In this document: piece after piece, positions 1-64,000 of the stretch
Layout of the letters: each line of letters opens with the position of its first letter
Position numbering within the stretch: position 1 is the stretch's first letter
NCBI GenBank assembly: GCA_965221775.1
Contig: CBDCSU010000005.1
Location: forward strand, 384,001-448,000
Length of the DNA stretch: 64,000 bases
Reading direction: 5' to 3'
Source of the DNA: Candidatus Latescibacterota bacterium
Lineage (GTDB): Bacteria; Latescibacterota; UBA2968; UBA8231
The notes under the pieces: generated by a model
Databases searched by the model: none
What the model saw: only the letters and a program-made list of their open reading frames with translations
What the model was told of the DNA's origin: nothing
Program-made: the position numbers and the translations under genes

Positions 1-2406
1 CAGGGCCACCTCGGAGACGCGCAGGCGCACCGTCAGCGTATCCCGGTAGGGCGCCGGCTCCAGGGTCGTGAGAGGCCACTTGAGGGTGTATTCCCCGGAG
101 GCCAGCCCGTAGGTGCTCACCTCCAGCCACAGGTCCGCCACCTCCCCGGGAGCCACCGACAGGAGCTTCTCCGGGCCCAGCTCCGGCAACAGCTCCGGCA
201 CCCGCTCGTCGGTCTCCGTTCCCAGCACCCGGTAGGCGTGCTTCGACGCCAGGGAGACCACCTGCGAGAACCGGACGACCTCGTCCGCCTCCAGCGCCAG
301 CTCGACGCTGGTGTCGGCCGCGGCGATCGAGCCCGGCTCCAGCCGCACCACCAGGCCCGCCGGCGACGTGTTCAGCACGTGGACGGCCCGGCTCTCGACC
401 TCGTTGCCGTATCCCCACACCTCGACCACGGGAGAGCCGAGGTCGGCCGGCAGCTCGTCGAGCGGGTTGACCAGGTCCCAGGGGTTGGGATCCTCCCAGA
501 CGGCCAGGTCCGTGTTGGACCGCTCCGCCGCCTGGCGTCCCCCCAGGGCGGTCAGCCCCGCCGTCCGCCGCGTCGCCTTCAGCAGCAGCCGGACCTGGTC
601 GGCCAGGGCCTCGTGCTCCCGCCAGGTGAAGGACTCCACTCCTTTCGCCCGGGTCTTCAGGACGGCCAGGTCCCCCTGGAGCCCGGCGGCCAGGTGCAGG
701 ACGAAGCGCGCCGCCCGGGGATGTCCGCCGGCCAGCGCCGCGGCCACCTTCCGGGCCTGCCCCGCCGCCGACTCGACCTGCCGGATTACCGGCCCGAGCA
801 GATCCTCCTTCACCTCCACCGCCCGGGCCTGGCGGCGCTTCACGACGCCCGCCTCGTCCAGCAGCCGCACCTCCACCTGGTAGCGTCCGAGCTGGCGTAC
901 GGGATAGCGCAGCGCCGGCGAATCTCCGGCCCGGAGCGTGTGCACGCGGCTCCAGCGCACCCCGGAAGGGCTGATCACCGAGACCTCCGCATGATCGCCC
1001 GGCCCGGTTTCGGCCGCATCGAGATCGAGAAGGTTGTACCCGTAGTGCGGCGGCGGGAAGGACCTCACCAGCACCCCTTCCTCCCCGGCGGGGCGGGCCT
1101 CGGCCGGCGCCGGGCGCGCCGGCGGCAGGTCGTCCCCGCCCCACATGTGGCCGGCGGCGATGGCGCCGCCCTCGAAGGGGAACTCCCACGCCGTCAGGTG
1201 CCTCTCGCCCGAGACAACCTCCAGGCGGCCGTCGCCGTCCAGATCCGCCACCATCGGCGCGTGGATGCCCCCGTCCTCCTGGGCCACGGCGGCCAGGATC
1301 TCCCCCGCGGGATCGACCACGTACAGCCCGGTGCGCCGCTCGTCCGGCGAGTGGCCCCGCACGCCGACCACGACCTCCTGCACCCCGTCGCCGTCGAGGT
1401 CGGCCACGGCGGGCGGGAAGAAGATCCCCCGGCCGCCGAGCTGGGTGCCCCAGAGGGTTTCCCCGGAGAGGCTCATGCGCGCCACCAGGGTCGACTTGCC
1501 GGTGACGATCAGGTCGTTGAGGCCGTCGCCCTCCAGGTCTCCCGCGATCAACCCCAGGTATCCGTAGTAGCTCGGCTGCGGCTCGACCCAGGCCACGGCG
1601 CCCGTCGGCCCATCCAGCCGCACCACCAGGTTGCGCACGCAGTCGAGGAAGTAGACCTCGGTGCGGCCGTCGCCGTCGCCGTCCATGACCAGCGGCCGGT
1701 TGCGGCTGAAGACGGCCTCGTGGGCGGACAGGTCGGCCTGCCAGAGCAGCCGGCCCGAGCCCGTCAGGGCCAGGACCCGGGAGTCGCTGCCGTAGACAAC
1801 CTCTTCCCTGCCGTCGCCGTCCAGGTCCGCCGCCACCGGCGCCGAGGCCAGCTCCCATCCTGCGCTGAACTGCCAGAGCACCCGTCCCTGCCGGTCCAGA
1901 CAACCCACCCAGCCGGCCTTGGAGGTCACCACGATCTCGGGGCGGCCGTCCCCGTCCACGTCGCCCGCGGTGGGGAACATGCGGAAGTCGATCGGCCCGA
2001 ACCCCGGCCAGCGCCAGAGCACCTGACCGCCGCCGTCGAGAGCGAAGACCTCCCCGTAGCTGGCCTGGACCACGATCTCGGGAGCCCCCTCGCCGTCCAG
2101 GTCGACCACCACCGGCGTCCTGACGCGCTCCCTGGCCCACTCCACCTGCCCGGCCACCTTGGCCAGGCCGATCAGCTGCGTCCGCCACACCTCCCGCCCC
2201 TTCGTGTCCAGCCGCACCAGGTCGGTGCCCTCACCGACGAGAATCCCCTCGATGCGCGGCACCGACGGGTAGGGGATCGGCGTGCTCAGGCCCGACGACT
2301 CGTAACGCCACTGCTGCTCGGGCGCCGGCCACGGGTCCCCCGCCCGGGCCGGGGCGGCGGCCAGCCCGCAGATCAAGGCCAGAGCCAGGACCGCTGCGCG
2401 TGACAT
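1..2406 (-). CDS. Large secreted FG-GAP/VCBS-repeat beta-propeller protein with downstream beta-sandwich domains (3' end runs off the window)
   Basis: Absent from the ORF track because there is no stop in the window. Manual translation from ATG 2406 gives signal peptide MSRAAVLALALICGLAAAPARA and seven DxDGDG-type motifs (e.g. AGDVDGDGRPEIV, AADLDGDGREEVV, VADLDGDGRLEVV). The frame is still open at base 1 (...LWLEVSTYGLASGEYTL...LTVRLRVSEVAL). Confidence 0.85.
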   Translation of the reverse strand, partial: MSRAAVLALALICGLAAAPARAGDPWPAPEQQWRYESSGLSTPIPYPSVPRIEGILVGEGTDLVRLDTKGREVWRTQLIGLAKVAGQVEWARERVRTPVVVDLDGEGAPEIVVQASYGEVFALDGGGQVLWRWPGFGPIDFRMFPTAGDVDGDGRPEIVVTSKAGWVGCLDRQGRVLWQFSAGWELASAPVAADLDGDGREEVVYGSDSRVLALTGSGRLLWQADLSAHEAVFSRNRPLVMDGDGDGRTEVYFLDCVRNLVVRLDGPTGAVAWVEPQPSYYGYLGLIAGDLEGDGLNDLIVTGKSTLVARMSLSGETLWGTQLGGRGIFFPPAVADLDGDGVQEVVVGVRGHSPDERRTGLYVVDPAGEILAAVAQEDGGIHAPMVADLDGDGRLEVVSGERHLTAWEFPFEGGAIAAGHMWGGDDLPPARPAPAEARPAGEEGVLVRSFPPPHYGYNLLDLDAAETGPGDHAEVSVISPSGVRWSRVHTLRAGDSPALRYPVRQLGRYQVEVRLLDEAGVVKRRQARAVEVKEDLLGPVIRQVESAAGQARKVAAALAGGHPRAARFVLHLAAGLQGDLAVLKTRAKGVESFTWREHEALADQVRLLLKATRRTAGLTALGGRQAAERSNTDLAVWEDPNPWDLVNPLDELPADLGSPVVEVWGYGNEVESRAVHVLNTSPAGLVVRLEPGSIAAADTSVELALEADEVVRFSQVVSLASKHAYRVLGTETDERVPELLPELGPEKLLSVAPGEVADLWLEVSTYGLASGEYTLKWPLTTLEPAPYRDTLTVRLRVSEVAL

Positions 2407-2472
2407 CGCTTCTTCTCTTTCTCCCGTCATCGGGCGCCGCGAGAGGGCGCTGCCGCGCCGGGAACCGGTCTC

Positions 2473-4599
2473 CTAGTCCAGGGCGGCGGCGAGATCATCG
2501 ACGTTCAGCTTCGGCCGCTCCCAGAAGCTGGTGACCCACAGGAGGTCCGAGAAGAACTGGCCCTGGTGCTGCTTGCGGAAGGCGACCAGGTCGCGCAGGG
2601 CCGACTCCGCCTCGGCCCGGTTCGCCTCGGGGACCGTGTCCGGGACCTCCTCCTGGATCTCGAAGAGGGATGTGAGCCTCACGGCCAGCCTGGCGTGCTC
2701 CAGGCCGGTCCGGACGAACTCGACGCGCCCGGCGAACTCGGGCGGCACACCCGGGGCCCCGGCTTCGGCCGCCGCCTGCTCCAGCAGCCGCTCGGCGGGC
2801 CCGAAGGCCTCCGGCGGGAAGGCGAGGTGCGCCTTGCGTGCATACGAGCGGTAACGCCAGCCGAATTCCCAGAACAACTCGACGAACCGCAACTGGTTGT
2901 CGAAGGAGTAGTCCTCCCAGTACTGGAAGTAGCGGTCCATGGTGCCGGCTGCGGGGCCGAAGGCCGAGCAGTACTCGGCGCGGATGGCGTCCACCTCCAG
3001 GGTGGGATCGCTCAGGAGGCGCATGTGCATGTAGAGCCGCAGGCCGTGGACCCCCCACTGCCCGGTGAGGGAGTCGAAGCTGCCCCCCTCCATGCCGTTC
3101 TCGTAGGCGAACTTGAAGAACTCCCCGGACTGGCGCGTGTCGAAGTGGGGCAGCACGTAGCCGTCGTGCAGGTAGTTGGGCCGGTAGCCCATGCGGACCC
3201 CCGTCTTGCGCCAGCCCAGCCACTGGGCCTTCACCCACTCGTAGGCCTCGGGGTGCATGGGGAAGTAGCGGAGGTGCGGGTCCTGCCACTGGACGAACTC
3301 GCCGTAGAGGCTCTTGCCGAGGTGGATGTCGAAGAGAGGCGCCGGGAACTCGTTCTCGTAGATGAAGGAGACCGAGACCATGGCGTGGGGATTCCGCTTG
3401 CGGGCCTTCTCGTGGATCGTCTTCCAGAACCGGGCGTAGCGGTCCGAGGTCACCCCCGAGAACTCCTCCTGGGCCCGGCGGTCCGTGGCGTAGACCCGCT
3501 CGGCGAACCACGGCGGCTCCTCCGGCTGGGGCGCGTCCCAGGCCTGGCAGACGTCACAGGTGCAGCGGCCCGGACGGTCCACGGGACCGAGGAGGAGCCA
3601 GCTCTCGCCGTCCCACTGGCTGACCACGAAGTCCTGCAGCTCCTCGTTGGAGACGCACATGGCCACGTGGGCGTAACTGGTGTCCGGATCGCCGCGCACG
3701 CCGTCCCGCCGCAGCTGGAACCAGTCCGGGTGCTCGCGTCCGTAGCGCTGCCACCAGCCGCTGAAGGCGTGGCCCGACGGCGGCTTGGCGTCCATGCCGC
3801 CGAGCCGGTGCCGGCGCAAGAGCACCTGCACGGCCTTGCCGTACTCCACGGCGACATCGCGGCTGAAGCCGAGCTTCTCGTCCCCGGGATCCAGGGGCGC
3901 CCCCCCGAGGGCGACGGAGCGGATCGCGCCCCAGGAGAAGTGCCGGAATCTCAGGGCCGGCGCCGCCGTCTCGTCAATGGCGGAAAGGCGAACGATGTCG
4001 GTCCCGGGGACATAGGTGCCGAGCTCGCCGGGCCAGAGCCAGCGCACGCCGAGCACCTCCTCGAGGATCTCGTACACGCCGAAGAGGGGTCCCACGTCGG
4101 GATTGTGCTCGGAGAAGGGGTCGCCGCCGGACTCCCGGCCGCCGATGAACAGGTCGTTCCCCACGGAGCGGAGGACGTAGGTCTCCCGCGGCAGGCTCTC
4201 CGGATCGAGGCCGAAGGTGCGGCCCGTCTCGGTGTCCCCCACGTACACACGGCTGTGCACGTCTTCCGGGGCTTCGGACTCGGGAACGGTCCGCAGCGAC
4301 ACGCCCGTCGCCAGGGCGATATGCCGGACCAGTTCCGCCGCCGCGTAGGTCGCCGTCGGCGTCGGCTCGTCCGCGGTGACCACTACCGCCCGGGCCCTGC
4401 CGTCCTCGACGATGAGGACCTGCGCCTCTCCGGGGAGGGGCGGCAGGATCGCCGCGGCAACGGCGATCATCGCCGGGATTCGGGGACCGCGCATGGCTCT
4501 GAAGGAGGGGCGAGGCGACCACGTCCTGCAGGCGCCCGGGTGGTCGGAGGGGCCTGAGAAACCCCTGGGGTACTGCCGGCGGGGGTGGCGATCGAACAT
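2473..4599 (-). CDS. DUF4838-family secreted protein (glycoside hydrolase-like)
   Basis: N-terminal GH67/GH20-like beta domain (AAAELVRHIALATG...LFGVYEILEEVLGVRWLWPG), HPDWF motif, C-terminal AFGPAA helical region. Start is either 4599 (AGGGAG upstream) or 4494. Confidence 0.7.
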   Translation of the reverse strand: MFDRHPRRQYPRGFSGPSDHPGACRTWSPRPSFRAMRGPRIPAMIAVAAAILPPLPGEAQVLIVEDGRARAVVVTADEPTPTATYAAAELVRHIALATGVSLRTVPESEAPEDVHSRVYVGDTETGRTFGLDPESLPRETYVLRSVGNDLFIGGRESGGDPFSEHNPDVGPLFGVYEILEEVLGVRWLWPGELGTYVPGTDIVRLSAIDETAAPALRFRHFSWGAIRSVALGGAPLDPGDEKLGFSRDVAVEYGKAVQVLLRRHRLGGMDAKPPSGHAFSGWWQRYGREHPDWFQLRRDGVRGDPDTSYAHVAMCVSNEELQDFVVSQWDGESWLLLGPVDRPGRCTCDVCQAWDAPQPEEPPWFAERVYATDRRAQEEFSGVTSDRYARFWKTIHEKARKRNPHAMVSVSFIYENEFPAPLFDIHLGKSLYGEFVQWQDPHLRYFPMHPEAYEWVKAQWLGWRKTGVRMGYRPNYLHDGYVLPHFDTRQSGEFFKFAYENGMEGGSFDSLTGQWGVHGLRLYMHMRLLSDPTLEVDAIRAEYCSAFGPAAGTMDRYFQYWEDYSFDNQLRFVELFWEFGWRYRSYARKAHLAFPPEAFGPAERLLEQAAAEAGAPGVPPEFAGRVEFVRTGLEHARLAVRLTSLFEIQEEVPDTVPEANRAEAESALRDLVAFRKQHQGQFFSDLLWVTSFWERPKLNVDDLAAALD

Positions 4600-4658
4600 G
4601 GGGGGCTCCCTGTTCGGGGATGGTGGATCACCCGCCCGTGGGGAGACGTGCGCCGCGC

Positions 4659-4687
4659 ATTCTACGGCAATCCCCCGGCATCCACAA
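4659..4687 (-). promoter_or_regulatory. Putative sigma70 promoter for the DUF4838 gene
   Basis: Minus strand TTGTGG-N17-TAGAAT. Confidence 0.35.
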
Positions 4688-4971
4688 CTACCGGAGGGGC
4701 CGGGACTTCCACCCCCCCTGCGCCAGGAGCGCCGGAATCCCGGCAGGATCCCCGCTCGAGGCGATTCCCGTCGGCCCTGCCGACGACAGTGACGAGGAAG
4801 GGCCCGGATGCGGGCGGACCAACGCCCGTGACGGGTACGTGTCTTGAGGTTTCCGAGATTCCTGGGAACGGCCCCGCCGCCCGGGGCACCGCCGAACGAC
4901 GGGCACGGAGCCCCGCGGCATCCCTCGGTCCGCGCGGCTCGCCGCTCTGGGACTCGAGCGGCTTCCCGGCG

Positions 4972-5661
4972 TCAGTCGCGCATGCCCTGGCGCAGGATCA
5001 GCAACCTCACCAGGTGCATGAGGGCGGTGGCCGTGGCCGCCACGTAGGTGAGGGCGGCGGCGTTGAGCACGCGCCGGGCGTCCCTGGCCTCGTCGGCGCG
5101 CAGGTAGCGGCCGTCCACCAGCTGGGCCATGGCGCGGGAACTGGCGTTGAACTCCACCGGCAGGGTGATCAGCTGGAAGGCGACGACGCCGGCGTAGAGC
5201 AGGATGCCGATGTCGACCATGCCCGGTGACTGGAAGAAGAAACCGATGAGGAACAGGGGGAAGGCCGCCCAGGAGCCGATGTTGGCCACCGGCAGGAAGC
5301 TGTGGCGCAGGTTCAGAGCAAAGTAGCCGGTGGCGTGCTGGATGGCGTGGCCCACCTCGTGGGCGGCCACCGCCAGGCCGGCGAGGTGGCGGCCGTGGTA
5401 GATGCCCGAGGAGAGGCGCACGACTTTCTCCCGGGGATCGTAATGGTCGGAGAGGGTGCCGCCCGTCTCCTCGACGGCGACGTCGACGATGCCCTGCTCG
5501 CGCAGCAGGCGCCGGGCCGTCTCGGCGCCGGTGATGCCGGCGGCGGACCCGACCTGGCTGTACTTGGAGTAGGCGCTGCGCACCTTGGACTGGGCGTACA
5601 GGGCCAGGACGATGCAGGGGATCAGCAGGATCATGGTGGAATCGAAGAAGAAGAAGGGCAC
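4972..5661 (-). CDS. Membrane zinc metallopeptidase (YugP / Zn_peptidase_2 family)
   Basis: LSDHYDP, AAHEVGHAIQ (HExxH), TLPVEFNASSRA, AAALTYVA. GTG start at 5661 preceded by AAGGAGG. Confidence 0.9.
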   Translation of the reverse strand: MPFFFFDSTMILLIPCIVLALYAQSKVRSAYSKYSQVGSAAGITGAETARRLLREQGIVDVAVEETGGTLSDHYDPREKVVRLSSGIYHGRHLAGLAVAAHEVGHAIQHATGYFALNLRHSFLPVANIGSWAAFPLFLIGFFFQSPGMVDIGILLYAGVVAFQLITLPVEFNASSRAMAQLVDGRYLRADEARDARRVLNAAALTYVAATATALMHLVRLLILRQGMRD

Positions 5662-5821
5662 CTCGAAACCTCCTTTGAAGTCGGTTGCCTGCGGGGTTCG
5701 GCCGGACTCGCCGGCACTCCTGCTCTGGAATATATGAACCCGGACGTTGCGCGCCGGTCCCGCGCAACCGCGGACGCTCAGCCGCGGGAACCTCCCCCTT
5801 CCCGAGCCCCCACAGGAGGGG

Positions 5822-6565
5822 TCAGGTGGACGCCTCCGTCCATCGCGGCGACGGTTCCTCGGTGGCGATCCGCACCTGCCTCTCGATGGACCCGCCGCCG
5901 TTCGGCTCGCCCTCATGGGCCAGGTTCACCGGCAGCCGCAGGGTCGGAGGCACGGCGACGCCGGCGGAGACGATCATCTGGAAGGCTGCCTCGACGCTCA
6001 ACCCGGTGGGCTCGATCTCGTTGCGCGGCACGATGAGCATGAACCCGGTGGTCGGGTTGGGCGCCGTGGGCACGAAGATGCTGTGCGCCGGCGGCCGCCC
6101 GTCCTCGAAGGGCACATCGCCGGCGAGGAACCCGAGGGTCCACAGCCCCTTCCGGGGGTACTCGAAGAGGACGACCTGCTTGAACCCCGCCTTGTCGGGA
6201 GAGGTCATCGTCTCCATCAGCTTGCGCACCGGGCTGTAGATGGTGCGCACCAGGGGCAGCCGCTCGATCGCCTCGCGCGCGTCGTGCAGCAGGCGGCGGG
6301 TGAGCACGTGGGTGGTCACCGTGCCCACGACCCAGAGGATGAGGATGGTGAGCAGGAACCCGATGCCCCGGTAGTACCAGTCGGGATCGCCGGCGATGGC
6401 GGCGAAGGGGCGGATCAGGGGACGGGAGAACCGGTCGGCCCAGTTGAACAGGGTCCACAAGACCCAGCCGGTGATCCACAGAGGGGCGATGACGGTGATG
6501 CCCGCCATCAGGGTGTTGCGCAGCCGGTGCAGGCGGTTGGACCTGACCGGACCTGGTCTCTTCAT
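5822..6565 (-). CDS. DUF502 family membrane protein
   Basis: Two TM segments, LPLVRTIY, VVLFEYPRKG, FVPTAPNPTTGF, IVSAG. Start approximate. Confidence 0.85.
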   Translation of the reverse strand: MKRPGPVRSNRLHRLRNTLMAGITVIAPLWITGWVLWTLFNWADRFSRPLIRPFAAIAGDPDWYYRGIGFLLTILILWVVGTVTTHVLTRRLLHDAREAIERLPLVRTIYSPVRKLMETMTSPDKAGFKQVVLFEYPRKGLWTLGFLAGDVPFEDGRPPAHSIFVPTAPNPTTGFMLIVPRNEIEPTGLSVEAAFQMIVSAGVAVPPTLRLPVNLAHEGEPNGGGSIERQVRIATEEPSPRWTEAST

Positions 6566-6623
6566 ATCCACGACGATTACCGGAGGGGAGGCTTCATCGC
6601 CTCGGGGTCGGGCGGCACGGGCG

Positions 6624-6652
6624 AACCTACCCAGGCCCCGAAATGGTGTCAA
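6624..6652 (-). promoter_or_regulatory. sigma70 promoter for the DUF502 gene
   Basis: Minus strand TTGACA-N17-TAGGTT. Confidence 0.6.
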
Positions 6653-6681
6653 GACAGGTCGATGGCCGGATTCCCTCTCCT

Positions 6682-6710
6682 TTGACACCCTGAAACCCCT
6701 CCTCTACCAT
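6682..6710 (+). promoter_or_regulatory. sigma70 promoter for queC (near-leaderless)
   Basis: TTGACA-N17-TACCAT, 9 nt before ATG 6720. Confidence 0.65.
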
Positions 6711-6719
6711 CGCCTGACA

Positions 6720-7469
6720 ATGACCCCCGCCTCCGAACCGGCCGTCCTCCTGCTGAGCGGCGGCATGGACTCCACGACCCTGCTGTGGCATCTGCGCACC
6801 GAGCGTCCGGACCACCCGGTGCACACCCTCTCCATCGACTACGGGCAGCGTCACCGGATCGAGCTCGAGTCGGCGGCCGCCCTGTCGGCCCGCGCCGGCG
6901 CCGCCTCGCACCAGGTCCTGCCCCTCGATCCGGGAGCCTTCGGCGGCAGCCCCCTCACGGATGACTCCCTCGACGTTCCCGCCGCCTCGGAGGACCGCCA
7001 GATCGACACGGTGGTTCCCTTCCGCAACCTGCTGTTCGTCACCCTCGCCGCCGCCTGCGCCGAGGGCCTGGGGGCCGCCGACATCTACATCGCCCCGGTG
7101 CGCGACGACCACGAGGCCTACCGCGACTGCCGGCGGGAGTTCTACGACAGCCTGGAACAGACGCTGAGGCTCGGCGCCGCACGCGACACGGCCTTCCGCA
7201 TCCACACGCCTTTCGTGGAGCGCACCAAGGTGGAAGTCGTGGCCCTCGGCATGAGGCTGGGGGTGCCCTGGGAGTTGACCCACACCTGCTACACGGGGCG
7301 GCGCCCGGCCTGCGGCCGCTGCGACGCCTGCAGCGAGCGGCTGGCCGCCTTCGCCGCCAACGGCGCCGTCGATCCCCTGCCCTGCGAGTTGGAGCGGACT
7401 GGAGGCGCGGCCCCCCGGGAAAGGCGGGGTCAGTCCACCGGCGCGAGGGTGCCGTCGCCGAGGCGGTAG
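6720..7469 (+). CDS. queC: 7-cyano-7-deazaguanine synthase
   Basis: LLSGGMDSTT PP-loop, DYGQRH, VPFRN, YRDCR, zinc site TCY..RPACGRCDAC. Confidence 0.88.
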   Translation: MTPASEPAVLLLSGGMDSTTLLWHLRTERPDHPVHTLSIDYGQRHRIELESAAALSARAGAASHQVLPLDPGAFGGSPLTDDSLDVPAASEDRQIDTVVPFRNLLFVTLAAACAEGLGAADIYIAPVRDDHEAYRDCRREFYDSLEQTLRLGAARDTAFRIHTPFVERTKVEVVALGMRLGVPWELTHTCYTGRRPACGRCDACSERLAAFAANGAVDPLPCELERTGGAAPRERRGQSTGARVPSPRR

Positions 7470-8008
7470 CGCTTCCCGGTGCGGGGGCAGCGGAAGCCGT
7501 CGGAGCCAACGCCCTGCAGCGGGTGGCCCTCCTCGCTGACCCACCCGGACTGGCGCCCGGGCACTCCGTAGACGACGGCGTGCGCCGGCACGTCGCGGGT
7601 GACCACCGATCCGGCGCCTACGAGTGCGTACTCCCCGACCGTCACGCCGCAGAGCACGGTGCTGTTGGCGCCGAGGGTGGCGCCCCTCTTCACCAGGATG
7701 GGCTGGAACTCGTGCTTGCGCTCGATGAAGGCGCGGGGATTCACTACATTGGTGAAGACCATGGAGGGGCCGCAGAACACGTCGGACTCCAGGGTCACCC
7801 CTTTGTATACCGACACGTTGTTCTGCACCTTGCAGCGGTCGCCGATGACGACATCCCGGTCGACATAGACGTTCTGGCCGAGGATGCAGGACCGCCCGAT
7901 TCGGGCCCCCGGCATGACATGGGTGAAATGCCAGATACGGGTGTCCTCGCCGATCTCGACGGGCTCGTCGACGACGGCGGTTTCGTGTATGAAGGGTTTG
8001 GATCCCAT
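7430..8008 (-). CDS. Hexapeptide-repeat N-acetyltransferase (WbpD-like, nucleotide-sugar)
   Basis: IWHFTHV, KVQNNVSVY, FCGPSMVFTNVVNPR, GATLGANSTV. Confidence 0.88.
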   Translation of the reverse strand: MGSKPFIHETAVVDEPVEIGEDTRIWHFTHVMPGARIGRSCILGQNVYVDRDVVIGDRCKVQNNVSVYKGVTLESDVFCGPSMVFTNVVNPRAFIERKHEFQPILVKRGATLGANSTVLCGVTVGEYALVGAGSVVTRDVPAHAVVYGVPGRQSGWVSEEGHPLQGVGSDGFRCPRTGKRYRLGDGTLAPVD

Positions 8009-8106
8009 GGATGAGGCCGTTGTTCCGCGGCGGCTGCAATATACGGGCGCCCGCCGGCAGCGGCTACGCGCATCGACAGCACACCCCGGGAGGAGGTAGA
8101 CCCAGC

Positions 8107-9081
8107 ATGAAGCTCACCACTTTCGCCGTCGACAAGCAGGAGCGCCTCGGCGCCGTCGCCTGCGGCGACCGGATCGTCATCGACCTGGCCGCCGCCGAAC
8201 GCAGCGCCGCCCGCCGCGAGAAGCGCAAGTCCAGTGCCTTCTACGGCGACATGATCTCCTTTCTGCAGGCTGGCGCCAAGGGCATGGCCGCCGCCCGCAG
8301 GCTCGTGAAGGCGGTGTCGGAGAAACTCGGCGACGAGCCCAAGGCCGACGGCCGCAGCACCCACCTCCTGGGCCGCGTCAAGCTGCGCGCCCCGGTGCCG
8401 AACCCCGCCAAGCTGTTCTGCCTGGCCGGCAACTACCAGGACCACATCGAGGAGGGCGGCGGCCGCATGGCGGCCCAGGACAAGGAGACGCCGCGGGTCT
8501 TCATGAAGCCGCCCACCACGACCGTCGTCGGCCCCGGGGACCGCATCCTCATTCCGCCGGTGGCCCGCGCCATCGACTGGGAGGGGGAGCTGGCCGTGGT
8601 CATGGGCCGCCGGGGCAAGGCCGTCAAGTCCGCCGACGCCCTCCGCTACGTGGCCGGGTACACCATCATGAACGACGTATCCGAGCGCCAGCTGGTGATC
8701 AAGGAGCGCTCCGCCAGCCGGCCCAAGGACGAGTGGTTCGACTGGCTCAACGGCAAGTGGCTGGACACGGCGGCGCCCCAGGGGCCGTGGCTGGTCACCA
8801 CCGACGAGATCCGCAATCCCCAGGACCTCGATATCAGCACCTACGTGAACGGCGAGCGCAAGCAGCACAACAACACCGGCCAGATGCTCTACTACGTGGC
8901 CGACATCATCGAGTACATCTCGGCGATCATCACCCTGGAGCCGGGGGACATCATCAGCACCGGCACGATCTCCGGTGTCGGCGCCACCACCGACACCTTC
9001 CTCCAGCCGGGGGACCGGGTCGAGATCGAGATCTCGAAGATCGGCGTGCTGAAGAACAACGTGGCCGCCAGCAGGAAGTGA
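8107..9081 (+). CDS. Fumarylacetoacetate hydrolase family protein
   Basis: NYQDH, FMKP, DWEGEL, NDVSER, GKWLDT, TLEPGDII. GGAGG upstream of ATG 8107. Confidence 0.9.
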   Translation: MKLTTFAVDKQERLGAVACGDRIVIDLAAAERSAARREKRKSSAFYGDMISFLQAGAKGMAAARRLVKAVSEKLGDEPKADGRSTHLLGRVKLRAPVPNPAKLFCLAGNYQDHIEEGGGRMAAQDKETPRVFMKPPTTTVVGPGDRILIPPVARAIDWEGELAVVMGRRGKAVKSADALRYVAGYTIMNDVSERQLVIKERSASRPKDEWFDWLNGKWLDTAAPQGPWLVTTDEIRNPQDLDISTYVNGERKQHNNTGQMLYYVADIIEYISAIITLEPGDIISTGTISGVGATTDTFLQPGDRVEIEISKIGVLKNNVAASRK

Positions 9082-10301
9082 GCGGCGACCCATCGGCCTC
9101 GACGGGCCCGGCTCCCGTGGGACTGTGGAGCCGGGCCTTCGTCGTTCTCTGCGGCCTCTCCTTCCTCGGCGGCTTCGCCACCGCCCCGTACCACTCCCTG
9201 CTGCCGGTCTACGTCGACGCCGACCTCGGACGCCTGGCCCTGTTCACCGGGTACCTGCGCGCCGTCGCCCTCGCCCTGGGCGGCATCTTCGCCATCGTCG
9301 CGGGCCGTCTCTGCGACCTGCTGGGCCTCAAGGTCACCCTCCTCCTCGGCCTCGCCGGCAGCGCCGTGACGGGCCTCGTCTTCCACACCGGCGACGTCCT
9401 CCTCCTGACCCTGCTCACCCTCGTGGCGGGGGCCGCCGGCGGCCCCCTGAGCACCTCGGGCCAGAGCTACCTCATCGCCGCCGCCGGCCCGGCGCGCCTG
9501 GGTCTGGGCGGCGCCCTCTACTTCCTCAGCAGCACCCTGGGGCAGTCCGCCGGCAACCTCGCCACGGGACTGGTCAAGGAGGACTGGAGCTTCGGCCAGA
9601 TCGGCACGGCCATGGCCCTGCTCTCGGCGGCGGTGGTCCTGGCGGGGATGCTGCTGCTGCCGTCCACCCCCGTTCGTGAGTCCCGGCGGACGGCTCCCCG
9701 GCTGGCCCTGTGGTCGTCGTACCGGCCCCTGCTGGCGCAGCGGAACGTGCACCTCCTCGTCGGACTGCGGCTGACGATCACCGGCTTCTGGGGCATGGCC
9801 AGCCTGGCCCTGCCCCTGCTCGTGTACCGCGCCAGCGGCTCGGCGGCGACGGCCGCCTTCTACGGGTCCGTGAGCCTCGCCGTGGCCGCTGCCGGGCAGT
9901 TGCTCACCGGCCTGCTGCGGGACCGCTTCGGCCGCACCCGGCCCCTGGTCCTGTCCGCCGCCGGCATCGTCGCCAGCGCCGTGGGCCTGGTCTTCAGCAC
10001 CGGGTCGGTGACGGGTCTGTTCCTCCTCGGCACGGCCCTGTCGACGACGGCCTGGGCGGTCTCGGTCCTGGTGCCCGGCCTCATCGACGAGGTGGCCGCC
10101 GCCGGGGAGCGGAACCGCCTCGTCGGCCTGGGCCACATGGTCTGGAGCGGCGCCATGGTCACCGGCAGTGTCGCCGGGGGCTGGCTGGTGGAGGTCGGGC
10201 CGCATCTCCCCTTCGCCGTCGGCGCCGTCTCCTCGACGGTGGGAGCCTTGTGTCTGTGGCGTCTCTGCGTCCGCCTCGACTCTCTCCGGGCGGCGGGGTA
10301 G
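9078..10301 (+). CDS. MFS transporter
   Basis: About 12 hydrophobic segments; motif A variants GRLCDLLG and GLLRDRFGR. GTG overlaps the upstream stop. Confidence 0.85.
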   Translation: MSGDPSASTGPAPVGLWSRAFVVLCGLSFLGGFATAPYHSLLPVYVDADLGRLALFTGYLRAVALALGGIFAIVAGRLCDLLGLKVTLLLGLAGSAVTGLVFHTGDVLLLTLLTLVAGAAGGPLSTSGQSYLIAAAGPARLGLGGALYFLSSTLGQSAGNLATGLVKEDWSFGQIGTAMALLSAAVVLAGMLLLPSTPVRESRRTAPRLALWSSYRPLLAQRNVHLLVGLRLTITGFWGMASLALPLLVYRASGSAATAAFYGSVSLAVAAAGQLLTGLLRDRFGRTRPLVLSAAGIVASAVGLVFSTGSVTGLFLLGTALSTTAWAVSVLVPGLIDEVAAAGERNRLVGLGHMVWSGAMVTGSVAGGWLVEVGPHLPFAVGAVSSTVGALCLWRLCVRLDSLRAAG

Positions 10302-10307
10302 CGGAGC

Positions 10308-11447
10308 ATGCAACGGCTCAGGCTGCTGCTGGCCTCGGTGGCCCATTTCTGCGTCGACTCGTACGCCACCATGCTGGCGCCCCTGCTGCCGCTGGTGATG
10401 ACCCGTCTCGGCCTCGGCATCGCCGGCGCCGGGTTCCTCGGCACCCTGGTCACCCTGTGCAGCATCACCCAGCCCCTGCTCGGCCTGTGGGGCGACCGCA
10501 TGCAGCGCCGCCGGCTGGTCCTCGGGGGGATGGCCATGACCGCGGTCTTCACCCCCCTCATGGGCATCGCGCCGAGCTACTGGGTCCTCGTGGGGATCCT
10601 CTGGCTCGGCGGCCTCGGGGTCGCCGCCTTCCACCCCCAGGCGTTCTCGCTGGCCGGCGAGCTGTGCGGGCCCCGGCGCGGCTTCGGCCTGGCCCTGTTC
10701 ATCTTCGGCGGCACCCTCGGCCTCGGGGTGACGCCTCTATGGGTGCGGCCCTTCGCCGAGGCCGCGGGGCTGGAGTGGCTGCCCCTGGTGGGCGTGCCCG
10801 GGTTGCTCGTGCTGATCCTGGTCTGGCGGTTCCTGCCCCTCGACAACCCCCAGGCCGCCGCCCGCGAGGCCGGCGGCACGGCCCCCGCCGGCGACGGCGT
10901 CCGCAGGGGCCTGATCCTGATCACCGTCGTCGTCATCCTGCGCTCGGTCACCGGCCTCTGCTTCGGGATCTTCCTGGCCGTCCTCGCCGGAGAGCGGGGC
11001 CTGTCGCCGGAGCAGGGCGACCGCTGGCTGGCGATCTACAACATCTCCGGCGTTGTCGGCGCCCTGCTCTTCGGCTACCTCTCCGACCGCCTCGGCAAGC
11101 GCCCCCTGGTCTGCTTCTCCCTCCTGGCGGCCAGCCCGGCCCTCTTTTTCTTCCTGCAGGCCGAGGGCTTCACCGCCTACCTGCTGCTGGGCGTGGGCGG
11201 CGGCTTCCTGCTGGCCTCCAACTCGATCCTCGTCGCCCTGGCCCAGGAGCTGGCCCCCGGACGCTCGGGGCTCGCCTCCAGCCTCCCCCTCGGCTTCAGT
11301 TGGGGCGTCGCCAGCCTCGCCCTGGGACCGACCGGGTACATCGCCGACCGCGTCGGACTCTCCCTGACCCTCGAGTGGCTCGCCCTGCTGCCCCTGGTGA
11401 CCGCCGTGGCCGCCCTCTTTCTTCCGGACCCCTCGCGGCAGAGGTGA
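10308..11447 (+). CDS. MFS transporter (Fsr-like)
   Basis: HFCVD, QPLLGLWGDR, AAFHPQA, GYLSDRLGKR. Confidence 0.85.
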   Translation: MQRLRLLLASVAHFCVDSYATMLAPLLPLVMTRLGLGIAGAGFLGTLVTLCSITQPLLGLWGDRMQRRRLVLGGMAMTAVFTPLMGIAPSYWVLVGILWLGGLGVAAFHPQAFSLAGELCGPRRGFGLALFIFGGTLGLGVTPLWVRPFAEAAGLEWLPLVGVPGLLVLILVWRFLPLDNPQAAAREAGGTAPAGDGVRRGLILITVVVILRSVTGLCFGIFLAVLAGERGLSPEQGDRWLAIYNISGVVGALLFGYLSDRLGKRPLVCFSLLAASPALFFFLQAEGFTAYLLLGVGGGFLLASNSILVALAQELAPGRSGLASSLPLGFSWGVASLALGPTGYIADRVGLSLTLEWLALLPLVTAVAALFLPDPSRQR

Positions 11448-11478
11448 CGTCCGCGAACCCCAGCGAAGGAGACCGCCC

Positions 11479-12117
11479 TTGTACGAACTCTGGAAACCGA
11501 TCTACACGGCGCTGGCCGCCGATGTCATGGACGCCCTCGGGTACCGGGAGCAGGCCCTCGACCACGGCGTCCGCCCCGCCCATCCCGCCAGCTCCTTCGC
11601 CGGCCCGGCGGTCACCATCGACGCCCACCGCCGCGAGGAGCCCCACGACGATCCCTACGGACACATCTTCGAAGCCTACGACCGCGTCCGCCCCGGGGAC
11701 GTGATCCTGGTGGCCACCAACGGCGAGGTGCGCTCCGGCCTGTGGGGGGAGTTGCTGGCGACGGCCGCCGCCGCCCGCGGCGTCAACGCCGTGGTCACCG
11801 ACGGTCTGGTGCGCGACGTCCGCCAGATGAACGACATGGGCTTCCACTGCTTCTGCCGCGGCTTCTCGCCCCTCGACTCGGCGGGGCGGATCCTGCCCAC
11901 CGGGGTGCAGGTGCCGGTCACCTGCGGCGGCGTCCGCGTCGAGCCCGGGGACTTCGTCCTCGCCGACTACGAGGGGGTGGTCGTCATCCCGGCGGCGATC
12001 CGCGAGCAGGTGCGGACCCGGTGCCTGGAGAAGCTGGAGGGGGAGAACCGCGTGCGCGACGAGCTCGCCTCGGGGCGCTCGCCGCGGGAGGTCTTCGACG
12101 AGTACGGGATCCTCTGA
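11479..12117 (+). CDS. RraA / HMG-CHA aldolase family protein
   Basis: LWGELLA, DGLVRD, VEPGDFVLADYEGVVVIP. TTG start with GGAG RBS. Confidence 0.85.
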   Translation: MYELWKPIYTALAADVMDALGYREQALDHGVRPAHPASSFAGPAVTIDAHRREEPHDDPYGHIFEAYDRVRPGDVILVATNGEVRSGLWGELLATAAAARGVNAVVTDGLVRDVRQMNDMGFHCFCRGFSPLDSAGRILPTGVQVPVTCGGVRVEPGDFVLADYEGVVVIPAAIREQVRTRCLEKLEGENRVRDELASGRSPREVFDEYGIL

Positions 12118-12145
12118 AGCCGGCGATGCCGCCAGCCGCGGTAAC

Positions 12146-13312
12146 TCAGCTCGCCGCCGCCAGGGCCGCCTCGAAATCGGCCCACAGGTCCTCGGCCGCC
12201 TCGATACCCACGGCGACGCGCACGAGGCCGTCGCCGATGCCGAGGGCGCGCCGCCGCTCCGGACTCTGGCCGGCGTGGGAGCTCACCGCGGGCCGGCTCA
12301 CCAGGGTCTCCACCCCACCGAGGCTGGGGGCGTCCACGGCCAGTTCCAGACGGTCGATGAGCCCTTGGGCGGCCCCGGCGCCCCCGAGATCGAAGCTGAG
12401 CACACCCCCGCAGCCGGCGAACCACCGGCGGGCGCGCTCGTGTCCGGGGTGGCCGGCCAGCCCCGGGTAGTGGACGGCGGCCACGGCGGGGTGCGCCTCC
12501 AGCCGCTGCGCCAGGAACAGGGCGTTGCGGTTCTGCTGCTCCACGCGCAGGGCCAGGGTCTTGAGCCCCCGCTGCAGCAGGAAGCAGGCGTGCGGATCGA
12601 GCACCCCGCCGAGGTGGTTCATCTTGTGCGTCACCCGGCGGACCCGCTCCGCCGTGGAGACGACGGCGCCGGCGACGATGTCGGAGTGGCCGTTGAGGTA
12701 CTTCGTGGCGCTGTGCAGCTCGACGTCGAAACCAGCCTCCAGAGACCGGTAGTTCACCGGCGTGGCGAAGGTGTTGTCGATGACGGAGACGATCCCCCGC
12801 TCCCGGCAGAAGGCGGTCACCGCCTCCAGGTCGGCGACCTCCAGGAGGGGGTTGGTCAGGCTCTCCACCAGGAAGGCGCGGGTCTCCGGACGGACGAGGT
12901 TCGCCCATTCCACCGGGTCGTCACCGCCGACGAAGTCGACGTCGATGCCCAGGGCCGGCGCGTCTTCCGTGAGAAAGCTGAGGGTGCCGCCGTAGAGGCA
13001 GTCCTGGGCCAGCAGGTGGGGCCGCTCCCGCCCCGGCTCCGCCTCCAGCAGGGTCAGCAGGGTCGTGGTGATCGCCGCCATGCCGGAGCCCGCCACCACC
13101 GCCGCCTCGCCGCCGCAGATCCCGGCCAGCCGCGCCGCCAGGTCCCGGTGGTTGGGCGAGTTGCTCAGCCGCAGGTAACGGATGTCGTCGTACGAGGCGG
13201 TCTCCTCCGCCTCCCAGGTGGCGCTCTGGAAGACGGGCTGCACCACCGACCCCTCGATCCGGTCGAGGCCGCCGTGGATCAGGCGGGTGCGCAGGTCGCG
13301 GCGGCGGCTCAC
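12146..13312 (-). CDS. PLP-dependent Cys/Met metabolism enzyme (cystathionine gamma-synthase / gamma-lyase family)
   Basis: SGMAAI, ESLTNP, DNTFATP, HSATKYLNGHSD (PLP lysine), SLGGVETL, RVAVGIE. GTG start overlaps the upstream stop. Confidence 0.9.
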   Translation of the reverse strand: MSRRRDLRTRLIHGGLDRIEGSVVQPVFQSATWEAEETASYDDIRYLRLSNSPNHRDLAARLAGICGGEAAVVAGSGMAAITTTLLTLLEAEPGRERPHLLAQDCLYGGTLSFLTEDAPALGIDVDFVGGDDPVEWANLVRPETRAFLVESLTNPLLEVADLEAVTAFCRERGIVSVIDNTFATPVNYRSLEAGFDVELHSATKYLNGHSDIVAGAVVSTAERVRRVTHKMNHLGGVLDPHACFLLQRGLKTLALRVEQQNRNALFLAQRLEAHPAVAAVHYPGLAGHPGHERARRWFAGCGGVLSFDLGGAGAAQGLIDRLELAVDAPSLGGVETLVSRPAVSSHAGQSPERRRALGIGDGLVRVAVGIEAAEDLWADFEAALAAAS

Positions 13313-15444
13313 AGGACGTTGTCGCGCAGCAGCCGCTCGTAGACGGCGACGAAGTCGCCGCGGCCGTTGGAGCGGTTGTAGAAGAAGCAGAACGGGTTCG
13401 GGTTGAGTTCCAGGATCCACCAGGCGCCGGCGTCGTCGCGGATCAGGTCGATGGCGTAGAAGCCGAGATCGATGACGCCGGCCACCTCCCCGGCCAGCCG
13501 CCGCAGCGGCGCCAGCACCTCCTCGCCGGTGACTCGCTCGGCGCGGCCGCCCGGGTGGTGCAGAGGGTTGAGATCCTCCGCCCCCGACTCGTCGCTGGCC
13601 TTGGCGTAGGCCAGCAGCAGCTCCCCCCGGGTGGCCACGGCCCGGTACTCCCGGCCGCTGACGAAGGACTGCACGAGGACGAGGTTGTCGAGGGGGCCGG
13701 CGTTCTCGAAGAGCGACTGCAGCCTCCGGGCCACGCCCTGGGCGTCCGTCTCCAGGTAGACCCCCTGGGAGCCGGAGCCCCGGGCCTTCTTGACGAGCAC
13801 CGGCCAGCCCATCTCCGCGTTGACGGCGGCGGCCATCTCCTCCACGGTCCGGTGCCGCTTGTAGCGGTTGAAGCGGTCGTCGGCGTAGGGGTTGAAGAGC
13901 TGCATCGTGAAGGGCACGGGCAGGCCGGCGGCGGCGAAGAGCTCGTGCTGGTAGCCCTTGTCCTCGGCCACGCGCGCCGCCGCGTAGTCGTTGAAGGGGT
14001 GCTTGTTGCGCACGAACAGGAAGGGACGGCGGCCGCCGTCGAGGCGCACCACGTTGCCGTCCCCCGAGACCGGCCGCGTCCGCAGGCCGAGGCCCTCGCA
14101 GGCGAGGGCGAGGCACTCGAGGCTCTCCGCCGCCGCTTCCTCGCCGATACCCTCCGCCTGAAGGGGCAGGTCGAAGTACTCCCGCCCCCGGGCCGCCAGG
14201 TGCAGGGACCCGGTGACGCAGATGCGGCCGGACTCGCCCGCTTCGGCCAAGGCTCTCTCGAAGGCCTTCCGGCAACTGGGCTCGATCCCGGCCGTCACCC
14301 CCGGCGCCGCTGCGGCCGCACAGGCGGCCAGATCCTCCACCGGCATCGCCTTCGCGTGTCCGGACTCGGTGAGCAGGAACCGAGCCGCCACCGGCTTCAG
14401 CTCTTCGAGGACCTCGTCGGCCGGGTGGTCCTCGTTGACGCCCAGGACGAAGATCCAGTCCCTGCCGGCGCGGGCGAGGTCGGCGGCCAGGGCCGCGGCC
14501 GCGGCCGGGTTGTGGGCGCCGTCGAGGAGCACGCGCGGGTGCTCGCGGGCCATCTCGAAGCGGCCCGGCCACTGGTGGGAAGCCAGCACCCGGCGGGCGC
14601 GCTCCGGTTCGAGGTCGGGGCATACCCGGGCGGCGGCGGCCACCGCGAGGCGGGCGTTGTCCACCCAGCTCCCGGGTCTCGTGTCGGAGGCCTCGGGCGC
14701 CGCCAGGTAGGGGACGGGCTCGCCCTCCCCTTCGAGGCGGAACCCACCGTCGCCGCAGACGATCAGGGGAATGGCCTTCTCACGGGCCCGGCGGCGGACG
14801 AGGTCGAGGACTTCGGGGTCCTGTGCGGCCGTGGTGAACAGGGGCCGGCCGGGACGCGCCACGGGCAGCTTCTCGCCGGCGATGGAGACCAGGTCGTGTC
14901 CGAGAACGGCGCAGTGGTCGAGGGCGACCGGGGTCAGGATGGCGAGGTCGTGGTCCCAGGCGTTGGTGGCGTCGTGGCGCCCGCCGAGGCCGACCTCGAA
15001 GACCGCCGCCTCCACCCCCTCGGAAGCGAAGAGGTGGGCGGCGAGAGCGGTGAGGGCCTCGAAGCGGGAGAACGGCCCGAGTCCCTCGGCCTCGAAGCCG
15101 CGGGTGGCGTCGTGGACGAAGGTGACCGCCTCGGCCCAGCGGTCCTTGTCGAGGAGGCCGCCGTCGACCTGGATGCGCTCGCGCTGGCTGTGCAGATGGG
15201 GGGAGGTGTAGAGCCCGGTGCGGCGGCCGGAGGCCTGGAGCAGCGCCGCCAGCAGGCTGGCCACCGTGCCCTTGCCGTTGGTGCCGGCGACGATGACGCT
15301 GCCGAAGCGCTGCTGCGGATCGCCGCAGCGCCGCAACAGGGCGCGCACCCGGGGCAGGTAGTGCTCCAGGGGCCCCTCGGGCGGCCGTCCCCGCTCCCAG
15401 TCGGGCAGGGTGTCGAGAAATCGCTTTGACCTGGAGTAGTCCAC
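13309..15444 (-). CDS. folC: Folylpolyglutamate/dihydrofolate synthase fused to a C-terminal ATP-grasp ligase domain
   Basis: FolC motifs GTNGKG, YTSPHL, EVGLGGRHDATN, WPGRFE, LDGAHN. ATP-grasp motifs EDKG...GLPVP, WPVLVK..GSGSQGV, VQSFVSGREYR, IDLI..ILELNPNP. Confidence 0.8.
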   Translation of the reverse strand: MDYSRSKRFLDTLPDWERGRPPEGPLEHYLPRVRALLRRCGDPQQRFGSVIVAGTNGKGTVASLLAALLQASGRRTGLYTSPHLHSQRERIQVDGGLLDKDRWAEAVTFVHDATRGFEAEGLGPFSRFEALTALAAHLFASEGVEAAVFEVGLGGRHDATNAWDHDLAILTPVALDHCAVLGHDLVSIAGEKLPVARPGRPLFTTAAQDPEVLDLVRRRAREKAIPLIVCGDGGFRLEGEGEPVPYLAAPEASDTRPGSWVDNARLAVAAAARVCPDLEPERARRVLASHQWPGRFEMAREHPRVLLDGAHNPAAAAALAADLARAGRDWIFVLGVNEDHPADEVLEELKPVAARFLLTESGHAKAMPVEDLAACAAAAAPGVTAGIEPSCRKAFERALAEAGESGRICVTGSLHLAARGREYFDLPLQAEGIGEEAAAESLECLALACEGLGLRTRPVSGDGNVVRLDGGRRPFLFVRNKHPFNDYAAARVAEDKGYQHELFAAAGLPVPFTMQLFNPYADDRFNRYKRHRTVEEMAAAVNAEMGWPVLVKKARGSGSQGVYLETDAQGVARRLQSLFENAGPLDNLVLVQSFVSGREYRAVATRGELLLAYAKASDESGAEDLNPLHHPGGRAERVTGEEVLAPLRRLAGEVAGVIDLGFYAIDLIRDDAGAWWILELNPNPFCFFYNRSNGRGDFVAVYERLLRDNVL

Positions 15445-15486
15445 GACTCCCGATCCCGTGCCCGGCCGGCGGCGCCGCGAGGGCGG

Positions 15487-16560
15487 TCAGCCGCCGCGGG
15501 TGTGCATCTCGCGGTGAGGGTCCTGGCGCAGCTCGTCGATCTGGTAGAGGGCGCCCCGCACCGGCGCGCGGACACGCTCCTCGGCGCCGCGGTCCCGCCG
15601 CCGGGACCAGCCCTCGGCGATCCGTTGCGATAGCTCGCCGGCCGGGACCCCGCGGCGCACCGGCTCGCGCAGGTCGATGCCGTCGCGGGCGTAGAGGCAC
15701 AGGTACCAGAGCCCGTCCGCCGTCAGCCGGCTGCGGTCGCAGCTGCCGCAGAAGGGGCTCGTCGTCGACGAGATGATACCGAAACGCTCGCCCCCGGGAA
15801 GGCGGAAGCTCTCCGCCGGGGCGTTGCCCCGCCCCCCCTCGGCCGAGGCCGGTCCGTAGTGGCCCTGCAGGCGGTCCAGGATCTCCTCGCGGGAGTAGAC
15901 CCGCTCCGGCTGCCAGAGGGTGGCGCCGCCCACGTCCATGTACTCGATGAAGCGGACCTCGGCGCCCAGGCGGCTGCCGAAGCCGACCAGGTCGACGATC
16001 TCGTCGTCGTTGAAGTCGCGCATGACCACGGTGTTGATCTTCAGCGACTCGAAGCCGGCGGCGGCGGAGGCCTCGATGCCGGCGATCACGTCGTCGAGGG
16101 CGGCCCTCCGCGTCAGGGTCTCGAAGCGCGCCGGCTTGAGGGAGTCGAGGCTGACCGTGACCCGGCGCAGCCCGGCCTCGCGCAGGGCCCGCGCGTGGCG
16201 GGCCAGCTGCGTGGCGTTGGTGGTGAGGGCGATGTCGTCCAGACCGCGCTCGTCGAGGCCAGCGATCAGGTCGGGGAGGCGGGCCCGCAGCAGCGGCTCG
16301 CCGCCGGTCAGGCGGACCCGCCGCACGCCGTTGGCGGCGAAGGCGTCCACCAGGACCAGGATCTCGTCGAAGGTCAGGATGTCCGCCTTGGGCAGCCAGG
16401 TGTACTCGTCCTCGGGCATGCAGTAGGCGCAGCGCAGGTCGCAGCGGTCGATGACCGAGATCCGCAGCGACTGCAGGGGCCGGCCGTAGACGTCGGCCGC
16501 GGCCTCGCGCACGGTGCCGGGAAGGCTGGGAGAGGGGGCGGTCACAAGGTTGCAGAACAT
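15487..16560 (-). CDS. moaA: GTP 3',8-cyclase (molybdenum cofactor biosynthesis)
   Basis: RISVIDRCDLRCAYCMP radical SAM motif, TGGEPLLR, FCGSCDRSRLTADG, C-terminal GG. Start 16560 or 16545. Confidence 0.93.
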   Translation of the reverse strand: MFCNLVTAPSPSLPGTVREAAADVYGRPLQSLRISVIDRCDLRCAYCMPEDEYTWLPKADILTFDEILVLVDAFAANGVRRVRLTGGEPLLRARLPDLIAGLDERGLDDIALTTNATQLARHARALREAGLRRVTVSLDSLKPARFETLTRRAALDDVIAGIEASAAAGFESLKINTVVMRDFNDDEIVDLVGFGSRLGAEVRFIEYMDVGGATLWQPERVYSREEILDRLQGHYGPASAEGGRGNAPAESFRLPGGERFGIISSTTSPFCGSCDRSRLTADGLWYLCLYARDGIDLREPVRRGVPAGELSQRIAEGWSRRRDRGAEERVRAPVRGALYQIDELRQDPHREMHTRGG

Positions 16561-16649
16561 ACGGGCGAGGCCTGCGGTCCGCAATCGGCGGAAGGTTGGA
16601 AGTCCAAGCCCATCAGTCAGTTACGATCGCTCGGCAGAAGCCCGCCGCC

Positions 16650-16678
16650 TTGCTCCGCAGCCGTCTCCGGGGTAACTT
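16650..16678 (+). promoter_or_regulatory. Putative leaderless sigma70 promoter of the coxD-like gene
   Basis: TTGCTC-N17-TAACTT, 7 nt before ATG 16686, no SD. Confidence 0.5.
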
Positions 16679-16685
16679 GGCCCCC

Positions 16686-17612
16686 ATGCCGAGCCCGGAG
16701 ACCGAAGGCCTGCAGCGCCAGCTGTCGGACCGCGGATACATCGCCGGCGCCGACATCTGCCTGTCCCTGCACCTGGCGCGGGAGCTGCGCAAGCCGCTGC
16801 TGGTGGAGGGGCCCGCCGGCGTCGGCAAGACCGAGATCGCCAAGGTCCTGGCCGACCTCCTCGGCACCGATCTGATCCGCCTCCAGTGCTACGAGGGCCT
16901 CGACACCAGCACCGCCCTCTACGAGTGGAACTACCAGCGCCAGCTGCTGCAGATCCGCATGGAGGAGCAGGGCGAGCGCTCCCTCGAGCAGCGCGAGGCC
17001 CACATCTTCTCCGAGCCCTTCCTGCTCAAGCGGCCCCTGCTGCAGGCGATCACCCACCACCGGGCGCCGGTGCTCCTCATCGACGAGCTCGACCGCGCCG
17101 ACGAGGAGTTCGAGAGCTTCCTCCTCGAGCTGCTCTCGGACTGGCAGATCACGATCCCGGAGCTGGGGACGATCCGGGCCACGCACGTGCCCCACGTGGT
17201 GGTCACGGGCAACCGCACCCGCGAGCTCTCCGACGCCCTGCGCCGGCGCTGCTTCTACCTGTGGATCGACTATCCCGACTTCGACAAGGAGCTGGCCATC
17301 GTCGGCGCCCGCGTCGACGGCATCGACGCCGACCTGGCGGCGCAGATCTGCCGCTTCATGGCCGGCGCCCGCCGCCAGCAGCTGGAGAAGCCCCCCGGCG
17401 TGGCCGAGACCCTCGACTGGGCGCGGGCCCTGGTGGCCCTGCACCGCCGCCACCTCGACGCCGCCACCATCGAGGAAACCCTCGGCCTCGTGTTCAAGGA
17501 CTACCACGACGTGACCCACGTGAAGCAGTCCCTGGCCGAGTTCCTGGAAAGCGTCGGGGTCCGCCCGGCCCCGGCCCCCGGCGCCGCGGCCTCCGATGCC
17601 GCCGGCTCCTGA
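16686..17612 (+). CDS. coxD: MoxR-family AAA+ ATPase (CoxD-like)
   Basis: EGPAGVGKTE, RLQCYEGLD, LYEWNY, LIDELDRAD, ALRRRC. Confidence 0.85.
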   Translation: MPSPETEGLQRQLSDRGYIAGADICLSLHLARELRKPLLVEGPAGVGKTEIAKVLADLLGTDLIRLQCYEGLDTSTALYEWNYQRQLLQIRMEEQGERSLEQREAHIFSEPFLLKRPLLQAITHHRAPVLLIDELDRADEEFESFLLELLSDWQITIPELGTIRATHVPHVVVTGNRTRELSDALRRRCFYLWIDYPDFDKELAIVGARVDGIDADLAAQICRFMAGARRQQLEKPPGVAETLDWARALVALHRRHLDAATIEETLGLVFKDYHDVTHVKQSLAEFLESVGVRPAPAPGAAASDAAGS

Positions 17613-18939
17613 CACGCCCTCCCCGGGCTCCTTCCCCGACGACCTCGCCCTCCACGGCGCCCTGAGCGCCAACGTCGTCGGCTTCTGCCGCCACCTCCGC
17701 GACCGCGGCCTCGGGCTGGGTCCGGCCGAGGCCGCCGACGCCCTCGCCGCCCTCGGACTCGTCGACATCGGCCGCGAGAGCCGGTTCCGCCTCGCCCTGC
17801 GCACCTGCCTGGCCAAGAGCGTCAGGGAGCAGCAGCTCTTCGACGACTGCTTCGACCGCTACTGGCGGGTCTGGGACCGGGCCGGCGAGCTGAACCGGCC
17901 GGCGCCCGACCCCGAGGCCGGGAGCCCGGGCCGCGACCGCTCGCAGCCGGTGCAGATGAGCCTGAGGGAGTGGCTGAGCGCCGGCGACGGGGAGGAGGCG
18001 GAGGAGCAGGAGGAGACCGCGGGCTACAGCGCCGGCGAGGTGATCACCCACCGCGACTTCGCCGGCCTGCGGCCCGACGAGCTGGAGGAGATGGGCCGCG
18101 TCGTGGAGGAGCTGGCCCGGGCCCTGGCGCGGCGGCTCAGCCGCCGCTACCGGCAGCTCGGCGGGCGGGGCCGCCTCGACCTGCGCCGCACCCTGCGCGC
18201 CAACCTGCGCCGCGGCGGCGAGTTGGTCGACCTGGCCTTCCGCTCGCGGCGTCCGCAGAAGCTCAAGCTCGTCGTCCTGTGCGACGTGAGCCGCTCCATG
18301 GACCTCTACAGCCGCTTCCTGCTGCAGTTCCTCTACGCCTTCGCCGCCGCCTACCGCCGCCTGGAGATCTTCGGCTTCAGCACCAGCCTGCGGCGCCTGA
18401 CGCCGGCCCTGCGCGAGGGCGAGTGGGACCGCGTCCTGCGGGGGTTGTCCCGGGAGATGCCGGAGTGGTCGGGCGGCACCCGCATCGGCGCCTGCTTCGC
18501 GAGCTTCGCCGACGCCTGGGCCGAGAGCTTGGTGGACCGGCGCACGGCCGTCATCGTCCTCAGCGACGGCTGGGACACGGGGGAGGCGGAGTTGCTGTCG
18601 TCGTCCCTGTCCCGCATCCGCCGCCGCGCCTTCGCCGTGCTCTGGCTGAACCCGCTGATGGGCAACCCGGGATTCCGCCCCGAGACGGCGGGCCTGCTTG
18701 CGGCCCTGCCCCACGTGGACCTGCTGGCGCCGGCCCACAACGCGGCGGCCCTGCGCGACCTGGCCCGCGGCCTCGGCCGGCTGGAGCGCGGGGGCGTGAG
18801 ACGCAGACCCTGGGCAGGACGCGCTGGACCGGAGCCGGAGAGCGATCCCCCGCCCCCGGCGCCTGACCCCGACGCCCCGAGCTCGGCGAGGAACCTGCGG
18901 GCCCTCGCCGAGGAACGCGCCGCCCGCCGGAAGGGCTGA
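17596..18939 (+). CDS. coxE: VWA domain protein (CoxE-like)
   Basis: LCDVSRSM MIDAS, WSGGTRIG, LSDGWD, WLNPL. Confidence 0.85.
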   Translation: MPPAPDTPSPGSFPDDLALHGALSANVVGFCRHLRDRGLGLGPAEAADALAALGLVDIGRESRFRLALRTCLAKSVREQQLFDDCFDRYWRVWDRAGELNRPAPDPEAGSPGRDRSQPVQMSLREWLSAGDGEEAEEQEETAGYSAGEVITHRDFAGLRPDELEEMGRVVEELARALARRLSRRYRQLGGRGRLDLRRTLRANLRRGGELVDLAFRSRRPQKLKLVVLCDVSRSMDLYSRFLLQFLYAFAAAYRRLEIFGFSTSLRRLTPALREGEWDRVLRGLSREMPEWSGGTRIGACFASFADAWAESLVDRRTAVIVLSDGWDTGEAELLSSSLSRIRRRAFAVLWLNPLMGNPGFRPETAGLLAALPHVDLLAPAHNAAALRDLARGLGRLERGGVRRRPWAGRAGPEPESDPPPPAPDPDAPSSARNLRALAEERAARRKG

Positions 18940-19057
18940 GGCCGCCGTCAGGGCCGCGAGCCGGGAGAGGCCGCGCGCTCCCGCCGAAGAAGGGTGCCGC
19001 CCGAAGACCTGCCCGCTCCCGATGGCAGAGTTGGCCGGCCGTCGAAGGTCCCGGACC

Positions 19058-19660
19058 TCAGTCCACGCCAGCCGCCGCGCGGTACTGGGCCTCGGTGTCC
19101 ACGTCGGCAAGCACTCCGGGGTCCTCGACGGCCACCTCGACCACACGACCCGGATGACGCGCGAACAGGCGGCGGGCGCCCGTGTCCCCGGACAAGTCGA
19201 GGAGCTCCTCCCGGAAGGCGCGGTCGAAAACCACGGGATGGCCGCGCCGCCCGGCGCGGAGCGGCGCCGCGATGGCCGGCGGCTCCGCGGCTTCGAAGGC
19301 GCGGCACAGGAGCGACACGGTGGCGGGCGTGACGGCGGGCATGTCCCCGAGGGCGATCAGGTAGCCGGAGGCCTCCCCGGGAGCGGCGCGGACCCCCACC
19401 GCCAGAGAGGTGGACATGCCGGCGGCGTAGTCGGGGTTGAGGACGCTCTCGACGCCGCGGTCGTCCAGGGCCGCGCCGACGGCGCCGGCGCGGTGCCCGA
19501 GGACGGCGACGATCCGCCGCAGGCCCGCGGCCTTCAGGCTGTCCGCCGCGGCCGCCACCATGGGGATTCCCTCCGGCCCCCAGGGCAGCAGCAGCTTGGT
19601 GTCGCCGGTCCCGCCGTACCTGGAGGATCGGCCGGCGGCCAGCAGCACCGCGGCGATCAC
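19058..19660 (-). CDS. mocA: Molybdenum cofactor cytidylyltransferase (MocA-like nucleotidyltransferase)
   Basis: LLAAGRSSRYG..KLL, GMSTSL, LGDMP, GHPVVF, GDTGAR, DVDT. GTG at 19660 overlaps the xdhC stop. Confidence 0.82.
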   Translation of the reverse strand: MIAAVLLAAGRSSRYGGTGDTKLLLPWGPEGIPMVAAAADSLKAAGLRRIVAVLGHRAGAVGAALDDRGVESVLNPDYAAGMSTSLAVGVRAAPGEASGYLIALGDMPAVTPATVSLLCRAFEAAEPPAIAAPLRAGRRGHPVVFDRAFREELLDLSGDTGARRLFARHPGRVVEVAVEDPGVLADVDTEAQYRAAAGVD

Positions 19661-20700
19661 GGGGCGCCGCGGCGGACGGCCACCACCTCGGCGAGGATGC
19701 TGAGGGCGATCTCCTCGGGGCTCTCGGCGCCGATGTCCAGGCCCACGGGGCCGTGGATGCGGCCGATCTCCCCGTCGTCGAAGCCGGCCTCGCGCAGCCG
19801 CTCGACCCGCTTGGCGTGGGAGCGGCGGCTGCCGAGGGCGCCGATGTACGCCGCCGGCGAGCGCAGCAGGTGGTGGAGGGCCTCGTCGTCGATCTTGGGG
19901 TCGTGGGTCAGCAGCACGGCAAAGGTGCTCTCGTCCACGGACCAGTCCTCGAAGAAGGGGGCCGGCCAGACGCGCTCCAGCCGCGACGGCGCCTCGGGGA
20001 AGCGCTCGGGTCGGGCGAAGACCTCCCGCGGATCGATGACGACGGTCTCCAGGTCGAGGACCTTCGCCAGGCGCACGAGGGGGATGCAGATGTGGCTGGC
20101 GCCGACCACCAAGAGCCGGTCCCGCCGCGGGAAGACCTGCACGAAGACCGCCTCCGATCCGATCTCGACGACGTCGCTCTCCCGTCTCGAGAAAGCGGAG
20201 ACCGCCGCCTCGAGAGCCGCCGCCGAGGCGGCCCCCCAGTCGCCGGCGGCCACCTCTCCGGCCTCCGGATCGACCAGCAGGTGCGGCCCCTCCCCCGGGG
20301 CCAGCCGGGTCAGCAGCACCGCCGGCCGGTTGGCCTCCAGGCGGGCGCGCAGGGCCTCCCAGACGCCGGGGCTGCCGCCCCCCGCCTGCCCGGGGTGCTG
20401 CTCCACGAGGACCGAGACCTGCCCTCCGCAGGTGAGGCCCACGGACCAGGCGGTCTCGTCGCTGACCCCGTAGTGGAGGCGGCGGGGCTCGCCGTCGGCC
20501 AGGACCTGCCGGGCCTCGGTGATCACGTCGCCCTCGATGCAGCCGCCGCTCACCGAGCCGGCCACCTCCATCTGCCGGCCGACGATCATGGCCGCGCCCA
20601 CCGGCCGCGGAGAGGAGCCCCAGGTCTCGATGACGCGGGCCAGGGCGAAGGGGCGGCCTTCCCCCTCCCAGGCCAGGATGTCCTTCCAGATGTCCTTCAT
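19657..20700 (-). CDS. xdhC: XdhC/CoxI family molybdoenzyme maturation factor
   Basis: WGSSPRPVGA, GSVSGGCIEG, GLTCGG, THDPKIDD, YIGALGSR, GPVGLDIGA. Confidence 0.9.
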   Translation of the reverse strand: MKDIWKDILAWEGEGRPFALARVIETWGSSPRPVGAAMIVGRQMEVAGSVSGGCIEGDVITEARQVLADGEPRRLHYGVSDETAWSVGLTCGGQVSVLVEQHPGQAGGGSPGVWEALRARLEANRPAVLLTRLAPGEGPHLLVDPEAGEVAAGDWGAASAAALEAAVSAFSRRESDVVEIGSEAVFVQVFPRRDRLLVVGASHICIPLVRLAKVLDLETVVIDPREVFARPERFPEAPSRLERVWPAPFFEDWSVDESTFAVLLTHDPKIDDEALHHLLRSPAAYIGALGSRRSHAKRVERLREAGFDDGEIGRIHGPVGLDIGAESPEEIALSILAEVVAVRRGAP

Positions 20701-20759
20701 TCGTCCCCGCGAAGCTGATTGACGGAGGTGCAGGGCCAATATATATAGTCCGCCCTCCC

Positions 20760-21191
20760 ATGCACCTCGAAGGAACCCACAAGTTCTCCGCCCCGCCGGA
20801 GAGGATCTGGGCCCTGCTCAACGACCCCGACGTGCTCGCCCGCACGACTCCGGGGCTCAGCTCCCTGGAGCCGGAGGGCGGCGACGTGTACAAGGCGCGG
20901 TTCCAGATCAAGCTCGGCCCCGTCAACGGCGGGTTCGACGGCTCCCTGGCCGTCCTCGACAAGGATCCCCCCCGGGGCTACCGCCTCGAGATCGACGTCG
21001 GCGGCCGCCTGGGGACGACGAAGGCGGAGGGCACCTTCGAGATCCGCGGGGAGGAGGAAGGCGCCGTCGTGGCCTTCGCCGGAGATGCCCGCCTCAAGGG
21101 GGTGCTGGCCCGCATGGGCGGCCGCGTGCTGACCGGCGTCGCCCGGCAGTTCACCCGACAGTTCTTCGAAGCACTGGAAAAGGAAGTGTGA
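20760..21191 (+). CDS. coxG: CoxG / SRPBCC family protein
   Basis: [33 protein letters not shown]; cox context. Confidence 0.85.
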
Positions 21192-21243
21192 TGGTCCGTC
21201 GGCGACGCGCCATCCCCTCTCCCCCTCCAAGGAGGTAGCGATC

Positions 21244-21708
21244 ATGACGGTTCCGATCCGGGTCACCGTGAACGGGGTGGCCCACGAGCACGAAGTCGAG
21301 CCGCGGCTCCTGCTCGTCGACTACCTGCGCGAGGTGCTGCGCCTCACCGGCACCCACGTGGGCTGCGACACGAGCAGCTGCGGCGCCTGCACGGTCGTCG
21401 TCAACGGCCGCGCCGTGAAGTCCTGCACCCTGCTGGCGGTGCAGGCCGACGGCGGCGAGGTCACCACCGTCGAGGGCCTGGCCGCCAACGGCGAGCTGCA
21501 CCCGATCCAGGCCGGGTTCAAGGAGATGCACGGCCTGCAGTGCGGGTTCTGCACGCCGGGCATGATCATGACCGCCTGGCAGATCCTCGAGCGCAACCCG
21601 GACCCGACGGACGACGAGATCCGCCACGGCCTCGAGGGCAACTACTGCCGCTGCACCGGCTACGACAACATCGTCAAGTCGATCCGCCACGCCGCGGACA
21701 ACCTGTGA
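21244..21708 (+). CDS. coxS: [2Fe-2S] small subunit of a CO dehydrogenase / xanthine dehydrogenase-family enzyme
   Basis: [31 protein letters not shown]. Confidence 0.92.
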
Positions 21709-21719
21709 CGGAGGAAACC

Positions 21720-24098
<2,379 letters not shown>

Positions 24099-24111
24099 GG
24101 AGGAGGGAGAG

Positions 24112-24972
24112 ATGATTCCTTCGAGCTTCGAGTACCATCGTCCCGCCTCCCTGGACGAGGCGGTGAGCCTGCTGCAGGAGCACGGCGAGGACGCCAGCCT
24201 GCTGGCCGGCGGCCACAGTCTGCTGCCGGCGATGAAGCTGCGCCTGTCGGCGCCCGAGCACCTGGTCGACATCAGCCGCATCGACGGGCTGCGCGAGATC
24301 CGATCGGAAGGGGGCGGCGTCGTCATCGGCGCCGGCGCCACCCACCACGACGTGGAGTCCTCCGCCGCCGTCGCCGCCGGCGCTCCGCTGCTGGCCCGGG
24401 CCGCCGCCGTCATCGGCGACGTGCAGGTGCGCAACGCCGGCACCATCGGCGGCAGCCTGGCCCACGCCGACCCCGCCGCCGACTACCCGGCGGCGGTGCT
24501 CGCCTCCGAGGGCTCGGTGGAGGTGGTCGGTCCCGGCGGGTCCCGCTCCATCGCCGCCGCCGACTTCTTCGTCGAGCTCTTCGCCACCGCCCTGCAGCCG
24601 GGCGAGATCGTCACCGCCGTGCGGGTGCCCGCCCCGGGCGCCGGCACGGGCGTCTCCTACCTGAAGTTCCCGCACCCGGCGTCGCGCTTCGCCGTCTGCG
24701 GCTGCGCCGCGGCGGTCACCGTCAGCGGCGGCGCCTGCAGCAGCGCCCGCGTCGCCTTCAACGGCATCGCCAGCGCCGCCTTCCGCGACGCCGGCGTGGA
24801 GAGCGCTCTCACCGGCGCCTCCCTCGACGAGAACGCGGTGAAAGCCGCCGTGGCCGGCGCCGCCGAGGGCCAGGAGCTGCTGGCCGACAGCTTCGCCGGC
24901 GAGGACTACCGCCGGCAGCTGGCCCGGGTCTACGCGCGCCGGGCGGTGCTGGCGGCGGCAGCCGCCGCCTGA
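24112..24972 (+). CDS. coxM: FAD-binding medium subunit
   Basis: LAGGHSLLPAMKLR, QVRNAGTIGGSLAHADPAAD. Confidence 0.9.
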   Translation: MIPSSFEYHRPASLDEAVSLLQEHGEDASLLAGGHSLLPAMKLRLSAPEHLVDISRIDGLREIRSEGGGVVIGAGATHHDVESSAAVAAGAPLLARAAAVIGDVQVRNAGTIGGSLAHADPAADYPAAVLASEGSVEVVGPGGSRSIAAADFFVELFATALQPGEIVTAVRVPAPGAGTGVSYLKFPHPASRFAVCGCAAAVTVSGGACSSARVAFNGIASAAFRDAGVESALTGASLDENAVKAAVAGAAEGQELLADSFAGEDYRRQLARVYARRAVLAAAAAA

Positions 24973-25007
24973 GGGACCCCCGGGCGCGGCGCACGCCGAG
25001 CACCACG

Positions 25008-25038
25008 GAGGGGCGGGCCTTGCGGTCCGCCCCTCTTT
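25008..25038 (+). terminator. Intrinsic terminator after coxM
   Basis: GAGGGGCGGGCC-TTGC-GGTCCGCCCCTC stem followed by TTT. Confidence 0.7.
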
Positions 25039-25064
25039 GCTTGTCCGCCGCAGGGGAGACTCCC

Positions 25065-26039
25065 ATGGAACCCGCCATCCGCATGACGGGCGTCACCAAG
25101 AGCTTCGGGCCCACCAAGGCCGTGGAGGACCTGGATCTCGAGGTGCCCCGCGGCGGGCTGCACGGGTTCATCGGACCCAACGGTGCCGGCAAGACGACCT
25201 CGATCCGGATGATCCTGTCCATCCTCTTCCCGGACTCGGGCGCCGTATCGGTTCTGGGACACCCCTCGGCCCTGGACGCCAAGGACCGGATCGGCTACCT
25301 GCCCGAGGAGCGGGGCCTGTACCGGAAGATGAAGGTCCGCTCCTTCCTCAAGTACATGGCCCGCCTCAAGGGCGACGAGGGCCCCGATCTCGACCGCCGC
25401 ATCGGCGAATGGCTGGAGCGCGTCGGTCTATCCGGCGACGGGGGCCGGCGATGCGAGGAGCTGTCCAAGGGGATGTCGCAGAAGGTCCAGTTCGTGGCCG
25501 CCGTGATCCACCGGCCGGACCTGCTGGTGCTCGACGAACCGTTCAGCGGCCTCGACCCCGTGAGCACCCGCAGGCTCCGGGACCTGATCCTCGAGGAGCG
25601 CGGCCGGGGGGCCACGGTCCTGCTCTCCACCCACGTCATGCCCCGGGCCGAGGAGATCTGCGAGCACGTGGTCATGCTCCACAGGGGCCGCAAGGTGCTG
25701 GACGACTCCCTCGCTGCCATCCGCCGGCGCCACGACCCGCGGTCGATCCGCTTCGAGCCCCTCGACCCGGGGGCCGACACCGCGCCCCTCGCTTCGCTGC
25801 CCGGCGTGGAGAGCCTCCGGGACGAGGACCGGGGCCTGGAGATCCGCCTCCGCCAGGGCACCGATCCCTCCGCGGCGATGCGCCTCATCCTGGAGACGGT
25901 CCCCGCGGCGCGCATCGAGCTGGCCCGTCCGCGTCTCGAGGACGTCTTCCTCGAGCAGGCCTCGGAGAGCCGCTCCCCGGAGGAGGAGCGGCAGCTGCGG
26001 GCGCAACTCGGCGACGCCGCTGCGGAAGAGACCGAATGA
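25065..26039 (+). CDS. ABC-2 exporter ATP-binding subunit (YhaQ/NatA-like)
   Basis: GPNGAGKTT, YLPEERGLY, LSKGM, LDEPFSGLD. Confidence 0.9.
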   Translation: MEPAIRMTGVTKSFGPTKAVEDLDLEVPRGGLHGFIGPNGAGKTTSIRMILSILFPDSGAVSVLGHPSALDAKDRIGYLPEERGLYRKMKVRSFLKYMARLKGDEGPDLDRRIGEWLERVGLSGDGGRRCEELSKGMSQKVQFVAAVIHRPDLLVLDEPFSGLDPVSTRRLRDLILEERGRGATVLLSTHVMPRAEEICEHVVMLHRGRKVLDDSLAAIRRRHDPRSIRFEPLDPGADTAPLASLPGVESLRDEDRGLEIRLRQGTDPSAAMRLILETVPAARIELARPRLEDVFLEQASESRSPEEERQLRAQLGDAAAEETE

Positions 26040-27415
26040 GACGCGTCCTCAGGATCGCGCTCCGGGACTTCCTCGCCGTCGTGACCAGGAAGGGCTTCGT
26101 CCTCGGGGTGCTGTTCACGCCGGCCATGATCGCGGCCATGGTCCTCCTGGGACCCCGGTACCTGCAGATGCTCCATGACGCGGACTTCCGGATCGAGGGG
26201 GAGTACGCCGTCCTCGATCCGACAGGGCGGGTCCTCGCCGAGATGGAGCGGGCCCTGGATGCGGGGGGAATCGCGGAAGACGAGCTGCGGGAGCTGCGCC
26301 GGAACCTGGAACAGGCGCCGGAGGCGGCCCGGGCCCTCGCCGAGGCCGCCATCGAGCAGGCGCGGCGGGAGTCCCACTGGCCCGCCGGCGAGGTCCGGCT
26401 GATCCCGCTGGCCTCGGGTGCGGAGGTGGAGACCGCGAAAGCCGGGCTGAACGAGGAGAGCGGCGGGGCGGGGCATCGCGCCCTGATCGTGATCCACGAG
26501 GACGCCGTGGAGGCGGCCGGTCCCGCGGCCGAACTCGGGACCTACGACCTGTACGTGCCCCCCGGCCTCGACGAGCGGGAGCTGGACTTCCTGCACCGCA
26601 TCGCCCGGGAGGCGATCGTCGGCGCCCGCGTCTCCGCCCGGGGCCAGGAGCGGGCCAGGATCGAGTCCCTCGTGCGGGTCTCCCGGCAGCGGTCGACCAC
26701 GGTCGGCGCGGGGGACGAACTGCAGACCGTCAGGGGTTTCACCTTCATCCTGCCGGCGGCTTTCACCATGCTCCTGTTCCTGGGGGTAATGTCCGGCGGG
26801 CAGATGCTGCTGACCTCGATGGTAGAGGAGAAGTCGAGCCGTGTCGTGGAGGTGCTCCTGTCGGCGGTGTCGCCCATGGAGCTGATGGCCGGAAAGCTCA
26901 TCGGAGGCGTGGCCGTCTGCCTGGTCATGATGGGCGTCTACATCCTGACGGGACTGGCGATGCTGGCCTCCTTCTCCCTTCTCGGCCTCCTCGATCCCTG
27001 GCTGATCCTCTACCTGGTGATCTTCTTCTTCATCGGCTTCTTCACCCTCGGGGCCCTGATGCTGGCCGCCGGATCCGCCGTCAACGACATGAACGAGGCC
27101 GGGCCTCTCCTGACGCCCCTCATGGTCGTCTTCATGGCCCCGTGGCTCCTCTGGCCGCTGGTCTCCAGCGACCCCGGCCACACGGTCGCCGTCGTCGCGA
27201 GCTACCTGCCGCCCGTCAACACCTTCGGCATGCTCATGCGCATGGCCTCGACCCAGCCGCCCCCCTGGTGGGAGGTCTGGCTGTCGATCGCGGTGGGCGC
27301 CGCCGCGGTGGTCGGAGCCGTTTGGGTGGCGGCCAAGGTCTTCCGCATCGGGCTGCTGATGCAGGGCAAGCCGCCCGGCCTGAGGACCCTCCTCGCCTGG
27401 GTCAGGGCCGCCTGA
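26036..27415 (+). CDS. ABC-2 exporter permease (YhaP/NatB-like)
   Basis: TM1, a large periplasmic loop, VEEKSSRVVEVLLS, LMAGK. ATGA overlap with the ATPase. Confidence 0.88.
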   Translation: MRRVLRIALRDFLAVVTRKGFVLGVLFTPAMIAAMVLLGPRYLQMLHDADFRIEGEYAVLDPTGRVLAEMERALDAGGIAEDELRELRRNLEQAPEAARALAEAAIEQARRESHWPAGEVRLIPLASGAEVETAKAGLNEESGGAGHRALIVIHEDAVEAAGPAAELGTYDLYVPPGLDERELDFLHRIAREAIVGARVSARGQERARIESLVRVSRQRSTTVGAGDELQTVRGFTFILPAAFTMLLFLGVMSGGQMLLTSMVEEKSSRVVEVLLSAVSPMELMAGKLIGGVAVCLVMMGVYILTGLAMLASFSLLGLLDPWLILYLVIFFFIGFFTLGALMLAAGSAVNDMNEAGPLLTPLMVVFMAPWLLWPLVSSDPGHTVAVVASYLPPVNTFGMLMRMASTQPPPWWEVWLSIAVGAAAVVGAVWVAAKVFRIGLLMQGKPPGLRTLLAWVRAA

Positions 27416-27583
27416 GTCCCGGGTGGCCGCCCCCGCCGAGGGCCGGGAGCTGCTCGCCGACGGCTACGCCGGCGAGGACTGCGTCCCGGCCGCCGCCCGG
27501 GTCCAGCCGCGCCGGCCGGTTCTCGCGCCGCGCGATCGTCACTTCGGCCTCTGCCAAGCTGAGATGACTCTCCCCTCCCTCCC

Positions 27584-28546
27584 ATGACCCAGGAAACCCT
27601 GATGATCATCGGGTTCCTGCTCGGCGCCTATTCCATCGTCGGCAACGACGCGATCCAGACCCTCGGCACCTTCCTCAGCTCCAACTCGCACCGTCCCTGG
27701 TGGGTGCTCTGGATCTTCGGCGGGGGGATCATCACCGTGGTCCTCGTGTACGGGTGGATGGTCCACTCCGGGGACGTCTCCTACGGCCGGCTGCAGGCGA
27801 TCCCGGTGCCGGACCAGTTCGTCTGGATCTACTGCGTGCCCCCCTTCGTGCTGCTCCTGCTGACGCGCTTCGGGATCCCGGTGAGCACCACCTTCCTCAC
27901 CCTGACGATCTTCGCCCCCAAGGCGCTGCCGGCGATGCTGGTCAAGTCGCTGCTGGGGTATGCGACCGCCTTCATCGCCGCCATCCTCGTCTACAAGCTG
28001 GTCACCCGCGCCCTCGAGCACCGCTTCAACCAGACCGAGGGGCCCACCGGCGGCTGGTGGGTGGTGGCCCAGTGGTGCTCCACCGGCTTCCTCTGGAGCC
28101 AGTGGCTGATCCAGGACCTGGCCAACATCTACGTCTTCCTGCCCCGGGACCCGGTGACCCTTACGCCGACCATGTCCACGGGGTGGTTCGCCCTCAGCGT
28201 CGTCGTCCTCGTGGCCCTCCTCGGCTACATCTTCTACACCCACGGCGGCGCCATCCAGAAGGTGGTGCTCACCAAGACGAACACCACCGACATCCGCTCG
28301 GCGACCTTCGTCGACCTCATCTACGGGATCGTGCTGTTCCTGTTCAAAGAGGTCAGCAACCTGCCCATGAGCACGACCTGGGTCTTCGTGGGTTTGCTGG
28401 CCGGACGGGAGATCGCCATCGCCTGGAACGAGAAGCACCGAGGCCGCCCGGAGGTCACCCGCCTGGTGCTCTCCGACCTGGCCAGGATCTTCTCCGGACT
28501 CGCGGTGAGCGTCGCCCTGGCGCTGCTGCTGCCCCTGCTGATGTAG
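27584..28546 (+). CDS. PiT/PHO4-like inorganic anion transporter
   Basis: Repeated signature GNDAIQ...PVSTT and QDLAN...PMSTT; multiple TM segments. Confidence 0.65.
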   Translation: MTQETLMIIGFLLGAYSIVGNDAIQTLGTFLSSNSHRPWWVLWIFGGGIITVVLVYGWMVHSGDVSYGRLQAIPVPDQFVWIYCVPPFVLLLLTRFGIPVSTTFLTLTIFAPKALPAMLVKSLLGYATAFIAAILVYKLVTRALEHRFNQTEGPTGGWWVVAQWCSTGFLWSQWLIQDLANIYVFLPRDPVTLTPTMSTGWFALSVVVLVALLGYIFYTHGGAIQKVVLTKTNTTDIRSATFVDLIYGIVLFLFKEVSNLPMSTTWVFVGLLAGREIAIAWNEKHRGRPEVTRLVLSDLARIFSGLAVSVALALLLPLLM

Positions 28547-28567
28547 CCGCAGCCGCGGAGCGGATCC

Positions 28568-29752
28568 TCACCAGCCCTTCCAGCTGCCGTCGGCGTGCCG
28601 GTACTGGCGGTACGGCAGCGGCTCGTACGGCAGCTTCTCGATGTCGCTCGCCTTCACCGTGACGCCGAGCCCCGGCGCCTCGGAGAGACTGATGTGGCCG
28701 CCGGCGATGCTCCAGTCGTGCTCGACGTACTCGCCGAAGCTGTCGAACCAGGAGCGGCTCATCTCCTGGATCAGGAAGTTGGGTGTCACGGCGTCGGCGG
28801 TGAGCGAGGCGGCCAGCGTCAGCGGTCCGCCGGCGTTGTGGGGCGCCATCAGCATCTGCTGCGGCCGTGCGGCACGTCCGATCTCCACCAGGCCGGTGAT
28901 GCCCGAGCAGTGGGAGACATCGGGCTGCAGATAGGCGCAGGCGCGGCGCTCGATGAGGGGCTGGAAGTCGGACAGAGTGAAGAGCTTCTCCCCCGCGGCG
29001 ACCGGTACCGGACTCTTCCGCGACACCTCCAGCAGGGCCTCCACCGAGCCGACCTTCACCGGCTCCTCGAGGAACAGCGGCCGGTACGGAGCGACCGCCT
29101 CGGCGAAGGCGAGGCTCAGCTCCGGCGTGGGGCTGCCGTGGGCGTCGAGGAGCAGGTCGAGGCCGTCGCCCACGGCCTCGCGCATGGCCCGCACGCAGGC
29201 CGTGGAATGGTCGACGGCCCCGCGGTCCACGGGCCAGGACCGCGTCTCCAGGGGGTTGCCCTTGACGCCGGCGAAGCCCGCCTCGAGCGCCTCCCGGGCG
29301 CCGGCGGCGGCGGCCTCCGGCGATTCCAGGGAGGTCGAGGTGTACACGCGCACCCGGTCCCGGCGCTTGCCGCCGAGGATGGTGTGGGCCGGCACGCCCC
29401 AGGCCTTCCCGGCGATGTCGTAGAGGGCCTGGTTCACCGCCGCCAGGGCGCTGCCGAAGACGGGTCCGCTTTTCCATGGCATGCGGTCCTGCACGTCCTC
29501 GCACAGGGCCTCCACCGGCAGCGGGTCGCGGCCGACGAGCAGCTCCTCCCAAGCGTGGAGGGCCGCCTCCACCGGCTCGGTGAGCCACTCGCCGGTGCCC
29601 TCGCCCCAGCCGCTGATGCCGGCGTCGGTCCGCAGCTCCAGGAACAGCCACGGCTTGGAGGTGGAGCACAGCAGCTGTCCGGTGGCCGGGTCGCGGATCA
29701 ACTGCCCGGTGGGGACGCTGAACTTGAAGGTGCGCAGGGAACGGATCTTCAC
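28568..29752 (-). CDS. Mandelate racemase/enolase superfamily dehydratase (galactonate dehydratase-like)
   Basis: GWGE, ALYDIAGK, DAHG, FLEEP, AGEK, QPDVSH, MAPHN, IQE. Confidence 0.88.
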   Translation of the reverse strand: MKIRSLRTFKFSVPTGQLIRDPATGQLLCSTSKPWLFLELRTDAGISGWGEGTGEWLTEPVEAALHAWEELLVGRDPLPVEALCEDVQDRMPWKSGPVFGSALAAVNQALYDIAGKAWGVPAHTILGGKRRDRVRVYTSTSLESPEAAAAGAREALEAGFAGVKGNPLETRSWPVDRGAVDHSTACVRAMREAVGDGLDLLLDAHGSPTPELSLAFAEAVAPYRPLFLEEPVKVGSVEALLEVSRKSPVPVAAGEKLFTLSDFQPLIERRACAYLQPDVSHCSGITGLVEIGRAARPQQMLMAPHNAGGPLTLAASLTADAVTPNFLIQEMSRSWFDSFGEYVEHDWSIAGGHISLSEAPGLGVTVKASDIEKLPYEPLPYRQYRHADGSWKGW

Positions 29753-29779
29753 GGCGGGTGGCCTCCTCGGGCTGGTGCC

Positions 29780-30775
29780 TCAGTCGAGCTGGGCGTGCTC
29801 CTGGATGATCTCCTGGCGGAAGCGGAAGACCTGGGGGTCGGCGGCGTCGACGCGCACGCGCACCCAGTGCACCTGCGGCGCCCCGAAGACCTCCAGGCGT
29901 GTGAAGTTGTCCAGGCGCCGTCCGCTGGACGGCCCCAGGAGGGGCTTGTCGACGCGGAAGTAGTGGGAGTCCCCGTGGACGAGGACGACGGGCCCGGCGA
30001 AGGCGGAGACCTCGGCGGCCAGGGCTTCGATGAACCCGGTGTAGGGCTCTGGCGGGTCCGCCCCCTGGTGGCGGTCGAAGCGCGGGTTGGCGTGGATGGC
30101 GATGATCACTCCGGCCGCGTCCGACTCCTCCGCCGCCTGGAAGGCCTGGCGCATCCAGGCGAGGGCCGCGCCGGTGCGCCGCGTCACCTCGGCGTCGTCG
30201 GCCGGGGTCCGGTCCGGGAAGGGGGCCAGGGCGTTGCGGCTGCCCACGAGGTGCAGGGTGGCGAAGACGACAGCGCCCCGGCTCCAGCGGACGTTCTCGG
30301 GGAACTCCGCCCAGGCCGGGTCCGCCGCCTGGGAGACCACCGCCAGGGAGCCGCCTCCCAGGACATTTCCCGGCGGCGCGAAGAACAGGGCCCGCAGCTT
30401 CGCCAGCCGCTCCAGGGGCGCGTGGAACCCGGCCCCCGGCCGGTGGCAGTCGGTCCAGTCGTTGTCCCCCGGCGTCAGCACAAAGGGATGCTCGAAGGTG
30501 GAGAACAGGTGGAGCCGCGACTCCAGGGCCTCGTCGGCGCAGGAGGTGGCGCCGCCCTTGATGTCCCCCACGTGCAGCACGAAGGCCAGGTCCTCGGCGT
30601 TGATGCGGTCCCGGAGCCGGGGGAAGCGCAGGCTGTCCGCCTCGCTGTAAGGCACGTCGCCGATGGCGGCGAACTCGAAGGCTTCGGACAACACAGGCTG
30701 CGCGCCCCACGGGAGCAGGACCACGGCCCAGCGGAGAACGGCGCGGGCGGCTTCCTTCACGGCGTCAGGGAACAT
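29780..30775 (-). CDS. Calcineurin-like metallophosphoesterase, probably exported
   Basis: GDVPY, HVGD, PGDNDWTDC, HGDSH; hydrophobic N-terminus. Confidence 0.8.
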   Translation of the reverse strand: MFPDAVKEAARAVLRWAVVLLPWGAQPVLSEAFEFAAIGDVPYSEADSLRFPRLRDRINAEDLAFVLHVGDIKGGATSCADEALESRLHLFSTFEHPFVLTPGDNDWTDCHRPGAGFHAPLERLAKLRALFFAPPGNVLGGGSLAVVSQAADPAWAEFPENVRWSRGAVVFATLHLVGSRNALAPFPDRTPADDAEVTRRTGAALAWMRQAFQAAEESDAAGVIIAIHANPRFDRHQGADPPEPYTGFIEALAAEVSAFAGPVVLVHGDSHYFRVDKPLLGPSSGRRLDNFTRLEVFGAPQVHWVRVRVDAADPQVFRFRQEIIQEHAQLD

Positions 30776-31085
30776 CTTCCCACTCCTCTCCGTAGTGAAA
30801 GGTGATCTCCTCGTCCTCGCGGATGATGCGCCGGGCGTAGAGGCGGTCGCCGTCGAACTCGGCGTTCGGCTTGCCCGAGTGGTTGAGGAAGCGCAGGCCG
30901 CTGCGGCCCAGCCGGCCCACGGTCTTGCCGTCGGTGCGCTCCACCCACAGGACGTAGGTGCCGTCGCGTTTTGTGTTGACCCCGGTGTACACGCCGATCA
31001 GCTCGCCGCGGGGGATCCGGCGGGCGGCGAAGACGCCGGTGCCGTGAATGGGGCTGGGGGCGTTGTAGTAGTTGCGGTTCCTCAC
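30765..31085 (-). CDS. Minimal SET-domain protein (putative lysine methyltransferase)
   Basis: SPIHGTGVFA, RFLNHS..PNA, EEITFHY. GTG at 31085 overlaps the upstream TGA. Confidence 0.8.
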   Translation of the reverse strand: MRNRNYYNAPSPIHGTGVFAARRIPRGELIGVYTGVNTKRDGTYVLWVERTDGKTVGRLGRSGLRFLNHSGKPNAEFDGDRLYARRIIREDEEITFHYGEEWEDVP

Positions 31086-32788
31086 GCGAAATCCGATCTC
31101 CACAGATGGACGGCCCTTGCCGCGAGCTGCCGTTGCCGTTCGTCCACCAGTTCCGGCGTCCATTCCTCGGGCGCCATCCGGGGAATCCCCCAAGTCAGGG
31201 CATATCCGCTGTTCTCGTAGGCTGTGCGTTTTTCGCCGTATGTTGCATTTCCGACGGCGCGATTGGCGGAGGCTTCGAGAAGGGTGAGGTTGCCGAGACG
31301 GTACATCGACGCTTCCCAGGTCCCAGGCGGGAAGGACTCGCTCCAGGCTTCCACCGGATTCTCCGGCAGGACATGCTCGATCGTGCCGGGATCCGTGTCC
31401 GGATCACAAGCACGGTCGGCGGCGTCTTCTTCGAGCCGCGCGAGGATGTACTTGGCCAGTCTCCTTCTCGAGCCGCGGGTATTCACGCTGAGGAGGGCGA
31501 AGTCCTGGGCCATCTTCACGTCGTCCACGTAGATCGGCTTCAGGTGTTCGAAGACCTCCGAGGGACCGGCGGCGGTCCTGTCAAGCACCGCCTTGGCCGC
31601 GGCGTGGTAGACGGGTTCGAGGGCATTCGTGTTGAGGCGGCTGACCACGGTGTAACGGCACGAGACCACGCTGACGAGCTTCAGGATGCGGACGAAATCC
31701 TCCCTCATGGACTCCCATGCGGCGAAGAGAAGCGGCGTCGCCTGACGTACTCGAAAGAGGTCGAGTTCGCGGATGAATGGCCTCGCGGCCGGCCATTCCA
31801 TCCAGTAGCTGTGGTTCGGGTCCGAAATCGCGGAGAACAGCTCGGCCCGCCTTTCGAGGTCGTCGAGGAGGGTGAAGACATCCTGTGTCGTCCTCGTCCG
31901 GTCCCGCACCAGCTTGAAGAGGCGCCCGCTGCGAACCTTCGGAAGCTCGCAGAGCATGTGATAGCGCAGGAACTCCGGAAACCGCTCCTGTTCCACCGTC
32001 GCCACGAGGGATCGCCACCGGCGCTGGAGCGCTTCCAGGTCGGCGGCCACGTTCACGCGCGAGAACAGGTAGTTCTTGAGGAGGTCCGTGGTCGTCAGTT
32101 CGAGGCCGCGCGCGTTGAGCGTCTCGAAGACGGTATAGGCGTTCAGCTCGTCGTCTACCGTGATCAGGATGAACAGAAACTGGCGGGCCACGGTCTCGGA
32201 CAGAAGACTCGCCACACCCCTCCCGTCGCCTTGCAGCATGTCCGCCGATTCCAGGCGTTGCCTGAAGTAGTGAAAGCACTCGAGGAGCCGCCGGTTCGAC
32301 TTCGGCAGCCCCCTGGGATTGAGGGGCTCCTTGAGTTGAACGAGGTAGTCCTGGTAGAAGGGATTGTCCGTCTCGTTCAGGTACAGCCGTGTGCTCTCGG
32401 TGAGCGAGGCCGGATCCTTCTCGCCGATGAAGCGATTGCGAAGCTCCCGGCCTCGTTCCTTGTTGGCATCGACATCGATGCCCTGACCGGCCATCGTCTG
32501 CAGCCGTTCGATGACTGCCAGGGCAAAGAGGCTCAGAGTAGCCAGGCGCTGCTGGCCGTCGATGACCAGAAATTCACGGTCACTCGTCCCTTCGACGACC
32601 AGGGCACCCATGTAGTGGCGGTCTTCGGCGCGAGGGCTCAACTCGACGATGTCGTTCCAGAGGTCCTCCCACTGCTCCTGCGACCAGGAGTAGTCGCGCT
32701 GGTACGGTGGCACGCGGTACAACTTGCCGTTGCCGATCAGTTCCATGTAGTTGATCGTGCGAGCGTTCAGGATGTTCGCTTTCGCCAT
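31082..32788 (-). CDS. DUF262-DUF1524 (GmrSD-type) modification-dependent restriction nuclease
   Basis: VPPYQRDYSW, IDGQQR, FETLNARG, HNH-type IEHVLPE...LGNLTLL...N; codon usage less GC-biased than neighbours. Confidence 0.88.
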   Translation of the reverse strand: MAKANILNARTINYMELIGNGKLYRVPPYQRDYSWSQEQWEDLWNDIVELSPRAEDRHYMGALVVEGTSDREFLVIDGQQRLATLSLFALAVIERLQTMAGQGIDVDANKERGRELRNRFIGEKDPASLTESTRLYLNETDNPFYQDYLVQLKEPLNPRGLPKSNRRLLECFHYFRQRLESADMLQGDGRGVASLLSETVARQFLFILITVDDELNAYTVFETLNARGLELTTTDLLKNYLFSRVNVAADLEALQRRWRSLVATVEQERFPEFLRYHMLCELPKVRSGRLFKLVRDRTRTTQDVFTLLDDLERRAELFSAISDPNHSYWMEWPAARPFIRELDLFRVRQATPLLFAAWESMREDFVRILKLVSVVSCRYTVVSRLNTNALEPVYHAAAKAVLDRTAAGPSEVFEHLKPIYVDDVKMAQDFALLSVNTRGSRRRLAKYILARLEEDAADRACDPDTDPGTIEHVLPENPVEAWSESFPPGTWEASMYRLGNLTLLEASANRAVGNATYGEKRTAYENSGYALTWGIPRMAPEEWTPELVDERQRQLAARAVHLWRSDFA

Positions 32789-32892
32789 CAGGCCGCTCCA
32801 ATCGCGATCAGCTCCCTCAGCCGGCTCCCGGGGCGCTTCCCTGGATTAAGATAGGACCATCCTCCCCGGACACCCTTCGAGCCGGCCGGCCC

Positions 32893-33867
32893 TCAGGACA
32901 GCTGCTCGTAGGCGCGATGGACGATGTCGAGGTCGCGCCGGGCCCGTTCCAGGCTGGAGTACGGCGACGCCTCCCGGGGGGAGAGGCAGAGCAGGAAGTC
33001 CCTGGTCATGGCCCCGTAGCCCATGAGGTCGGCGAAGCCCGGGAGGCTGATCCCCCTGCGCCCGGGGCCGCGCACGTGGAGGTAGAGGCCGTTGCTCTCG
33101 AAGAGGATGCGGCCCTCGGCGCCGTCGACGCGGGAGTGCTGGAAGACGCCCTTGCCCAGGGTCGGCAGGTCCCAGGCGTAGAGCAGCTGCGCCTCCAGGC
33201 CGCCGTCCCAGGTCAGGCTCAGGCGGCAGCGCCGCTCGGGTGAGCCCCTCCGGGCCGTGGGGAACCCGGCCTTCACCTCGACCGGCGCGCGCACCGGGGC
33301 CGGCTCCCGGCGGCGCGCCAGGGCCGCGTCGGCGAGGTCGGCGATGAGGGCCACGAAGTGGATGCCGCCCTCCAGCAGGGCGCCGTACCCGGCCTTCCAG
33401 CCCTCGGACTGCTGGGCCGTGAGCTTCTTCACCCGCATGGACTCCACGGCGCCGACGCCGTCCCAGGTGACGATCTCCCGCATCAGGACCTGGGAAGGCT
33501 TGTAGTAGTAGTTCTCGGCGACCATGACGAAGGCGCCGTCGGGCGCCGCGGCGGCGGCCTCCTCGATGCGCCGCAACTCTCCGGCATCGACGCACAGGGG
33601 CTTCTCCACCAGGACCGGGGTCCCGGTGGCCAGGGCCTGCAGGGTCTGGTCGGCGTGCATCTCCGGCGGCGTGGCGACGACCACGCCGTCGCTGGACTCC
33701 ACCAGCTCGCGGAAGCTGTCGCAGACGCGGCCCCTGAACTCGCGGGCGAAAGCCTCGGCCCGCGAGCGGGTGCGGTTGTGGAAGCGCAGCTCCACCCCCC
33801 GCTCGGCCAGGTTGCGGGCGTGGATGCGGCCGATGCCGCCGCACCCGGAGAGCCCGACGCGCTTCAT
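32893..33867 (-). CDS. Gfo/Idh/MocA family oxidoreductase
   Basis: GCGGIG, ATPP..H, VLVEKP, GGIHF. Confidence 0.85.
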   Translation of the reverse strand: MKRVGLSGCGGIGRIHARNLAERGVELRFHNRTRSRAEAFAREFRGRVCDSFRELVESSDGVVVATPPEMHADQTLQALATGTPVLVEKPLCVDAGELRRIEEAAAAAPDGAFVMVAENYYYKPSQVLMREIVTWDGVGAVESMRVKKLTAQQSEGWKAGYGALLEGGIHFVALIADLADAALARRREPAPVRAPVEVKAGFPTARRGSPERRCRLSLTWDGGLEAQLLYAWDLPTLGKGVFQHSRVDGAEGRILFESNGLYLHVRGPGRRGISLPGFADLMGYGAMTRDFLLCLSPREASPYSSLERARRDLDIVHRAYEQLS

Positions 33868-35366
33868 CCCCGCTCCTTCCCGGCGATGGCCGGGGCCACG
33901 CGCAGGGCGTTGGCGGCGATCGTCAGGCTCGGGTTGACGCCGCCGCTGGCGGCAAAGCAGGAGCCGTCCACGACCCACAGGTTGTCCACCCCCCAGAGCC
34001 GGCATTGCGGGTCCAGGGCGCCCTCGTGGGGAGACTCGGCCATGCCCACGGAGCCGACTCCGTGGGAGAAGGTGTCGATCTCGTAGACCCGGGTGGTCCA
34101 GGCGCCGGCGGCGCGCAACAGCCGGCGGGCCCGGGCCACGAGGTGATCCCGGCGGCGCAGGTCGGCGGCGCTGTACCCGTGGTCGACGCGCGGGACTCTG
34201 GCGCCGAAGCGGTCGGTCTCGTCGGAGAGGGTGACCCGGTTCTCCGGCCGGGGGTCGTCCTCGGCGACGCACAGCAGGTTCTGCATGTAGGCGGACAGCC
34301 AGCCGGCGAGCCTCTTCAGGCCCGGGGGCGCGTGGTGGCGGATCACCGATGCCGCCGGAGTGTAGATGTCCTGCACCGTCCCCGTGGCCGTGCCCAGCTC
34401 GGCGCGCAGGTCGTCGTAGAACTCGGTGAAGCAGAGCTGCTTGTGGAAGACCTGGCGCGGGTTCGTGGGGGCGCGGAAGATGCCGGCCACCACGGCGTTG
34501 CAGTGCCGCATCAGGCGCCGTCCGATCCAGCGGCCGCCCGGGCGTCCCCCCTCGCCGAGGCCGGAGCGCAGCAGCAGCGCCGGCGAGTGCAGGGCGCCGG
34601 CGGCGACGACGAAGCGGCCGGCCTCGATCTGGTGACCGGCCCCGGTCTCGACGTCGACGCACTCCAGGGCCGCGGCGCGATCCCCATCGAGGCGCAGGCG
34701 CAGGGCCGCCAGGCCGGCGCGGACCTCGAGCCCCAGCTCCGCCGCCCGGCGCAGCACGGTCACGGCGAGGTCGTTCTTCGCCTCGATCTTGCAGGGGAAG
34801 CCGTCGCAGGTGTTGCACAGGATGCAACGGGGGCGGGACTCGTCGGAGAAGTTGAGGGCCAGGGGGATGGGAAAGGGCCTCCAGCCGAGGCCCTCGGCGG
34901 CGTCTCGCAGCCGCAGGGCGGGCTCCGTGCACGGGACGGGCGCCCGCGGATAGGCCGCGGACCTGCGGGGCTCGCAGGGGTCGGCGCCGGCCTCGCCGTG
35001 CACGTCGAGGAGCGCCTCGGCCCGCGTGTAGTGGGGCTCCAGCTCCAGGTATGAGACCGGCCACCGGTCGAGATCGGCCTCGCGCAGGCGCAGGGAAGCG
35101 CCGCCGTAGACCACGGAGTTGCCTCCCAGCATCTCCATCGGCCGCAGCGGCGCGTACCGCCGGGCGCCGTACTGCCGCACCTGGACCGGAGACGCGCCAC
35201 GGTAGCGGTCGCCGATGAGCACCTGGCGCGGGTCCCAGTCGCCGTCGTCGCGGCGCACCGGCCGGCCGCGCTCGACCAGCAGCACCCGCAGTCCCGCCTC
35301 GGTCAGGGCCAGGGCGCTGAAGGCGCCGCCGAAACCGGAGCCGATGACGACGGCGTCGTACGCCAT
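33864..35366 (-). CDS. GMC family flavin oxidoreductase
   Basis: VIGSGFGG FAD motif, LGGNSVVYGG, CILCNTCDGFPC, HGVGS, NLWVVDGS, NPSLTIAANALR. Confidence 0.88.
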   Translation of the reverse strand: MAYDAVVIGSGFGGAFSALALTEAGLRVLLVERGRPVRRDDGDWDPRQVLIGDRYRGASPVQVRQYGARRYAPLRPMEMLGGNSVVYGGASLRLREADLDRWPVSYLELEPHYTRAEALLDVHGEAGADPCEPRRSAAYPRAPVPCTEPALRLRDAAEGLGWRPFPIPLALNFSDESRPRCILCNTCDGFPCKIEAKNDLAVTVLRRAAELGLEVRAGLAALRLRLDGDRAAALECVDVETGAGHQIEAGRFVVAAGALHSPALLLRSGLGEGGRPGGRWIGRRLMRHCNAVVAGIFRAPTNPRQVFHKQLCFTEFYDDLRAELGTATGTVQDIYTPAASVIRHHAPPGLKRLAGWLSAYMQNLLCVAEDDPRPENRVTLSDETDRFGARVPRVDHGYSAADLRRRDHLVARARRLLRAAGAWTTRVYEIDTFSHGVGSVGMAESPHEGALDPQCRLWGVDNLWVVDGSCFAASGGVNPSLTIAANALRVAPAIAGKERG

Positions 35367-36178
35367 CACCCCCGCGCGGCGGGGAGCACCGCCTCCACGA
35401 CGTAGAGGACCGCCAGGGCGGCGATGATGACCAGGGCCGCGTAGTGGAAGCGCTCCCGCATCCGCAACTCGGCCTCGCGGCGCGGCAGGTCGGGGCGGAA
35501 CTTCCCGGACATGTTGCGCTGCACGTAGGTCTTGTAGTACTCGACAGCGAAGCGCTCGAGGCCGCCGTTCATGTAGATCAGGAACCCCAGGCCTACCGCC
35601 GGTCCCCCGGGATTGGCGAAGTAGAACAGAGGACTGAGCAGGGCCAGCACGAGCCCCGAGCGCTGGAACTTCAGGGGCCGGAAGCCCTCGAAGGGGGCGT
35701 CCTTGTAGGCGCCGCCGAGGGAGACGAGGAGGCCGGTGGCATAGGCGGTGACCAGGAAGACCCAGAACCGCTCCACCGGCATCTCGATCCAGAGGACGGC
35801 GAAGACGGCGGCGACGATCGCCGTGCCCGCGGCGTAGCGCGCCAGGTCGCTGTCCACGTGGCGGCCGAAGAAGGTGATGCGCGACGGGACGAAGTACTTG
35901 GCCTGGTCCTCGGTGCGGAAGAAGCCCTTGTAGATCTCGGCCAGGAACCGCTCGAGTCCCATGATGAGGAAGAACAACTGGAACAGGGTCAGGTCGCCGA
36001 GGCGCGCTCGCAATGGCGGAACCAGGTAGAGCAAGGCGAAGAGGGCGAGGTGGAACCAGATGCTGCGCGGGAAGGTCCGCGGCTTCCAGCCCTCGTAGGG
36101 CGAGTCCTTGAAGGCGCCCCAGAGACTGGTGTAGAGCCCGGAGACGACGGTCACGAGAAGCTGAAGGGCCACCGGCAT
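35366..36178 (-). CDS. Uncharacterised polytopic membrane protein with internal duplication
   Basis: Two homologous halves (GAFKDSPYEGW / GAYKDAPFEGF; GLERFLAEIYK / GLERFAVEYYK). TGATG overlap with the GMC gene. Confidence 0.75.
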   Translation of the reverse strand: MPVALQLLVTVVSGLYTSLWGAFKDSPYEGWKPRTFPRSIWFHLALFALLYLVPPLRARLGDLTLFQLFFLIMGLERFLAEIYKGFFRTEDQAKYFVPSRITFFGRHVDSDLARYAAGTAIVAAVFAVLWIEMPVERFWVFLVTAYATGLLVSLGGAYKDAPFEGFRPLKFQRSGLVLALLSPLFYFANPGGPAVGLGFLIYMNGGLERFAVEYYKTYVQRNMSGKFRPDLPRREAELRMRERFHYAALVIIAALAVLYVVEAVLPAARG

Positions 36179-36304
36179 GGGGCGGCAAAGATACCGGCCT
36201 CCCGGGTGGACCGAAAGCCGGCCGCCCCTTTGGCCGCCGCGAGGGACGGTCTTTAGTATTGCCCCCTTTCCCGCCCCTCTTCCACCGACCCCGGAGCCCT
36301 CTAC

Positions 36305-37168
36305 ATGCGACTCGGAGTGGTGGGCCTGCTGCCCGCCGATTTCCGCGACATCACGCCCGCACATCTCTCCGCCATCGCCGGCCTGGGACTGACCGGGGCC
36401 GGCAGCCACGCCAGCGGCGAGATCCTCGGCGAGGCCACGCCCGACCAGTGTGCCAGCGTGCGGGCGGTCTTCGAGGGAGCCGGTATGGACCTCGTGCAGT
36501 TCGGCATCGGCTACGGCGGGTGCCTCTTCGATCCCGACCAGGCGGTGCGGGCGCGTCTGCTCGACACGGTCGGCCGCGGCATCGAGGTCTCGGCCGCCCT
36601 CGGCGCCCACTACTGCCTGATCCGCACGGGGAGTCTGAATCCGGCCGGGTCCTACGCCCCCGGCCCGGAGAACCACCGGCCCGAGTGCCGGGACCGCCTG
36701 CTGGTGTCGCTGCGGCGGACCGCCGCCAAGGCCGAGGCCGAGGGAGTCACCATGGTCGTCGAGACCCACCTGCTGACGATCATGGACTCGCCCGAGACCA
36801 ACGCCTCTCTCCTCGCCGAGGTCGGCTCCGAGCGCCTGCGGGTGGTCATGGACTGCGCCAACCACTTCCAGGCCGTGCACCAGGTCTACGACTCGCGCCC
36901 CCGCCTCGACCACATCTTCGAGCACATGGGGCCCATCGCCGGCTGCGGCCACCTCAAGGACGCGGCCGTGCGCGGCGGCTTCGTCAGCCACGTGGACGAG
37001 GAGGTCCCGGGCGAGGGCGACCTCGACCTCGGGTACCTGCTGCAGCGCTGGCAGAAGATCCGGCCCGAGGGCTACATGCTCCTGGAGCACCTGCCGGACG
37101 AGAAGTACCCCCTCGCCGCGGCCAACGCCCACCGCATCGCGGCGCGGGCCGACGTGGAGATCCACTGA
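36305..37168 (+). CDS. Sugar phosphate isomerase/epimerase (xylose isomerase-like TIM barrel)
   Basis: VVETH, MDCAN, HLKD, PGEGDLD, LLEH. Confidence 0.85.
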   Translation: MRLGVVGLLPADFRDITPAHLSAIAGLGLTGAGSHASGEILGEATPDQCASVRAVFEGAGMDLVQFGIGYGGCLFDPDQAVRARLLDTVGRGIEVSAALGAHYCLIRTGSLNPAGSYAPGPENHRPECRDRLLVSLRRTAAKAEAEGVTMVVETHLLTIMDSPETNASLLAEVGSERLRVVMDCANHFQAVHQVYDSRPRLDHIFEHMGPIAGCGHLKDAAVRGGFVSHVDEEVPGEGDLDLGYLLQRWQKIRPEGYMLLEHLPDEKYPLAAANAHRIAARADVEIH

Positions 37169-37932
37169 TGCCGGCCCCCTCGTACGTGCCGGTGCGGCGG
37201 GCCTCGGTGGAGGTGCTCTTCACGCTGGAGAAGGAGGCCGCCAAGCCGAACGGCCTGCAGTACGACGCCGCCAGCGACCGGCTGCTGGCCGCCGACCAGC
37301 GCGACGGCGCCCTGATCACGGTGGAGGACCCGCGGGGCCAACGACGGCAGAGCGAGTTCGCCGCCGGCTCCACCGGCCCGAGCGGCGTCACCGTCATGCC
37401 CTGGCAAGGGGACCGCATCACCGTCATGTCGGGCACCCACGCCCCCGACCTGACGGTGATCGAGGACGACGGCCAGGTCTACTCCGTCGACCACCGCGGC
37501 GTGGGCACCGGCATCGTCGGCTTCTCCAAGGAGCCGGTCACCGGCCAGCACACCGGCTTCCACGGCCTCGAGTGGGACGGCAGCCACCTGTGGGCCGCCT
37601 CGCCCCCGGCGCGGAAGATCTTCCGCCTCGACCTTCAGCCCGACGCCGCCGGCCGGCCGGCGATCGCCGGCTGCTCGTGGTTCCCCCTGGTCTTCGGCAA
37701 CCGGCCCCACGGCCTGGCCTGGGCCGATCCCGCCCGGCGTACGGTGTGGTGCAACGACACCACTCTGAACTGCGTCTACCGCTACGACACGGTTACCGGC
37801 GAATGCGTGGAGATCCTGGTGCTGCCCGCCGACGCGCCGCTGAGCCACGGCATGACCATCGTCGACGGCGACCTGTGGTACTGCGAGGACAACACGGCCC
37901 GCATCTGCCGGGTCGTCAGAGAATCCGCCTGA
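37168..37932 (+). CDS. Beta-propeller protein (NHL/Vgb/SMP-30-like)
   Basis: Repeated blades KPNGLQYD, FHGLEWDG, RPHGLAWAD, SHGMTIVDG. TGATG coupling. Confidence 0.6.
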   Translation: MPAPSYVPVRRASVEVLFTLEKEAAKPNGLQYDAASDRLLAADQRDGALITVEDPRGQRRQSEFAAGSTGPSGVTVMPWQGDRITVMSGTHAPDLTVIEDDGQVYSVDHRGVGTGIVGFSKEPVTGQHTGFHGLEWDGSHLWAASPPARKIFRLDLQPDAAGRPAIAGCSWFPLVFGNRPHGLAWADPARRTVWCNDTTLNCVYRYDTVTGECVEILVLPADAPLSHGMTIVDGDLWYCEDNTARICRVVRESA

Positions 37933-38030
37933 CCTGAGTCAGATACGGATCGCGGCCTGAGTGGCCGCCCGTCCGGAGCGGGGCGCTGTGCAGGCCGGAG
38001 GGGCGAGGGCTGCTACCGACGGGGCGAGGT

Positions 38031-39041
38031 TCACCCCGGCATGCGCACCGCCGCGTCGCGGCGCTCGCGCATCCCCGACTGCATCGACTCCGGGTAGCGG
38101 AGAGGCAGCCGCGACACCTCTTCCAGCCGGACCCGCGCCTCGTCGGGCAGCCGCCAGCCGGCGGCGGCCAGGATGTCCCCCAGCTGCCCGACGTTGCGGG
38201 CGCCGCAGATGGCCGACGTGATCGCCGGCTGCTCCAGCACCCAGCGCACGGCCACCTCCGCCGGCGTGCGCTCCAGCTCCGCGGCCACGGCCAGCAGGGT
38301 CTCCAGGGTGCGGTCGGCGCTGTCGGCGAAGTAGGTCGCCGGATAGGCCCAGCCCTCCTCCGACCGGGTGCCGGCGGAGACGCGCTCGCCGGGGCGGTAC
38401 TTGCCGGTGAGGAAGCCGCCGCCCAGGGGCGACCACACGACGACGCCGAGCCCCTTGTGCAGGCACAGGGGGATCAGCTCCTGCTCGATGTCGCGGACCA
38501 CCAGGCTGTACTGGGGCTGGTAGCACTCGAAGCGGGACCAGCCGTTGTGGTCGCTGATCCACAGGCACTCCATGAGCCGCCAGGCCGGGTAGTTGCTGCA
38601 CGCCGTGTAGCGCACCTTGCCCTGGCGCACGAGGTCGTCCTGGGCCCGCAGCATCTCCTCCATCGGCGTCTGCACGTCCACGTGGTGGATGTAGTAGAGG
38701 TCGATGTAGTCGGTGCGCAGCCGCCGCAGGCTGTCCTCCACGGCGTTCAGGACGTGGACCCGGGACATGCCCGAGTCGTTGGGGCCGGGCCCCATGGGGT
38801 TGAAGAACTTGGAGGCGATCACCTGGTCCCGGCGCCGCCCCTCCAGGGCGCGGCCGAGGTACTGCTCCGAGAGGGTGCCGGCGTAGGTGTTGGCCGTGTC
38901 GAAGAAGTTCACGCCACCGTCGATGGCCAGGTCGACGATGCGGCGCGACTCCTCCTCGTCGGCGCCGTGGCCGAAGGTCATCGTGCCCAGGCAGATCTCG
39001 GAGACTTTGAGGCCGGAGCGGCCCATGCGTCTGTATTCCAT
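38031..39041 (-). CDS. Aldo/keto reductase
   Basis: LGTMTFG, FDTANTY, IASKF, SLRRLRTDYIDLYYIH, WSPLGGG. Confidence 0.92.
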   Translation of the reverse strand: MEYRRMGRSGLKVSEICLGTMTFGHGADEEESRRIVDLAIDGGVNFFDTANTYAGTLSEQYLGRALEGRRRDQVIASKFFNPMGPGPNDSGMSRVHVLNAVEDSLRRLRTDYIDLYYIHHVDVQTPMEEMLRAQDDLVRQGKVRYTACSNYPAWRLMECLWISDHNGWSRFECYQPQYSLVVRDIEQELIPLCLHKGLGVVVWSPLGGGFLTGKYRPGERVSAGTRSEEGWAYPATYFADSADRTLETLLAVAAELERTPAEVAVRWVLEQPAITSAICGARNVGQLGDILAAAGWRLPDEARVRLEEVSRLPLRYPESMQSGMRERRDAAVRMPG

Positions 39042-39081
39042 GGCGCCTGAAGGTATCGCCTCCGGCACCGGGGCTCCAGCG

Positions 39082-39110
39082 CTGACCCGGTCCCGGCGGC
39101 GGCCTATCTT
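39082..39110 (+). promoter_or_regulatory. Putative leaderless promoter of the deaminase-like gene
   Basis: CTGACC-N17-TATCTT, 6 nt before ATG 39117. Confidence 0.45.
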
Positions 39111-39116
39111 CCCGCC

Positions 39117-40472
39117 ATGGCCGACCCCACCGCCCCCCTGAAGCGCTGCGAGCTGCACGTCCACGCCGGCGGCTGCCTCTCGGTGGAGGACCTGATCGAG
39201 ATGGCCGCCGGCCGCGCCGGCGACATCGACTGGAGCCCGTACGTGGAGGCTTTCGAGGCCTCCTACGGCCGGCGCCCCGACCCGGAGGCCATGTTCCGCC
39301 GCGCCGCCGGGTGCGACCCGGCCGCCGTGGAGGAGTTGCGCCGGCACTACGTCTTCACCGAGGAGGACGGTCCCGACTTCGCCCGGTTCTCGGCCAAGTT
39401 CGGCCTGCTGATCTGCATCGGCCGCCACTACATGAGGCACGTGCCCTGCGGCGGCCGCGAGGTCATGCGCCGCGCCCTCGACCACCACCGCAGCCGCGGC
39501 GTGCGCTACGTGGAGATGCGGGCCCACTTCGGCCGCACGGAGGACCTGCCGGGCTTCGTCGAGTTCCACCGGACCAACGCCGAGGTCGTCCTCCGGACGC
39601 GGGGCGGCGGCTTCGAGCCCCGCTACGTGCCCTCCCTGCCGCGCTCCTCGCCGCTGCCGGCGTACGACCTGCTGCGCCGCCTGATGGCCGAGCGGCCGGA
39701 GCTGGCCGAAGTCGTGGTGGGCGTCGACTTCTGCAACGTGGAGGAGGGCTTCCCCCCCCGGGGCGTGCGCGGCTTCTTCCGGCGGCTGGCGGCGGACAAC
39801 GACGCCGACCCGGGGGCCGCCCTGGAGGTCCTCTACCACGTGGGCGAGATCTACTTCGACAAGTCCCTCGAGAGCGCCGTGCGCTGGTGCCACGAGGCCG
39901 CCGAGCTCGGCTCCCGGCGCCTGGGCCACTGCATCGCCCTGGGCCTGGACCCGGAGGTCTCGGTGCGGCGGCGCGGCGTCTCCCACCTGTGGGAGCCGGT
40001 GGCCGAGCGCCTCGACCAGATCGACTACGACCTGCGCCACCGCCGGGGCCTGGAGGACGCCGGCGTGGAGGTGTCGCCGGCGGCCCTGGAGGCCGAGGGC
40101 GAGAGCCTCCGGGGGCGGGACCGCGCGGCCCTCTGCCGGAGGCCTTACGACGACCGCCGCCTCGACCAGGTTCGCCGGCGCCAGGAGTTCGTCCTCGGAG
40201 AGCTCGCCCGCCTGGGCGTGGTCGTCGAGTCCTGCCCCAGCTCCAACATGCGCCTCGGCAGCATCCCCCGGCCGGAGCTGCACCCCGTGCACCGCTTCCT
40301 CGACTCCGGCGTGGACCTCGTCATCGGCGCCGACGACCCCGGCATCTTCGAGTCGCCCCTGGCCGCCGAGGTCGACTGGGTCGCCCGCACCACCCACCTG
40401 TCCGCCGAGGCCCTCGCCGCGCGTCTCGGCGACCCCCTGCGGCACCGCCTTCGCAAAGGAGACCCCCCGTGA
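39117..40472 (+). CDS. Adenosine deaminase-like metallo-dependent hydrolase
   Basis: ELHVH, YVEMR, HVGE, RLGH, ESCPSSN, GADDP. Confidence 0.8.
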   Translation: MADPTAPLKRCELHVHAGGCLSVEDLIEMAAGRAGDIDWSPYVEAFEASYGRRPDPEAMFRRAAGCDPAAVEELRRHYVFTEEDGPDFARFSAKFGLLICIGRHYMRHVPCGGREVMRRALDHHRSRGVRYVEMRAHFGRTEDLPGFVEFHRTNAEVVLRTRGGGFEPRYVPSLPRSSPLPAYDLLRRLMAERPELAEVVVGVDFCNVEEGFPPRGVRGFFRRLAADNDADPGAALEVLYHVGEIYFDKSLESAVRWCHEAAELGSRRLGHCIALGLDPEVSVRRRGVSHLWEPVAERLDQIDYDLRHRRGLEDAGVEVSPAALEAEGESLRGRDRAALCRRPYDDRRLDQVRRRQEFVLGELARLGVVVESCPSSNMRLGSIPRPELHPVHRFLDSGVDLVIGADDPGIFESPLAAEVDWVARTTHLSAEALAARLGDPLRHRLRKGDPP

Positions 40473-41266
40473 GCGACCGCCCCCGCATCGGCCTCGTCGG
40501 CTACGGCTACATCGGCGCCTACGTGTACGAGCAGATCACCACGCGGCCCGATCTCGGCCTCGACATCGCCTTCGTCCACAACCGCAGCCCCGGCCGGGTC
40601 GCCGGGCTGCCGCCGGAGCACATCCTCGAGGACCTGGGCGCCTTCGCGGGACGCGACCCCGACCTCGTCGTCGAGGTCGCCCACCCCGACATCACCCGCG
40701 ATCACGGCGGCGCCTTCCTCGAGGCCGCCGACTACATGCCCCTCTCCCTGACCGCCTTCGCCGACGCCGAGCTCGAAGCTCGACTCCTCGACACGGCGCG
40801 CTCCGCCGGCACCCGCCTCTTCGTCCCCCACGGCGCCGTGGTCGGCCTCGACGCCCTCGAGGAAGGCCGCGAGACCTGGGACGAAGTCGGCATGGTCATG
40901 AAGAAGCCCGTTCGCAGCCTCGACTTCTCCCGCGCCCCCGGCATCGACCCGGAGGCGATCACCACGGAGACCACCCTCTTCGACGGCACGGCCCGGGAGA
41001 TCTGCCCCCTCTACCCCCGCAACGTCAACTCCCACGCCGCCGTGGCCCTGGCCGGCATCGGCTTCGACCGCACCCGCTCGGTGCTGATCGCCGACCCGGC
41101 CCTGGAGGCCTCCATCATCGAGGTGGAGGCCCGCGGCGGCGGCGTGGAGATCTCCATCCGGCGCGAGAACCCGATGAAGGGCGTCAGCGGCGTGATGACC
41201 CTCATGTCGACGCTGGCCAGCATCGGCCGCGCCAAGGGGGATTTGCCGGGGCTGCGGGTTTGTTGA
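40469..41266 (+). CDS. Aspartate dehydrogenase (NadX/DUF108)-like protein
   Basis: GYGYIG, VVEVA, GAVVGLD, KKP..L, FDGTARE..YPRNVN..ALAGIG, IADP. Confidence 0.75.
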   Translation: MSDRPRIGLVGYGYIGAYVYEQITTRPDLGLDIAFVHNRSPGRVAGLPPEHILEDLGAFAGRDPDLVVEVAHPDITRDHGGAFLEAADYMPLSLTAFADAELEARLLDTARSAGTRLFVPHGAVVGLDALEEGRETWDEVGMVMKKPVRSLDFSRAPGIDPEAITTETTLFDGTAREICPLYPRNVNSHAAVALAGIGFDRTRSVLIADPALEASIIEVEARGGGVEISIRRENPMKGVSGVMTLMSTLASIGRAKGDLPGLRVC

Positions 41267-41401
41267 GCGTCAAGTCGAACGGGGTTGTAGTTCTACCCCT
41301 CGGGCCAGAGACTCGCACCTGACGAGCGAGGATAGGGGTACGCCCTCCGCAGCCCAATGCCCTGACACTGAGTAACTCCGGAGCCATCCGACGAGGAACG
41401 A

Positions 41402-41935
41402 ATGAACCTTGGTCGTCTACCATTGGAACGCAAGACCGGCGAAGAGCCATTTCGCGACGGAGAGCGCGAGTTCGATCTCCGACTGGTCGACTACTGGCGT
41501 TGGTCGGCGTCCGATCTCGTCAGCAACGCTCAGCGCGGCACCTTGGCCGAGTTCCTTGTCGCCCATGCGCTGGGTGTGGACGGCGGCGTCCGAACCGAGT
41601 GGGACGCGGAGGCCAACACTTCGAGCGGCACTCCAGTCCGATCAGCGGACGCCTACGTCTTCGCCGTTCACGCTCATCGGGAGCAGGAGTCGATCAATCC
41701 GCTTGACCTTTCTCAATGGGAGTTCCACGTCCTGAGCACCGCCAGGATCCAACAGGAGTGCGGGGACCAGAAAACCCTCTCCCTTGGCGCGCTGGAGAGG
41801 TTGTCTTCAGGCCATCGAGTCGGAGGTCGGGCAGAGCAGTTGTCCCAAGATCCAAGGTTCCGGCATGTGAGTCCCAAGCGCGTCGGGATGCCAAAGGGAG
41901 ACTTCCACCTGCTGGGGCGGGTGTTGTATTGCTGA
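41402..41935 (+). pseudogene. Probable remnant of a restriction endonuclease-like gene
   Basis: WSASDLVSNAQRGTLAEFLVA and ADAYVF...NPLDLSQWEFHVL are present, but the expected middle D..EVK catalytic segment is absent; lower-GC patch; aberrant C-terminus. Confidence 0.5.
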
Positions 41936-41959
41936 ACCAATGGAAAGGGGTCGCAGCAG

Positions 41960-42844
41960 ATGCAGGGCCACAAACTCGTTAGAGACAGCAATCAAGTCCT
42001 CTCGGACTCAGACCGCGCATTCTGGGAGGAGAACGGCTACGTCGTCGTGCCCGACGCCGTCCCCAGGGAGAACCTGGACCGCCTCGTGGAGGCCATCTGG
42101 GAGTTCCTCGAGATCGACCCGGACGACCCCGAGGACTGGTACCGCCACGACCCGTACACCCGCGAGCGCCGGACCTCGCCTATCTCCAGCGGCGGCATGG
42201 TGGAGATCTACCAGCACCAGGCGATCTGGGACAACCGGCAGTACCCGAGGGTGCACCGGGCCTTCGCCGAGATCTGGGGCGACGAGAAGCTGTGGGTCTC
42301 CCTCGACCGGGCCAACATGAAGCCGCCGGCGCGGGAAGACAAACCGGCGTGGAACAACAAGGGGATGATCCACTGGGACATGGACACCTCGAAGCGGCCC
42401 ATCACCTTCGGCGTGCAGGGGGTCCTCTACCTGACCGACACCGCCGAGGACCAGGGCGGGTTCCAGTGCGTGCCCGGCTTCCACCGCATGTTCGATGAGT
42501 GGGTGAAGACCCAGCCGGAGGACCGCAATCCCTCGCGGCCGGACCTGGAGGGCCTGACGGTGAAGCCGATCCCCGGCAAGGCGGGAGACCTGCTGATCTG
42601 GCACCGGCTGCTGGCCCACGGCAACGGCCACAACCGCTCGGACCGGCCGCGCCTGGCCCAGTACATCACCATGTCGCCGGCGGGCGACCCCAAGGGTGCG
42701 GGCACCCGGGTCCAGGCCTGGCGGGACCGCCGGCCGACGCGGGGCTGGCCGGGGGACCCGCGCGACCGGGAGCACCGGCTGCAGGAGCCGGCCCGGCTCA
42801 CGCCGCTGGGCCGCAAGCTGCTGGGCCTATATCCCTGGAGCTGA
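41960..42844 (+). CDS. Phytanoyl-CoA dioxygenase (PhyH) family Fe(II)/2OG oxygenase
   Basis: ENGYVVV, HWD, GGFQCVPGFH, AGDLLIW..LAHGNG.N...R. Start uncertain. Confidence 0.88.
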   Translation: MQGHKLVRDSNQVLSDSDRAFWEENGYVVVPDAVPRENLDRLVEAIWEFLEIDPDDPEDWYRHDPYTRERRTSPISSGGMVEIYQHQAIWDNRQYPRVHRAFAEIWGDEKLWVSLDRANMKPPAREDKPAWNNKGMIHWDMDTSKRPITFGVQGVLYLTDTAEDQGGFQCVPGFHRMFDEWVKTQPEDRNPSRPDLEGLTVKPIPGKAGDLLIWHRLLAHGNGHNRSDRPRLAQYITMSPAGDPKGAGTRVQAWRDRRPTRGWPGDPRDREHRLQEPARLTPLGRKLLGLYPWS

Positions 42845-43471
42845 AGTCCGCCGGCCCGCGTAGCGGTCGAGGTCGATCTGACCGGTGGCGATCCTCTGCA
42901 GGATCTCCGGATAGAAGCGGTGCTCCACTTCCAGCACGCGGGCGGCCAGCGTCTCCGCGGTGTCGCCGGGCTCCACGGGCACCTCCTCCTGGGCCAGGAC
43001 CGGCCCGTGGTCGTAGATCTCGTCCACCACGTGCACGGTGGCGCCGCTGACCCGGTCGCCGGCAGCCAGGACCGCCTCGTGCACCCGCCGGCCGTAGAAC
43101 CCGCGGCCGCCGTGGCTCGGCAGCAGGCCGGGGTGGATGTTGAGGACGCGGCCGTCGAAGGCGGCCAGGGTCCGCGGCCCCACCCGCTTCATGTAGCCGG
43201 CGAGACAGACCACCTCCACCTCCTCCGCGCGCAGGGCGTCGCGGATCGCCGCGTCGAGGGCGGCCGGCTCCGGGTGGGTGCGTCCGCTCAGGTGGCGGGC
43301 CGGGATCCCCCGGGCGCGGGCGCGGGCCAGGGCCCCCGACCTGGAGTTGTTGCCGATGACGACGCGGGGCTCGGCATGCAGGCGGCCGTCGCGGCAGGCG
43401 TCGAGGATGGACTGCAGGTTGGTGCCGCCTCCCGAGGCCAGGAACCCGAGGCGCAGGGGCGGCCGGCTCAC
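42827..43471 (-). CDS. purN: Phosphoribosylglycinamide formyltransferase
   Basis: ASGGGTNLQ, LAGYMK, LNIHPGLLP, GATVHVV...DHGP, EH. Confidence 0.92.
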   Translation of the reverse strand: MSRPPLRLGFLASGGGTNLQSILDACRDGRLHAEPRVVIGNNSRSGALARARARGIPARHLSGRTHPEPAALDAAIRDALRAEEVEVVCLAGYMKRVGPRTLAAFDGRVLNIHPGLLPSHGGRGFYGRRVHEAVLAAGDRVSGATVHVVDEIYDHGPVLAQEEVPVEPGDTAETLAARVLEVEHRFYPEILQRIATGQIDLDRYAGRRTSAPGI

Positions 43472-43476
43472 GGCGG

Positions 43477-44445
43477 TCAGTCTCCGGCCGTTCCCCGCGA
43501 GGCGAGGGGCGTCCAGCCGCGTCCGGGCATCCAGGCGCGGGTCTCGTAGAACTTCTCGCGGATGGCGCAGAACTCCTCGGCCGTGCGGCACTCGCTCTCC
43601 GGCGCCTCCGGGTCGCGGATGACGAAGTCCGCCTCGGGCGGATAGCAGGCCATGGTCACGGGGTCCCGCTCCGGCGTGCTGGCGGCGGGCTCCTCGCCGA
43701 CGTTGTTCGGCGCCTCGGCGCCCTGGTAGCGCAGGTCGAGGCTCCAGCGCACCTGGTCGCTGTGGTTCTCGAAGGAGGCGTGGGGGGTGAGGTTGGTGAG
43801 GAAGAGGACATCGCCCCGCTTCATCGGCACGGGGACCGGCTCGGCGCCGGGCACCCGGCCGGGGATCTCGAGATAGCCGCCGTGGCCGCCCGTGTAGTGC
43901 CGGTACACGCCGTTGCGGTGGCTGCGGGGAACCACCCACAGGCAACCGTTCTCCACCGACACGTCGATGAGCGGGATCCAGCAGGTGAGTACCAGCAGGT
44001 TGTCGCAGTGGGGCAGGAAGTAGCCGGAGTCCTGGTGCCAGGGGACCTCGCCGCGCTCCCAGCGGGGCAGCTTCGGACGCACCCGGTACACGGATGATCC
44101 GATGATGCGCTCGCCCACGAAGGCCTCGACGACATCGAGCAGCCTGGGATGGGTGATGGTGTGGAACATCTCCGGGCCCGCGAAGCGGCCGCTGTTGACG
44201 GGCGCCATGATCCCCGCCACCTGGTCGGGCCAGCGCTCCGCGAGCAGGGCCAGGCGCCGGTCGAAGGGAGCGTCGGGAAAGGTCTCGTCCACCAGGCCTT
44301 CCTGCCGGGCGCGCTCGGCCTCGCGATCGACGGCGGCATGCAGGCCGCGCCGGATCGGCTCCAGGTCAACGTCGTCGAGGACGCCAGGCTTCATCACCCA
44401 GCCCTCTTCCTGGAAGTGGCATCGTTCAGCGGCGGCGAGGCTCAT
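43477..44445 (-). CDS. Phytanoyl-CoA dioxygenase (PhyH) family protein
   Basis: PWHQD, ENGCLWVVPRSH, GDVLF..LTPHAS..N...RWSLDLRY. Confidence 0.88.
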   Translation of the reverse strand: MSLAAAERCHFQEEGWVMKPGVLDDVDLEPIRRGLHAAVDREAERARQEGLVDETFPDAPFDRRLALLAERWPDQVAGIMAPVNSGRFAGPEMFHTITHPRLLDVVEAFVGERIIGSSVYRVRPKLPRWERGEVPWHQDSGYFLPHCDNLLVLTCWIPLIDVSVENGCLWVVPRSHRNGVYRHYTGGHGGYLEIPGRVPGAEPVPVPMKRGDVLFLTNLTPHASFENHSDQVRWSLDLRYQGAEAPNNVGEEPAASTPERDPVTMACYPPEADFVIRDPEAPESECRTAEEFCAIREKFYETRAWMPGRGWTPLASRGTAGD

Positions 44446-44465
44446 GCTTCCTCCCGTTTCCACCT

Positions 44466-45641
44466 TCAGTGGTGGAACAGGCGGACGCCGGAAAACACCA
44501 TGGTCATGCCGTACTCGTCGGCGGCGGCGATGACCTCGTCGTCCTTCACGGAGCCGCCGGGCTGGAGCAGGTGCTCTACGCCGGAGCGGCTGGCGCGGTC
44601 GATGTTGTCGCGGAAGGGGAAGAAGGCGTCGGAGCTGAGGGCCACGCCGCGCACGCCGTCGAGCCACTCTCGCCGGTCCTGCGCGGGCAGGCGTTCGGGG
44701 ACGGTGCGGAAGCAGTCGCGCCAAGCCGCCTCCTCGGGGGCGGAGAGCTCGTCCTCGAAGAAGAGGTCGATGGCGTTGTCCTTGTCGGCGCGCCGCAGTC
44801 CCTTGCGGAACCGCAGGTTCCGCACTGCCGGGTGCTGGCGCAGGTGCCAGCGGTCGGCCTTGCCGCAGGCGAGGCGCACGCAGTGGATGCGCGACTGCTG
44901 GCCGGCGCCGGCGCCGGCGACCTGGCCGTCGACGGCGCAGACCACCGAGTTGGACTGGGTGTACTTGACGGCGATGGTGGCCACCGTGAGGTCGCGGCGC
45001 GCCTCCTCCGTCAACTCCTCTCGTCTGGTCACGACGTTGGCGAAGAACCCGTCGTCGGGCACGAATTCGTTGCGCGGCTGCTCAAGGGTGACGCCGAAGA
45101 CCTGGCGCGACTCCAGGGCCCGCGGCTCGTACCCGGCGTCGACCTCCAGGAGCTTGTAGTCGCCCCCCTTCTTCGCCTTCAGCATCTCCACCGCGCCCTC
45201 CTCGAAGCCGGGGGCCACGAGGCCGTCGGACATCTCCCGGCGGATGACTTCGGCCGTCGACCGGTCGAGGGGGTCGCTGACGGCGATCCAGTCGCCGAAG
45301 GAGGCGAGGCGGTCGGCGCCGCGGGCACGGGCGTAGGCGCAGGCCAGCGGGCTCAACTGCGCGTCTTCCGGGACGAACAGCGCCTGCCGCAGCGCCGACG
45401 GCAGGGGCAGGCCCACGGCGGCGCCGGCGGGGCTCAGGTGCTTGAAGGAGGCGGCGGCGGCAAGGCCCGTGGCCGCCTTCAGCTCGCGCACCAGCTGCCA
45501 GGCGTTGAGCGCGTCCAGGAGGTTGATGTAGCTCGGCGCGTTGTGGATCGCCTTCAGGGGAAGATCCCCGCCTTCGAGGAAGCAGCGCGCCCCGGTCTGG
45601 TGCGGGTTGCAGCCGTAGCGCATCCCGAGTTCGCCGGTCAT
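44466..45641 (-). CDS. purH: AICAR formyltransferase (monofunctional, no IMP cyclohydrolase domain)
   Basis: Starts at RYGCNPHQ; SYINLLDA, SFKHLSPAG, KYTQSNSV, GQQSRIHC, SSDAFFPF, RLFHH. Confidence 0.85.
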   Translation of the reverse strand: MTGELGMRYGCNPHQTGARCFLEGGDLPLKAIHNAPSYINLLDALNAWQLVRELKAATGLAAAASFKHLSPAGAAVGLPLPSALRQALFVPEDAQLSPLACAYARARGADRLASFGDWIAVSDPLDRSTAEVIRREMSDGLVAPGFEEGAVEMLKAKKGGDYKLLEVDAGYEPRALESRQVFGVTLEQPRNEFVPDDGFFANVVTRREELTEEARRDLTVATIAVKYTQSNSVVCAVDGQVAGAGAGQQSRIHCVRLACGKADRWHLRQHPAVRNLRFRKGLRRADKDNAIDLFFEDELSAPEEAAWRDCFRTVPERLPAQDRREWLDGVRGVALSSDAFFPFRDNIDRASRSGVEHLLQPGGSVKDDEVIAAADEYGMTMVFSGVRLFHH

Positions 45642-45662
45642 CGCCGCCACCCGCGCTGTTCA

Positions 45663-45691
45663 TTGACACTGTATGAAGTGGCTTCTATCAT
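45663..45691 (+). promoter_or_regulatory. sigma70 promoter of dapAB
   Basis: TTGACA-N17-TATCAT. Confidence 0.7.
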
Positions 45692-45747
45692 GCCGCTACA
45701 CACTCGCCACAATCCCTCCTCCCCGCAAGACAGGTTCAGCCGATCAG

Positions 45748-46785
45748 ATGATCAAGGGTTGTTATACCGCCATCGTCACGCCCATGCGCGAAGACGGCAG
45801 CGTCGACTACGAAGGGCTCGAGCGGCTCCTCGAGTTCCAGATCGCCAACGGCATCGACGGCATCGTCGCCGTGGGCACCACGGGCGAGAGCCCGACCCTG
45901 TTGTGGGAGGAGCACAACGAGGTGATCGAGCGCACCTGCCGCACGACCAAGGGACGCTGCAAGTCGATGGCCGGCACCGGCAGCAACTCCACGCGGGAGA
46001 CCCTGGCCGGCACCGCCCATGCCGCCCACGCCGGCGCCGACAGCGTGCTCCTCGTCGACCCCTACTACAACGGCCCCAGCTCGGTGGAGATCCGCCGCGA
46101 GTACGTGGCCCCGGTGGCGGCCGAGTTCCCCGAGTTGCCCATGGTCCCCTACATCATCCCCGGGCGCACGGGCACGATGATGCACGCCGAGGACCTGGCC
46201 ATCCTCTACGAAGAGCACCCCAACGTGTCGGCGGTGAAGGAGGCCACCGGCGACTACGACAACATGGCCAAGACCCGCCGCCTCTGCGGCCCCGGCTTCA
46301 GCATCATGTCCGGCGACGACGACCGCACCGTGGAGATGATGAAGCGCGCCGACATCGCCGCCGCCGGCGTGATCTCGGTCATGGCCAACGTCGTTCCGGG
46401 CCCGATCACCCGCATGACCCACGCCCTCACCGCCGGCGAGACGGAGCTGGCCGACAAGCTGGCCGCGGACCTGCAGCCGATCTTCGGCATCGTCGGCGTC
46501 GCCACCACCGAGCAGAGCCCCCGCGGCCCGGTGGAGTGCAAGGCCCGCAACCCGGTGCCGATCAAGACGCTGATGAACCTCCTCGGCATGCCCTCCGGCC
46601 CGTGCCGCCAGCCCCTGGGCCGCCTCACCCCCGGGGGGGCGGAGGTCGCCGTCGGCGCCGCCCGCCAGGTGTGGCGCAACGACCCGGCGCTGCTGGCGCC
46701 GGTGGGCGAAGCCTTCGGCGTCGACGTGGAGGCCCGGCTGCACGACGCGGCGGCGGTGGAAGCCCTCGTCTACGGGGAGTACTGA
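45748..46785 (+). CDS. dapA: 4-hydroxy-tetrahydrodipicolinate synthase
   Basis: GTTGESPTL, GTGSNST, PYYN, Y.IPGRTG, VKEA, SGDD, NPVPIK. Confidence 0.92.
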   Translation: MIKGCYTAIVTPMREDGSVDYEGLERLLEFQIANGIDGIVAVGTTGESPTLLWEEHNEVIERTCRTTKGRCKSMAGTGSNSTRETLAGTAHAAHAGADSVLLVDPYYNGPSSVEIRREYVAPVAAEFPELPMVPYIIPGRTGTMMHAEDLAILYEEHPNVSAVKEATGDYDNMAKTRRLCGPGFSIMSGDDDRTVEMMKRADIAAAGVISVMANVVPGPITRMTHALTAGETELADKLAADLQPIFGIVGVATTEQSPRGPVECKARNPVPIKTLMNLLGMPSGPCRQPLGRLTPGGAEVAVGAARQVWRNDPALLAPVGEAFGVDVEARLHDAAAVEALVYGEY

Positions 46786-47582
46786 TGGCCACCCGCATCG
46801 CCGTCTGCGGCCTCGGCGGCCGCATGGGCCAGCGCCTGGGCCACCTCGTCCTCGACGCCGACGACCTGGAGCTGACCGCCGCCAGCGAGCGGCCCGGCCA
46901 CGCGTGGCTGGGACGCGACGCCGGCGAGGTCCTGGGCCGCGGGTCCCTGGGCGTGAGCCTCCAGCCCTCCATCGCCGCGGCCGACGCCGACGTGGTCGTC
47001 GCCTTCACCACCCCGGAGGCCACCCTCGCCGACGCCGCCGCCAGCGCCGCCGCGGGCACGGCCATGGTCGTGGGCACCACCGGCATGTCGGCCGACCAGC
47101 TGGACGAGTTCCGCGCCGCCGTGGCCTCCATCGCCTGCGTCTTCGCGCCCAACTTCTCCACCGCCATGAACGTCCTCTTCAAGCTCGTGGAGGAGGCGGC
47201 GAGCATCCTCGGCGACGACTACGACATCGAGGTCGTGGAGGCCCATCACCGGCACAAGGTCGACGCCCCGAGCGGCTCCGCCCTGCGCCTGGCCGAACGG
47301 GCCGCCGCCGGCGTCGGGCGCAACCTCGACGAGGTCGCCGTCCACGGCCGCCAGGGAGAGACCGGCGAGCGCACGCGCAAGGAGATCGGCCTCCACGCCC
47401 TGCGCCTCGGCGACGTCGCCGGCGACCACTCGGTGTTCTACGGCGCCGCGGGGGAGTACCTGGAACTGCGCCACCACGCCACCAGCCGCGACGCCTTCGC
47501 CCTCGGGGCCCTGCGGGCGGCGCGCTTCGCCGCCGCCGCCGAGCCGGGGCTCTACGACATGGGGGACGTGCTGGGGTTGTAG
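46785..47582 (+). CDS. dapB: 4-hydroxy-tetrahydrodipicolinate reductase
   Basis: GRMG, VGTTG, APNFS, EAHHRHKVDAPSGSA. Confidence 0.93.
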   Translation: MATRIAVCGLGGRMGQRLGHLVLDADDLELTAASERPGHAWLGRDAGEVLGRGSLGVSLQPSIAAADADVVVAFTTPEATLADAAASAAAGTAMVVGTTGMSADQLDEFRAAVASIACVFAPNFSTAMNVLFKLVEEAASILGDDYDIEVVEAHHRHKVDAPSGSALRLAERAAAGVGRNLDEVAVHGRQGETGERTRKEIGLHALRLGDVAGDHSVFYGAAGEYLELRHHATSRDAFALGALRAARFAAAAEPGLYDMGDVLGL

Positions 47583-47586
47583 AGCT

Positions 47587-48384
47587 TCAGGAGGTGGAGG
47601 GGCTGCGCTCGGGGCTGGGGTTGAGGAAGGCGGGCCTCAGGGTGCGCAGCTTGTCGCGCAGGCGCGCCGCCTCCTCGAAGTTCTCGGCTTCCACGGCCAC
47701 GTGGAGGTCGCGCTCCAACTGCTCCTTCTGAGACAGGGGACGCTCCTTCTCCAGTTCCTCGTACCAGTCGGACAGGAAGGTCAGCTCGGGGCAGTCCTCG
47801 TCCATCAGGTCCTCCTCCCCCTCCCACTCGCCGAGGAACTGCTCGATGCGGTCGATGCCGCGCTGCACGTGGCGCAGGGCGGCGTCGTAGTCCTTGGCCT
47901 CGAGGGCGGCCATGGCCCGGGCCCGGGCCTGCATCATCACCGCGTGGGGCAGGTACTGCTCGAAGTACCACTTGACCTCGTCGCTGTCGGCGTGCTCGTG
48001 GACGAGGTCGAAGATGGCCAGGTTGTGCCCGGTGTCGCGCTCCACCCCCTCGTAGTCCTCCAGGAAGAACAGGGCGAGATAGCGCTGGTAGTACTGCCAG
48101 GCTTCCTGGAAGAGGTCCTCGCAGCTCTGCTCGTCGAGCTCGGGGCCGCTTCTGGGCAGCGATCCGGGGCGGCTGCGCAGGGACTGGCGGAAGTGATGGA
48201 GGAAGGACTCGGCGCCGTGGGGCCGGTGTCCGTCGGGGCGGCCGGAGACGTCGAGCTGGAGGATCCCCATGTCGATGCGGATCTGGATCTTCTCCGTGCC
48301 GTCCCGGGCGGTGATCCGGCGGGCGATGAACTCGTCCGGGTCGAAGGGCCACGAATTGAGCAGGTCACCGATGTCGTATTTCAT
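47587..48384 (-). CDS. UvrB/UvrC-motif-containing protein
   Basis: C-terminal AVEAENFEEAARLRDKL; N-terminal QIRIDMGILQL..GRPDG.RP. Confidence 0.75.
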   Translation of the reverse strand: MKYDIGDLLNSWPFDPDEFIARRITARDGTEKIQIRIDMGILQLDVSGRPDGHRPHGAESFLHHFRQSLRSRPGSLPRSGPELDEQSCEDLFQEAWQYYQRYLALFFLEDYEGVERDTGHNLAIFDLVHEHADSDEVKWYFEQYLPHAVMMQARARAMAALEAKDYDAALRHVQRGIDRIEQFLGEWEGEEDLMDEDCPELTFLSDWYEELEKERPLSQKEQLERDLHVAVEAENFEEAARLRDKLRTLRPAFLNPSPERSPSTS

Positions 48385-48459
48385 GGCCCCCCTTCGGCTT
48401 GTGTCACCAGAATATAGCCCTGCGCAGGGCCGTCCGCTACAAGGGAAGGGGGGCCCCGG

Positions 48460-49992
48460 CTAGCGCCGGGAGACCTTGATGCTGCCCACCGCGACGCCGA
48501 CGACGAGGGCGATGACGGCGGCGATGATCAGGGCGTTGCGGATCACCCGGGCGCGCTGCTCGACGCGGATGGTGATGTCCTTCTCCTGGGCCTCGATGCG
48601 CTCCGGGCCCTCGTACCCGGCGGCCTCGACGCGCACGTCGTACTCGCTGACGCCGATGCCGGCGGGCTGCACGAGGGTGATGTTCACCGGCTCCTTCTCC
48701 CCCGGCAGGATGCGGTCGATCGTGTCGGGCTCGGAGGACCAGGTCCAGTCGAGGGGCGGGGTCAGCACCAGGTGCACCCTCTCCACCTCCAGGGTCCCGG
48801 TGTTGAGCAGGTCGACGCGCACCTTCACCTCCTCGCCCGTGCGCACCTCCTGGTAGCGGTTGGCGATGAGGGTCTCGAGGGCGCCCCGGCCCCGGGGGAT
48901 GAGCTCGAAGCGCTCCTTGTTCCCGGGGATCGTGTTGATCTCCTCCAGGGGGATGGGGCCGCGGTGCTTGCGGTTCAGCTCGGCGATGCGCTCGAAGCCG
49001 GCGGCCTCGGTGACGAAGACGTAGAACTCGATCGTCTGGTCGACGTAACCGCGGCTGAGCTTCTCGGGGATCTGCAGCTCCAGCTCCAGCTGCTGGCGCG
49101 TCACCTCCTCGCTGAACTTCACCTGCGTGAGGTTGGCGTTGGTCCCCGGGTCGACGAAGGCGGGGGTGATCTCCCGCGGCAGGTTGACCAGGGCCAGGCG
49201 GAAGGTCTTCTCGTCCTCGGCGAGGCGCTCGAGGATGAGGTCGAAGTTGACCCGCGTGTTGAGGTCGCCCTCCTGGGAGAACTGGACCGAGTTGATCGTC
49301 GGCAGGTCCTGGCTCGACTCCCGGCGCATGACGATCTGCAGCAGCTCCTTGCTGCCGTCGAGGTAGGTGAGGTCGACGACCACGTCCTCGTAGTCCTGGA
49401 GCAGCCGGAAGGTGAGCCGCGTACGCTCGCCCAGGGGCAGGGAGGGCACGAGGATCTCGTAGGGCTCGGCGACGATCGTTCCGAGGCGCTCGGTGAGGGA
49501 GACCTTGAGGTTCTGGATCTCCAGCAGCGGCCGGATCTGGCTCTCGTCGCGGTCGGGGTTGAGAGACAGGGCCTGGCCGAGCTGGGAGGCGTTCTCCAGG
49601 ACGATATCGACCTGGCGGCGGCCGTCGAGGGTGCGGTACTTCCGCGCCTCGCGGATGGTGACGCGGGTGGCGTCCTTGAGGAACTCCAGGCGCGTGCGGT
49701 CGAGCTGGAAGACCGCCTCGCTGTACTTCAACTCCGACTGCAGGAAGGCGCGCCGGGCTTTGTTCAGGCTCTCGAGGGTTTCGATCTTCTCGTCGTAGAG
49801 CTCCTGGATGATGTCGTACTCGCTCTTGTTGTTGTCCATCTCCAGCTTGCGGCTCTCCACCTCCCACTGCGCCTTGCGCAGCTTGATGTCGTAGAGGCGC
49901 TGCTCCTTGGTGCGCAGGTCCTTGGTCGCCCCCAGGGGCGAGGCCAGGAGGCCGAGGAGGAAGACGCCCAGGCAGGCGCGGGCGGCGGTCAT
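48460..49992 (-). CDS. Exported hairpin + Ig-like/NEW3 domain protein with C-terminal TM anchor (paralogue B)
   Basis: Signal peptide, coiled-coil N-terminus, NEW3-like VDLLNTGT...PPLDW...ILPGEK...YDVRVEA, terminal TM followed by KVSRR. Confidence 0.75.
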   Translation of the reverse strand: MTAARACLGVFLLGLLASPLGATKDLRTKEQRLYDIKLRKAQWEVESRKLEMDNNKSEYDIIQELYDEKIETLESLNKARRAFLQSELKYSEAVFQLDRTRLEFLKDATRVTIREARKYRTLDGRRQVDIVLENASQLGQALSLNPDRDESQIRPLLEIQNLKVSLTERLGTIVAEPYEILVPSLPLGERTRLTFRLLQDYEDVVVDLTYLDGSKELLQIVMRRESSQDLPTINSVQFSQEGDLNTRVNFDLILERLAEDEKTFRLALVNLPREITPAFVDPGTNANLTQVKFSEEVTRQQLELELQIPEKLSRGYVDQTIEFYVFVTEAAGFERIAELNRKHRGPIPLEEINTIPGNKERFELIPRGRGALETLIANRYQEVRTGEEVKVRVDLLNTGTLEVERVHLVLTPPLDWTWSSEPDTIDRILPGEKEPVNITLVQPAGIGVSEYDVRVEAAGYEGPERIEAQEKDITIRVEQRARVIRNALIIAAVIALVVGVAVGSIKVSRR

Positions 49993-51512
49993 CGCCGGCT
50001 GATCCGGACGCTGGCCACGCCGATGCCGACGACGAGGAGGACGAGGATGCCGATGAGGATGACGTTGCCGGCGATGTTCGATCGCGCCCCCACGTGGATG
50101 GTCAGGTTCTTCTCCAGGGACTCCACGTTCTCGTTGCCCACCTGGCCCTGGGCCTCGACGCCGAGCTCGTAGTTGCCCACGGCGATGTCCGGCGGCGGCC
50201 GGGCGACGATGTCGAGGGGCGCGCGCTCGTCGGGCTCGAGGCGCTTGATGAGCAGGGGCGTCACCTCCTCCTGCCACTGGTAGGGCAGGTCGAGGGCGGC
50301 CTTGATGTTCTGCACCGCCACGCTGCCGCGGTTGAGGAACTCCACGCGGATGCGCAGGTCCTCGCCGGTCTGGATCTCGCGGTAGGTGTTGGAGACCAGG
50401 ACCTCGAGCTTGCCGATGCCCTTGGGGATGAGCTCGAGCTTGACGTAGTTGGCCCGCAGCCCCTGGAGTTCTTCCTCCGGCACCGGGTCGTCGCCGAAGC
50501 GCGCCCGGATGGCGTTGATGCGGGCGTACTCGCGCGGCTCGGTGACCAGGGCGAAGAACGGGCGCGCCAGGCCCACCAGGTTGCGGTCGAGCTTCTCGGG
50601 GATCTCGAGGACGAGGCCGAGGGTGTCCTTGGACTTGTTCTCGTCGAACTTCACCTGCGTGACCTTGGCGCCGGCGTTGCGGAAGGAGAAGTCGATCTTG
50701 CGCGGCAGGCCGAGGACGGCGAGGGCGAAGCTGCGCTCCTCGTCGGAGAGGCGCTCGAGGATGAGGTCGAAGCGCACGTCCTGCTGCAGCTCGCCCGACT
50801 GCGAGAACTGGGCGGAGTTGATGCTCGGCAGGTTCTCGCGCCCGCCCTTGCGCAGGGTGACGGGGATGCTCTCCAGGGTGTCGAGGTAGCCGAGGACCAC
50901 GGCCACCGCCTCCTCGTCGCGCAGGAGGCGGAAGGTCAGGGTGTGCCGCTGGCCCACGTCGAGGGCGGGGACGCGGGTCTCGTAGGGCTCGCCCACGAGG
51001 GGCCCGTTCTTGAGGGAGACGAAGATGTTCTCCACGCGCAGCAGGATCCGCAGGTCCTCCTCGGTGAGGGAGGGATCGACGACGAGGGCATCGCGCGTGT
51101 CGGAGGCGTTCTCCACGACGATGTCGACCATGCTCTTGCCGTCGGGGCTCTTGTACTTGCGGGCGTCGCGCACGACGATGTGGGTGGCGTTGCGCAGCAG
51201 CTCGAGCTTGGTCTCCTCCAGCAGGATCTCGGCCTCCTCCTTCTGCAGCCGCGCCTCGGCGTAGCTGTTCTGCGCCTGCTTGTAGGTGAGGAGGGGCACG
51301 AATCCCGAGTCGTGGAGGGCCCTTGTGAGGCGCAGCTCCTCCAGGGCCTGGTCGAGGCTGGTGCGGCGCTGCTCGAGCTGCAGCTGGCGCTCGTCGAGCT
51401 GCAGCTTGTCGAGCTGCTGCTGGCGCGTGAGGCCGGCCCCCGCGGGGGCCGCGGCGGCGTCCGCGGCGGCGGCGAGCAGAAAGCCGGCCAGAAGCGCGAA
51501 CCTCGCCCTCAT
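49989..51512 (-). CDS. Exported hairpin + Ig-like/NEW3 domain protein with C-terminal TM anchor (paralogue A)
   Basis: Same architecture as B; shared blocks ARKY..DG..VDIV.ENAS, EPYE, LP.INS.QFSQ.G, FDLILERL, L.IPEKL, ELIP.G.G.LE; terminal TM followed by RISRR. Confidence 0.75.
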   Translation of the reverse strand: MRARFALLAGFLLAAAADAAAAPAGAGLTRQQQLDKLQLDERQLQLEQRRTSLDQALEELRLTRALHDSGFVPLLTYKQAQNSYAEARLQKEEAEILLEETKLELLRNATHIVVRDARKYKSPDGKSMVDIVVENASDTRDALVVDPSLTEEDLRILLRVENIFVSLKNGPLVGEPYETRVPALDVGQRHTLTFRLLRDEEAVAVVLGYLDTLESIPVTLRKGGRENLPSINSAQFSQSGELQQDVRFDLILERLSDEERSFALAVLGLPRKIDFSFRNAGAKVTQVKFDENKSKDTLGLVLEIPEKLDRNLVGLARPFFALVTEPREYARINAIRARFGDDPVPEEELQGLRANYVKLELIPKGIGKLEVLVSNTYREIQTGEDLRIRVEFLNRGSVAVQNIKAALDLPYQWQEEVTPLLIKRLEPDERAPLDIVARPPPDIAVGNYELGVEAQGQVGNENVESLEKNLTIHVGARSNIAGNVILIGILVLLVVGIGVASVRISRR

Positions 51513-52912
51513 TCGACGTACCCCATCAGCCGCCGCAGCTCGGCCTGGCGCGAGATGTAGGTCTCCTGGTTCTGGAACAGGACCTCCTGGGCGGTGAAGA
51601 ACTGCTGGCGGAAGTTCTCCAGCACCGCCTCGTCCACCTGGCCCCCCTTCTCCTGCACCTGCTGCTTGATCTCCAGGCGGCGGCGGGCGATGACCACGCT
51701 CTTCTCCTGCAGGCGCTGGGTCTCCTCGGCCTCGAGCATCGACTGGTAGGCCTGGCGCACGCCCAGCTCCACCGAGGCCCTCAGGTCGCGCAGCTGCACC
51801 TGCAGGCCCTGCAGCCGGGCGCGCTCGAGGCCCTCGCGGCCCAGGCGGGCGCCGCCCTCGAAGATGGGGATGCGCGCCTGCACGCGGGCCGACCAGGTCG
51901 CCTCGCCCTCGTCCTCGGGCGGGTCCGCCTCGTCGAGGCTGAGGCCGGTCTCCACGCCGACGCCCCAGGTGCCGCCCTCGCGGCCGACGCTGAGGCCCGC
52001 CCGGCGGCGGCCGTCGCCGACGCCGGCGTCGGCGCTCAGGTCGGGGGCGTACTCCCAGCCGATCTCGCGCAGGACGCGCCGCTGCTCGTCGAGGAGCTGC
52101 TCGGTGACGCCGATCTCCACGTCGTGAACGAGGGCCCGGCCCACGGCCTCGTCCTGGTCGACGGCGAACGGTTCCAGCTCGCCGCCGAGGCGCAGGTCGA
52201 GGCCGATGGGGCGGCCGATGAGGCGCAGGAGCTCCATCTTGTCGCGCAGCTGCTCGCGCCGGATGCGGTTGATGCTCAGCTCCTCCTCCAGGACGTTGAG
52301 CTCGGCCTGCAGCTTCTGCTCCTCGGAGGCGAGGCGCTTCTCGAAGCGGGCCTGCTGGCGCGCGAAGGTGGCCTCGAAGTTCTGCCGCGAGGCGACGCGC
52401 AGGGCGATCTGCTGGTCCTTGAGCAGGATCAGGTGGTAGAGCTCCCAGACGCGGGAGCTGACCTCGTAGACCTTGTCCTGGTAGTCGAAGACGGCCTTGC
52501 GCAGATCGGCGCGCAGCTGGATCTCGGAAGCGGCGTCGGGGCCGAACTCGAAGAGGCGCTGCTGGAGCAGCAGCTCGCTGGCCAGCTGGTCGCGGGTGGT
52601 GGCGTCGCCCTCGGCGCGCAGGGCGTCGTAGCCGGCGGTGAGGCTCACCCGCGGCATCAGGCGGGAGCGGACGACGACGGCGTCGCTCTCGACCTCCTCG
52701 ATGCGCTTGCGGGCGCCGATCAGCTCGCGGTTGTGGGAGAAGGCCGCGGCGAGGCAGTCGGCCAGGCCGAGGGGCGCCGCCCGGGCGGCGGAGTCGGGCA
52801 CCGCCGGAGGCCCCTCCGCGACGGCGGGACCGAGGGCCGCGGCCACTCCCGCGATGACAACCGCCGTCCGCAGGTGGAGGGCCCGGGACGGCGAAAAGGT
52901 GAGCAAAATCAA
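51509..52912 (-). CDS. TolC family outer membrane efflux protein
   Basis: LADCLAAAFSHN, MPRVSL, QRLFEFG, second repeat APDLS...IPIFEGG, VRQAY, LRRLMG. Start (TTG ~52906-52912) uncertain. Confidence 0.82.
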   Translation of the reverse strand: MILLTFSPSRALHLRTAVVIAGVAAALGPAVAEGPPAVPDSAARAAPLGLADCLAAAFSHNRELIGARKRIEEVESDAVVVRSRLMPRVSLTAGYDALRAEGDATTRDQLASELLLQQRLFEFGPDAASEIQLRADLRKAVFDYQDKVYEVSSRVWELYHLILLKDQQIALRVASRQNFEATFARQQARFEKRLASEEQKLQAELNVLEEELSINRIRREQLRDKMELLRLIGRPIGLDLRLGGELEPFAVDQDEAVGRALVHDVEIGVTEQLLDEQRRVLREIGWEYAPDLSADAGVGDGRRRAGLSVGREGGTWGVGVETGLSLDEADPPEDEGEATWSARVQARIPIFEGGARLGREGLERARLQGLQVQLRDLRASVELGVRQAYQSMLEAEETQRLQEKSVVIARRRLEIKQQVQEKGGQVDEAVLENFRQQFFTAQEVLFQNQETYISRQAELRRLMGYVE

Positions 52913-52943
52913 TAGGTTCCGTAGGGTCTGGCAGATCGCGCTT

Positions 52944-52972
52944 ATCCTACTGGTGAAGGTGGACCATGTCAA
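52944..52972 (-). promoter_or_regulatory. sigma70 promoter of the tolC operon
   Basis: Minus strand TTGACA-N17-TAGGAT. Confidence 0.65.
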
Positions 52973-53006
52973 GATGGGGTTGCGCGCAAGCCATTGCTTG
53001 ACATGG
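52964..53006. repeat. Imperfect palindrome containing two back-to-back TTGACA boxes
   Basis: CCATGTCAAG-N23-CTTGACATGG with central TTGCGCGCAA. Confidence 0.8.
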
Positions 53007-53032
53007 GTCACGTACCCCCCGCACGTTACCTC

Positions 53033-53058
53033 TGTGGACCGCGGGTGTGGACCGCGGG
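53033..53058. repeat. 13-bp tandem direct repeat
   Basis: TGTGGACCGCGGG x2, upstream of the ABC ATPase. Confidence 0.85.
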
Positions 53059-53080
53059 CGACTTTCCCGGAGAGAGGCGA

Positions 53081-53803
53081 ATGCTCGAGATCATCGACAT
53101 GACCAAGCACTACGGCGACGTGCACGCCGTGAACGACCTCACCCTGACCATCGAGCCGGGCGAGATCTTCACCATGCTCGGCGCCAACGGCGCCGGCAAG
53201 ACGACCACCCTCATGGTGGCCCTCGGGTTCACCGAGCCGACGGCCGGGACGGTGAAGATCTGCGGCGTCGACGTCACGCGCGACCCGCTCGAGGCCAAGC
53301 GCCACGTGGCCTACGTGTCGGAGAACGTCATGCTCTACGGCAACTTCACGGCCCGCCAGAACCTCGAGTTCTTCACCAAGCTCGGGGGCCGCAAGCAGGT
53401 GGAGGCCTCGGAGTACGACCAGGTCATGGACCGCGTCGGCCTGCAGCGCGACGCCTTCGACCGGCGGGTGAAGGGGTTCTCCAAGGGCATGCGCCAGAAG
53501 CTCGGCATCGCCATCGCCATCATGAAGAACGCCGAGGTGATCCTCCTCGACGAGCCCACCTCGGGACTGGACCCCAAGTCGGGCGCCGAGTTCCTGCAGC
53601 TGCTGGCCGAGCTGCGCGAGGAGAACAAGGCGATCTGGATGACGACCCACGACATCTTCCGGGCCAAGCAGATCGCCGACCGCGTGGGCATCATGGTCGA
53701 GGGCAACCTGGTGAAGATCTTCACCCGCGACGAGCTCGGGCAGGAGGACCTGGAGTCGATCTACGTCGAGTTCGTGAGCCAACCCGCCGAGCAGGCGGCC
53801 TGA
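53081..53803 (+). CDS. ABC transporter ATP-binding protein
   Basis: GANGAGKTT, FSKGMRQK, LDEPTSGLD, TTHD. Confidence 0.92.
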   Translation: MLEIIDMTKHYGDVHAVNDLTLTIEPGEIFTMLGANGAGKTTTLMVALGFTEPTAGTVKICGVDVTRDPLEAKRHVAYVSENVMLYGNFTARQNLEFFTKLGGRKQVEASEYDQVMDRVGLQRDAFDRRVKGFSKGMRQKLGIAIAIMKNAEVILLDEPTSGLDPKSGAEFLQLLAELREENKAIWMTTHDIFRAKQIADRVGIMVEGNLVKIFTRDELGQEDLESIYVEFVSQPAEQAA

Positions 53804-53909
53804 CGGCCGTCGACGCCACCGGCCGCCGGCCCCGACCCGCCTTGCGCCCCCGCCCCCGCATGTCCCCGGTCCGCGGCGCCCCCGGGGCCGCGCTTCCATC
53901 GAGGCTTCC

Positions 53910-55295
53910 ATGCTCCTGCGACTGATCCGCAAGGAAGTCCTGCACAACATCCTGAGCTTCCGCTTCGCCGTCACCTACGGCCTGCTCTTCGTCCTCGTCC
54001 TGCTCGCCGTCTTCCTCATGGGCAACGAGCACCGTCAGCGCATGGAGACCTATACCCGGCAGGAGTCCCAGGCCCGCGACCGCCTGGAGGAGCTGGCCGG
54101 GATGCAGGACGCCACCGAGCAGTTCCGGCAGATCCAGCGCGAGGACTTCGCGGGGGTACGTCAGCCGGGGGCGCTGGCCGTCCTCGCCCGCGGTCTCGAG
54201 GGCAGCCTGCCGGCGCAGATCTCCTCCGGCGGCTGGTTCACCACGCACAGCTCCGAGGACCGCCTGGGGCGCAACATCCTCCTCGAGATCTTCCAGGCGC
54301 CCGACTTCGCCTACGTGGTCAACATGGTCCTGAGCCTGCTGGCCCTGCTCTTCGTCTTCGACTCCGTCTGCGGCGAGAAGGAGCGGGGCACCCTCAAGCT
54401 CCTGCTGTCGGGCTCGGTCCCCCGGGACACGGTGCTGCTGGGCAAGTGGGTGGGCGGCTACCTCTCCATCGCCGGGCCCTTCGCCGCCGCCGCCGCCGCC
54501 GGCTTCCTCTACCTCTCCCTCTCCGGCTCCCTGCCGCTCGAGACGGAGGTCGTCTCCCGTTTCGCCGCGATCCTCGCCGTCTCCTTCCTCTATATATCCG
54601 CCTGCTTCAGTCTCGGTCTGCTGATCTCCACCCTCGCCCACCGCGGCGCCACGGCCCTGCTCATGGCGCTGCTGGTGTGGATCGGCTGGATCCTGGTGGT
54701 GCCCAACCTGGCGCCTGTCGTGGCCCGCCTGGCGGCGCCGGTGCCGTCGCGCCAGGTGATCGACGCCGAACAGCAGGCCATCGACCGCGAGGCGGAACTG
54801 CTGATGGGGGCCATCCGCAAGAGCAAGGTCTACGGCGACCGGCAGCAGATGGAGCGCATCCAGGAGGAGACGGAGCAGCGCAAGCGCAAGCTCGACGGCT
54901 TCTACAAGGACCGCATGTCGCGCCAGACCTCCCTGAGCCAGAACCTGGCGCGCCTGTCGCCCTCGGCCAGCTATCTCCTCGCCGCCACCCGCCTCGCCGG
55001 CACCGGCCCCGACCTCTTCGCCCACTTCTCCGACGCTGTCGAGCGCTTCCACGGCGCCCACGACGACTTCCGCAGCCAGATGTACGGCAACGTCTCCTGG
55101 ACGCGGGGGCCCGATCCGGACATCCAGGACGAGGACTGGTTCGACCCCGACGACGTGCCCCGGCTGTCCATGTTCTCCGAGAGTCTCTCCGAGGCCTTCG
55201 ACGGGGCCCTCTTCGACATCCTGCTGCTGGTCGTCTTCAACGTGCTGTTCTTCCTGCTGTCGTACGTCTTCTTCCTCCGATACGACGTCACCTGA
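53910..55295 (+). CDS. ABC-2 type permease with large periplasmic loops
   Basis: IRKE..SFRF, GEKERGTLKLLL, VLLGKW, ARLSP, FLRYDV. Confidence 0.85.
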   Translation: MLLRLIRKEVLHNILSFRFAVTYGLLFVLVLLAVFLMGNEHRQRMETYTRQESQARDRLEELAGMQDATEQFRQIQREDFAGVRQPGALAVLARGLEGSLPAQISSGGWFTTHSSEDRLGRNILLEIFQAPDFAYVVNMVLSLLALLFVFDSVCGEKERGTLKLLLSGSVPRDTVLLGKWVGGYLSIAGPFAAAAAAGFLYLSLSGSLPLETEVVSRFAAILAVSFLYISACFSLGLLISTLAHRGATALLMALLVWIGWILVVPNLAPVVARLAAPVPSRQVIDAEQQAIDREAELLMGAIRKSKVYGDRQQMERIQEETEQRKRKLDGFYKDRMSRQTSLSQNLARLSPSASYLLAATRLAGTGPDLFAHFSDAVERFHGAHDDFRSQMYGNVSWTRGPDPDIQDEDWFDPDDVPRLSMFSESLSEAFDGALFDILLLVVFNVLFFLLSYVFFLRYDVT

Positions 55296-55315
55296 GCCGT
55301 TCCGGGAGAACGCCC

Positions 55316-56749
55316 GTGCTGCTGCACATCGTCCGCAAGGAACTCCTCGACCAGCTGCTGTCCCTGCGCTTCGCCATCGCCTGCGGCGTCTGCCTCATCG
55401 TCTTCGTCCTCAGCGCCGTGGTGCTCACGCGGGACTACCGCGAGGGCCTGTCGACGTACAACATGAACCGCGTCATGCACCGCAACGAGCTGCAGCAGCG
55501 CGACCAGATCTGGAGCCTGAACGAGGGAGTCACCGTCGACCGGCCCCTGAACCTCATGAACACGCTGGTGCGCGGCCTGTCGAAAGAGCTGACCGAGAGC
55601 GTCCGCGTGCAGCCCGGGAACCGCCTCGACTTCCCCGAGGGCTGGGAGCAGAACCCGGTGCTTCCCCTGTTCCCGCCGGTGGACTTCGTCTTCATCGTCG
55701 GCATCATCATGAGCCTCCTGGCCCTGGCCTTCGCCTACGACGGGGTCTCGGGCGAGGCCGAGACCGGCGTCCTCAAGCTGCTCATGTCGTACAGCGCGCC
55801 CCGCGACCTGGTGCTCCTCGGCAAGTGGCTCGGCGGCTACCTGGCCCTCATCGCGCCCTTCACCGTCTCCTTCGTCCTCGCCCTGCTCGTGGTTCTGCTG
55901 TTCCCCGACGTGCAGCCCGATACCGAGAGCTCGCTGGCCCTGCTCGCCCTCTACGGCCTCGCCCTGCTCTACCTGGGCGCCGTGTACAGCCTGGGCCTGC
56001 TCGTCTCCTGCCGCACCCGGCTGGCCTCGACCTCGATCACCGTCCTCCTGCTGTTGTGGGTCTCCCTGATCCTGGCGGTGCCGAACATGGCGCCGTACGT
56101 GGTCAGCCAGGTGGTGCCGATCCCCTCCGCCGAGGAGGTGGACCGCGAGAAGCAGGCCCTGCAGAGGGAGCAGCAGCAGCGGTTCCAGGAGATCATCGCC
56201 GAGGAGCAGGAGCGGCTCGGCCGCGACAACGTGTGGGGCGACGAGTCGGTGCAGGAGCGGTTCCGGGTGGCGGCGGAGGAGTCCCAGGCGGAGATACAGA
56301 AGATCGAGGACAGTTTCCGCACCCAGGTGGCGGGGCAGACGCGGCTCTCCGGCATTCTCGCCCGCATGTCTCCCCTGACCTCCTTCAACCTCGCCGCCTT
56401 CGACCTGGCCGCCGCCGGCATCGCCCAGGAGGAGGAGTGGGTGGCGAGCCTGGAGGCCTTCGGCGACACCTGGTCGGCGTACTCGGAGGAGAAGCAGCGC
56501 GCCTACAGGGAGTGGATCCATGAGCAGATGGCCGCCTCCCCCAGCGGCGGCGTGACCATCACGTCGCAGGACATGGAGCGGTTCAACCAGGACCTGGATC
56601 TGTCCGACGCGCCGCGGTTCAGCTTCTCCCACATGGGCGTTTCCGACCGCCTCGCCGCGGTCTACGTCGACCTGGCCTTGCTGGCCCTGTGGAACGTCGC
56701 CTTCTTCATGCTCGCCTACCTTTCCTTCCTGCGCTACGACATCAACTGA
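55316..56749 (+). CDS. ABC-2 type permease with large periplasmic loops (paralogue)
   Basis: VRKE..SLRF, GEAETGVLKLLM, VLLGKW, ARMSP, FLRYDI. GTG start with GGGAG RBS. Confidence 0.85.
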   Translation: MLLHIVRKELLDQLLSLRFAIACGVCLIVFVLSAVVLTRDYREGLSTYNMNRVMHRNELQQRDQIWSLNEGVTVDRPLNLMNTLVRGLSKELTESVRVQPGNRLDFPEGWEQNPVLPLFPPVDFVFIVGIIMSLLALAFAYDGVSGEAETGVLKLLMSYSAPRDLVLLGKWLGGYLALIAPFTVSFVLALLVVLLFPDVQPDTESSLALLALYGLALLYLGAVYSLGLLVSCRTRLASTSITVLLLLWVSLILAVPNMAPYVVSQVVPIPSAEEVDREKQALQREQQQRFQEIIAEEQERLGRDNVWGDESVQERFRVAAEESQAEIQKIEDSFRTQVAGQTRLSGILARMSPLTSFNLAAFDLAAAGIAQEEEWVASLEAFGDTWSAYSEEKQRAYREWIHEQMAASPSGGVTITSQDMERFNQDLDLSDAPRFSFSHMGVSDRLAAVYVDLALLALWNVAFFMLAYLSFLRYDIN

Positions 56750-56797
56750 CGCTGGCCCAACCCGGGCGACCGGGCCGATCGGGCCACAGGAGATTCC

Positions 56798-57727
56798 ATG
56801 GCCCATCACGAGTTCGTCCCCGGCCACTACCACAACACCCTCGGCTGGCACGAGCCGGTCCTGGAGGTCGCCCCGGGGGACTCGGTCTCGACGACCACCG
56901 TCGACGCCCGCGGCCGGGACCGCGACGGCGAGCAGGTGGCGGTCCGGGGCAATCCCCAGACCGGTCCCTTCCACGTCACCGGCGCCGAGCCCGGAGACGC
57001 CCTGGCGGTCACCCTCGACCTGGTGCGGCCGAACCGGCCCTGGGGCTTCACCGCCACCGCCGTGGCGCCCAACGTGCTCGACCCCGGGTTCCGGCCGCGC
57101 TTCGACGACGAGATCGAGGTCACCCGCTGGGCGGTGGACGCCGACGCCGGCACCGTCCGCCTCAGCGAGCCCGAGGGGCCCCTGTCGCGGCTCTCCCTGC
57201 CCCTGGACCCCATGGTCGGGTGCTTCGGCGTGGCCCCCGAGAGGGGCCAGGCGATCTCCACGGCCACCTCCCACCGCCACGGCGGCAACATGGACTACCG
57301 GGGGTTCCGCCAGGGGGTGACCGTCTGGTTCCCCGTCTTCGCGCCGGGGGCCCTGTTCCACATCGGCGACGGCCACGCCGTGCAGGGCGACGGCGAGATC
57401 GTCGGCACCGGGGTGGAGATCTCCTTCGACGTGCGCTTCACGCTGGACCTGGTGAAGGGCTCGTCCATCGGCTGGCCCCGGGCCGAGGACGACACCTGGC
57501 TGATGACGGCGGGCAACGCCCGGCCCCTGGACCAGTGCGTGCAGCACGCCACCACCGAGATGCTGCGCTGGCTGGAGACCGACCACGGCCTCGACGCCCG
57601 CACCGCCCACCTGCTCCTCGGCCAGGCGGTCGCCTACGACGTGGGCAACATCTACGACCCGGCGTACACCATGATCTGCAAGGTGAAGAAGAGCCACCTG
57701 AAGGCGATCCGCGGGGAGGCCGGATGA
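56798..57727 (+). CDS. Acetamidase/formamidase family protein
   Basis: NPQTGPF...GAEPGD, HGGNMD, GDGHAVQGDGE...GVE. Confidence 0.9.
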   Translation: MAHHEFVPGHYHNTLGWHEPVLEVAPGDSVSTTTVDARGRDRDGEQVAVRGNPQTGPFHVTGAEPGDALAVTLDLVRPNRPWGFTATAVAPNVLDPGFRPRFDDEIEVTRWAVDADAGTVRLSEPEGPLSRLSLPLDPMVGCFGVAPERGQAISTATSHRHGGNMDYRGFRQGVTVWFPVFAPGALFHIGDGHAVQGDGEIVGTGVEISFDVRFTLDLVKGSSIGWPRAEDDTWLMTAGNARPLDQCVQHATTEMLRWLETDHGLDARTAHLLLGQAVAYDVGNIYDPAYTMICKVKKSHLKAIRGEAG

Positions 57728-58638
57728 GCAGCCCTCTCGTCGTCACCTGCATCTCCTACGCCCCCGTGGGCGGTTCCGACGAGGAGGTGGTGGAGCGGAC
57801 CCACGAGGACCTCAAGGGGCTGGTGGGCCGCGCCGCCGGGGCCACCGGGGCCGACCTGATCGTGCTGCCCGAGACGATCTGCCGGACCTTCGACGAGGAG
57901 GTGCCCGAGGGCCCCACGACGCGGCTGCTGGCCGGCCTGGCGCGGGAGCACGGCTGCTACGTCACCGTGCCCGTGCACCAGAAGGAACCCGCCACCGGCG
58001 CCGTGTACAACGTCCTCGGCCTCCTCGACCGCCAGGGGGAGCTGGCCGGCATCTACCGCAAGTACATCCCCGTGTACCCGGAGTTCGACCACGGCACCCG
58101 CCCCGGCCCCGGGGCGCACCTGATCGACACCGAGTTCGGACCCGTGGGCGGCGTCATCTGCTTCGACCTGAACTTCGGCGAGCTGCGGGCCGAGTACAAG
58201 AAGCTCAAGCCGCGGCTGCTGCTCTTCAGCTCCATGTACCACGGCGGCCTGGTGCAGAACTTCTGGGCCCTCGACGTGCAGGCCTTCTTCGCCGGCTCCG
58301 TGTACCGGGGCACGCAGTGCACGATCATCGACCCCCAGGGGACCACCCTGGCCCGGAGCAACAACTACCAGCCCTGGGCCTCGGCGCCGATCAACCTCGA
58401 CTACGAGTTGGTGCACCTCGACCGCAACCAGGGCCGCTACGACGAGATCCACCGCAAGTACGGCGACGGCGTGCGCATCGTCACCGCCGGCGAGGTGGGC
58501 ACCTCGGTGATCTACAGCGAGTCGGCCGCGCGCACCGCCGCCGACATCGTCGAGGAGTTCGAGCTGATCCGGCTCGACGACTACTTCGACTGGTCGCGCA
58601 AGCTGCGGACGGAGCAGCTGGAGAAGGCCCCGGCCTGA
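57724..58638 (+). CDS. Carbon-nitrogen hydrolase (nitrilase superfamily)
   Basis: E-K-C triad: VLPE, YRK, ICFD. ATGA overlap. Confidence 0.88.
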   Translation: MSSPLVVTCISYAPVGGSDEEVVERTHEDLKGLVGRAAGATGADLIVLPETICRTFDEEVPEGPTTRLLAGLAREHGCYVTVPVHQKEPATGAVYNVLGLLDRQGELAGIYRKYIPVYPEFDHGTRPGPGAHLIDTEFGPVGGVICFDLNFGELRAEYKKLKPRLLLFSSMYHGGLVQNFWALDVQAFFAGSVYRGTQCTIIDPQGTTLARSNNYQPWASAPINLDYELVHLDRNQGRYDEIHRKYGDGVRIVTAGEVGTSVIYSESAARTAADIVEEFELIRLDDYFDWSRKLRTEQLEKAPA

Positions 58639-58711
58639 GCCGCTGGACGGACCTCGCTCCGGGCGGGTTATTGTTCTTCATCCATCGTCTCACTGCGCCG
58701 AGGGAGCCCGG

Positions 58712-59725
58712 ATGTCCCCTGCCCTTCTTCTCCTCCTCCTGACCCTGGTGCCCGGCGCGCTCCTCGGCCAGGAGCGGCCACCGACGCCGGTCATCGTCGC
58801 CGAGGTCCTCGAACAGCCCCTCGTCGAGGATCTCTCCTTCGTCGGGCGCATCCTGCCCGTGCGTTCCAGCCGGGTCGCCGCCGAGACCGAGGGCAAGGTG
58901 GTGCAGCGGTTCAGGGACGCCGGCCAGACCGTGCGCGCCGGCGACCCCCTCTTCGCCCTGGCCAACGATCCGCTCCAGGCGGCGCTGGAAGAAGCGGAGG
59001 CCGATCTCGCGCTGAGGCGCTTCATCCACGACGGCAGCCGCCGGTTGCGCGCCACCGACTCGGTCTCGGAGCAGGACCTGCGCGTCAACGCCTTCGAGCT
59101 GGCGCGCGCCGAAGCCCGGCTGAGCGGCCTCCAGGCCCAGGTGGAGAACCTCCTCGTCCGCGCCCCCTTCTCCGGGCACATCGTCCGCACCTCCACCGAG
59201 GTGGGAGAGTGGGTCGGCCGCGGCGGCGAGATCGCCCAGGTGATCTCCATCGACACGGTGCGCGTCATCGTCGAGGTGCCCGAGCACCATGTGCCGCAGC
59301 TGGCCTTGGGGGACACCGCCGCCATCCTCGTCGACGCCCTCGGCGGCGATCCGGTCCACGGCCTCGTAACCGTCATCTCCGCCGAAGGCTACGCCGCCTC
59401 GCGCACCTTCCCGGTCGTCGTCGAGGCCGCCAATCCGGCAGGCCGCATGCGCAGCAACATGTCGGCGCGGGTGCGCTTCCGTATCGCCCAGGCGACGGCA
59501 TCGCTCCTGGTGCACAAGGACGCCCTGGTCTCCGGTCCTCGGGGGCAGGTGGTGTACCTCGCCCGCGACGGCAAGGCCCTCGGCCGCCCCGTCGAAGCCG
59601 GGCTGGCGCACCAGGGTTACGTGGCCGTCACGGGCGACCTCGCGCCCGGCGATCTGGCCGTGGTGCGCGGCAACGAGCGCCTCCGCGACGGCCAGGCGGT
59701 GCGCATCATCCGCCGGCAGCCGTAA
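58712..59725 (+). CDS. RND efflux periplasmic adaptor (membrane fusion protein)
   Basis: AETEGKV..GQTVRAGDPL, hairpin, RAPFSG, VPE, SRTF, GNERLRDG. Confidence 0.9.
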   Translation: MSPALLLLLLTLVPGALLGQERPPTPVIVAEVLEQPLVEDLSFVGRILPVRSSRVAAETEGKVVQRFRDAGQTVRAGDPLFALANDPLQAALEEAEADLALRRFIHDGSRRLRATDSVSEQDLRVNAFELARAEARLSGLQAQVENLLVRAPFSGHIVRTSTEVGEWVGRGGEIAQVISIDTVRVIVEVPEHHVPQLALGDTAAILVDALGGDPVHGLVTVISAEGYAASRTFPVVVEAANPAGRMRSNMSARVRFRIAQATASLLVHKDALVSGPRGQVVYLARDGKALGRPVEAGLAHQGYVAVTGDLAPGDLAVVRGNERLRDGQAVRIIRRQP

Positions 59726-59731
59726 GCCGCC

Positions 59732-62700
59732 ATGCGCCTGATCGCCACAGCCATCCAGCGGCCCGTCAGTGTCACCGTCGGCGTGCTCCTGGTGGCGCTC
59801 TTCGGCCTGATCTCCCTCTTCCGCATCCCCGTTCAGCTCACCCCCGACATCGACCGGCCGATCATCACCGTCTCCACGGTGTGGCCGGGCGCCAGCCCGG
59901 AAGAGGTCGAGCAGGAGATCGTCCAGCGCCAGGAGGAACAGCTCAGGAGCGTCGAGGGACTGGTGCTGATGACCAGCGAGAGCAACGACAGCCGCGGGGT
60001 CGTCTCCCTCGAGTTCAACGTCGGCGTCGATCCGGACGCGGTGATGCTGCTGGTCTCCAACAAGCTCGACCAGGTCTTCGGCTATCCCCTCGACGCCGAG
60101 CGGCCGGTGATCTCGGCCGGCGGCACCGGGCCGAGCGGGGCGATCACCTGGATCATGCTCCAGCCCCTGCCGGACCGCGGCGATCTGGATATCGAGCGCT
60201 ACCGCGACTTCGCCGAGGAGGTCATCAAGACCGCCCTCGAGCGCGTGCCCGGCGTCTCCCGGAGCGACATCTACGGCGGCTACGACCGCCAGCTCCAGGT
60301 CATCGTCGATCCCCGGGCCATGGCCGCGCGCCAGATCACCGTTCAGGACCTGGCCCGGGCCCTGGCCCGCGAGAACGCCAATACCAGCGCCGGGACCTTC
60401 GACGAGGGCAAGCGCCGCTACATCGTGCGCACCGTCGGTCAGTACCAGCAGCCCGGCGACATCGAGCAGGTGGTCGTCCGCTCGGCCGACGGCACCCGGG
60501 TCACCGTCGGCGAGATCGCCCGCACCCGCCTCGGCTACGTCCGCACCGTGGCCTCCGTGCGCCAGAAGGGCCAACCCGCCATCGCCATCAACGCCCGGCG
60601 CGAGACCGGGGCCAACGTCCTCGAAGTCATGGACGGCATCCGCCGCACCATCGGCCAACTCAACGAGGGGCCCCTGGCCCGCGAGGGCCTCTACCTCACC
60701 CAGGTCTACGACGAGACCGACTACATCGACAGCGCCATCGGCCTGGTGCGCTCCAACATCCTCATCGGCGGCACCCTGGCGGTGATGGTGCTCTTCATCT
60801 TCCTGCGCACCGTCAGCTCGGTGGCGATCATCGCCACCGCCATCCCGATCTCGATCGTCGGCACCTTTCTGGCCATGTGGCTCCTGGGCCGCAACATCAA
60901 CGTCATCAGCCTGGCGGGGATGAGCTTTGCCGTGGGCATGGTCATCGACAACGCCATCGTCGCCCTCGAGAACATCTTCCGCCACCAGCAGATGGGGAAG
61001 AGCCGCGCCCGCGCCGCCCTCGACGGGGCCACGGAGGTCTGGGGGGCGCTCCTGGCCAGCACCCTGACCACGGTGGCCATCTTCCTGCCCATCGTCTTCG
61101 TCGAGGACGAGGCCGGTCAGCTGTTCCGCGACATCGCCATCGCCGTCTCCTGCTCGGTGGTGCTCAGCCTGATCGTGGCCGTCTCCGTCATCCCCAGCCT
61201 GGCCAACAAGATCCTCGGCGGCGACAGACGCGGCGGGGGCCGGCTGGCCGCCTGGGGCGAAGGGGTGCGGACCTTCATCGCCCGGAGCGTCTTCCGCATC
61301 AGCGGCAGCACGGTGCTGCGCCTGGGGGTCATCGCAGGGCTGATCGGCCTCTCGGTGGCCATCGCCTGGAACCTGCTGCCCAAATCGGAGTACCTGCCCA
61401 CGGGCAACCGCAACCTGATCTTCGGCATCGTCCTGCCGCCCCCGGGGTACAACCTCGACGAGCTGATCCAGGTGGGCCAGACCGTCGAGGACGTCCTGCG
61501 CCCCCACTGGGAGGCGGCCTCGGACCCCGACGGCCCCCAGGCCCGAGCCCTGCCGGGACCGCCGATCGCCAACATGTTCTTCGTCGCCTTCGGCCGCTCC
61601 GCCTTCATGGGAGCGCGCTCGACCGAGCCGGAGCGGGTGCGCGAGCTGATCCCGATCATCCAGGGGCCGGTCCTGGGCGGGGTGCCGGGGACCTTCGCCG
61701 TCGTGCAGCAGTCGAGCCTCTTCCAGCGCGCCACCGGCAGCGGGCGCTCCATCGACATCGAGATCACCGGGCCCGATCTGGACCACCTCGTCGGGCTGGG
61801 GGGACGGGTATTCGGCCAGGTCCGGCAGGTCGTGCCCGGCGCCCAGGCCCGCCCCATTCCCAGCCTCGACCTGGGCAATCCGGAAGTCCGCATCCTCCCC
61901 GACCGCGTGCGCGCCGCCGACCTGGGCCTGTCGGCGCGCGACATCGGCTCGGCGGTCAATGCGCTGATGGATGGCGCCATCGTCGACGGCTACCAGTTCC
62001 AGGGCGAGGAGATCGACCTGGTGCTGCGGGGCGAGGAGGACTGGTTCCGCACCCAGGATATCGCCGCCCTGCCGATCTACACCCCGCGGGGCCAGCTGGT
62101 GCCGCTGAGTGCCGTGGCCCGCGTCGAAGTGACCACCGGCCCCGAGCAGATCAACCACATCGAGCGCGACCGGGCGATCACCGTCCGGGTCATCCCGCCG
62201 GAGACCGTTCCCCTGGAGACGGCCCTCGACGCGCTGCGGACCGAGATCGTCCAGCCCCTCGTCGATTCCGGCGATCTGGCCCCGCCCTACCAGATCCAGC
62301 TCTCCGGCTCGGCCGACGACCTGCGGCGCACCCGCCAGGCCTTGCAGTGGAACTTCCTGCTGGCCCTGGTGATCACCTACCTGCTGATGGCCGCCCTCTT
62401 CGAGAGCTTCCTCTACCCCTTCGTCATCATGCTCAGCGTGCCCCCGGCGCTGGCGGGCGGCATCCTCGGGCTGGAGGTCGTCAACCGGACGCTGACCTAT
62501 CAGCCCCTCGACATCCTCACCATGCTCGGCTTCGTCATCCTCATTGGCGTGGTCGTCAACAACGCCATCCTCATCGTCCACCAGACGCTCAACATCCTGC
62601 GGGAGGCGCCCGAGACCCCGCTCGGAGAGGCGATCCACGACGCCGTCTTCAGCCGCGTGCGGCCGATCTTCATGTCCACGATCACCAGCGCCCTGGGGAT

Positions 62701-62875
62701 GCTGCCGCTCGTCGTCTTCCCCGGCGCCGGGTCCGAGCTCTACCGGGGCCTGGGCAGCGTCGTCATCGGCGGCCTGCTGCTGTCCACCTTGTTCACCCTC
62801 TTCCTGGTGCCGACCTTCCTCAGCCTGGCGATGGATCTGAGAGCCTGGGTCGGCCGCGCCGGGAAGGCGATGTAG
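59732..62875 (+). CDS. RND efflux permease (AcrB/AcrD/AcrF family)
   Basis: PGASPEEVE, GMVIDNAIV..ENI, TLTTVAIFLP, RVRPIFMST, LFLVP; 1047 aa. Confidence 0.93.
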   Translation: MRLIATAIQRPVSVTVGVLLVALFGLISLFRIPVQLTPDIDRPIITVSTVWPGASPEEVEQEIVQRQEEQLRSVEGLVLMTSESNDSRGVVSLEFNVGVDPDAVMLLVSNKLDQVFGYPLDAERPVISAGGTGPSGAITWIMLQPLPDRGDLDIERYRDFAEEVIKTALERVPGVSRSDIYGGYDRQLQVIVDPRAMAARQITVQDLARALARENANTSAGTFDEGKRRYIVRTVGQYQQPGDIEQVVVRSADGTRVTVGEIARTRLGYVRTVASVRQKGQPAIAINARRETGANVLEVMDGIRRTIGQLNEGPLAREGLYLTQVYDETDYIDSAIGLVRSNILIGGTLAVMVLFIFLRTVSSVAIIATAIPISIVGTFLAMWLLGRNINVISLAGMSFAVGMVIDNAIVALENIFRHQQMGKSRARAALDGATEVWGALLASTLTTVAIFLPIVFVEDEAGQLFRDIAIAVSCSVVLSLIVAVSVIPSLANKILGGDRRGGGRLAAWGEGVRTFIARSVFRISGSTVLRLGVIAGLIGLSVAIAWNLLPKSEYLPTGNRNLIFGIVLPPPGYNLDELIQVGQTVEDVLRPHWEAASDPDGPQARALPGPPIANMFFVAFGRSAFMGARSTEPERVRELIPIIQGPVLGGVPGTFAVVQQSSLFQRATGSGRSIDIEITGPDLDHLVGLGGRVFGQVRQVVPGAQARPIPSLDLGNPEVRILPDRVRAADLGLSARDIGSAVNALMDGAIVDGYQFQGEEIDLVLRGEEDWFRTQDIAALPIYTPRGQLVPLSAVARVEVTTGPEQINHIERDRAITVRVIPPETVPLETALDALRTEIVQPLVDSGDLAPPYQIQLSGSADDLRRTRQALQWNFLLALVITYLLMAALFESFLYPFVIMLSVPPALAGGILGLEVVNRTLTYQPLDILTMLGFVILIGVVVNNAILIVHQTLNILREAPETPLGEAIHDAVFSRVRPIFMSTITSALGMLPLVVFPGAGSELYRGLGSVVIGGLLLSTLFTLFLVPTFLSLAMDLRAWVGRAGKAM

Positions 62876-62936
62876 GGGCGACCTCCGGCGCGCGCCCGCG
62901 GATCGTCACCGCCCTCGAAACCTCAGGAGATTCCCA

Positions 62937-64000
62937 ATGCAATTCGGCCAGTTCTATCTGCTGGAAACCCCGCCCGGCAAGGACCACGCCCAGGTCTATC
63001 ACGAAGCGTTCGAACAGTTCAAGCTCATGGACGAAACGGGCTGGGACGCCATCTGGCTGGCGGAGCACCACTTCGACCACAAGGCGCCGGGAGCCAACTA
63101 CTACTCGATCACCTCGTCCATCCATACCATGGCCGCGTACGCCTCGGCCATTACCGAACGCATCAAGATCGGCACCGCGGTTGTCGTGCTGCCCTTCCAC
63201 AATCCCGTCATCGTTGCGGAGGACTTCGCCACCGTTGACATCATGTCGAAGGGACGACTCCTCTTCGGCGTGGGGCGCGGTTACCAGGCCGAGGAGTTCT
63301 ACAACTGGGGAATCGACCTGGAGGAGAGCCGCGACCGGTTCCAGGAAGAGCTGGATATCATCCTCAAAGCCTGGACGGGGCCGGTCGAATACGACGGCAA
63401 ATTCCACAAGGTCAGGAAGGTCAACGTCATCCCGAAGCCCGTACAACAGCCCCACCCGCCGGTCTACGTTGCGGCGGTGAGTCCCTCCACGTACGAGTGG
63501 GTCATCAAGAACGGCCACAACGTCCTGACCTCCTTCCTGCACCCCTACGACGAGGTCTTCCAGCTCTACGAGTCGTACCACAAGACCGCGGAGGCATGCG
63601 GAATGTCGGGCAAGCTGGAGTTCCCCCTGGCCAGGTTCCTCTACGTGGCCGAATCCACCCAGAAGGCCCGGGAGGAGTGCCACGACCAGCTCATGTGGTA
63701 CTTCCGCACCCTGCTGGCCGAGGTGATCGCGCCGCCGCCGGAAATGGCGCCTCCCGGCCAGATGGAGTTCTACCAGGGACTGAAACAGAGGTTCTCGACC
63801 ATCACCTTCGACGAGATCCTGGCCGATCACGCCATCGTGGGCGATCCGGACTTTGTCGCCGACAAGATCGGCTGGATCCAGAAACACACGGGACTGCAGA
63901 ACTTCATGGGGTGGACCCGCATCGGGGACCTGAGCCCCGACCTGGTCTGCAAGTCCCTTCGCATGTTCTCGGAACACGTCGCGCCCGCCTTCAAGGAGGA
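62937..64000 (+). CDS. LLM-class (luciferase-like) flavin-dependent oxidoreductase; stop lies beyond the window
   Basis: Manual translation: MQFGQFY...WLAEHHF...RIKIGTAVVVLPFHNPV..AEDFATVD...GVGRGY...PKPVQQPHPP. AGGAG RBS. Confidence 0.9.
   Translation, partial: MQFGQFYLLETPPGKDHAQVYHEAFEQFKLMDETGWDAIWLAEHHFDHKAPGANYYSITSSIHTMAAYASAITERIKIGTAVVVLPFHNPVIVAEDFATVDIMSKGRLLFGVGRGYQAEEFYNWGIDLEESRDRFQEELDIILKAWTGPVEYDGKFHKVRKVNVIPKPVQQPHPPVYVAAVSPSTYEWVIKNGHNVLTSFLHPYDEVFQLYESYHKTAEACGMSGKLEFPLARFLYVAESTQKAREECHDQLMWYFRTLLAEVIAPPPEMAPPGQMEFYQGLKQRFSTITFDEILADHAIVGDPDFVADKIGWIQKHTGLQNFMGWTRIGDLSPDLVCKSLRMFSEHVAPAFKE

Follow-up and report, generated by a model that had tools for sequence, protein, structure and literature searches.

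A candidate envelope-spanning exporter in Latescibacterota combining a TolC-family protein, two hairpin–NEW3 paralogues and a NosY-like ABC transporter

The window analysed is a stretch of 64,000 nucleotides from Candidatus Latescibacterota bacterium (GCA_965221775.1 CBDCSU010000005.1:384001-448000). The six genes named in the original prediction were all found by ORF calling in the places it had given, at 48460-56749, and are arranged as follows:

48460-49992, minus strand: paralogue B, 510 aa (ORF and translation)
49989-51512, minus strand: paralogue A, 507 aa (ORF and translation)
51509-52912, minus strand: TolC-family gene, 467 aa from a TTG start at 52912 (start uncertain)
52913-53080, no strand: divergent intergenic region, 168 bp (sequence)
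53081-53803, plus strand: ABC ATPase, 240 aa
53910-55295, plus strand: ABC-2 permease 1, 461 aa
55316-56749, plus strand: ABC-2 permease 2, 477 aa, GTG start

For the TolC-family gene the composition-based caller favoured a start at 52801; the TTG codon at 52912 was adopted here. Two structural claims of the original prediction held. The TolC-family gene and the two exported paralogues are chained by 4-bp ATGA stop/start overlaps, both read in the sequence (TolC/A at 51509-51512, A/B at 49989-49992), and the three genes diverge from the ATPase and the two permeases over one short region of 168 bp. The overlaps are not due to chance, since that of TolC and A recurs in 29 and that of A and B in 12 of the 30 related loci that include all three genes. 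The intergenic region includes a minus-strand sigma-70-like site (TTGACA-17-TAGGAT, 52972..52944) facing the TolC-A-B operon, a consensus match only; it was the single such site in a promoter scan of 47400-58800 (1 against 0.3 expected in shuffles).

The TolC-family protein matched Pfam OEP (6.3e-31) in two stretches reaching residue 464. Also TIGR01844 aligned with residues 47-464, at 75.4 bits against a cut-off of 225, and the protein is therefore a divergent member of the family. Two tandem OEP repeats in an exported protein of about 450 aa place it among the TolC-type outer-membrane factors. An HlyD-family MFP (58712-59725) and an AcrB-type RND pump (59732-62875) are situated 2 kb downstream of the six genes. 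The earlier statement that no HlyD/MacA/AcrA-type adaptor is present is thus correct inside 48460-56749 (Pfam) but not for the adjoining sequence. No outer-membrane factor gene was detected among the 12 flanking genes scanned (41960-63998), and the MFP-RND pair could be a client of the TolC-family channel; it is kept only in L002-L004, the three closest related loci reaching that far.

Paralogues A and B align from end to end with no large gaps, at 40% identity (E 4e-121). The only Pfam domain found in either was NPCBM_assoc/NEW3, with E about 2e-11 in each (A 44.3 bits, B 44.4 bits, cut-off 24.4). The AlphaFold2 model of A (pLDDT 94.5, pTM 0.78) includes the following parts:

residues 2-19: signal-peptide-like helix, presumably cleaved
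residues 30-68 and 74-109: the two helices (H30-68/H74-109) of an alpha-hairpin, 2 x ~37 residues, ~55 A
residues 112-219, 230-324 and 354-475: three beta-sandwich domains, the last being NEW3
residues 480-506: C-terminal TM helix ending in RISRR

B has the same series of parts, namely a signal peptide, an N-terminal helical hairpin, three beta-sandwich domains with NEW3 (residues ~384-458) in last place, and a C-terminal TM helix ending in KVSRR. Computation shows both as predicted type-I membrane proteins with a cleavable signal peptide, a C-terminal TM helix and a basic cytoplasmic tail, and their periplasmic part is modelled as a stalk of three beta-sandwiches topped by an alpha-helical hairpin. 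HlyD, HlyD_3, HlyD_D23 and Biotin_lipoyl were not found in A or B at E ≤ 0.01 (Pfam), while the same search did match HlyD_D23 and HlyD_3 in the MFP at 58712-59725. According to the model and Pfam, A has no lipoyl, beta-barrel or membrane-proximal domain and is therefore not an MFP; it has three Ig-like beta-sandwiches instead, and its membrane anchor is C-terminal, unlike the N-terminal TM or lipid anchor of MFPs. This domain set and the position of the anchor rule out A and B as canonical MFPs of the HlyD, AcrA or MacA kind. Foldseek found no solved structure with the architecture of A, only generic tandem Ig-like matches (TM ≤ 0.31), and A, B and permease 2 are not covered by any NCBIfam model.

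The ATPase (Pfam ABC_tran 8.1e-31) has a single nucleotide-binding domain, and its best NCBIfam matches, drrA and GldA, both remained below cut-off, making it DrrA/GldA-like. Permeases 1 and 2 are paralogues (32% identity, E 7e-63). Both exceeded the cut-off of ABC2_membrane_2 (1.8e-32 and 6.4e-25, respectively) and also matched DUF3526 (8e-9 and 3.4e-5). In the AlphaFold2 model of permease 1 (pLDDT 86.9) there are six long TM helices, and TM1, which is extended, makes up a helical periplasmic domain together with helices 281-393 (DUF3526). Among solved chains NosY comes nearest, both by sequence profile (E 9.9e-13) and by fold (Foldseek TM to target 0.62-0.78), with ABCG and ABCA next in each. 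Computation shows the permeases as NosY-like type V ABC-2 proteins with a predicted helical periplasmic domain, and the six-TM permease fold with a separate single-NBD ATPase places them among the ABC-2 / type V exporters.

Three known types of system do not fit these genes. Neither FtsX nor MacB_PCD was found by Pfam in either permease, although the same tool found such a protein in related locus L015; lacking the FtsX four-TM domain and the MacB periplasmic core domain, the transporter is not a MacB/FtsX type VII ABC transporter. Pfam detected no ABC_membrane or HlyD domain in the six genes, which rejects a type I secretion system, with its type IV ABC half-transporter and HlyD adaptor. Also NosDFY(L) was rejected, its partners NosD, NosL and NosZ having no Pfam match in the six genes or the 12 flanking genes scanned.

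A family profile of A/B relatives, constructed from 85 sequences, was searched against all PDB sequences. Of 24 matches at E ≤ 1, 17 were to the N-terminal region and all of these were MFP alpha-hairpins; no unrelated coiled coils were included among the N-terminal matches. The best were the TriAB fusion 6vej (4.5e-5), MexJ (4e-4), a MacA/MexA chimera (1.3e-3) and MexA (3e-3), and weaker than MexA were ZneB, MacA, AcrA and MexC-like proteins. The hairpins align in register, the family consensus 'R-aqe-L-fekglv-S' falling on MexA RYKLLVADQAVS. MFPs touch the outer-membrane factor with a hairpin-tip motif, the RLS motif R-x3-L-x6-S. The tip consensus of the family reproduces this TolC-binding motif (for the RLS motif of adaptor hairpins, see the available part of PMC3391258). 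Over the 85 sequences the tip columns contain R in 33, L in 77, G in 59 and S/T in 61. The corresponding residues are L62, L66, G70 and P73 in A and I61, L65, K69 and T72 in B, and the motif is degenerate in both. For TriAB the E-values per stretch are weak (0.025-0.1) and the match falls in a coiled-coil region, and hhalign of the hairpin family against two single MFPs gave probabilities of just 2% and 31%. Some relatives carry precomputed PF25876/PF25893 labels, which are taken here to be the Pfam MFP helical-hairpin families. Profile comparison shows the predicted hairpin of the A/B family to resemble those of MFPs, the tip motif included, with weak similarity.

Altogether 36 related loci were compared. 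TolC-A-B is present in 30 of these, and A in 33, the three additional ones (L010, L022 and L031) being on contigs that end before TolC; in all 33 a B orthologue follows A. The gene for A overlaps that of TolC by 4 bp in all but one of the 30 loci, and by this computation TolC appears translationally coupled to A. Between A and B, 14 loci in addition to the 12 with the overlap have a gap of at most 13 bp. Orthologous ATPase and/or DUF3526 permease genes are present in the flanks of 21 of the 30 loci (both in 16), the ATPase orthologues, 77-100% identical, in 19. The available flanks of the other nine lack ABC-2 genes; in six of these the upstream sequence is shorter than 2.6 kb, and in three (L015, L016 and L029) it extends over 4.5-8.7 kb. 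In L006 and L007 the ATPase is kept with no permease within 7.7 and 3.3 kb, respectively.

At least five layouts of the ABC-2 genes around TolC-A-B were observed:

divergent, with the ATPase proximal
divergent, with the permeases proximal
L026: single co-directional array ATPase-HEAT-Perm-Perm-TolC-A-B
L019: one strand, Perm-Perm-(type IV ABC)-TolC-A-B-ATPase
L013 and L024: ATPase directly 3' of B

In L019 the gene between the permeases and TolC encodes a type IV ABC half-transporter, and in L015 an 813-aa MacB_PCD/FtsX permease follows B on the same strand after 305 bp. A UVR-motif gene is present downstream in 26 of the 36 loci, with DapB, DapA and PurH in most of those, and much of the synteny could be inherited rather than functional, since the downstream genes are conserved too. 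Seven loci are without the downstream UVR-motif, DapB, DapA and PurH genes; all seven have TolC-A-B and six have ABC-2 genes.

In more distant relatives the adaptor-like gene is single-copy, the two-paralogue TolC-A-B module being a feature of Latescibacterota. L034 (34-37% identity) carries the series OEP-adaptor-ATPase-permease-permease on a single strand, and L036 (Ignavibacteriales) has adaptor-ATPase-permease-permease with no OEP gene beside the operon. The gap between adaptor and ATPase is 3 bp in L034 and 46 bp in L036. In P0249 (892 aa) an ABC-2 permease is fused to a hairpin-NEW3 protein through the signal-peptide-like segment of the latter; as a single cluster representative, it could also be an artefact in which two neighbouring genes were read through.

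It is slightly more probable than not that the six genes form one envelope-spanning ABC exporter, in which a non-MFP adaptor class replaces HlyD/MacA/AcrA. A and B seem to represent an envelope-spanning adaptor class that has not been described before. The proposed replacement of the canonical adaptor by the paralogues has partial support: it gains from the adaptor-like hairpin on a membrane-anchored stalk with its in-register MFP profile match (RLS tip), the TolC-A coupling (29/30), the ABC-2 linkage persisting through rearrangements, the L034 array and the P0249 fusion. It is weakened by the degenerate tip motif of A and B, the nine of 30 loci with no ABC-2 genes, and the MFP and RND pump 2 kb away, which could also use TolC.

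In such an exporter a ring of alternating A and B subunits, probably A3B3, would be expected by comparison with the 3:6:3 (RND) and 2:6:3 (MacB) stoichiometries and the two-adaptor TriABC. Six TM helices would hold the ring around a permease-1/permease-2 heterodimer with two ATPase copies, and the six hairpins would meet the TolC trimer tip-to-tip. On ATP hydrolysis the periplasmic helical domain of the permeases would shift, and in a MacB-like mechanotransmission step a substrate picked up in the periplasm, or in the inner membrane's outer leaflet, would be pushed through the adaptor tunnel and out via TolC. As a guess, the substrate might be an amphipathic small molecule, a lipid or a peptide. 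Export through TolC is not guaranteed, because NosY energises a periplasmic partner instead of exporting a solute. The whole case is computational and the organisms are uncultured.

In a rather unlikely alternative, A and B belong to a NosY-like ABC-2 machine as its accessory periplasmic subunits and do not contact TolC, which would serve other pumps. A mechanotransducing ABC would then use them as tools or serve them as clients, like NosD in the case of NosFY or the COG1470-type NEW3 proteins beside ABC-2 transporters, and the hairpin would have its part in oligomerisation or substrate handling. NosY as the closest solved permease, the L036 operon without an OEP and the permease-adaptor fusion P0249 are in line with this, as is the degenerate RLS motif of A and B, but every N-terminal PDB match is to an MFP hairpin, aligned in register at the TolC-binding tip. 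In Pseudomonadota and Bacillota there are COG1470/NEW3 clusters of shorter length (~390-420 aa), which, at a feature similarity of only 0.76-0.77, offer no more than a lead. The MFP-RND pair, with no OMF gene among the scanned flanking genes, could be the other pump, yet it is kept just in the closest loci. Against independence from TolC are also its stop overlapping the start of A in 29 of 30 loci, TolC-A-B being intact where all other synteny is lost, and the same-strand OEP gene upstream of the adaptor in the independent L034 lineage.

That TolC-A-B is instead a self-contained module which does not work with the adjoining ABC-2 transporter is distinctly unlikely. It would have another inner-membrane partner (such as the L015 MacB-type permease or the RND pump) or act as a passive inter-membrane tether or channel. 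TolC-A-B is invariant and ABC-2 genes are missing from nine of the 30 flanks, the long ones of L015, L016 and L029 included; the MacB_PCD/FtsX permease after B in L015 and the type IV half-transporter in L019 would be candidate partners. This is opposed by the ABC-2 genes near TolC-A-B in 21 of 30 loci and at least five layouts, the single-strand arrays of L026 and L034, the adaptor abutting the ATPase in distant relatives and the P0249 fusion. It is highly improbable that the cluster is a characterised or ordinary system unrecognised here, its adjacency having no special meaning, given that NCBIfam has no model for A, B and permease 2, no solved structure resembles A and no published account was found. 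The main texts of open-access papers and preprints, the scope of the literature search, described no hairpin-NEW3 adaptor of TolC/ABC-2. The open-access literature held nothing relevant on NEW3, COG1470 or DUF3526 proteins linked to ABC/TolC export or on Latescibacteria TolC/ABC-2 systems. In the available parts of two adaptor reviews there is no mention of Ig-like, immunoglobulin, non-canonical or atypical adaptors (PMC13328181) or of Ig-like, ABC-2 or YbhG (PMC8277102).

Among known systems, MacAB-TolC is like the proposed exporter in combining a TolC-family channel and a membrane-anchored hairpin adaptor with an ABC transporter that has a periplasmic domain, and is the model for the proposed 2:6:3 stoichiometry and the periplasm-to-exterior mechanotransmission. 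The permeases here are six-TM ABC-2/NosY-like, whereas MacB is a four-TM FtsX protein with MacB_PCD; A has three beta-sandwiches and a C-terminal anchor, whereas MacA has lipoyl, beta-barrel and membrane-proximal domains and an N-terminal anchor; and both adaptors and permeases are here paralogous pairs. The closest solved permease relative, the ABC-2 protein NosY of NosDFY(L), likewise acts on a periplasmic protein partner, but the present permeases exceed it by about 200 residues and have the helical periplasmic domain, and no NosD/NosL-type gene is included in the six. NosFY is a homodimer and is not known to be linked to TolC. NEW3/COG1470 proteins beside ABC-2 genes also end in a NEW3 beta-sandwich and a TM helix, while in the family described here, of about 500 aa, an MFP-like hairpin is added at the N-terminus. 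The COG1470 clusters of shorter length are low-scoring Atlas neighbours, compared by length and feature similarity alone.

In E. coli YbhGFSR a heterodimeric ABC-2 permease pair is linked to the adaptor YbhG. Operons that join an OEP and an MFP to two ABC-2 permeases are already known, Helicobacter pylori HP1486-HP1489 being one (PMC9570263, in the part available). Both resemble the present locus in the genetic linkage of a heterodimeric ABC-2 pair to an adaptor, and the H. pylori operon, as far as that text goes, also in its TolC-like OEP. Their adaptors (YbhG, HP1488) are canonical HlyD-family MFPs, however, while A and B have no detectable MFP domain, and the permeases here carry the DUF3526 helical periplasmic insert. 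TriABC has two non-equivalent, tandem-encoded adaptors, TriA and TriB being 36% identical (PMC13328181, in the part available). TriABC-OpmH thus shares the paralogous tandem adaptors, and the TriAB fusion 6vej is the best PDB match of the family hairpin, but its inner-membrane component is an RND pump and TriA and TriB are canonical MFPs.

In the portions available of PMC8277102 and PMC13328181, all tripartite efflux and type I secretion systems are built on one adaptor family, MFP/PAP, and in the former the ABC partners of TolC in tripartite systems are of types IV and VII only. If the proposed reading is true, a second adaptor architecture that keeps the TolC-docking hairpin alone would reveal what an adaptor really must have in order to open or engage TolC, and type V (ABC-2, NosY-like) transporters would join the confirmed envelope-spanning pumps. 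A large family annotated just as 'NEW3 domain-containing' or 'hypothetical' in uncultured diderm phyla would also gain a testable role. As one-copy and two-paralogue versions both exist, they would provide a natural experiment on adaptor stoichiometry.

The original prediction of a six-gene exporter of an unrecognised type agrees with the lack of a published match, but the adaptor family is wider than, and not tied to, the six-gene layout. A broader possibility, with a chance a little below even, is that the hairpin/beta-sandwich/C-terminal-TM family is a widespread unrecognised second adaptor class, carrying an MFP-type TolC-docking hairpin on an unrelated Ig-like stalk and coupling NosY-like type V ABC transporters to TolC-family channels; duplication in Latescibacterota would have led to an obligate A3B3 heterohexamer coupled to its own TolC. 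The A/B family includes about 1300 clusters at 50% identity, and its named relatives are all diderm: Latescibacterota, Ignavibacteria/Bacteroidota, KSB1, Zixiibacteriota, Acidobacteriota and Bacteriovoracaceae.

The six genes of the original prediction were all present between 48460 and 56749 of the window, three per strand, and they form a real and well delimited locus with the following parts:

51509-52912, minus strand: TolC-family gene, matched twice by the Pfam family OEP
49989-51512, minus strand: A, one of two paralogous adaptor-like proteins, with NEW3/NPCBM_assoc (a beta-sandwich domain) as its sole Pfam match
48460-49992, minus strand: B, the other paralogue, likewise with NEW3/NPCBM_assoc as sole Pfam match
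53081-53803, plus strand: ABC ATPase
53910-55295, plus strand: permease 1, an ABC-2 permease with ABC2_membrane_2 and DUF3526 (Pfam)
55316-56749, plus strand: permease 2, its paralogue, with ABC2_membrane_2 and DUF3526 (Pfam)

The two halves diverge, as predicted, from a 168-bp spacer in which the promoter scan placed a sigma-70-like site facing the TolC operon, the sole such site in 47400-58800. Also the ATGA stop/start overlaps claimed at 51509-51512 and 49989-49992 are both real in the sequence. A and B are 40% identical and the two permeases 32%. In NCBIfam the TolC-like protein fell under the TIGR01844 cut-off, and a model was absent for A, B and permease 2. The G+C content of the window is about 70%, and its proteins have their best relatives in MAGs of Latescibacterota, Gemmatimonadetes being the label of some of these. 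Among the related loci in other genomes (L001-L036), 13 records (L001, L002, L006, L008, L010, L011, L016, L017, L022, L025, L027, L029, L033) carry the labels Gemmatimonadaceae, Gemmatimonadetes/Gemmatimonadota, Gemmatimonas phototrophica or Planctomycetota, the cluster itself being of Latescibacterota type; the MAG labels of these Gemmatimonadota- and Planctomycetota-named records look inconsistent with their gene content.

The claim that the locus lacks an HlyD-type adaptor holds within the six genes but not for the surroundings, where an HlyD-family MFP (the canonical periplasmic adaptor family; 337 aa) and an AcrB-type RND pump (1047 aa) are encoded at 58712-62875 on the plus strand, 2 kb 3' of permease 2. 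The scan of 12 flanking genes (41960-63998) turned up no gene for an outer-membrane factor, and the MFP-RND pair could share the TolC at 51509-52912. That this TolC chiefly serves the nearby pump was rejected as the main reading, because the pair is conserved in L002-L004 only. Directly 3' of permease 2, after a gap of 48 bp, lie an acetamidase/formamidase-family gene and a carbon-nitrogen hydrolase gene (56798-58638, plus strand); FmdA homologues occur near the cluster in L002-L006, L016, L023, L025 and L035, with no evident functional link. On the other side, 75 bp 3' of B and on the same strand, 47587-48384 (minus) encodes an apparently cytoplasmic protein of 265 aa with a UvrB/UvrC motif only, which is probably inherited synteny rather than a member of the system.

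The AlphaFold2 model of A, constructed with an 85-sequence alignment, was confident (pLDDT 94.5, pTM 0.78) and divided the protein as follows:

residues 2-19: N-terminal signal-peptide-like helix
residues 30-68 and 74-109: the two helices of an antiparallel alpha-hairpin, joined by a turn
residues 112-219, 230-324 and 354-475: three beta-sandwich domains, the last being NEW3
residues 480-506: C-terminal TM helix, followed by RISRR

By the positive-inside rule the basic tail would place the C-terminus in the cytoplasm, and therefore the stalk and hairpin in the periplasm. Their domain content excludes A and B from the MFPs: lipoyl, beta-barrel and membrane-proximal domains are all absent, and the anchor lies at the opposite end. 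When the PDB was searched by Foldseek, the predicted model returned generic tandem Ig-like proteins alone (TM ≤0.31), which were uninformative on function, and by this comparison A has no solved relative.

A profile built from 85 family sequences and run against all PDB sequences gave 24 matches at E≤1. Six were NEW3-type sandwiches of glycosidases and one a chance ribosomal protein, while the remaining 17 were MFPs, each covered over the alpha-hairpin only; no unrelated coiled coils were among the 24. The best MFP matches were the TriAB fusion (4.5e-5), MexJ (4e-4), a MacA/MexA chimera (1.3e-3) and MexA (3e-3), with ZneB, MacA, AcrA and MexC-like proteins ranked lower, and these E-values are marginal; the matched region is also a coiled coil. 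With hhalign, two single MFP sequences aligned in the same register at probabilities of just 2% and 31%. The family consensus 'R-aqe-L-fekglv-S' aligned onto MexA RYKLLVADQAVS and the equivalent tips of TriA, TriB and MexJ; the consensus tip thereby reads R-x3-L-x6-S, the TolC-binding motif of adaptors. At the tip columns of the 85 sequences R occurs 33 times, L 77 times and G 59 times, and 61 sequences have S or T. In A (L/L/G/P) and B (I/L/K/T) of the window this motif is degenerate, yet each paralogue shows strong conservation of its own tip: L66 is invariant and G70 nearly so among A orthologues, and L65 and T72 are invariant among B orthologues. Some relatives bear precomputed labels of PF25876 or PF25893, which we take to be the Pfam families of MFP helical hairpins.

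An exhaustive profile search over 1.84 billion representatives found the family in 1332 clusters at E≤1e-3, 228 of them reaching E≤1e-30. The majority have about 500 aa and align to profile positions of about 40-504, a span that takes in most of the hairpin. Named relatives belong to Latescibacterota, Ignavibacteria/Bacteroidota, KSB1 and Bacteriovoracaceae, and the commonest phyla of the further clusters are Bacteroidota, Zixiibacteriota and Acidobacteriota; these taxa are diderm without exception. Two cluster representatives point to a stalk of variable length in this family: in P0114 (718 aa) additional copies of the first beta-sandwich domain come after the hairpin, which would make a longer stalk, and P0249 (892 aa) combines an ABC-2 permease and a hairpin-NEW3 protein in one chain. 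A search for fused forms of far greater length (at least 962 aa) gave just unrelated multi-Ig surface proteins.

A scan across 185,579 species genomes produced 36 loci, of which 30 have TolC, A and B complete. In 29/30 loci the stop codon of TolC overlaps the start codon of A, A and B overlap in 12/30 and are at most 13 bp apart in 14 further, and orthologous ATPase and/or DUF3526 permeases are present in the available flanks of 21/30 (both in 16/30). ABC-2 genes are missing from the flanks of nine loci, six of which have less than 2.6 kb of upstream sequence. Also the genes 3' of B are kept: 26 of the 36 loci have the UVR-motif gene, and the majority of these 26 have dapB, dapA and purH as well. 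Local gene order is thus largely inherited and conservation alone is little proof, the informative signal being linkage kept through rearrangement. The layouts detected were:

window, L001-L005, L008, L009, L023, L030: divergent, ATPase proximal
L025, L027, L033: divergent, permeases proximal
L026: co-directional, ATPase-HEAT protein-Perm-Perm-TolC-A-B, with 19 bp between Perm2 and TolC
L019: single strand, Perm-Perm-type IV ABC-TolC-A-B-ATPase
L013, L024: ATPase directly 3' of B

Downstream synteny is lost in seven loci, and of these all seven retained TolC-A-B and six the ABC-2 genes. Independent evidence comes from two distant lineages: in L034 (34-37% identity) an OEP (TolC-type outer-membrane factor), a single adaptor, the ATPase and two permeases lie on the same strand, and L036 (Ignavibacteriales, 25-30% identity) has adaptor-ATPase-Perm-Perm with no adjoining OEP, its adaptor bearing the canonical hairpin tip R-x3-L-x6-T.

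The model of permease 1 (pLDDT 86.9) showed six TM helices, of which TM1 runs far past the membrane, and a helical insert at 281-393 (DUF3526) between TM5 and TM6; in this model the TM1 extension and the insert would be periplasmic. The closest solved protein was NosY of NosDFY (profile E 9.9e-13; fold TM to target 0.62-0.78), followed by ABCG and ABCA transporters, and the permease fold is therefore that of type V ABC. In E. coli YbhGFSR a pair of ABC-2 permeases is linked to an MFP adaptor. Operons that combine an OEP, an MFP and two ABC-2 permeases are already known from H. pylori (PMC9570263). The available parts of the reviews PMC8277102 and PMC13328181 contain no description of an adaptor outside the MFP family, and the ABC proteins they give as tripartite partners are of types IV and VII only.

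By a modest balance of probability the locus encodes a MacAB-TolC-like exporter, alike in kind to MacAB-TolC but assembled from different parts. As proposed, a heterodimer of the two permeases bearing two ATPase copies would form the core, and A and B would alternate in a ring around the permeases, with their C-terminal helices as anchors. The lower tunnel would consist of the beta-sandwich stalks, and six hairpins would meet the TolC trimer tip-to-tip. ATP-driven motion of the periplasmic helical domain of the permeases could then expel a periplasmic or outer-leaflet substrate. Ring, stoichiometry, docking, transport direction and substrate are all put forward conditionally. That A and B stand in for the canonical adaptor, as originally predicted, is partly supported: it agrees with the observed domain anatomy, hairpin likeness, operon coupling and linkage, but sits less easily with their degenerate tip motif.

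A and B could also be accessory partners of a NosFY-like mechanotransducer and make no contact with TolC, a rather improbable alternative to which the NosY-like fold of permease 1 lends itself and against which stand the MFP-like hairpin and the coupling of A to TolC. Complex prediction of one TolC protomer (40-467) with the hairpin and domain 1 of A (25-225) or B (22-226), with alignments of 31 rows each, scored 0.01 against a mark of 0.32; a lone protomer with a small tip-to-tip interface suits the method poorly, and the score speaks neither for binding nor against it. Somewhat less probable still is that TolC-A-B pairs with another inner-membrane partner or acts alone. L015, L016 and L029 have no ABC-2 genes despite 4.5-8.7 kb of upstream sequence, so the separation there is real; retention of the ABC-2 genes where downstream synteny is lost speaks for the exporter. 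A known system that has gone unrecognised is very improbable: in the main texts of the open-access papers and preprints searched, no description of the A/B family or the architecture was found. The locus is best filed as a tripartite ABC-TolC system with a new adaptor architecture.

Several related loci contain further genes. Proteins of HEAT-repeat or related type, about 400-485 aa long (L026 4453-5793, plus; L030 6121-7578, minus, 13384-14589, plus, and 16152-17378, plus), lie between the ATPase and permeases or next to an additional ABC-2 permease, and may be an extra subunit missing from the window. The product of L030 6121-7578 has no Pfam match, shares 25% identity with the HEAT protein of L026 and opens with the conserved N-terminal motif and TM helix that the permeases of the cluster also have. 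A conserved protein of 856-914 aa with long poly-Asp and poly-Gly runs (L006 3990-6560, L016 5648-8218, L029 1595-4339, all minus) adjoins TolC or the ATPase at the place of the permeases in other loci; it was rejected as a fused permease, having at most one hydrophobic segment, no permease-profile match and no Pfam family. L015, the locus of a complete Latescibacteria chromosome with no nearby ABC-2 genes, has a fused MacB_PCD/FtsX permease of 813 aa (13334-15775, plus) 305 bp 3' of B on the same strand. Immediately 5' of the DUF3526 permeases, L013 has a radical-SAM enzyme, an S8-peptidase/DUF1611 fusion and a 105-aa ORF (17238-20943, plus), and L019 the fusion and the 105-aa ORF (1589-3639, plus); the position of these genes hints at a modified peptide as substrate in the L013/L019 clade.

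Follow-up and report, generated by a model that had tools for sequence, protein, structure and literature searches.

Two paralogous proteins, A and B, encoded by a Candidatus Latescibacterota bacterium probably serve as the periplasmic adaptors of a tripartite envelope exporter driven by ATP, in which they would work with an ABC ATPase, two ABC-2 permeases and a TolC-family channel (OEP); we put the probability of this reading at about 0.65. Each chain runs from an N-terminal helical hairpin, through a stalk of beta-sandwich domains, to a predicted C-terminal transmembrane (TM) helix. The genes lie within a 64,000-nucleotide stretch of DNA (the window), in which the following features were annotated:

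47587..48384, minus strand: UvrB/C-motif protein of 265 aa, following B after a gap of 75 nt (Pfam UVR, 1e-7)
48460..49992, minus strand: protein B (510 aa), of A-like architecture, with NEW3 at about residues 384-458 (translation, Pfam, alignment to A)
49989..51512, minus strand: protein A (507 aa) (translation, GC3, Pfam, AF2 model)
51509..52912, minus strand: TolC-family OEP, at the head of the OEP-A-B operon (Pfam OEP)
52944..52972, minus strand: sigma-70-like promoter (TTGACA-17-TAGGAT) ahead of the OEP gene, between the two divergent transcription units
53081..53803, plus strand: ABC ATPase, DrrA/GldA-like, divergent from OEP-A-B (Pfam, NCBIfam)
53910..55295, plus strand: ABC-2 permease 1 (ABC2_membrane_2 and DUF3526), with large extracytoplasmic loops (Pfam)
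55316..56749, plus strand: ABC-2 permease 2, paralogous to permease 1 and 32% identical to it (tblastn, translation)
58712..59725: classical adaptor (MFP) of the same window (HlyD_3/HlyD_D23 profile match at 1e-23, as for the MFP of locus L003)

These gene calls bear out an earlier note, made from the letters of the window alone, which had placed a pair of proteins of about 510 aa at A and B. Both genes are judged to be coding because GC3 is 0.98 in each frame; B starts with the ATG at 49992, and its reading as a 605-aa ORF is too long. The OEP gene product, which has a Pfam match at E 6e-31 and two OEP repeats, probably starts with the TTG at 52912, and ATGA stop/start overlaps couple OEP with A and A with B. 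The promoter is the sole promoter-like site across 47400..57000 and was recognized by consensus match alone, with shuffled sequences averaging 0.3 such sites; a terminator scan 3' of B gave nothing convincing. On the divergent side, the ABC ATPase matches Pfam ABC_tran at E 1e-30 and the NCBIfam drrA subfamily at 5e-58, and its ATG at 53081 has a GGAGAG-type ribosome-binding site in front. A second ABC-2 permease is likewise found in one related locus (L043), and the window OEP shares 51% identity with the OEP of locus L026 and 35-37% with those of L021 and L015.

Protein A divides into five segments:

51186..51425, minus strand: hairpin, residues 30-109, turn 69-73 (AF2, MFP profile matches)
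50856..51179, minus strand: beta-sandwich domain 1, residues 112-219 (AF2; best VIA Z 9.1, to generic Ig-like domains)
50463..50825, minus strand: residues 230-350, beta-sandwich domain 2 and its helical appendix (AF2)
50088..50453, minus strand: NEW3/NPCBM-associated beta-sandwich, residues 354-475 (Pfam PF10633, E 2.1e-11)
49995..50075, minus strand: C-terminal TM helix at residues 480-506 and, behind it, the basic SRR end (AF2, hydropathy)

The AF2 model of A, built on a 26-row alignment, has a mean pLDDT of 85.4 (88.5 in a second model). It consists of a helix at residues 30-68, a turn at 69-73 and a helix at 74-109 (block pLDDT 86-97, with the hairpin as such rated above 93), beta regions at 112-219, 230-324 (followed by helices at 326-350) and 354-475, and a last helix at 480-506, in agreement with the antiparallel N-terminal hairpin of about 80 aa and the roughly three beta domains, the last NEW3-like, that had been proposed. 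NEW3 (PF10633) scores 44.3 bits in A and 44.4 bits in B against a cut-off of 24.4 (E 2e-11 in both proteins), and it is matched by 79 of 79 family members. The signal-like segment and the C-terminal anchor were assigned by inspection and a hydropathy script. The N-terminus of A resembles on inspection a cleavable Sec signal (...AAADA/AAAP) without a lipobox, though it may stay uncleaved as an anchor, and 74 of the 79 members have a hydrophobic stretch near the N-terminus. The C-terminal 19-mer is hydrophobic in all 79, with two to four Arg/Lys among the last six residues; the features named in the earlier note thus reappear as a signal-like N-terminus and as a predicted TM helix with an SRR end, the helix also in the AF2 model.

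The absence of lipoyl and beta-barrel motifs, also remarked on earlier, holds across the members sampled: the Pfam families Biotin_lipoyl, HlyD_3 and HlyD_D23 gave no match at E<=0.01 in A, in B or in 79 diverse members. The hairpin begins within about eight residues of the predicted mature N-terminus, which makes its insertion into a lipoyl domain impossible, and since helix 1 begins at residue 30, after the signal-like segment, there is no room for an N-terminal lipoyl half-domain. For the model of residues 110-355, VIA and Foldseek returned generic beta-sandwiches, with no MFP lipoyl or beta-barrel domain among the matches listed, although lists so dominated by generic sandwiches do not rule out such folds. 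With the whole A model, Foldseek retrieved only tandem-Ig proteins from the PDB (integrins, ciliary proteins). By VIA, the stalk folds match adhesin and glycosidase accessory domains, the NEW3 domain reaching Z 11-12 to the latter. NCBIfam assigned no family to A or B, and none of its known C-terminal sorting-signal models matched. A Pfam match of A residues 18-115 to Aminotran_1_2 (E 1.9e-4), present in 1 of 79 members, was discarded as a chance coiled-coil match.

By profile comparison, the A/B hairpin is related in sequence to the hairpins of HlyD/AcrA-type adaptors. Searched against the PDB, the family profile found MFP hairpins as its best matches (MexJ, E 2.3e-4; a MacA/MexA chimera, 0.022; MexA, 0.04; 4l8j, 0.09; ZneB, 0.9), with OprM at just 3. 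A profile search of the bacterium's own genome gave a single match beyond A and B, at residues ~88-161 of an HlyD-family MFP (E 1.8e-4). When the hairpin columns from 79 members were compared by hhalign with the 16 MFPs of the genome, the probability was 94.7% (P 5.9e-8) with the tip in register, against 0.4% (P 0.13) for a reversed-sequence control. Some relatives carry the precomputed Pfam families PF25885, PF25876 and PF25893, which we take to be MFP helical-hairpin families. A TolC-like character of the hairpin, suggested by weak Pfam OEP matches (E 0.009 in A; 5 of 79 members), was rejected, since hhalign gave 36% (P 3.8e-4) with eight partner OEPs versus 94.7% with the MFPs. By VIA, the hairpin of A matches those of HlyD, EmrA and AcrA at Z 10.7-11.0, and F-BAR, SMC and ROP hairpins match equally well. 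The comparison of hairpin and remainder proposed in the earlier note thus leads from the hairpin profile to MFPs, and from the stalk to generic beta-sandwiches only.

The hairpins vary in length by heptad steps: 30 of the 79 members have the long form, 48 are shorter by exactly seven residues per arm, and 1 is shorter in one arm. The tip pattern L-x6-S/T-x2-[D/E]-hydrophobic is shared with the MFP of the window, in which the canonical adaptor tip string SRRLRATDSVSEQDL occupies residues ~109-123; the tip strings that had been quoted for A, B and this MFP are all present. The RLS docking motif, RxxxLxxxxxxS/T at the adaptor hairpin tip (PMC3391258), is incomplete in both proteins: the corresponding positions are L62/L66/P73 in A, where Leu alone fits and Pro occupies the Ser position, and I/L/T in B, where Leu and Thr fit. 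Among the 79 tips, 70 have the Leu, 51 a Gly, 62 the Ser/Thr and 33 an Arg four residues ahead of the Leu. The full RxxxLxxxxxx[S/T] occurs in 24 of the 48 short-hairpin members, and its Arg is missing from A, from B and from 31 of 31 long-hairpin members. Thus, the earlier proposal of a TolC-docking hairpin placed on an unrelated Ig stalk is favoured by the MFP-specific profile, the generic sandwich stalk and the coupling to the OEP gene, and disfavoured by the incomplete RLS motif.

Gene context was sampled in 23 loci chosen from 22 genomes of the phylum. An OEP gene adjoins 19 of the 23 loci, the four without a nearby OEP being L016, L022, L025 and L018, the contig of the last ending just past the gene. 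An orthologous ABC ATPase (54-99% identity) is present in 21 loci and ABC-2 permeases in 20, while the L026 trio adjoins a MacB-type permease, not the ABC-2 set. In the protein P0250 (892 aa), an ABC-2 permease is fused to an A-like protein. No classical adaptor was found inside these clusters among 111 ORFs scanned in ten loci, and the sole HlyD-type match among these ORFs belongs to a separate ABC2_membrane_6 cluster.

A and B might instead be envelope accessory subunits that assist the ABC-2 transporter without docking on the channel, like other members of the widespread group with a NEW3 domain and a C-terminal TM, with the hairpin serving as an oligomerisation coiled coil and the OEP using an unlinked adaptor. 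Such a role would fit the linkage to the ABC ATPase, which is at least as tight as that to the OEP (21/23 versus 19/23), as well as the incomplete RLS motif in A and B and the equally good superposition of helical hairpins from unrelated proteins, and 16 classical MFPs encoded in the source genome would in principle be available. By contrast, the hairpin profile selects MFP hairpins specifically while the reversed control fails, OEP is translationally coupled to A and its gene recurs beside most of the sampled loci, and a classical MFP gene belongs to none of the clusters examined; we regard the accessory role as unlikely. Far less credible is a role for A and B as cargo or as structural proteins of the envelope (e.g. 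anchored surface-layer-like) that are exported by the ABC/OEP system or merely neighbour it. In its favour, the combination of NEW3/CARDB-type beta-sandwich arrays, a C-terminal TM helix and a basic tail is characteristic of surface proteins with an anchor, and the fold searches pointed to adhesin and glycosidase accessory domains. However, the TM helix and basic end are present in 79/79 members with no NCBIfam sorting-signal model matched, a Sec-type N-terminus makes export by a TolC route needless, and both the permease-adaptor fusion in P0250 and the MFP-like hairpin would be unexpected for cargo.

If A and B are adaptors, as we favour, they could still form separate homo-oligomers, for example for different inner-membrane engines or conditions. 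The two proteins share 40% identity over 495 residues (E 7e-120). In a 29-row tree, the A clade (96/93) and the B clade (99/96) are set together against the single-copy forms (100/98), which make their own clade, and the A/B split is, on this phylogeny, older than two taxonomic families. The OEP-A-B tandem occurs in 11/11 loci of the window's taxonomic family, beyond which a search gave a single match per genome, and both copies stand in tandem in 12/12 pair-bearing loci examined (L021, L043-L053). Modelled together as a complex, A 26-478 and B 24-481 scored 0.60 (runs 0.60, 0.59 and 0.62; best of three controls 0.00), on a scale whose mark is reached by 116/157 solved complexes and 2/215 mismatched pairs, of which just 18 of the 157 solved complexes, but both passing mismatches, reach it with a score of 0.60 or below, and whose calibration applies roughly, custom alignments having been used. 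The runs share at least 76% of contacts, with a partner pLDDT of at least 80. Modelling thus lends weak support to an A/B hetero-oligomer, in a comparison that does not separate hetero- from homo-oligomers because the chains are paralogues. Separate homo-oligomers would be consistent with this, with the sufficiency of a single copy in most lineages, and with the hint of more than one engine given by the L026 trio beside its MacB-type permease; against them, the ATGA overlap of A and B favours equal amounts, the tandem pair has been kept in every pair-bearing locus since the duplication, and the tips have diverged by clade, with Gly in A and Lys/Arg/Asn in B. We consider homo-oligomers improbable. 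The hetero-hexamer of the TriA/TriB kind suggested in the earlier note is accordingly plausible, with two well-supported tandem clades from one duplication behind it, together with a weak pass in a complex model that does not tell hetero- from homo-oligomers.

In the proposed adaptor mechanism, an N-terminal signal sequence would export each of A and B, and the C-terminal TM helix would hold them in the inner membrane, with SRR on the cytoplasmic side as predicted by the positive-inside rule. The stalk of three beta-sandwich domains would stand beside or around the periplasmic loops of the permeases. The N-terminal hairpin, as the part most distant from the anchor, would meet the OEP trimer at its periplasmic tip, giving substrate taken up by the ABC-2 engine an exit via the channel, and A and B would most likely alternate in one ring, like TriA/TriB. 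A bolder version, which we offer only tentatively, is that this is a second, independently built adaptor class, in which an ABC-2 accessory subunit, NEW3/Ig-like and anchored at its C-terminus, was fitted with an MFP-type hairpin, and which is split here into an obligate A3B3 ring whose two tips fit two non-equivalent grooves of the OEP trimer and dock without the RLS Arg. Docking without this Arg would mean a docking code unlike that of AcrA, MacA and HlyD. Domain 1 is repeated three to four times in the long relatives P0117, P0121 and P0123, for which a much longer stalk is predicted, and this poorly fits one fixed distance between inner membrane and channel tip.

Adaptors of tripartite pumps are described as built from a membrane-proximal domain, a beta-barrel, a lipoyl domain and a hairpin, with an N-terminal anchor. 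A and B resemble the HlyD/AcrA/MacA adaptors in having an antiparallel hairpin with heptad-step length changes and detectable sequence similarity, three beta-rich domains between hairpin and membrane, and genes grouped with those for an OEP and an inner-membrane transporter. By contrast, the lipoyl, beta-barrel and membrane-proximal domains are absent by sequence (0/79 members), the chain is linear, not nested, the stalk consists of Ig-like/NEW3 sandwiches, and a predicted TM helix at the C-terminus takes the place of the N-terminal lipid or helix as anchor. Likewise, A and B share with NEW3 (PF10633) membrane proteins the last beta-sandwich and the C-terminal TM anchor, whereas the NEW3 name covers one domain, to which A and B add the N-terminal hairpin and the OEP linkage. 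In its section 3 and its passages on TriA, a 2026 adaptor review describes the canonical four-domain plan only (PMC13328181).

Among known systems, E. coli YbhGFSR has an ABC ATPase and two paralogous permeases, which are presumed to connect with a TolC-type channel through the MFP YbhG, encoded in the same cluster (PMC7190983). The present locus resembles YbhGFSR and MacAB-TolC in combining an ABC ATPase and permeases with an adaptor in the same cluster, and differs in that YbhGFSR and MacAB have a classical MFP with TolC encoded elsewhere, whereas here the adaptor is a hairpin-Ig-TM pair and a dedicated OEP heads the operon; in addition, MacB is an FtsX-type permease, whereas the window permeases are ABC-2. 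TriA and TriB of Pseudomonas aeruginosa TriABC-OpmH are given 36% identity in the review cited above (PMC13328181), compared with 40% for A and B, and in both cases two paralogous adaptors are kept and encoded side by side. TriA and TriB, however, belong to the classical MFPs and serve an RND pump, and their non-equivalent roles were shown experimentally, whereas the case for A and B comes from conservation, clade-specific tips and the weak complex-model pass.

At E<=1e-30 the family comprises 227 clusters (50% identity), with named members in Latescibacterota, Gemmatimonadota and Aminicenantes. As to hairpin-bearing homologues in organisms without an outer membrane, the few named hits are all from diderm phyla, the exception being one record labelled Bathyarchaeia. 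Relatives appear in the sources as 'NEW3 domain-containing protein' or, at JGI, 'uncharacterized membrane protein'. In the literature on NEW3 with ABC transporters, NEW3 with TolC, and DUF3526 (subscription journals being outside its scope), the family is not described, and the N-terminal hairpin and OEP linkage appear in none of the descriptions of NEW3 proteins found; A and B are apparently an undescribed kind of connector protein. If they are adaptors, the hairpin would be the one indispensable docking module, the remainder being rebuildable from other parts, and ABC-2 exporters of these little-studied phyla would gain an outer-membrane route. The system would also provide a naturally occurring case in which to test the matching of a two-fold transporter with a three-fold channel, and the long and short hairpins, variable stalk and A/B split would offer material on the co-evolution of adaptor length and tip chemistry with the channel. 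The UvrB/C-motif gene, a doubtful member of the system, follows B in 6 of the 11 loci from the window's taxonomic family.

By sequence and genomic context, a role as periplasmic adaptors is well supported for the paralogous proteins A and B, which share 40% identity from end to end and are encoded in a closely packed group with a TolC-family outer membrane efflux protein (OEP). The OEP/A and A/B junctions are both ATGA overlaps of stop and start, the usual mark of translational coupling. The G+C content of the window is about 70%, and the real frames were picked out by codon-position G+C. The features are as follows:

47587..48384, minus strand: UvrB/C-motif protein, 265 aa (C-terminal Pfam UVR, 1e-7; weak McsA-like match)
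48460..49992, minus strand: protein B, 510 aa (ATG at 49992 leading into a signal-like N-terminus)
49989..51512, minus strand: protein A, 507 aa (ORF translation, codon-position G+C)
51509..52912, minus strand: TolC-family outer membrane efflux protein (Pfam OEP, 6e-31, two repeats)
52972-52944, minus strand: sigma-70-like site just upstream of the OEP gene, the sole such site in 47400..57000 (0.3 expected)
53081..53803, plus strand: ABC ATPase, divergent, from the intergenic region common with OEP-A-B
53910..55295, plus strand: ABC-2 permease 1 (Pfam ABC2_membrane_2 and DUF3526)
55316..56749, plus strand: ABC-2 permease 2 (32% identity to permease 1)
58712..62875, plus strand: canonical RND pump, HlyD-family adaptor and AcrB-type permease, 6 kb from the exporter cluster

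A 605-aa ORF for B was rejected as over-extended, the signal-like N-terminus beginning only at the ATG listed. The UvrB/C-motif gene lies 75 nt downstream of B, a position that it shares in 6 of the 11 loci from the window's taxonomic family, and no signal or transmembrane (TM) features were noticed in its product. On inspection of their sequences, permeases 1 and 2 (53910..56749, plus strand) each have a loop of about 90 residues after TM1 and another of about 170 residues, largely helical and charged, before the last TM helix; on the expected topology, these loops would be periplasmic, next to the A/B stalk.

The layout described in the earlier note, with a signal-like N-terminus, a helical hairpin, three beta domains and a TM helix ending in SRR, holds for both proteins and agrees with the AF2 model of A (26-row alignment; mean pLDDT 85.4), whose pTM of 0.47 leaves the mutual orientation of the domains undefined. 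The parts of A in this model are:

N-terminal: hydrophobic segment
residues 30-68 and 74-109: two helices of the hairpin, joined by a five-residue turn (block pLDDT 86-97)
residues 112-219: beta domain 1
residues 230-324: beta domain 2, followed by helices 326-350
residues 354-475: beta domain 3 (Pfam NEW3/NPCBM_assoc)
residues 480-506: C-terminal helix, then the SRR end

The chain runs linearly from hairpin through three sandwiches to the predicted anchor. The NEW3-like character claimed for the last beta domain is borne out by NEW3/NPCBM_assoc scores over the Pfam cut-off in A and B alike, as is the lack of lipoyl and beta-barrel motifs, since no match to lipoyl, HlyD_3 or HlyD_D23 was obtained in A, B or 79 diverse relatives; the true adaptors of the same genome reach about 1e-23 to these families. 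The first hairpin helix directly follows the signal-like segment, and the hairpin therefore cannot be a lipoyl-domain insertion. A separate model of A residues 110-355 (pLDDT 88.5) matched generic beta-sandwiches only, namely an enterococcal adhesin domain (best Z 9.1), then Ig-like domains of glycosidases and domain III of HAP2 by VIA, and the tandem sandwiches of transglutaminase and CEP192 by Foldseek. Three defining features of the HlyD family fail in A and B, so they are not HlyD-family adaptors by membership; they are NEW3-domain proteins, in the sense of one domain only. A literature search, with most subscription journals outside its coverage, found no description of this hairpin-sandwich-TM architecture, and a 2026 adaptor review, in the portion of its text available, presents the canonical plan only (PMC13328181). 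The finding is of clear interest for the study of efflux and envelope-spanning transport.

Four sequence-based results argue that the hairpin is of the type found in classical membrane-fusion adaptors (MFPs). In a search of all PDB sequences with the family profile, the top matches were MFP hairpins, aligned with the hairpin of the profile (MexJ, E 2.3e-4; a MacA/MexA chimera, 0.022; MexA, 0.04; a Bacteroides adaptor, 0.09; ZneB, 0.9), with OprM reaching only 3. Run in six frames against the genome of the window, the profile found, apart from A and B, only the hairpin of a HlyD-family adaptor (residues ~88-161, E 1.8e-4). By hhalign, the hairpin columns of 79 representatives matched an alignment of all 16 MFPs detected in the genome with 94.7% probability (P 5.9e-8) and with the tip in register, as against 0.4% (P 0.13) for the same columns reversed. 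One relative is named in JGI as ‘multidrug efflux pump subunit AcrA (membrane-fusion protein)’, and several carry precomputed Pfam families that we take to be MFP hairpin families. Kinship with OEP helices is the other candidate, given weak Pfam OEP matches on the hairpin, but hhalign against the eight OEPs encoded beside family members gave 36% (P 3.8e-4), so that this is the poorer match. Structure comparison of the A hairpin is led, among helical matches, by MFPs (HlyD, Z 11.0, 1.9 Å over 82 residues; EmrA, 11.0; AcrA, Z 10.7, 1.5 Å over 79 residues); F-BAR, SMC and ROP hairpins reach Z 10.0-10.5, and the structural match of the modelled hairpin is not by itself decisive for MFP kinship.

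An antiparallel coiled coil demands that heptad changes be paired across its arms, and among the 79 representatives 48 hairpins are short by exactly seven residues per arm, one is short in one arm and 30 are long, A and B belonging to the long class. A seven-residue difference is likewise described between AcrA and MexA in section 3 of a review available in part (PMC13328181). The tip of the MacA, AcrA and MexA hairpins carries the RLS motif RxxxLxxxxxxS as the TolC-binding interface, with RLT in HlyD, according to the part of the source available (PMC3391258). In the corresponding columns of the 79 representatives, the Leu position is Leu in 70, the Ser position is Ser or Thr in 62, a Gly lies between the two in 51, and the Arg position is Arg in 33. 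This Arg is limited to the short-hairpin class (33 of 48, versus 0 of 31 long), and the full motif is seen in half of the short-hairpin members (24 of 48) and in no long member. The three positions read Leu/Leu/Pro in A and Ile/Leu/Thr in B, so that the complete docking motif is missing from the window's own proteins, and the absence of the Arg from every long-hairpin member counts against the adaptor reading. As proposed earlier, the tips do resemble that of the window's canonical adaptor: the common pattern L-x6-[S/T]-x2-[D/E]-hydrophobic is partly present in B and weakly in A. The hairpin of that RND adaptor itself has L-x6-S and lacks the RLS Arg at the standard spacing.

Across the phylum, 79 of 168 genomes carry the close family, as do 19 of the 52 of high quality. 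Genomes of the window's taxonomic family usually have two adjacent copies, those outside it mostly one. Neighbourhoods were compared in 23 loci picked from 22 of these genomes: 11 loci belong to the window's family, and the other 12 represent seven taxonomic families. The OEP gene directly adjoins the A-like gene in 19 of the 23, an ABC ATPase orthologue (54-99% identity) is present in 21, and one to five paralogous ABC-2 permeases are present in 20. A Pfam scan of 111 ORFs from 10 loci found a single HlyD-type protein, belonging to a separate ABC2_membrane_6 system, and the clusters scanned lack a classical adaptor. The four loci without an adjoining OEP gene count against the adaptor reading; they are L025, the pair L016 and L022 from a single taxonomic family, and L018, in which the contig stops 549 bases past the gene. 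The OEP-less L016 cluster may be rearranged, since two identical-looking DUF772 transposase genes (2645-4171 and 11082-12608) lie within and flank its permease array. In L026, an 822-aa MacB-type permease (MacB_PCD and FtsX; 11308-13776, plus strand) follows the OEP-A-B trio in place of ABC-2 genes; the inner-membrane partner may therefore be variable, a further point against the adaptor reading. Elsewhere the L026 genome, which belongs to the window's taxonomic family, carries A-like genes as single copies within ABC-2 clusters (L020).

On the adaptor reading, A and B would be exported by Sec and anchored at the C-terminus, the three-sandwich stalk would carry the hairpin, whose two helices (39 and 36 residues) would extend about 55 Å, to the OEP tip, and an oligomeric A/B ring, probably A3B3, would serve ATP-driven substrate export through the OEP channel. 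The functionally closest systems are MacAB-TolC and YbhGFSR. The latter combines an ABC-2 engine, whose two permeases are paralogues, with an adaptor, YbhG, thought to reach TolC, as stated in the available part of the source (PMC7190983).

Searched exhaustively with HMMER, 1.84 billion cluster representatives yielded 1384 proteins at E<=1e-3, of which 227 reach E<=1e-30; the majority of the best 150 matches are full-length (470-560 aa). All ten of the odd-length or partly matching relatives that were read have a signal-like segment and then a hairpin at the N-terminus. In P0117, P0121 and P0123 (718-797 aa), the stretch from the hairpin to domain 2 contains three or four copies of beta domain 1, and stalk length thus differs greatly within the family; this variation, by up to three extra domains, counts against the adaptor reading. 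In P0250 (892 aa), an ABC-2 permease is fused ahead of a complete A-like protein whose signal-like segment serves as the seventh TM helix; this could be a real fusion or a missed stop or other gene-calling artefact. The named relatives are from Latescibacterota (10), Aminicenantes (3) and Gemmatimonadota (1), plus one record labelled Bathyarchaeia, and the protein-atlas clusters name Gemmatimonadota and Latescibacterota.

The earlier note had also proposed an alternating hetero-hexamer, and an A/B hetero-ring is plausible. A maximum-likelihood tree was built from 29 proteins (A and B of the window, 10 more A and 9 more B from 12 loci, and 8 single-copy forms), omitting L043 B, both L049 proteins, the L020, L025 and L026 proteins, and L044 A and L046 B, for which no clean start was found. 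Every A falls in one clade (96/93) and every B in another (99/96), jointly separate from the single-copy forms (100/98), and the L021 pair, from another taxonomic family, is basal in both clades, which shows one old duplication with both copies kept, always in tandem. The tips have diverged as had been claimed, the turn residues being clade-specific (Gly-Phe in A, Lys/Arg/Asn-Ile in B), and this matches the expectation for two non-equivalent subunits in one ring, by analogy with TriA/TriB, which the available part of the review describes as 36% identical and both needed (PMC13328181). A complex model of the periplasmic parts of A and B gave weak support, at 0.60 (runs 0.60, 0.59 and 0.62; best of three controls 0.00), with at least 76% of contacts agreeing between runs and partner pLDDT of at least 80. 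Of 157 solved complexes, 116 pass the mark applied, as do 2 of 215 mismatched pairs; at 0.60 or under, the passes number only 18 among the 157, plus both of the mismatches. The model was built on custom alignments, for which these counts hold only roughly. Because A and B are paralogues, the model says that side-by-side packing may occur, not that the ring is mixed.

No consistent pointer to the substrate emerges from the neighbouring genes. In three loci the cluster has heparinase II/III-like polysaccharide lyase genes at its flanks, and in two it has DsbA/thioredoxin genes there (L015:5323-7302; L023:5330-7414 and 16225-17601; L022:3-1448), which may hint at a glycan-related substrate. Four single-copy clusters (L017, L024, L016 and L022) have four to five paralogous ABC-2 permease genes per ATPase gene, these permeases being of the ABC2_membrane_2 family, often with DUF3526; such an excess of membrane subunits is unusual. 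No histidine kinase/sigma-54 regulator pair lies near the cluster in the window; in two distant genomes, a histidine kinase and a sigma-54-dependent response regulator are encoded directly upstream of the cluster (L017:3591-6264 and L018:351-3265), which suggests regulated expression there.
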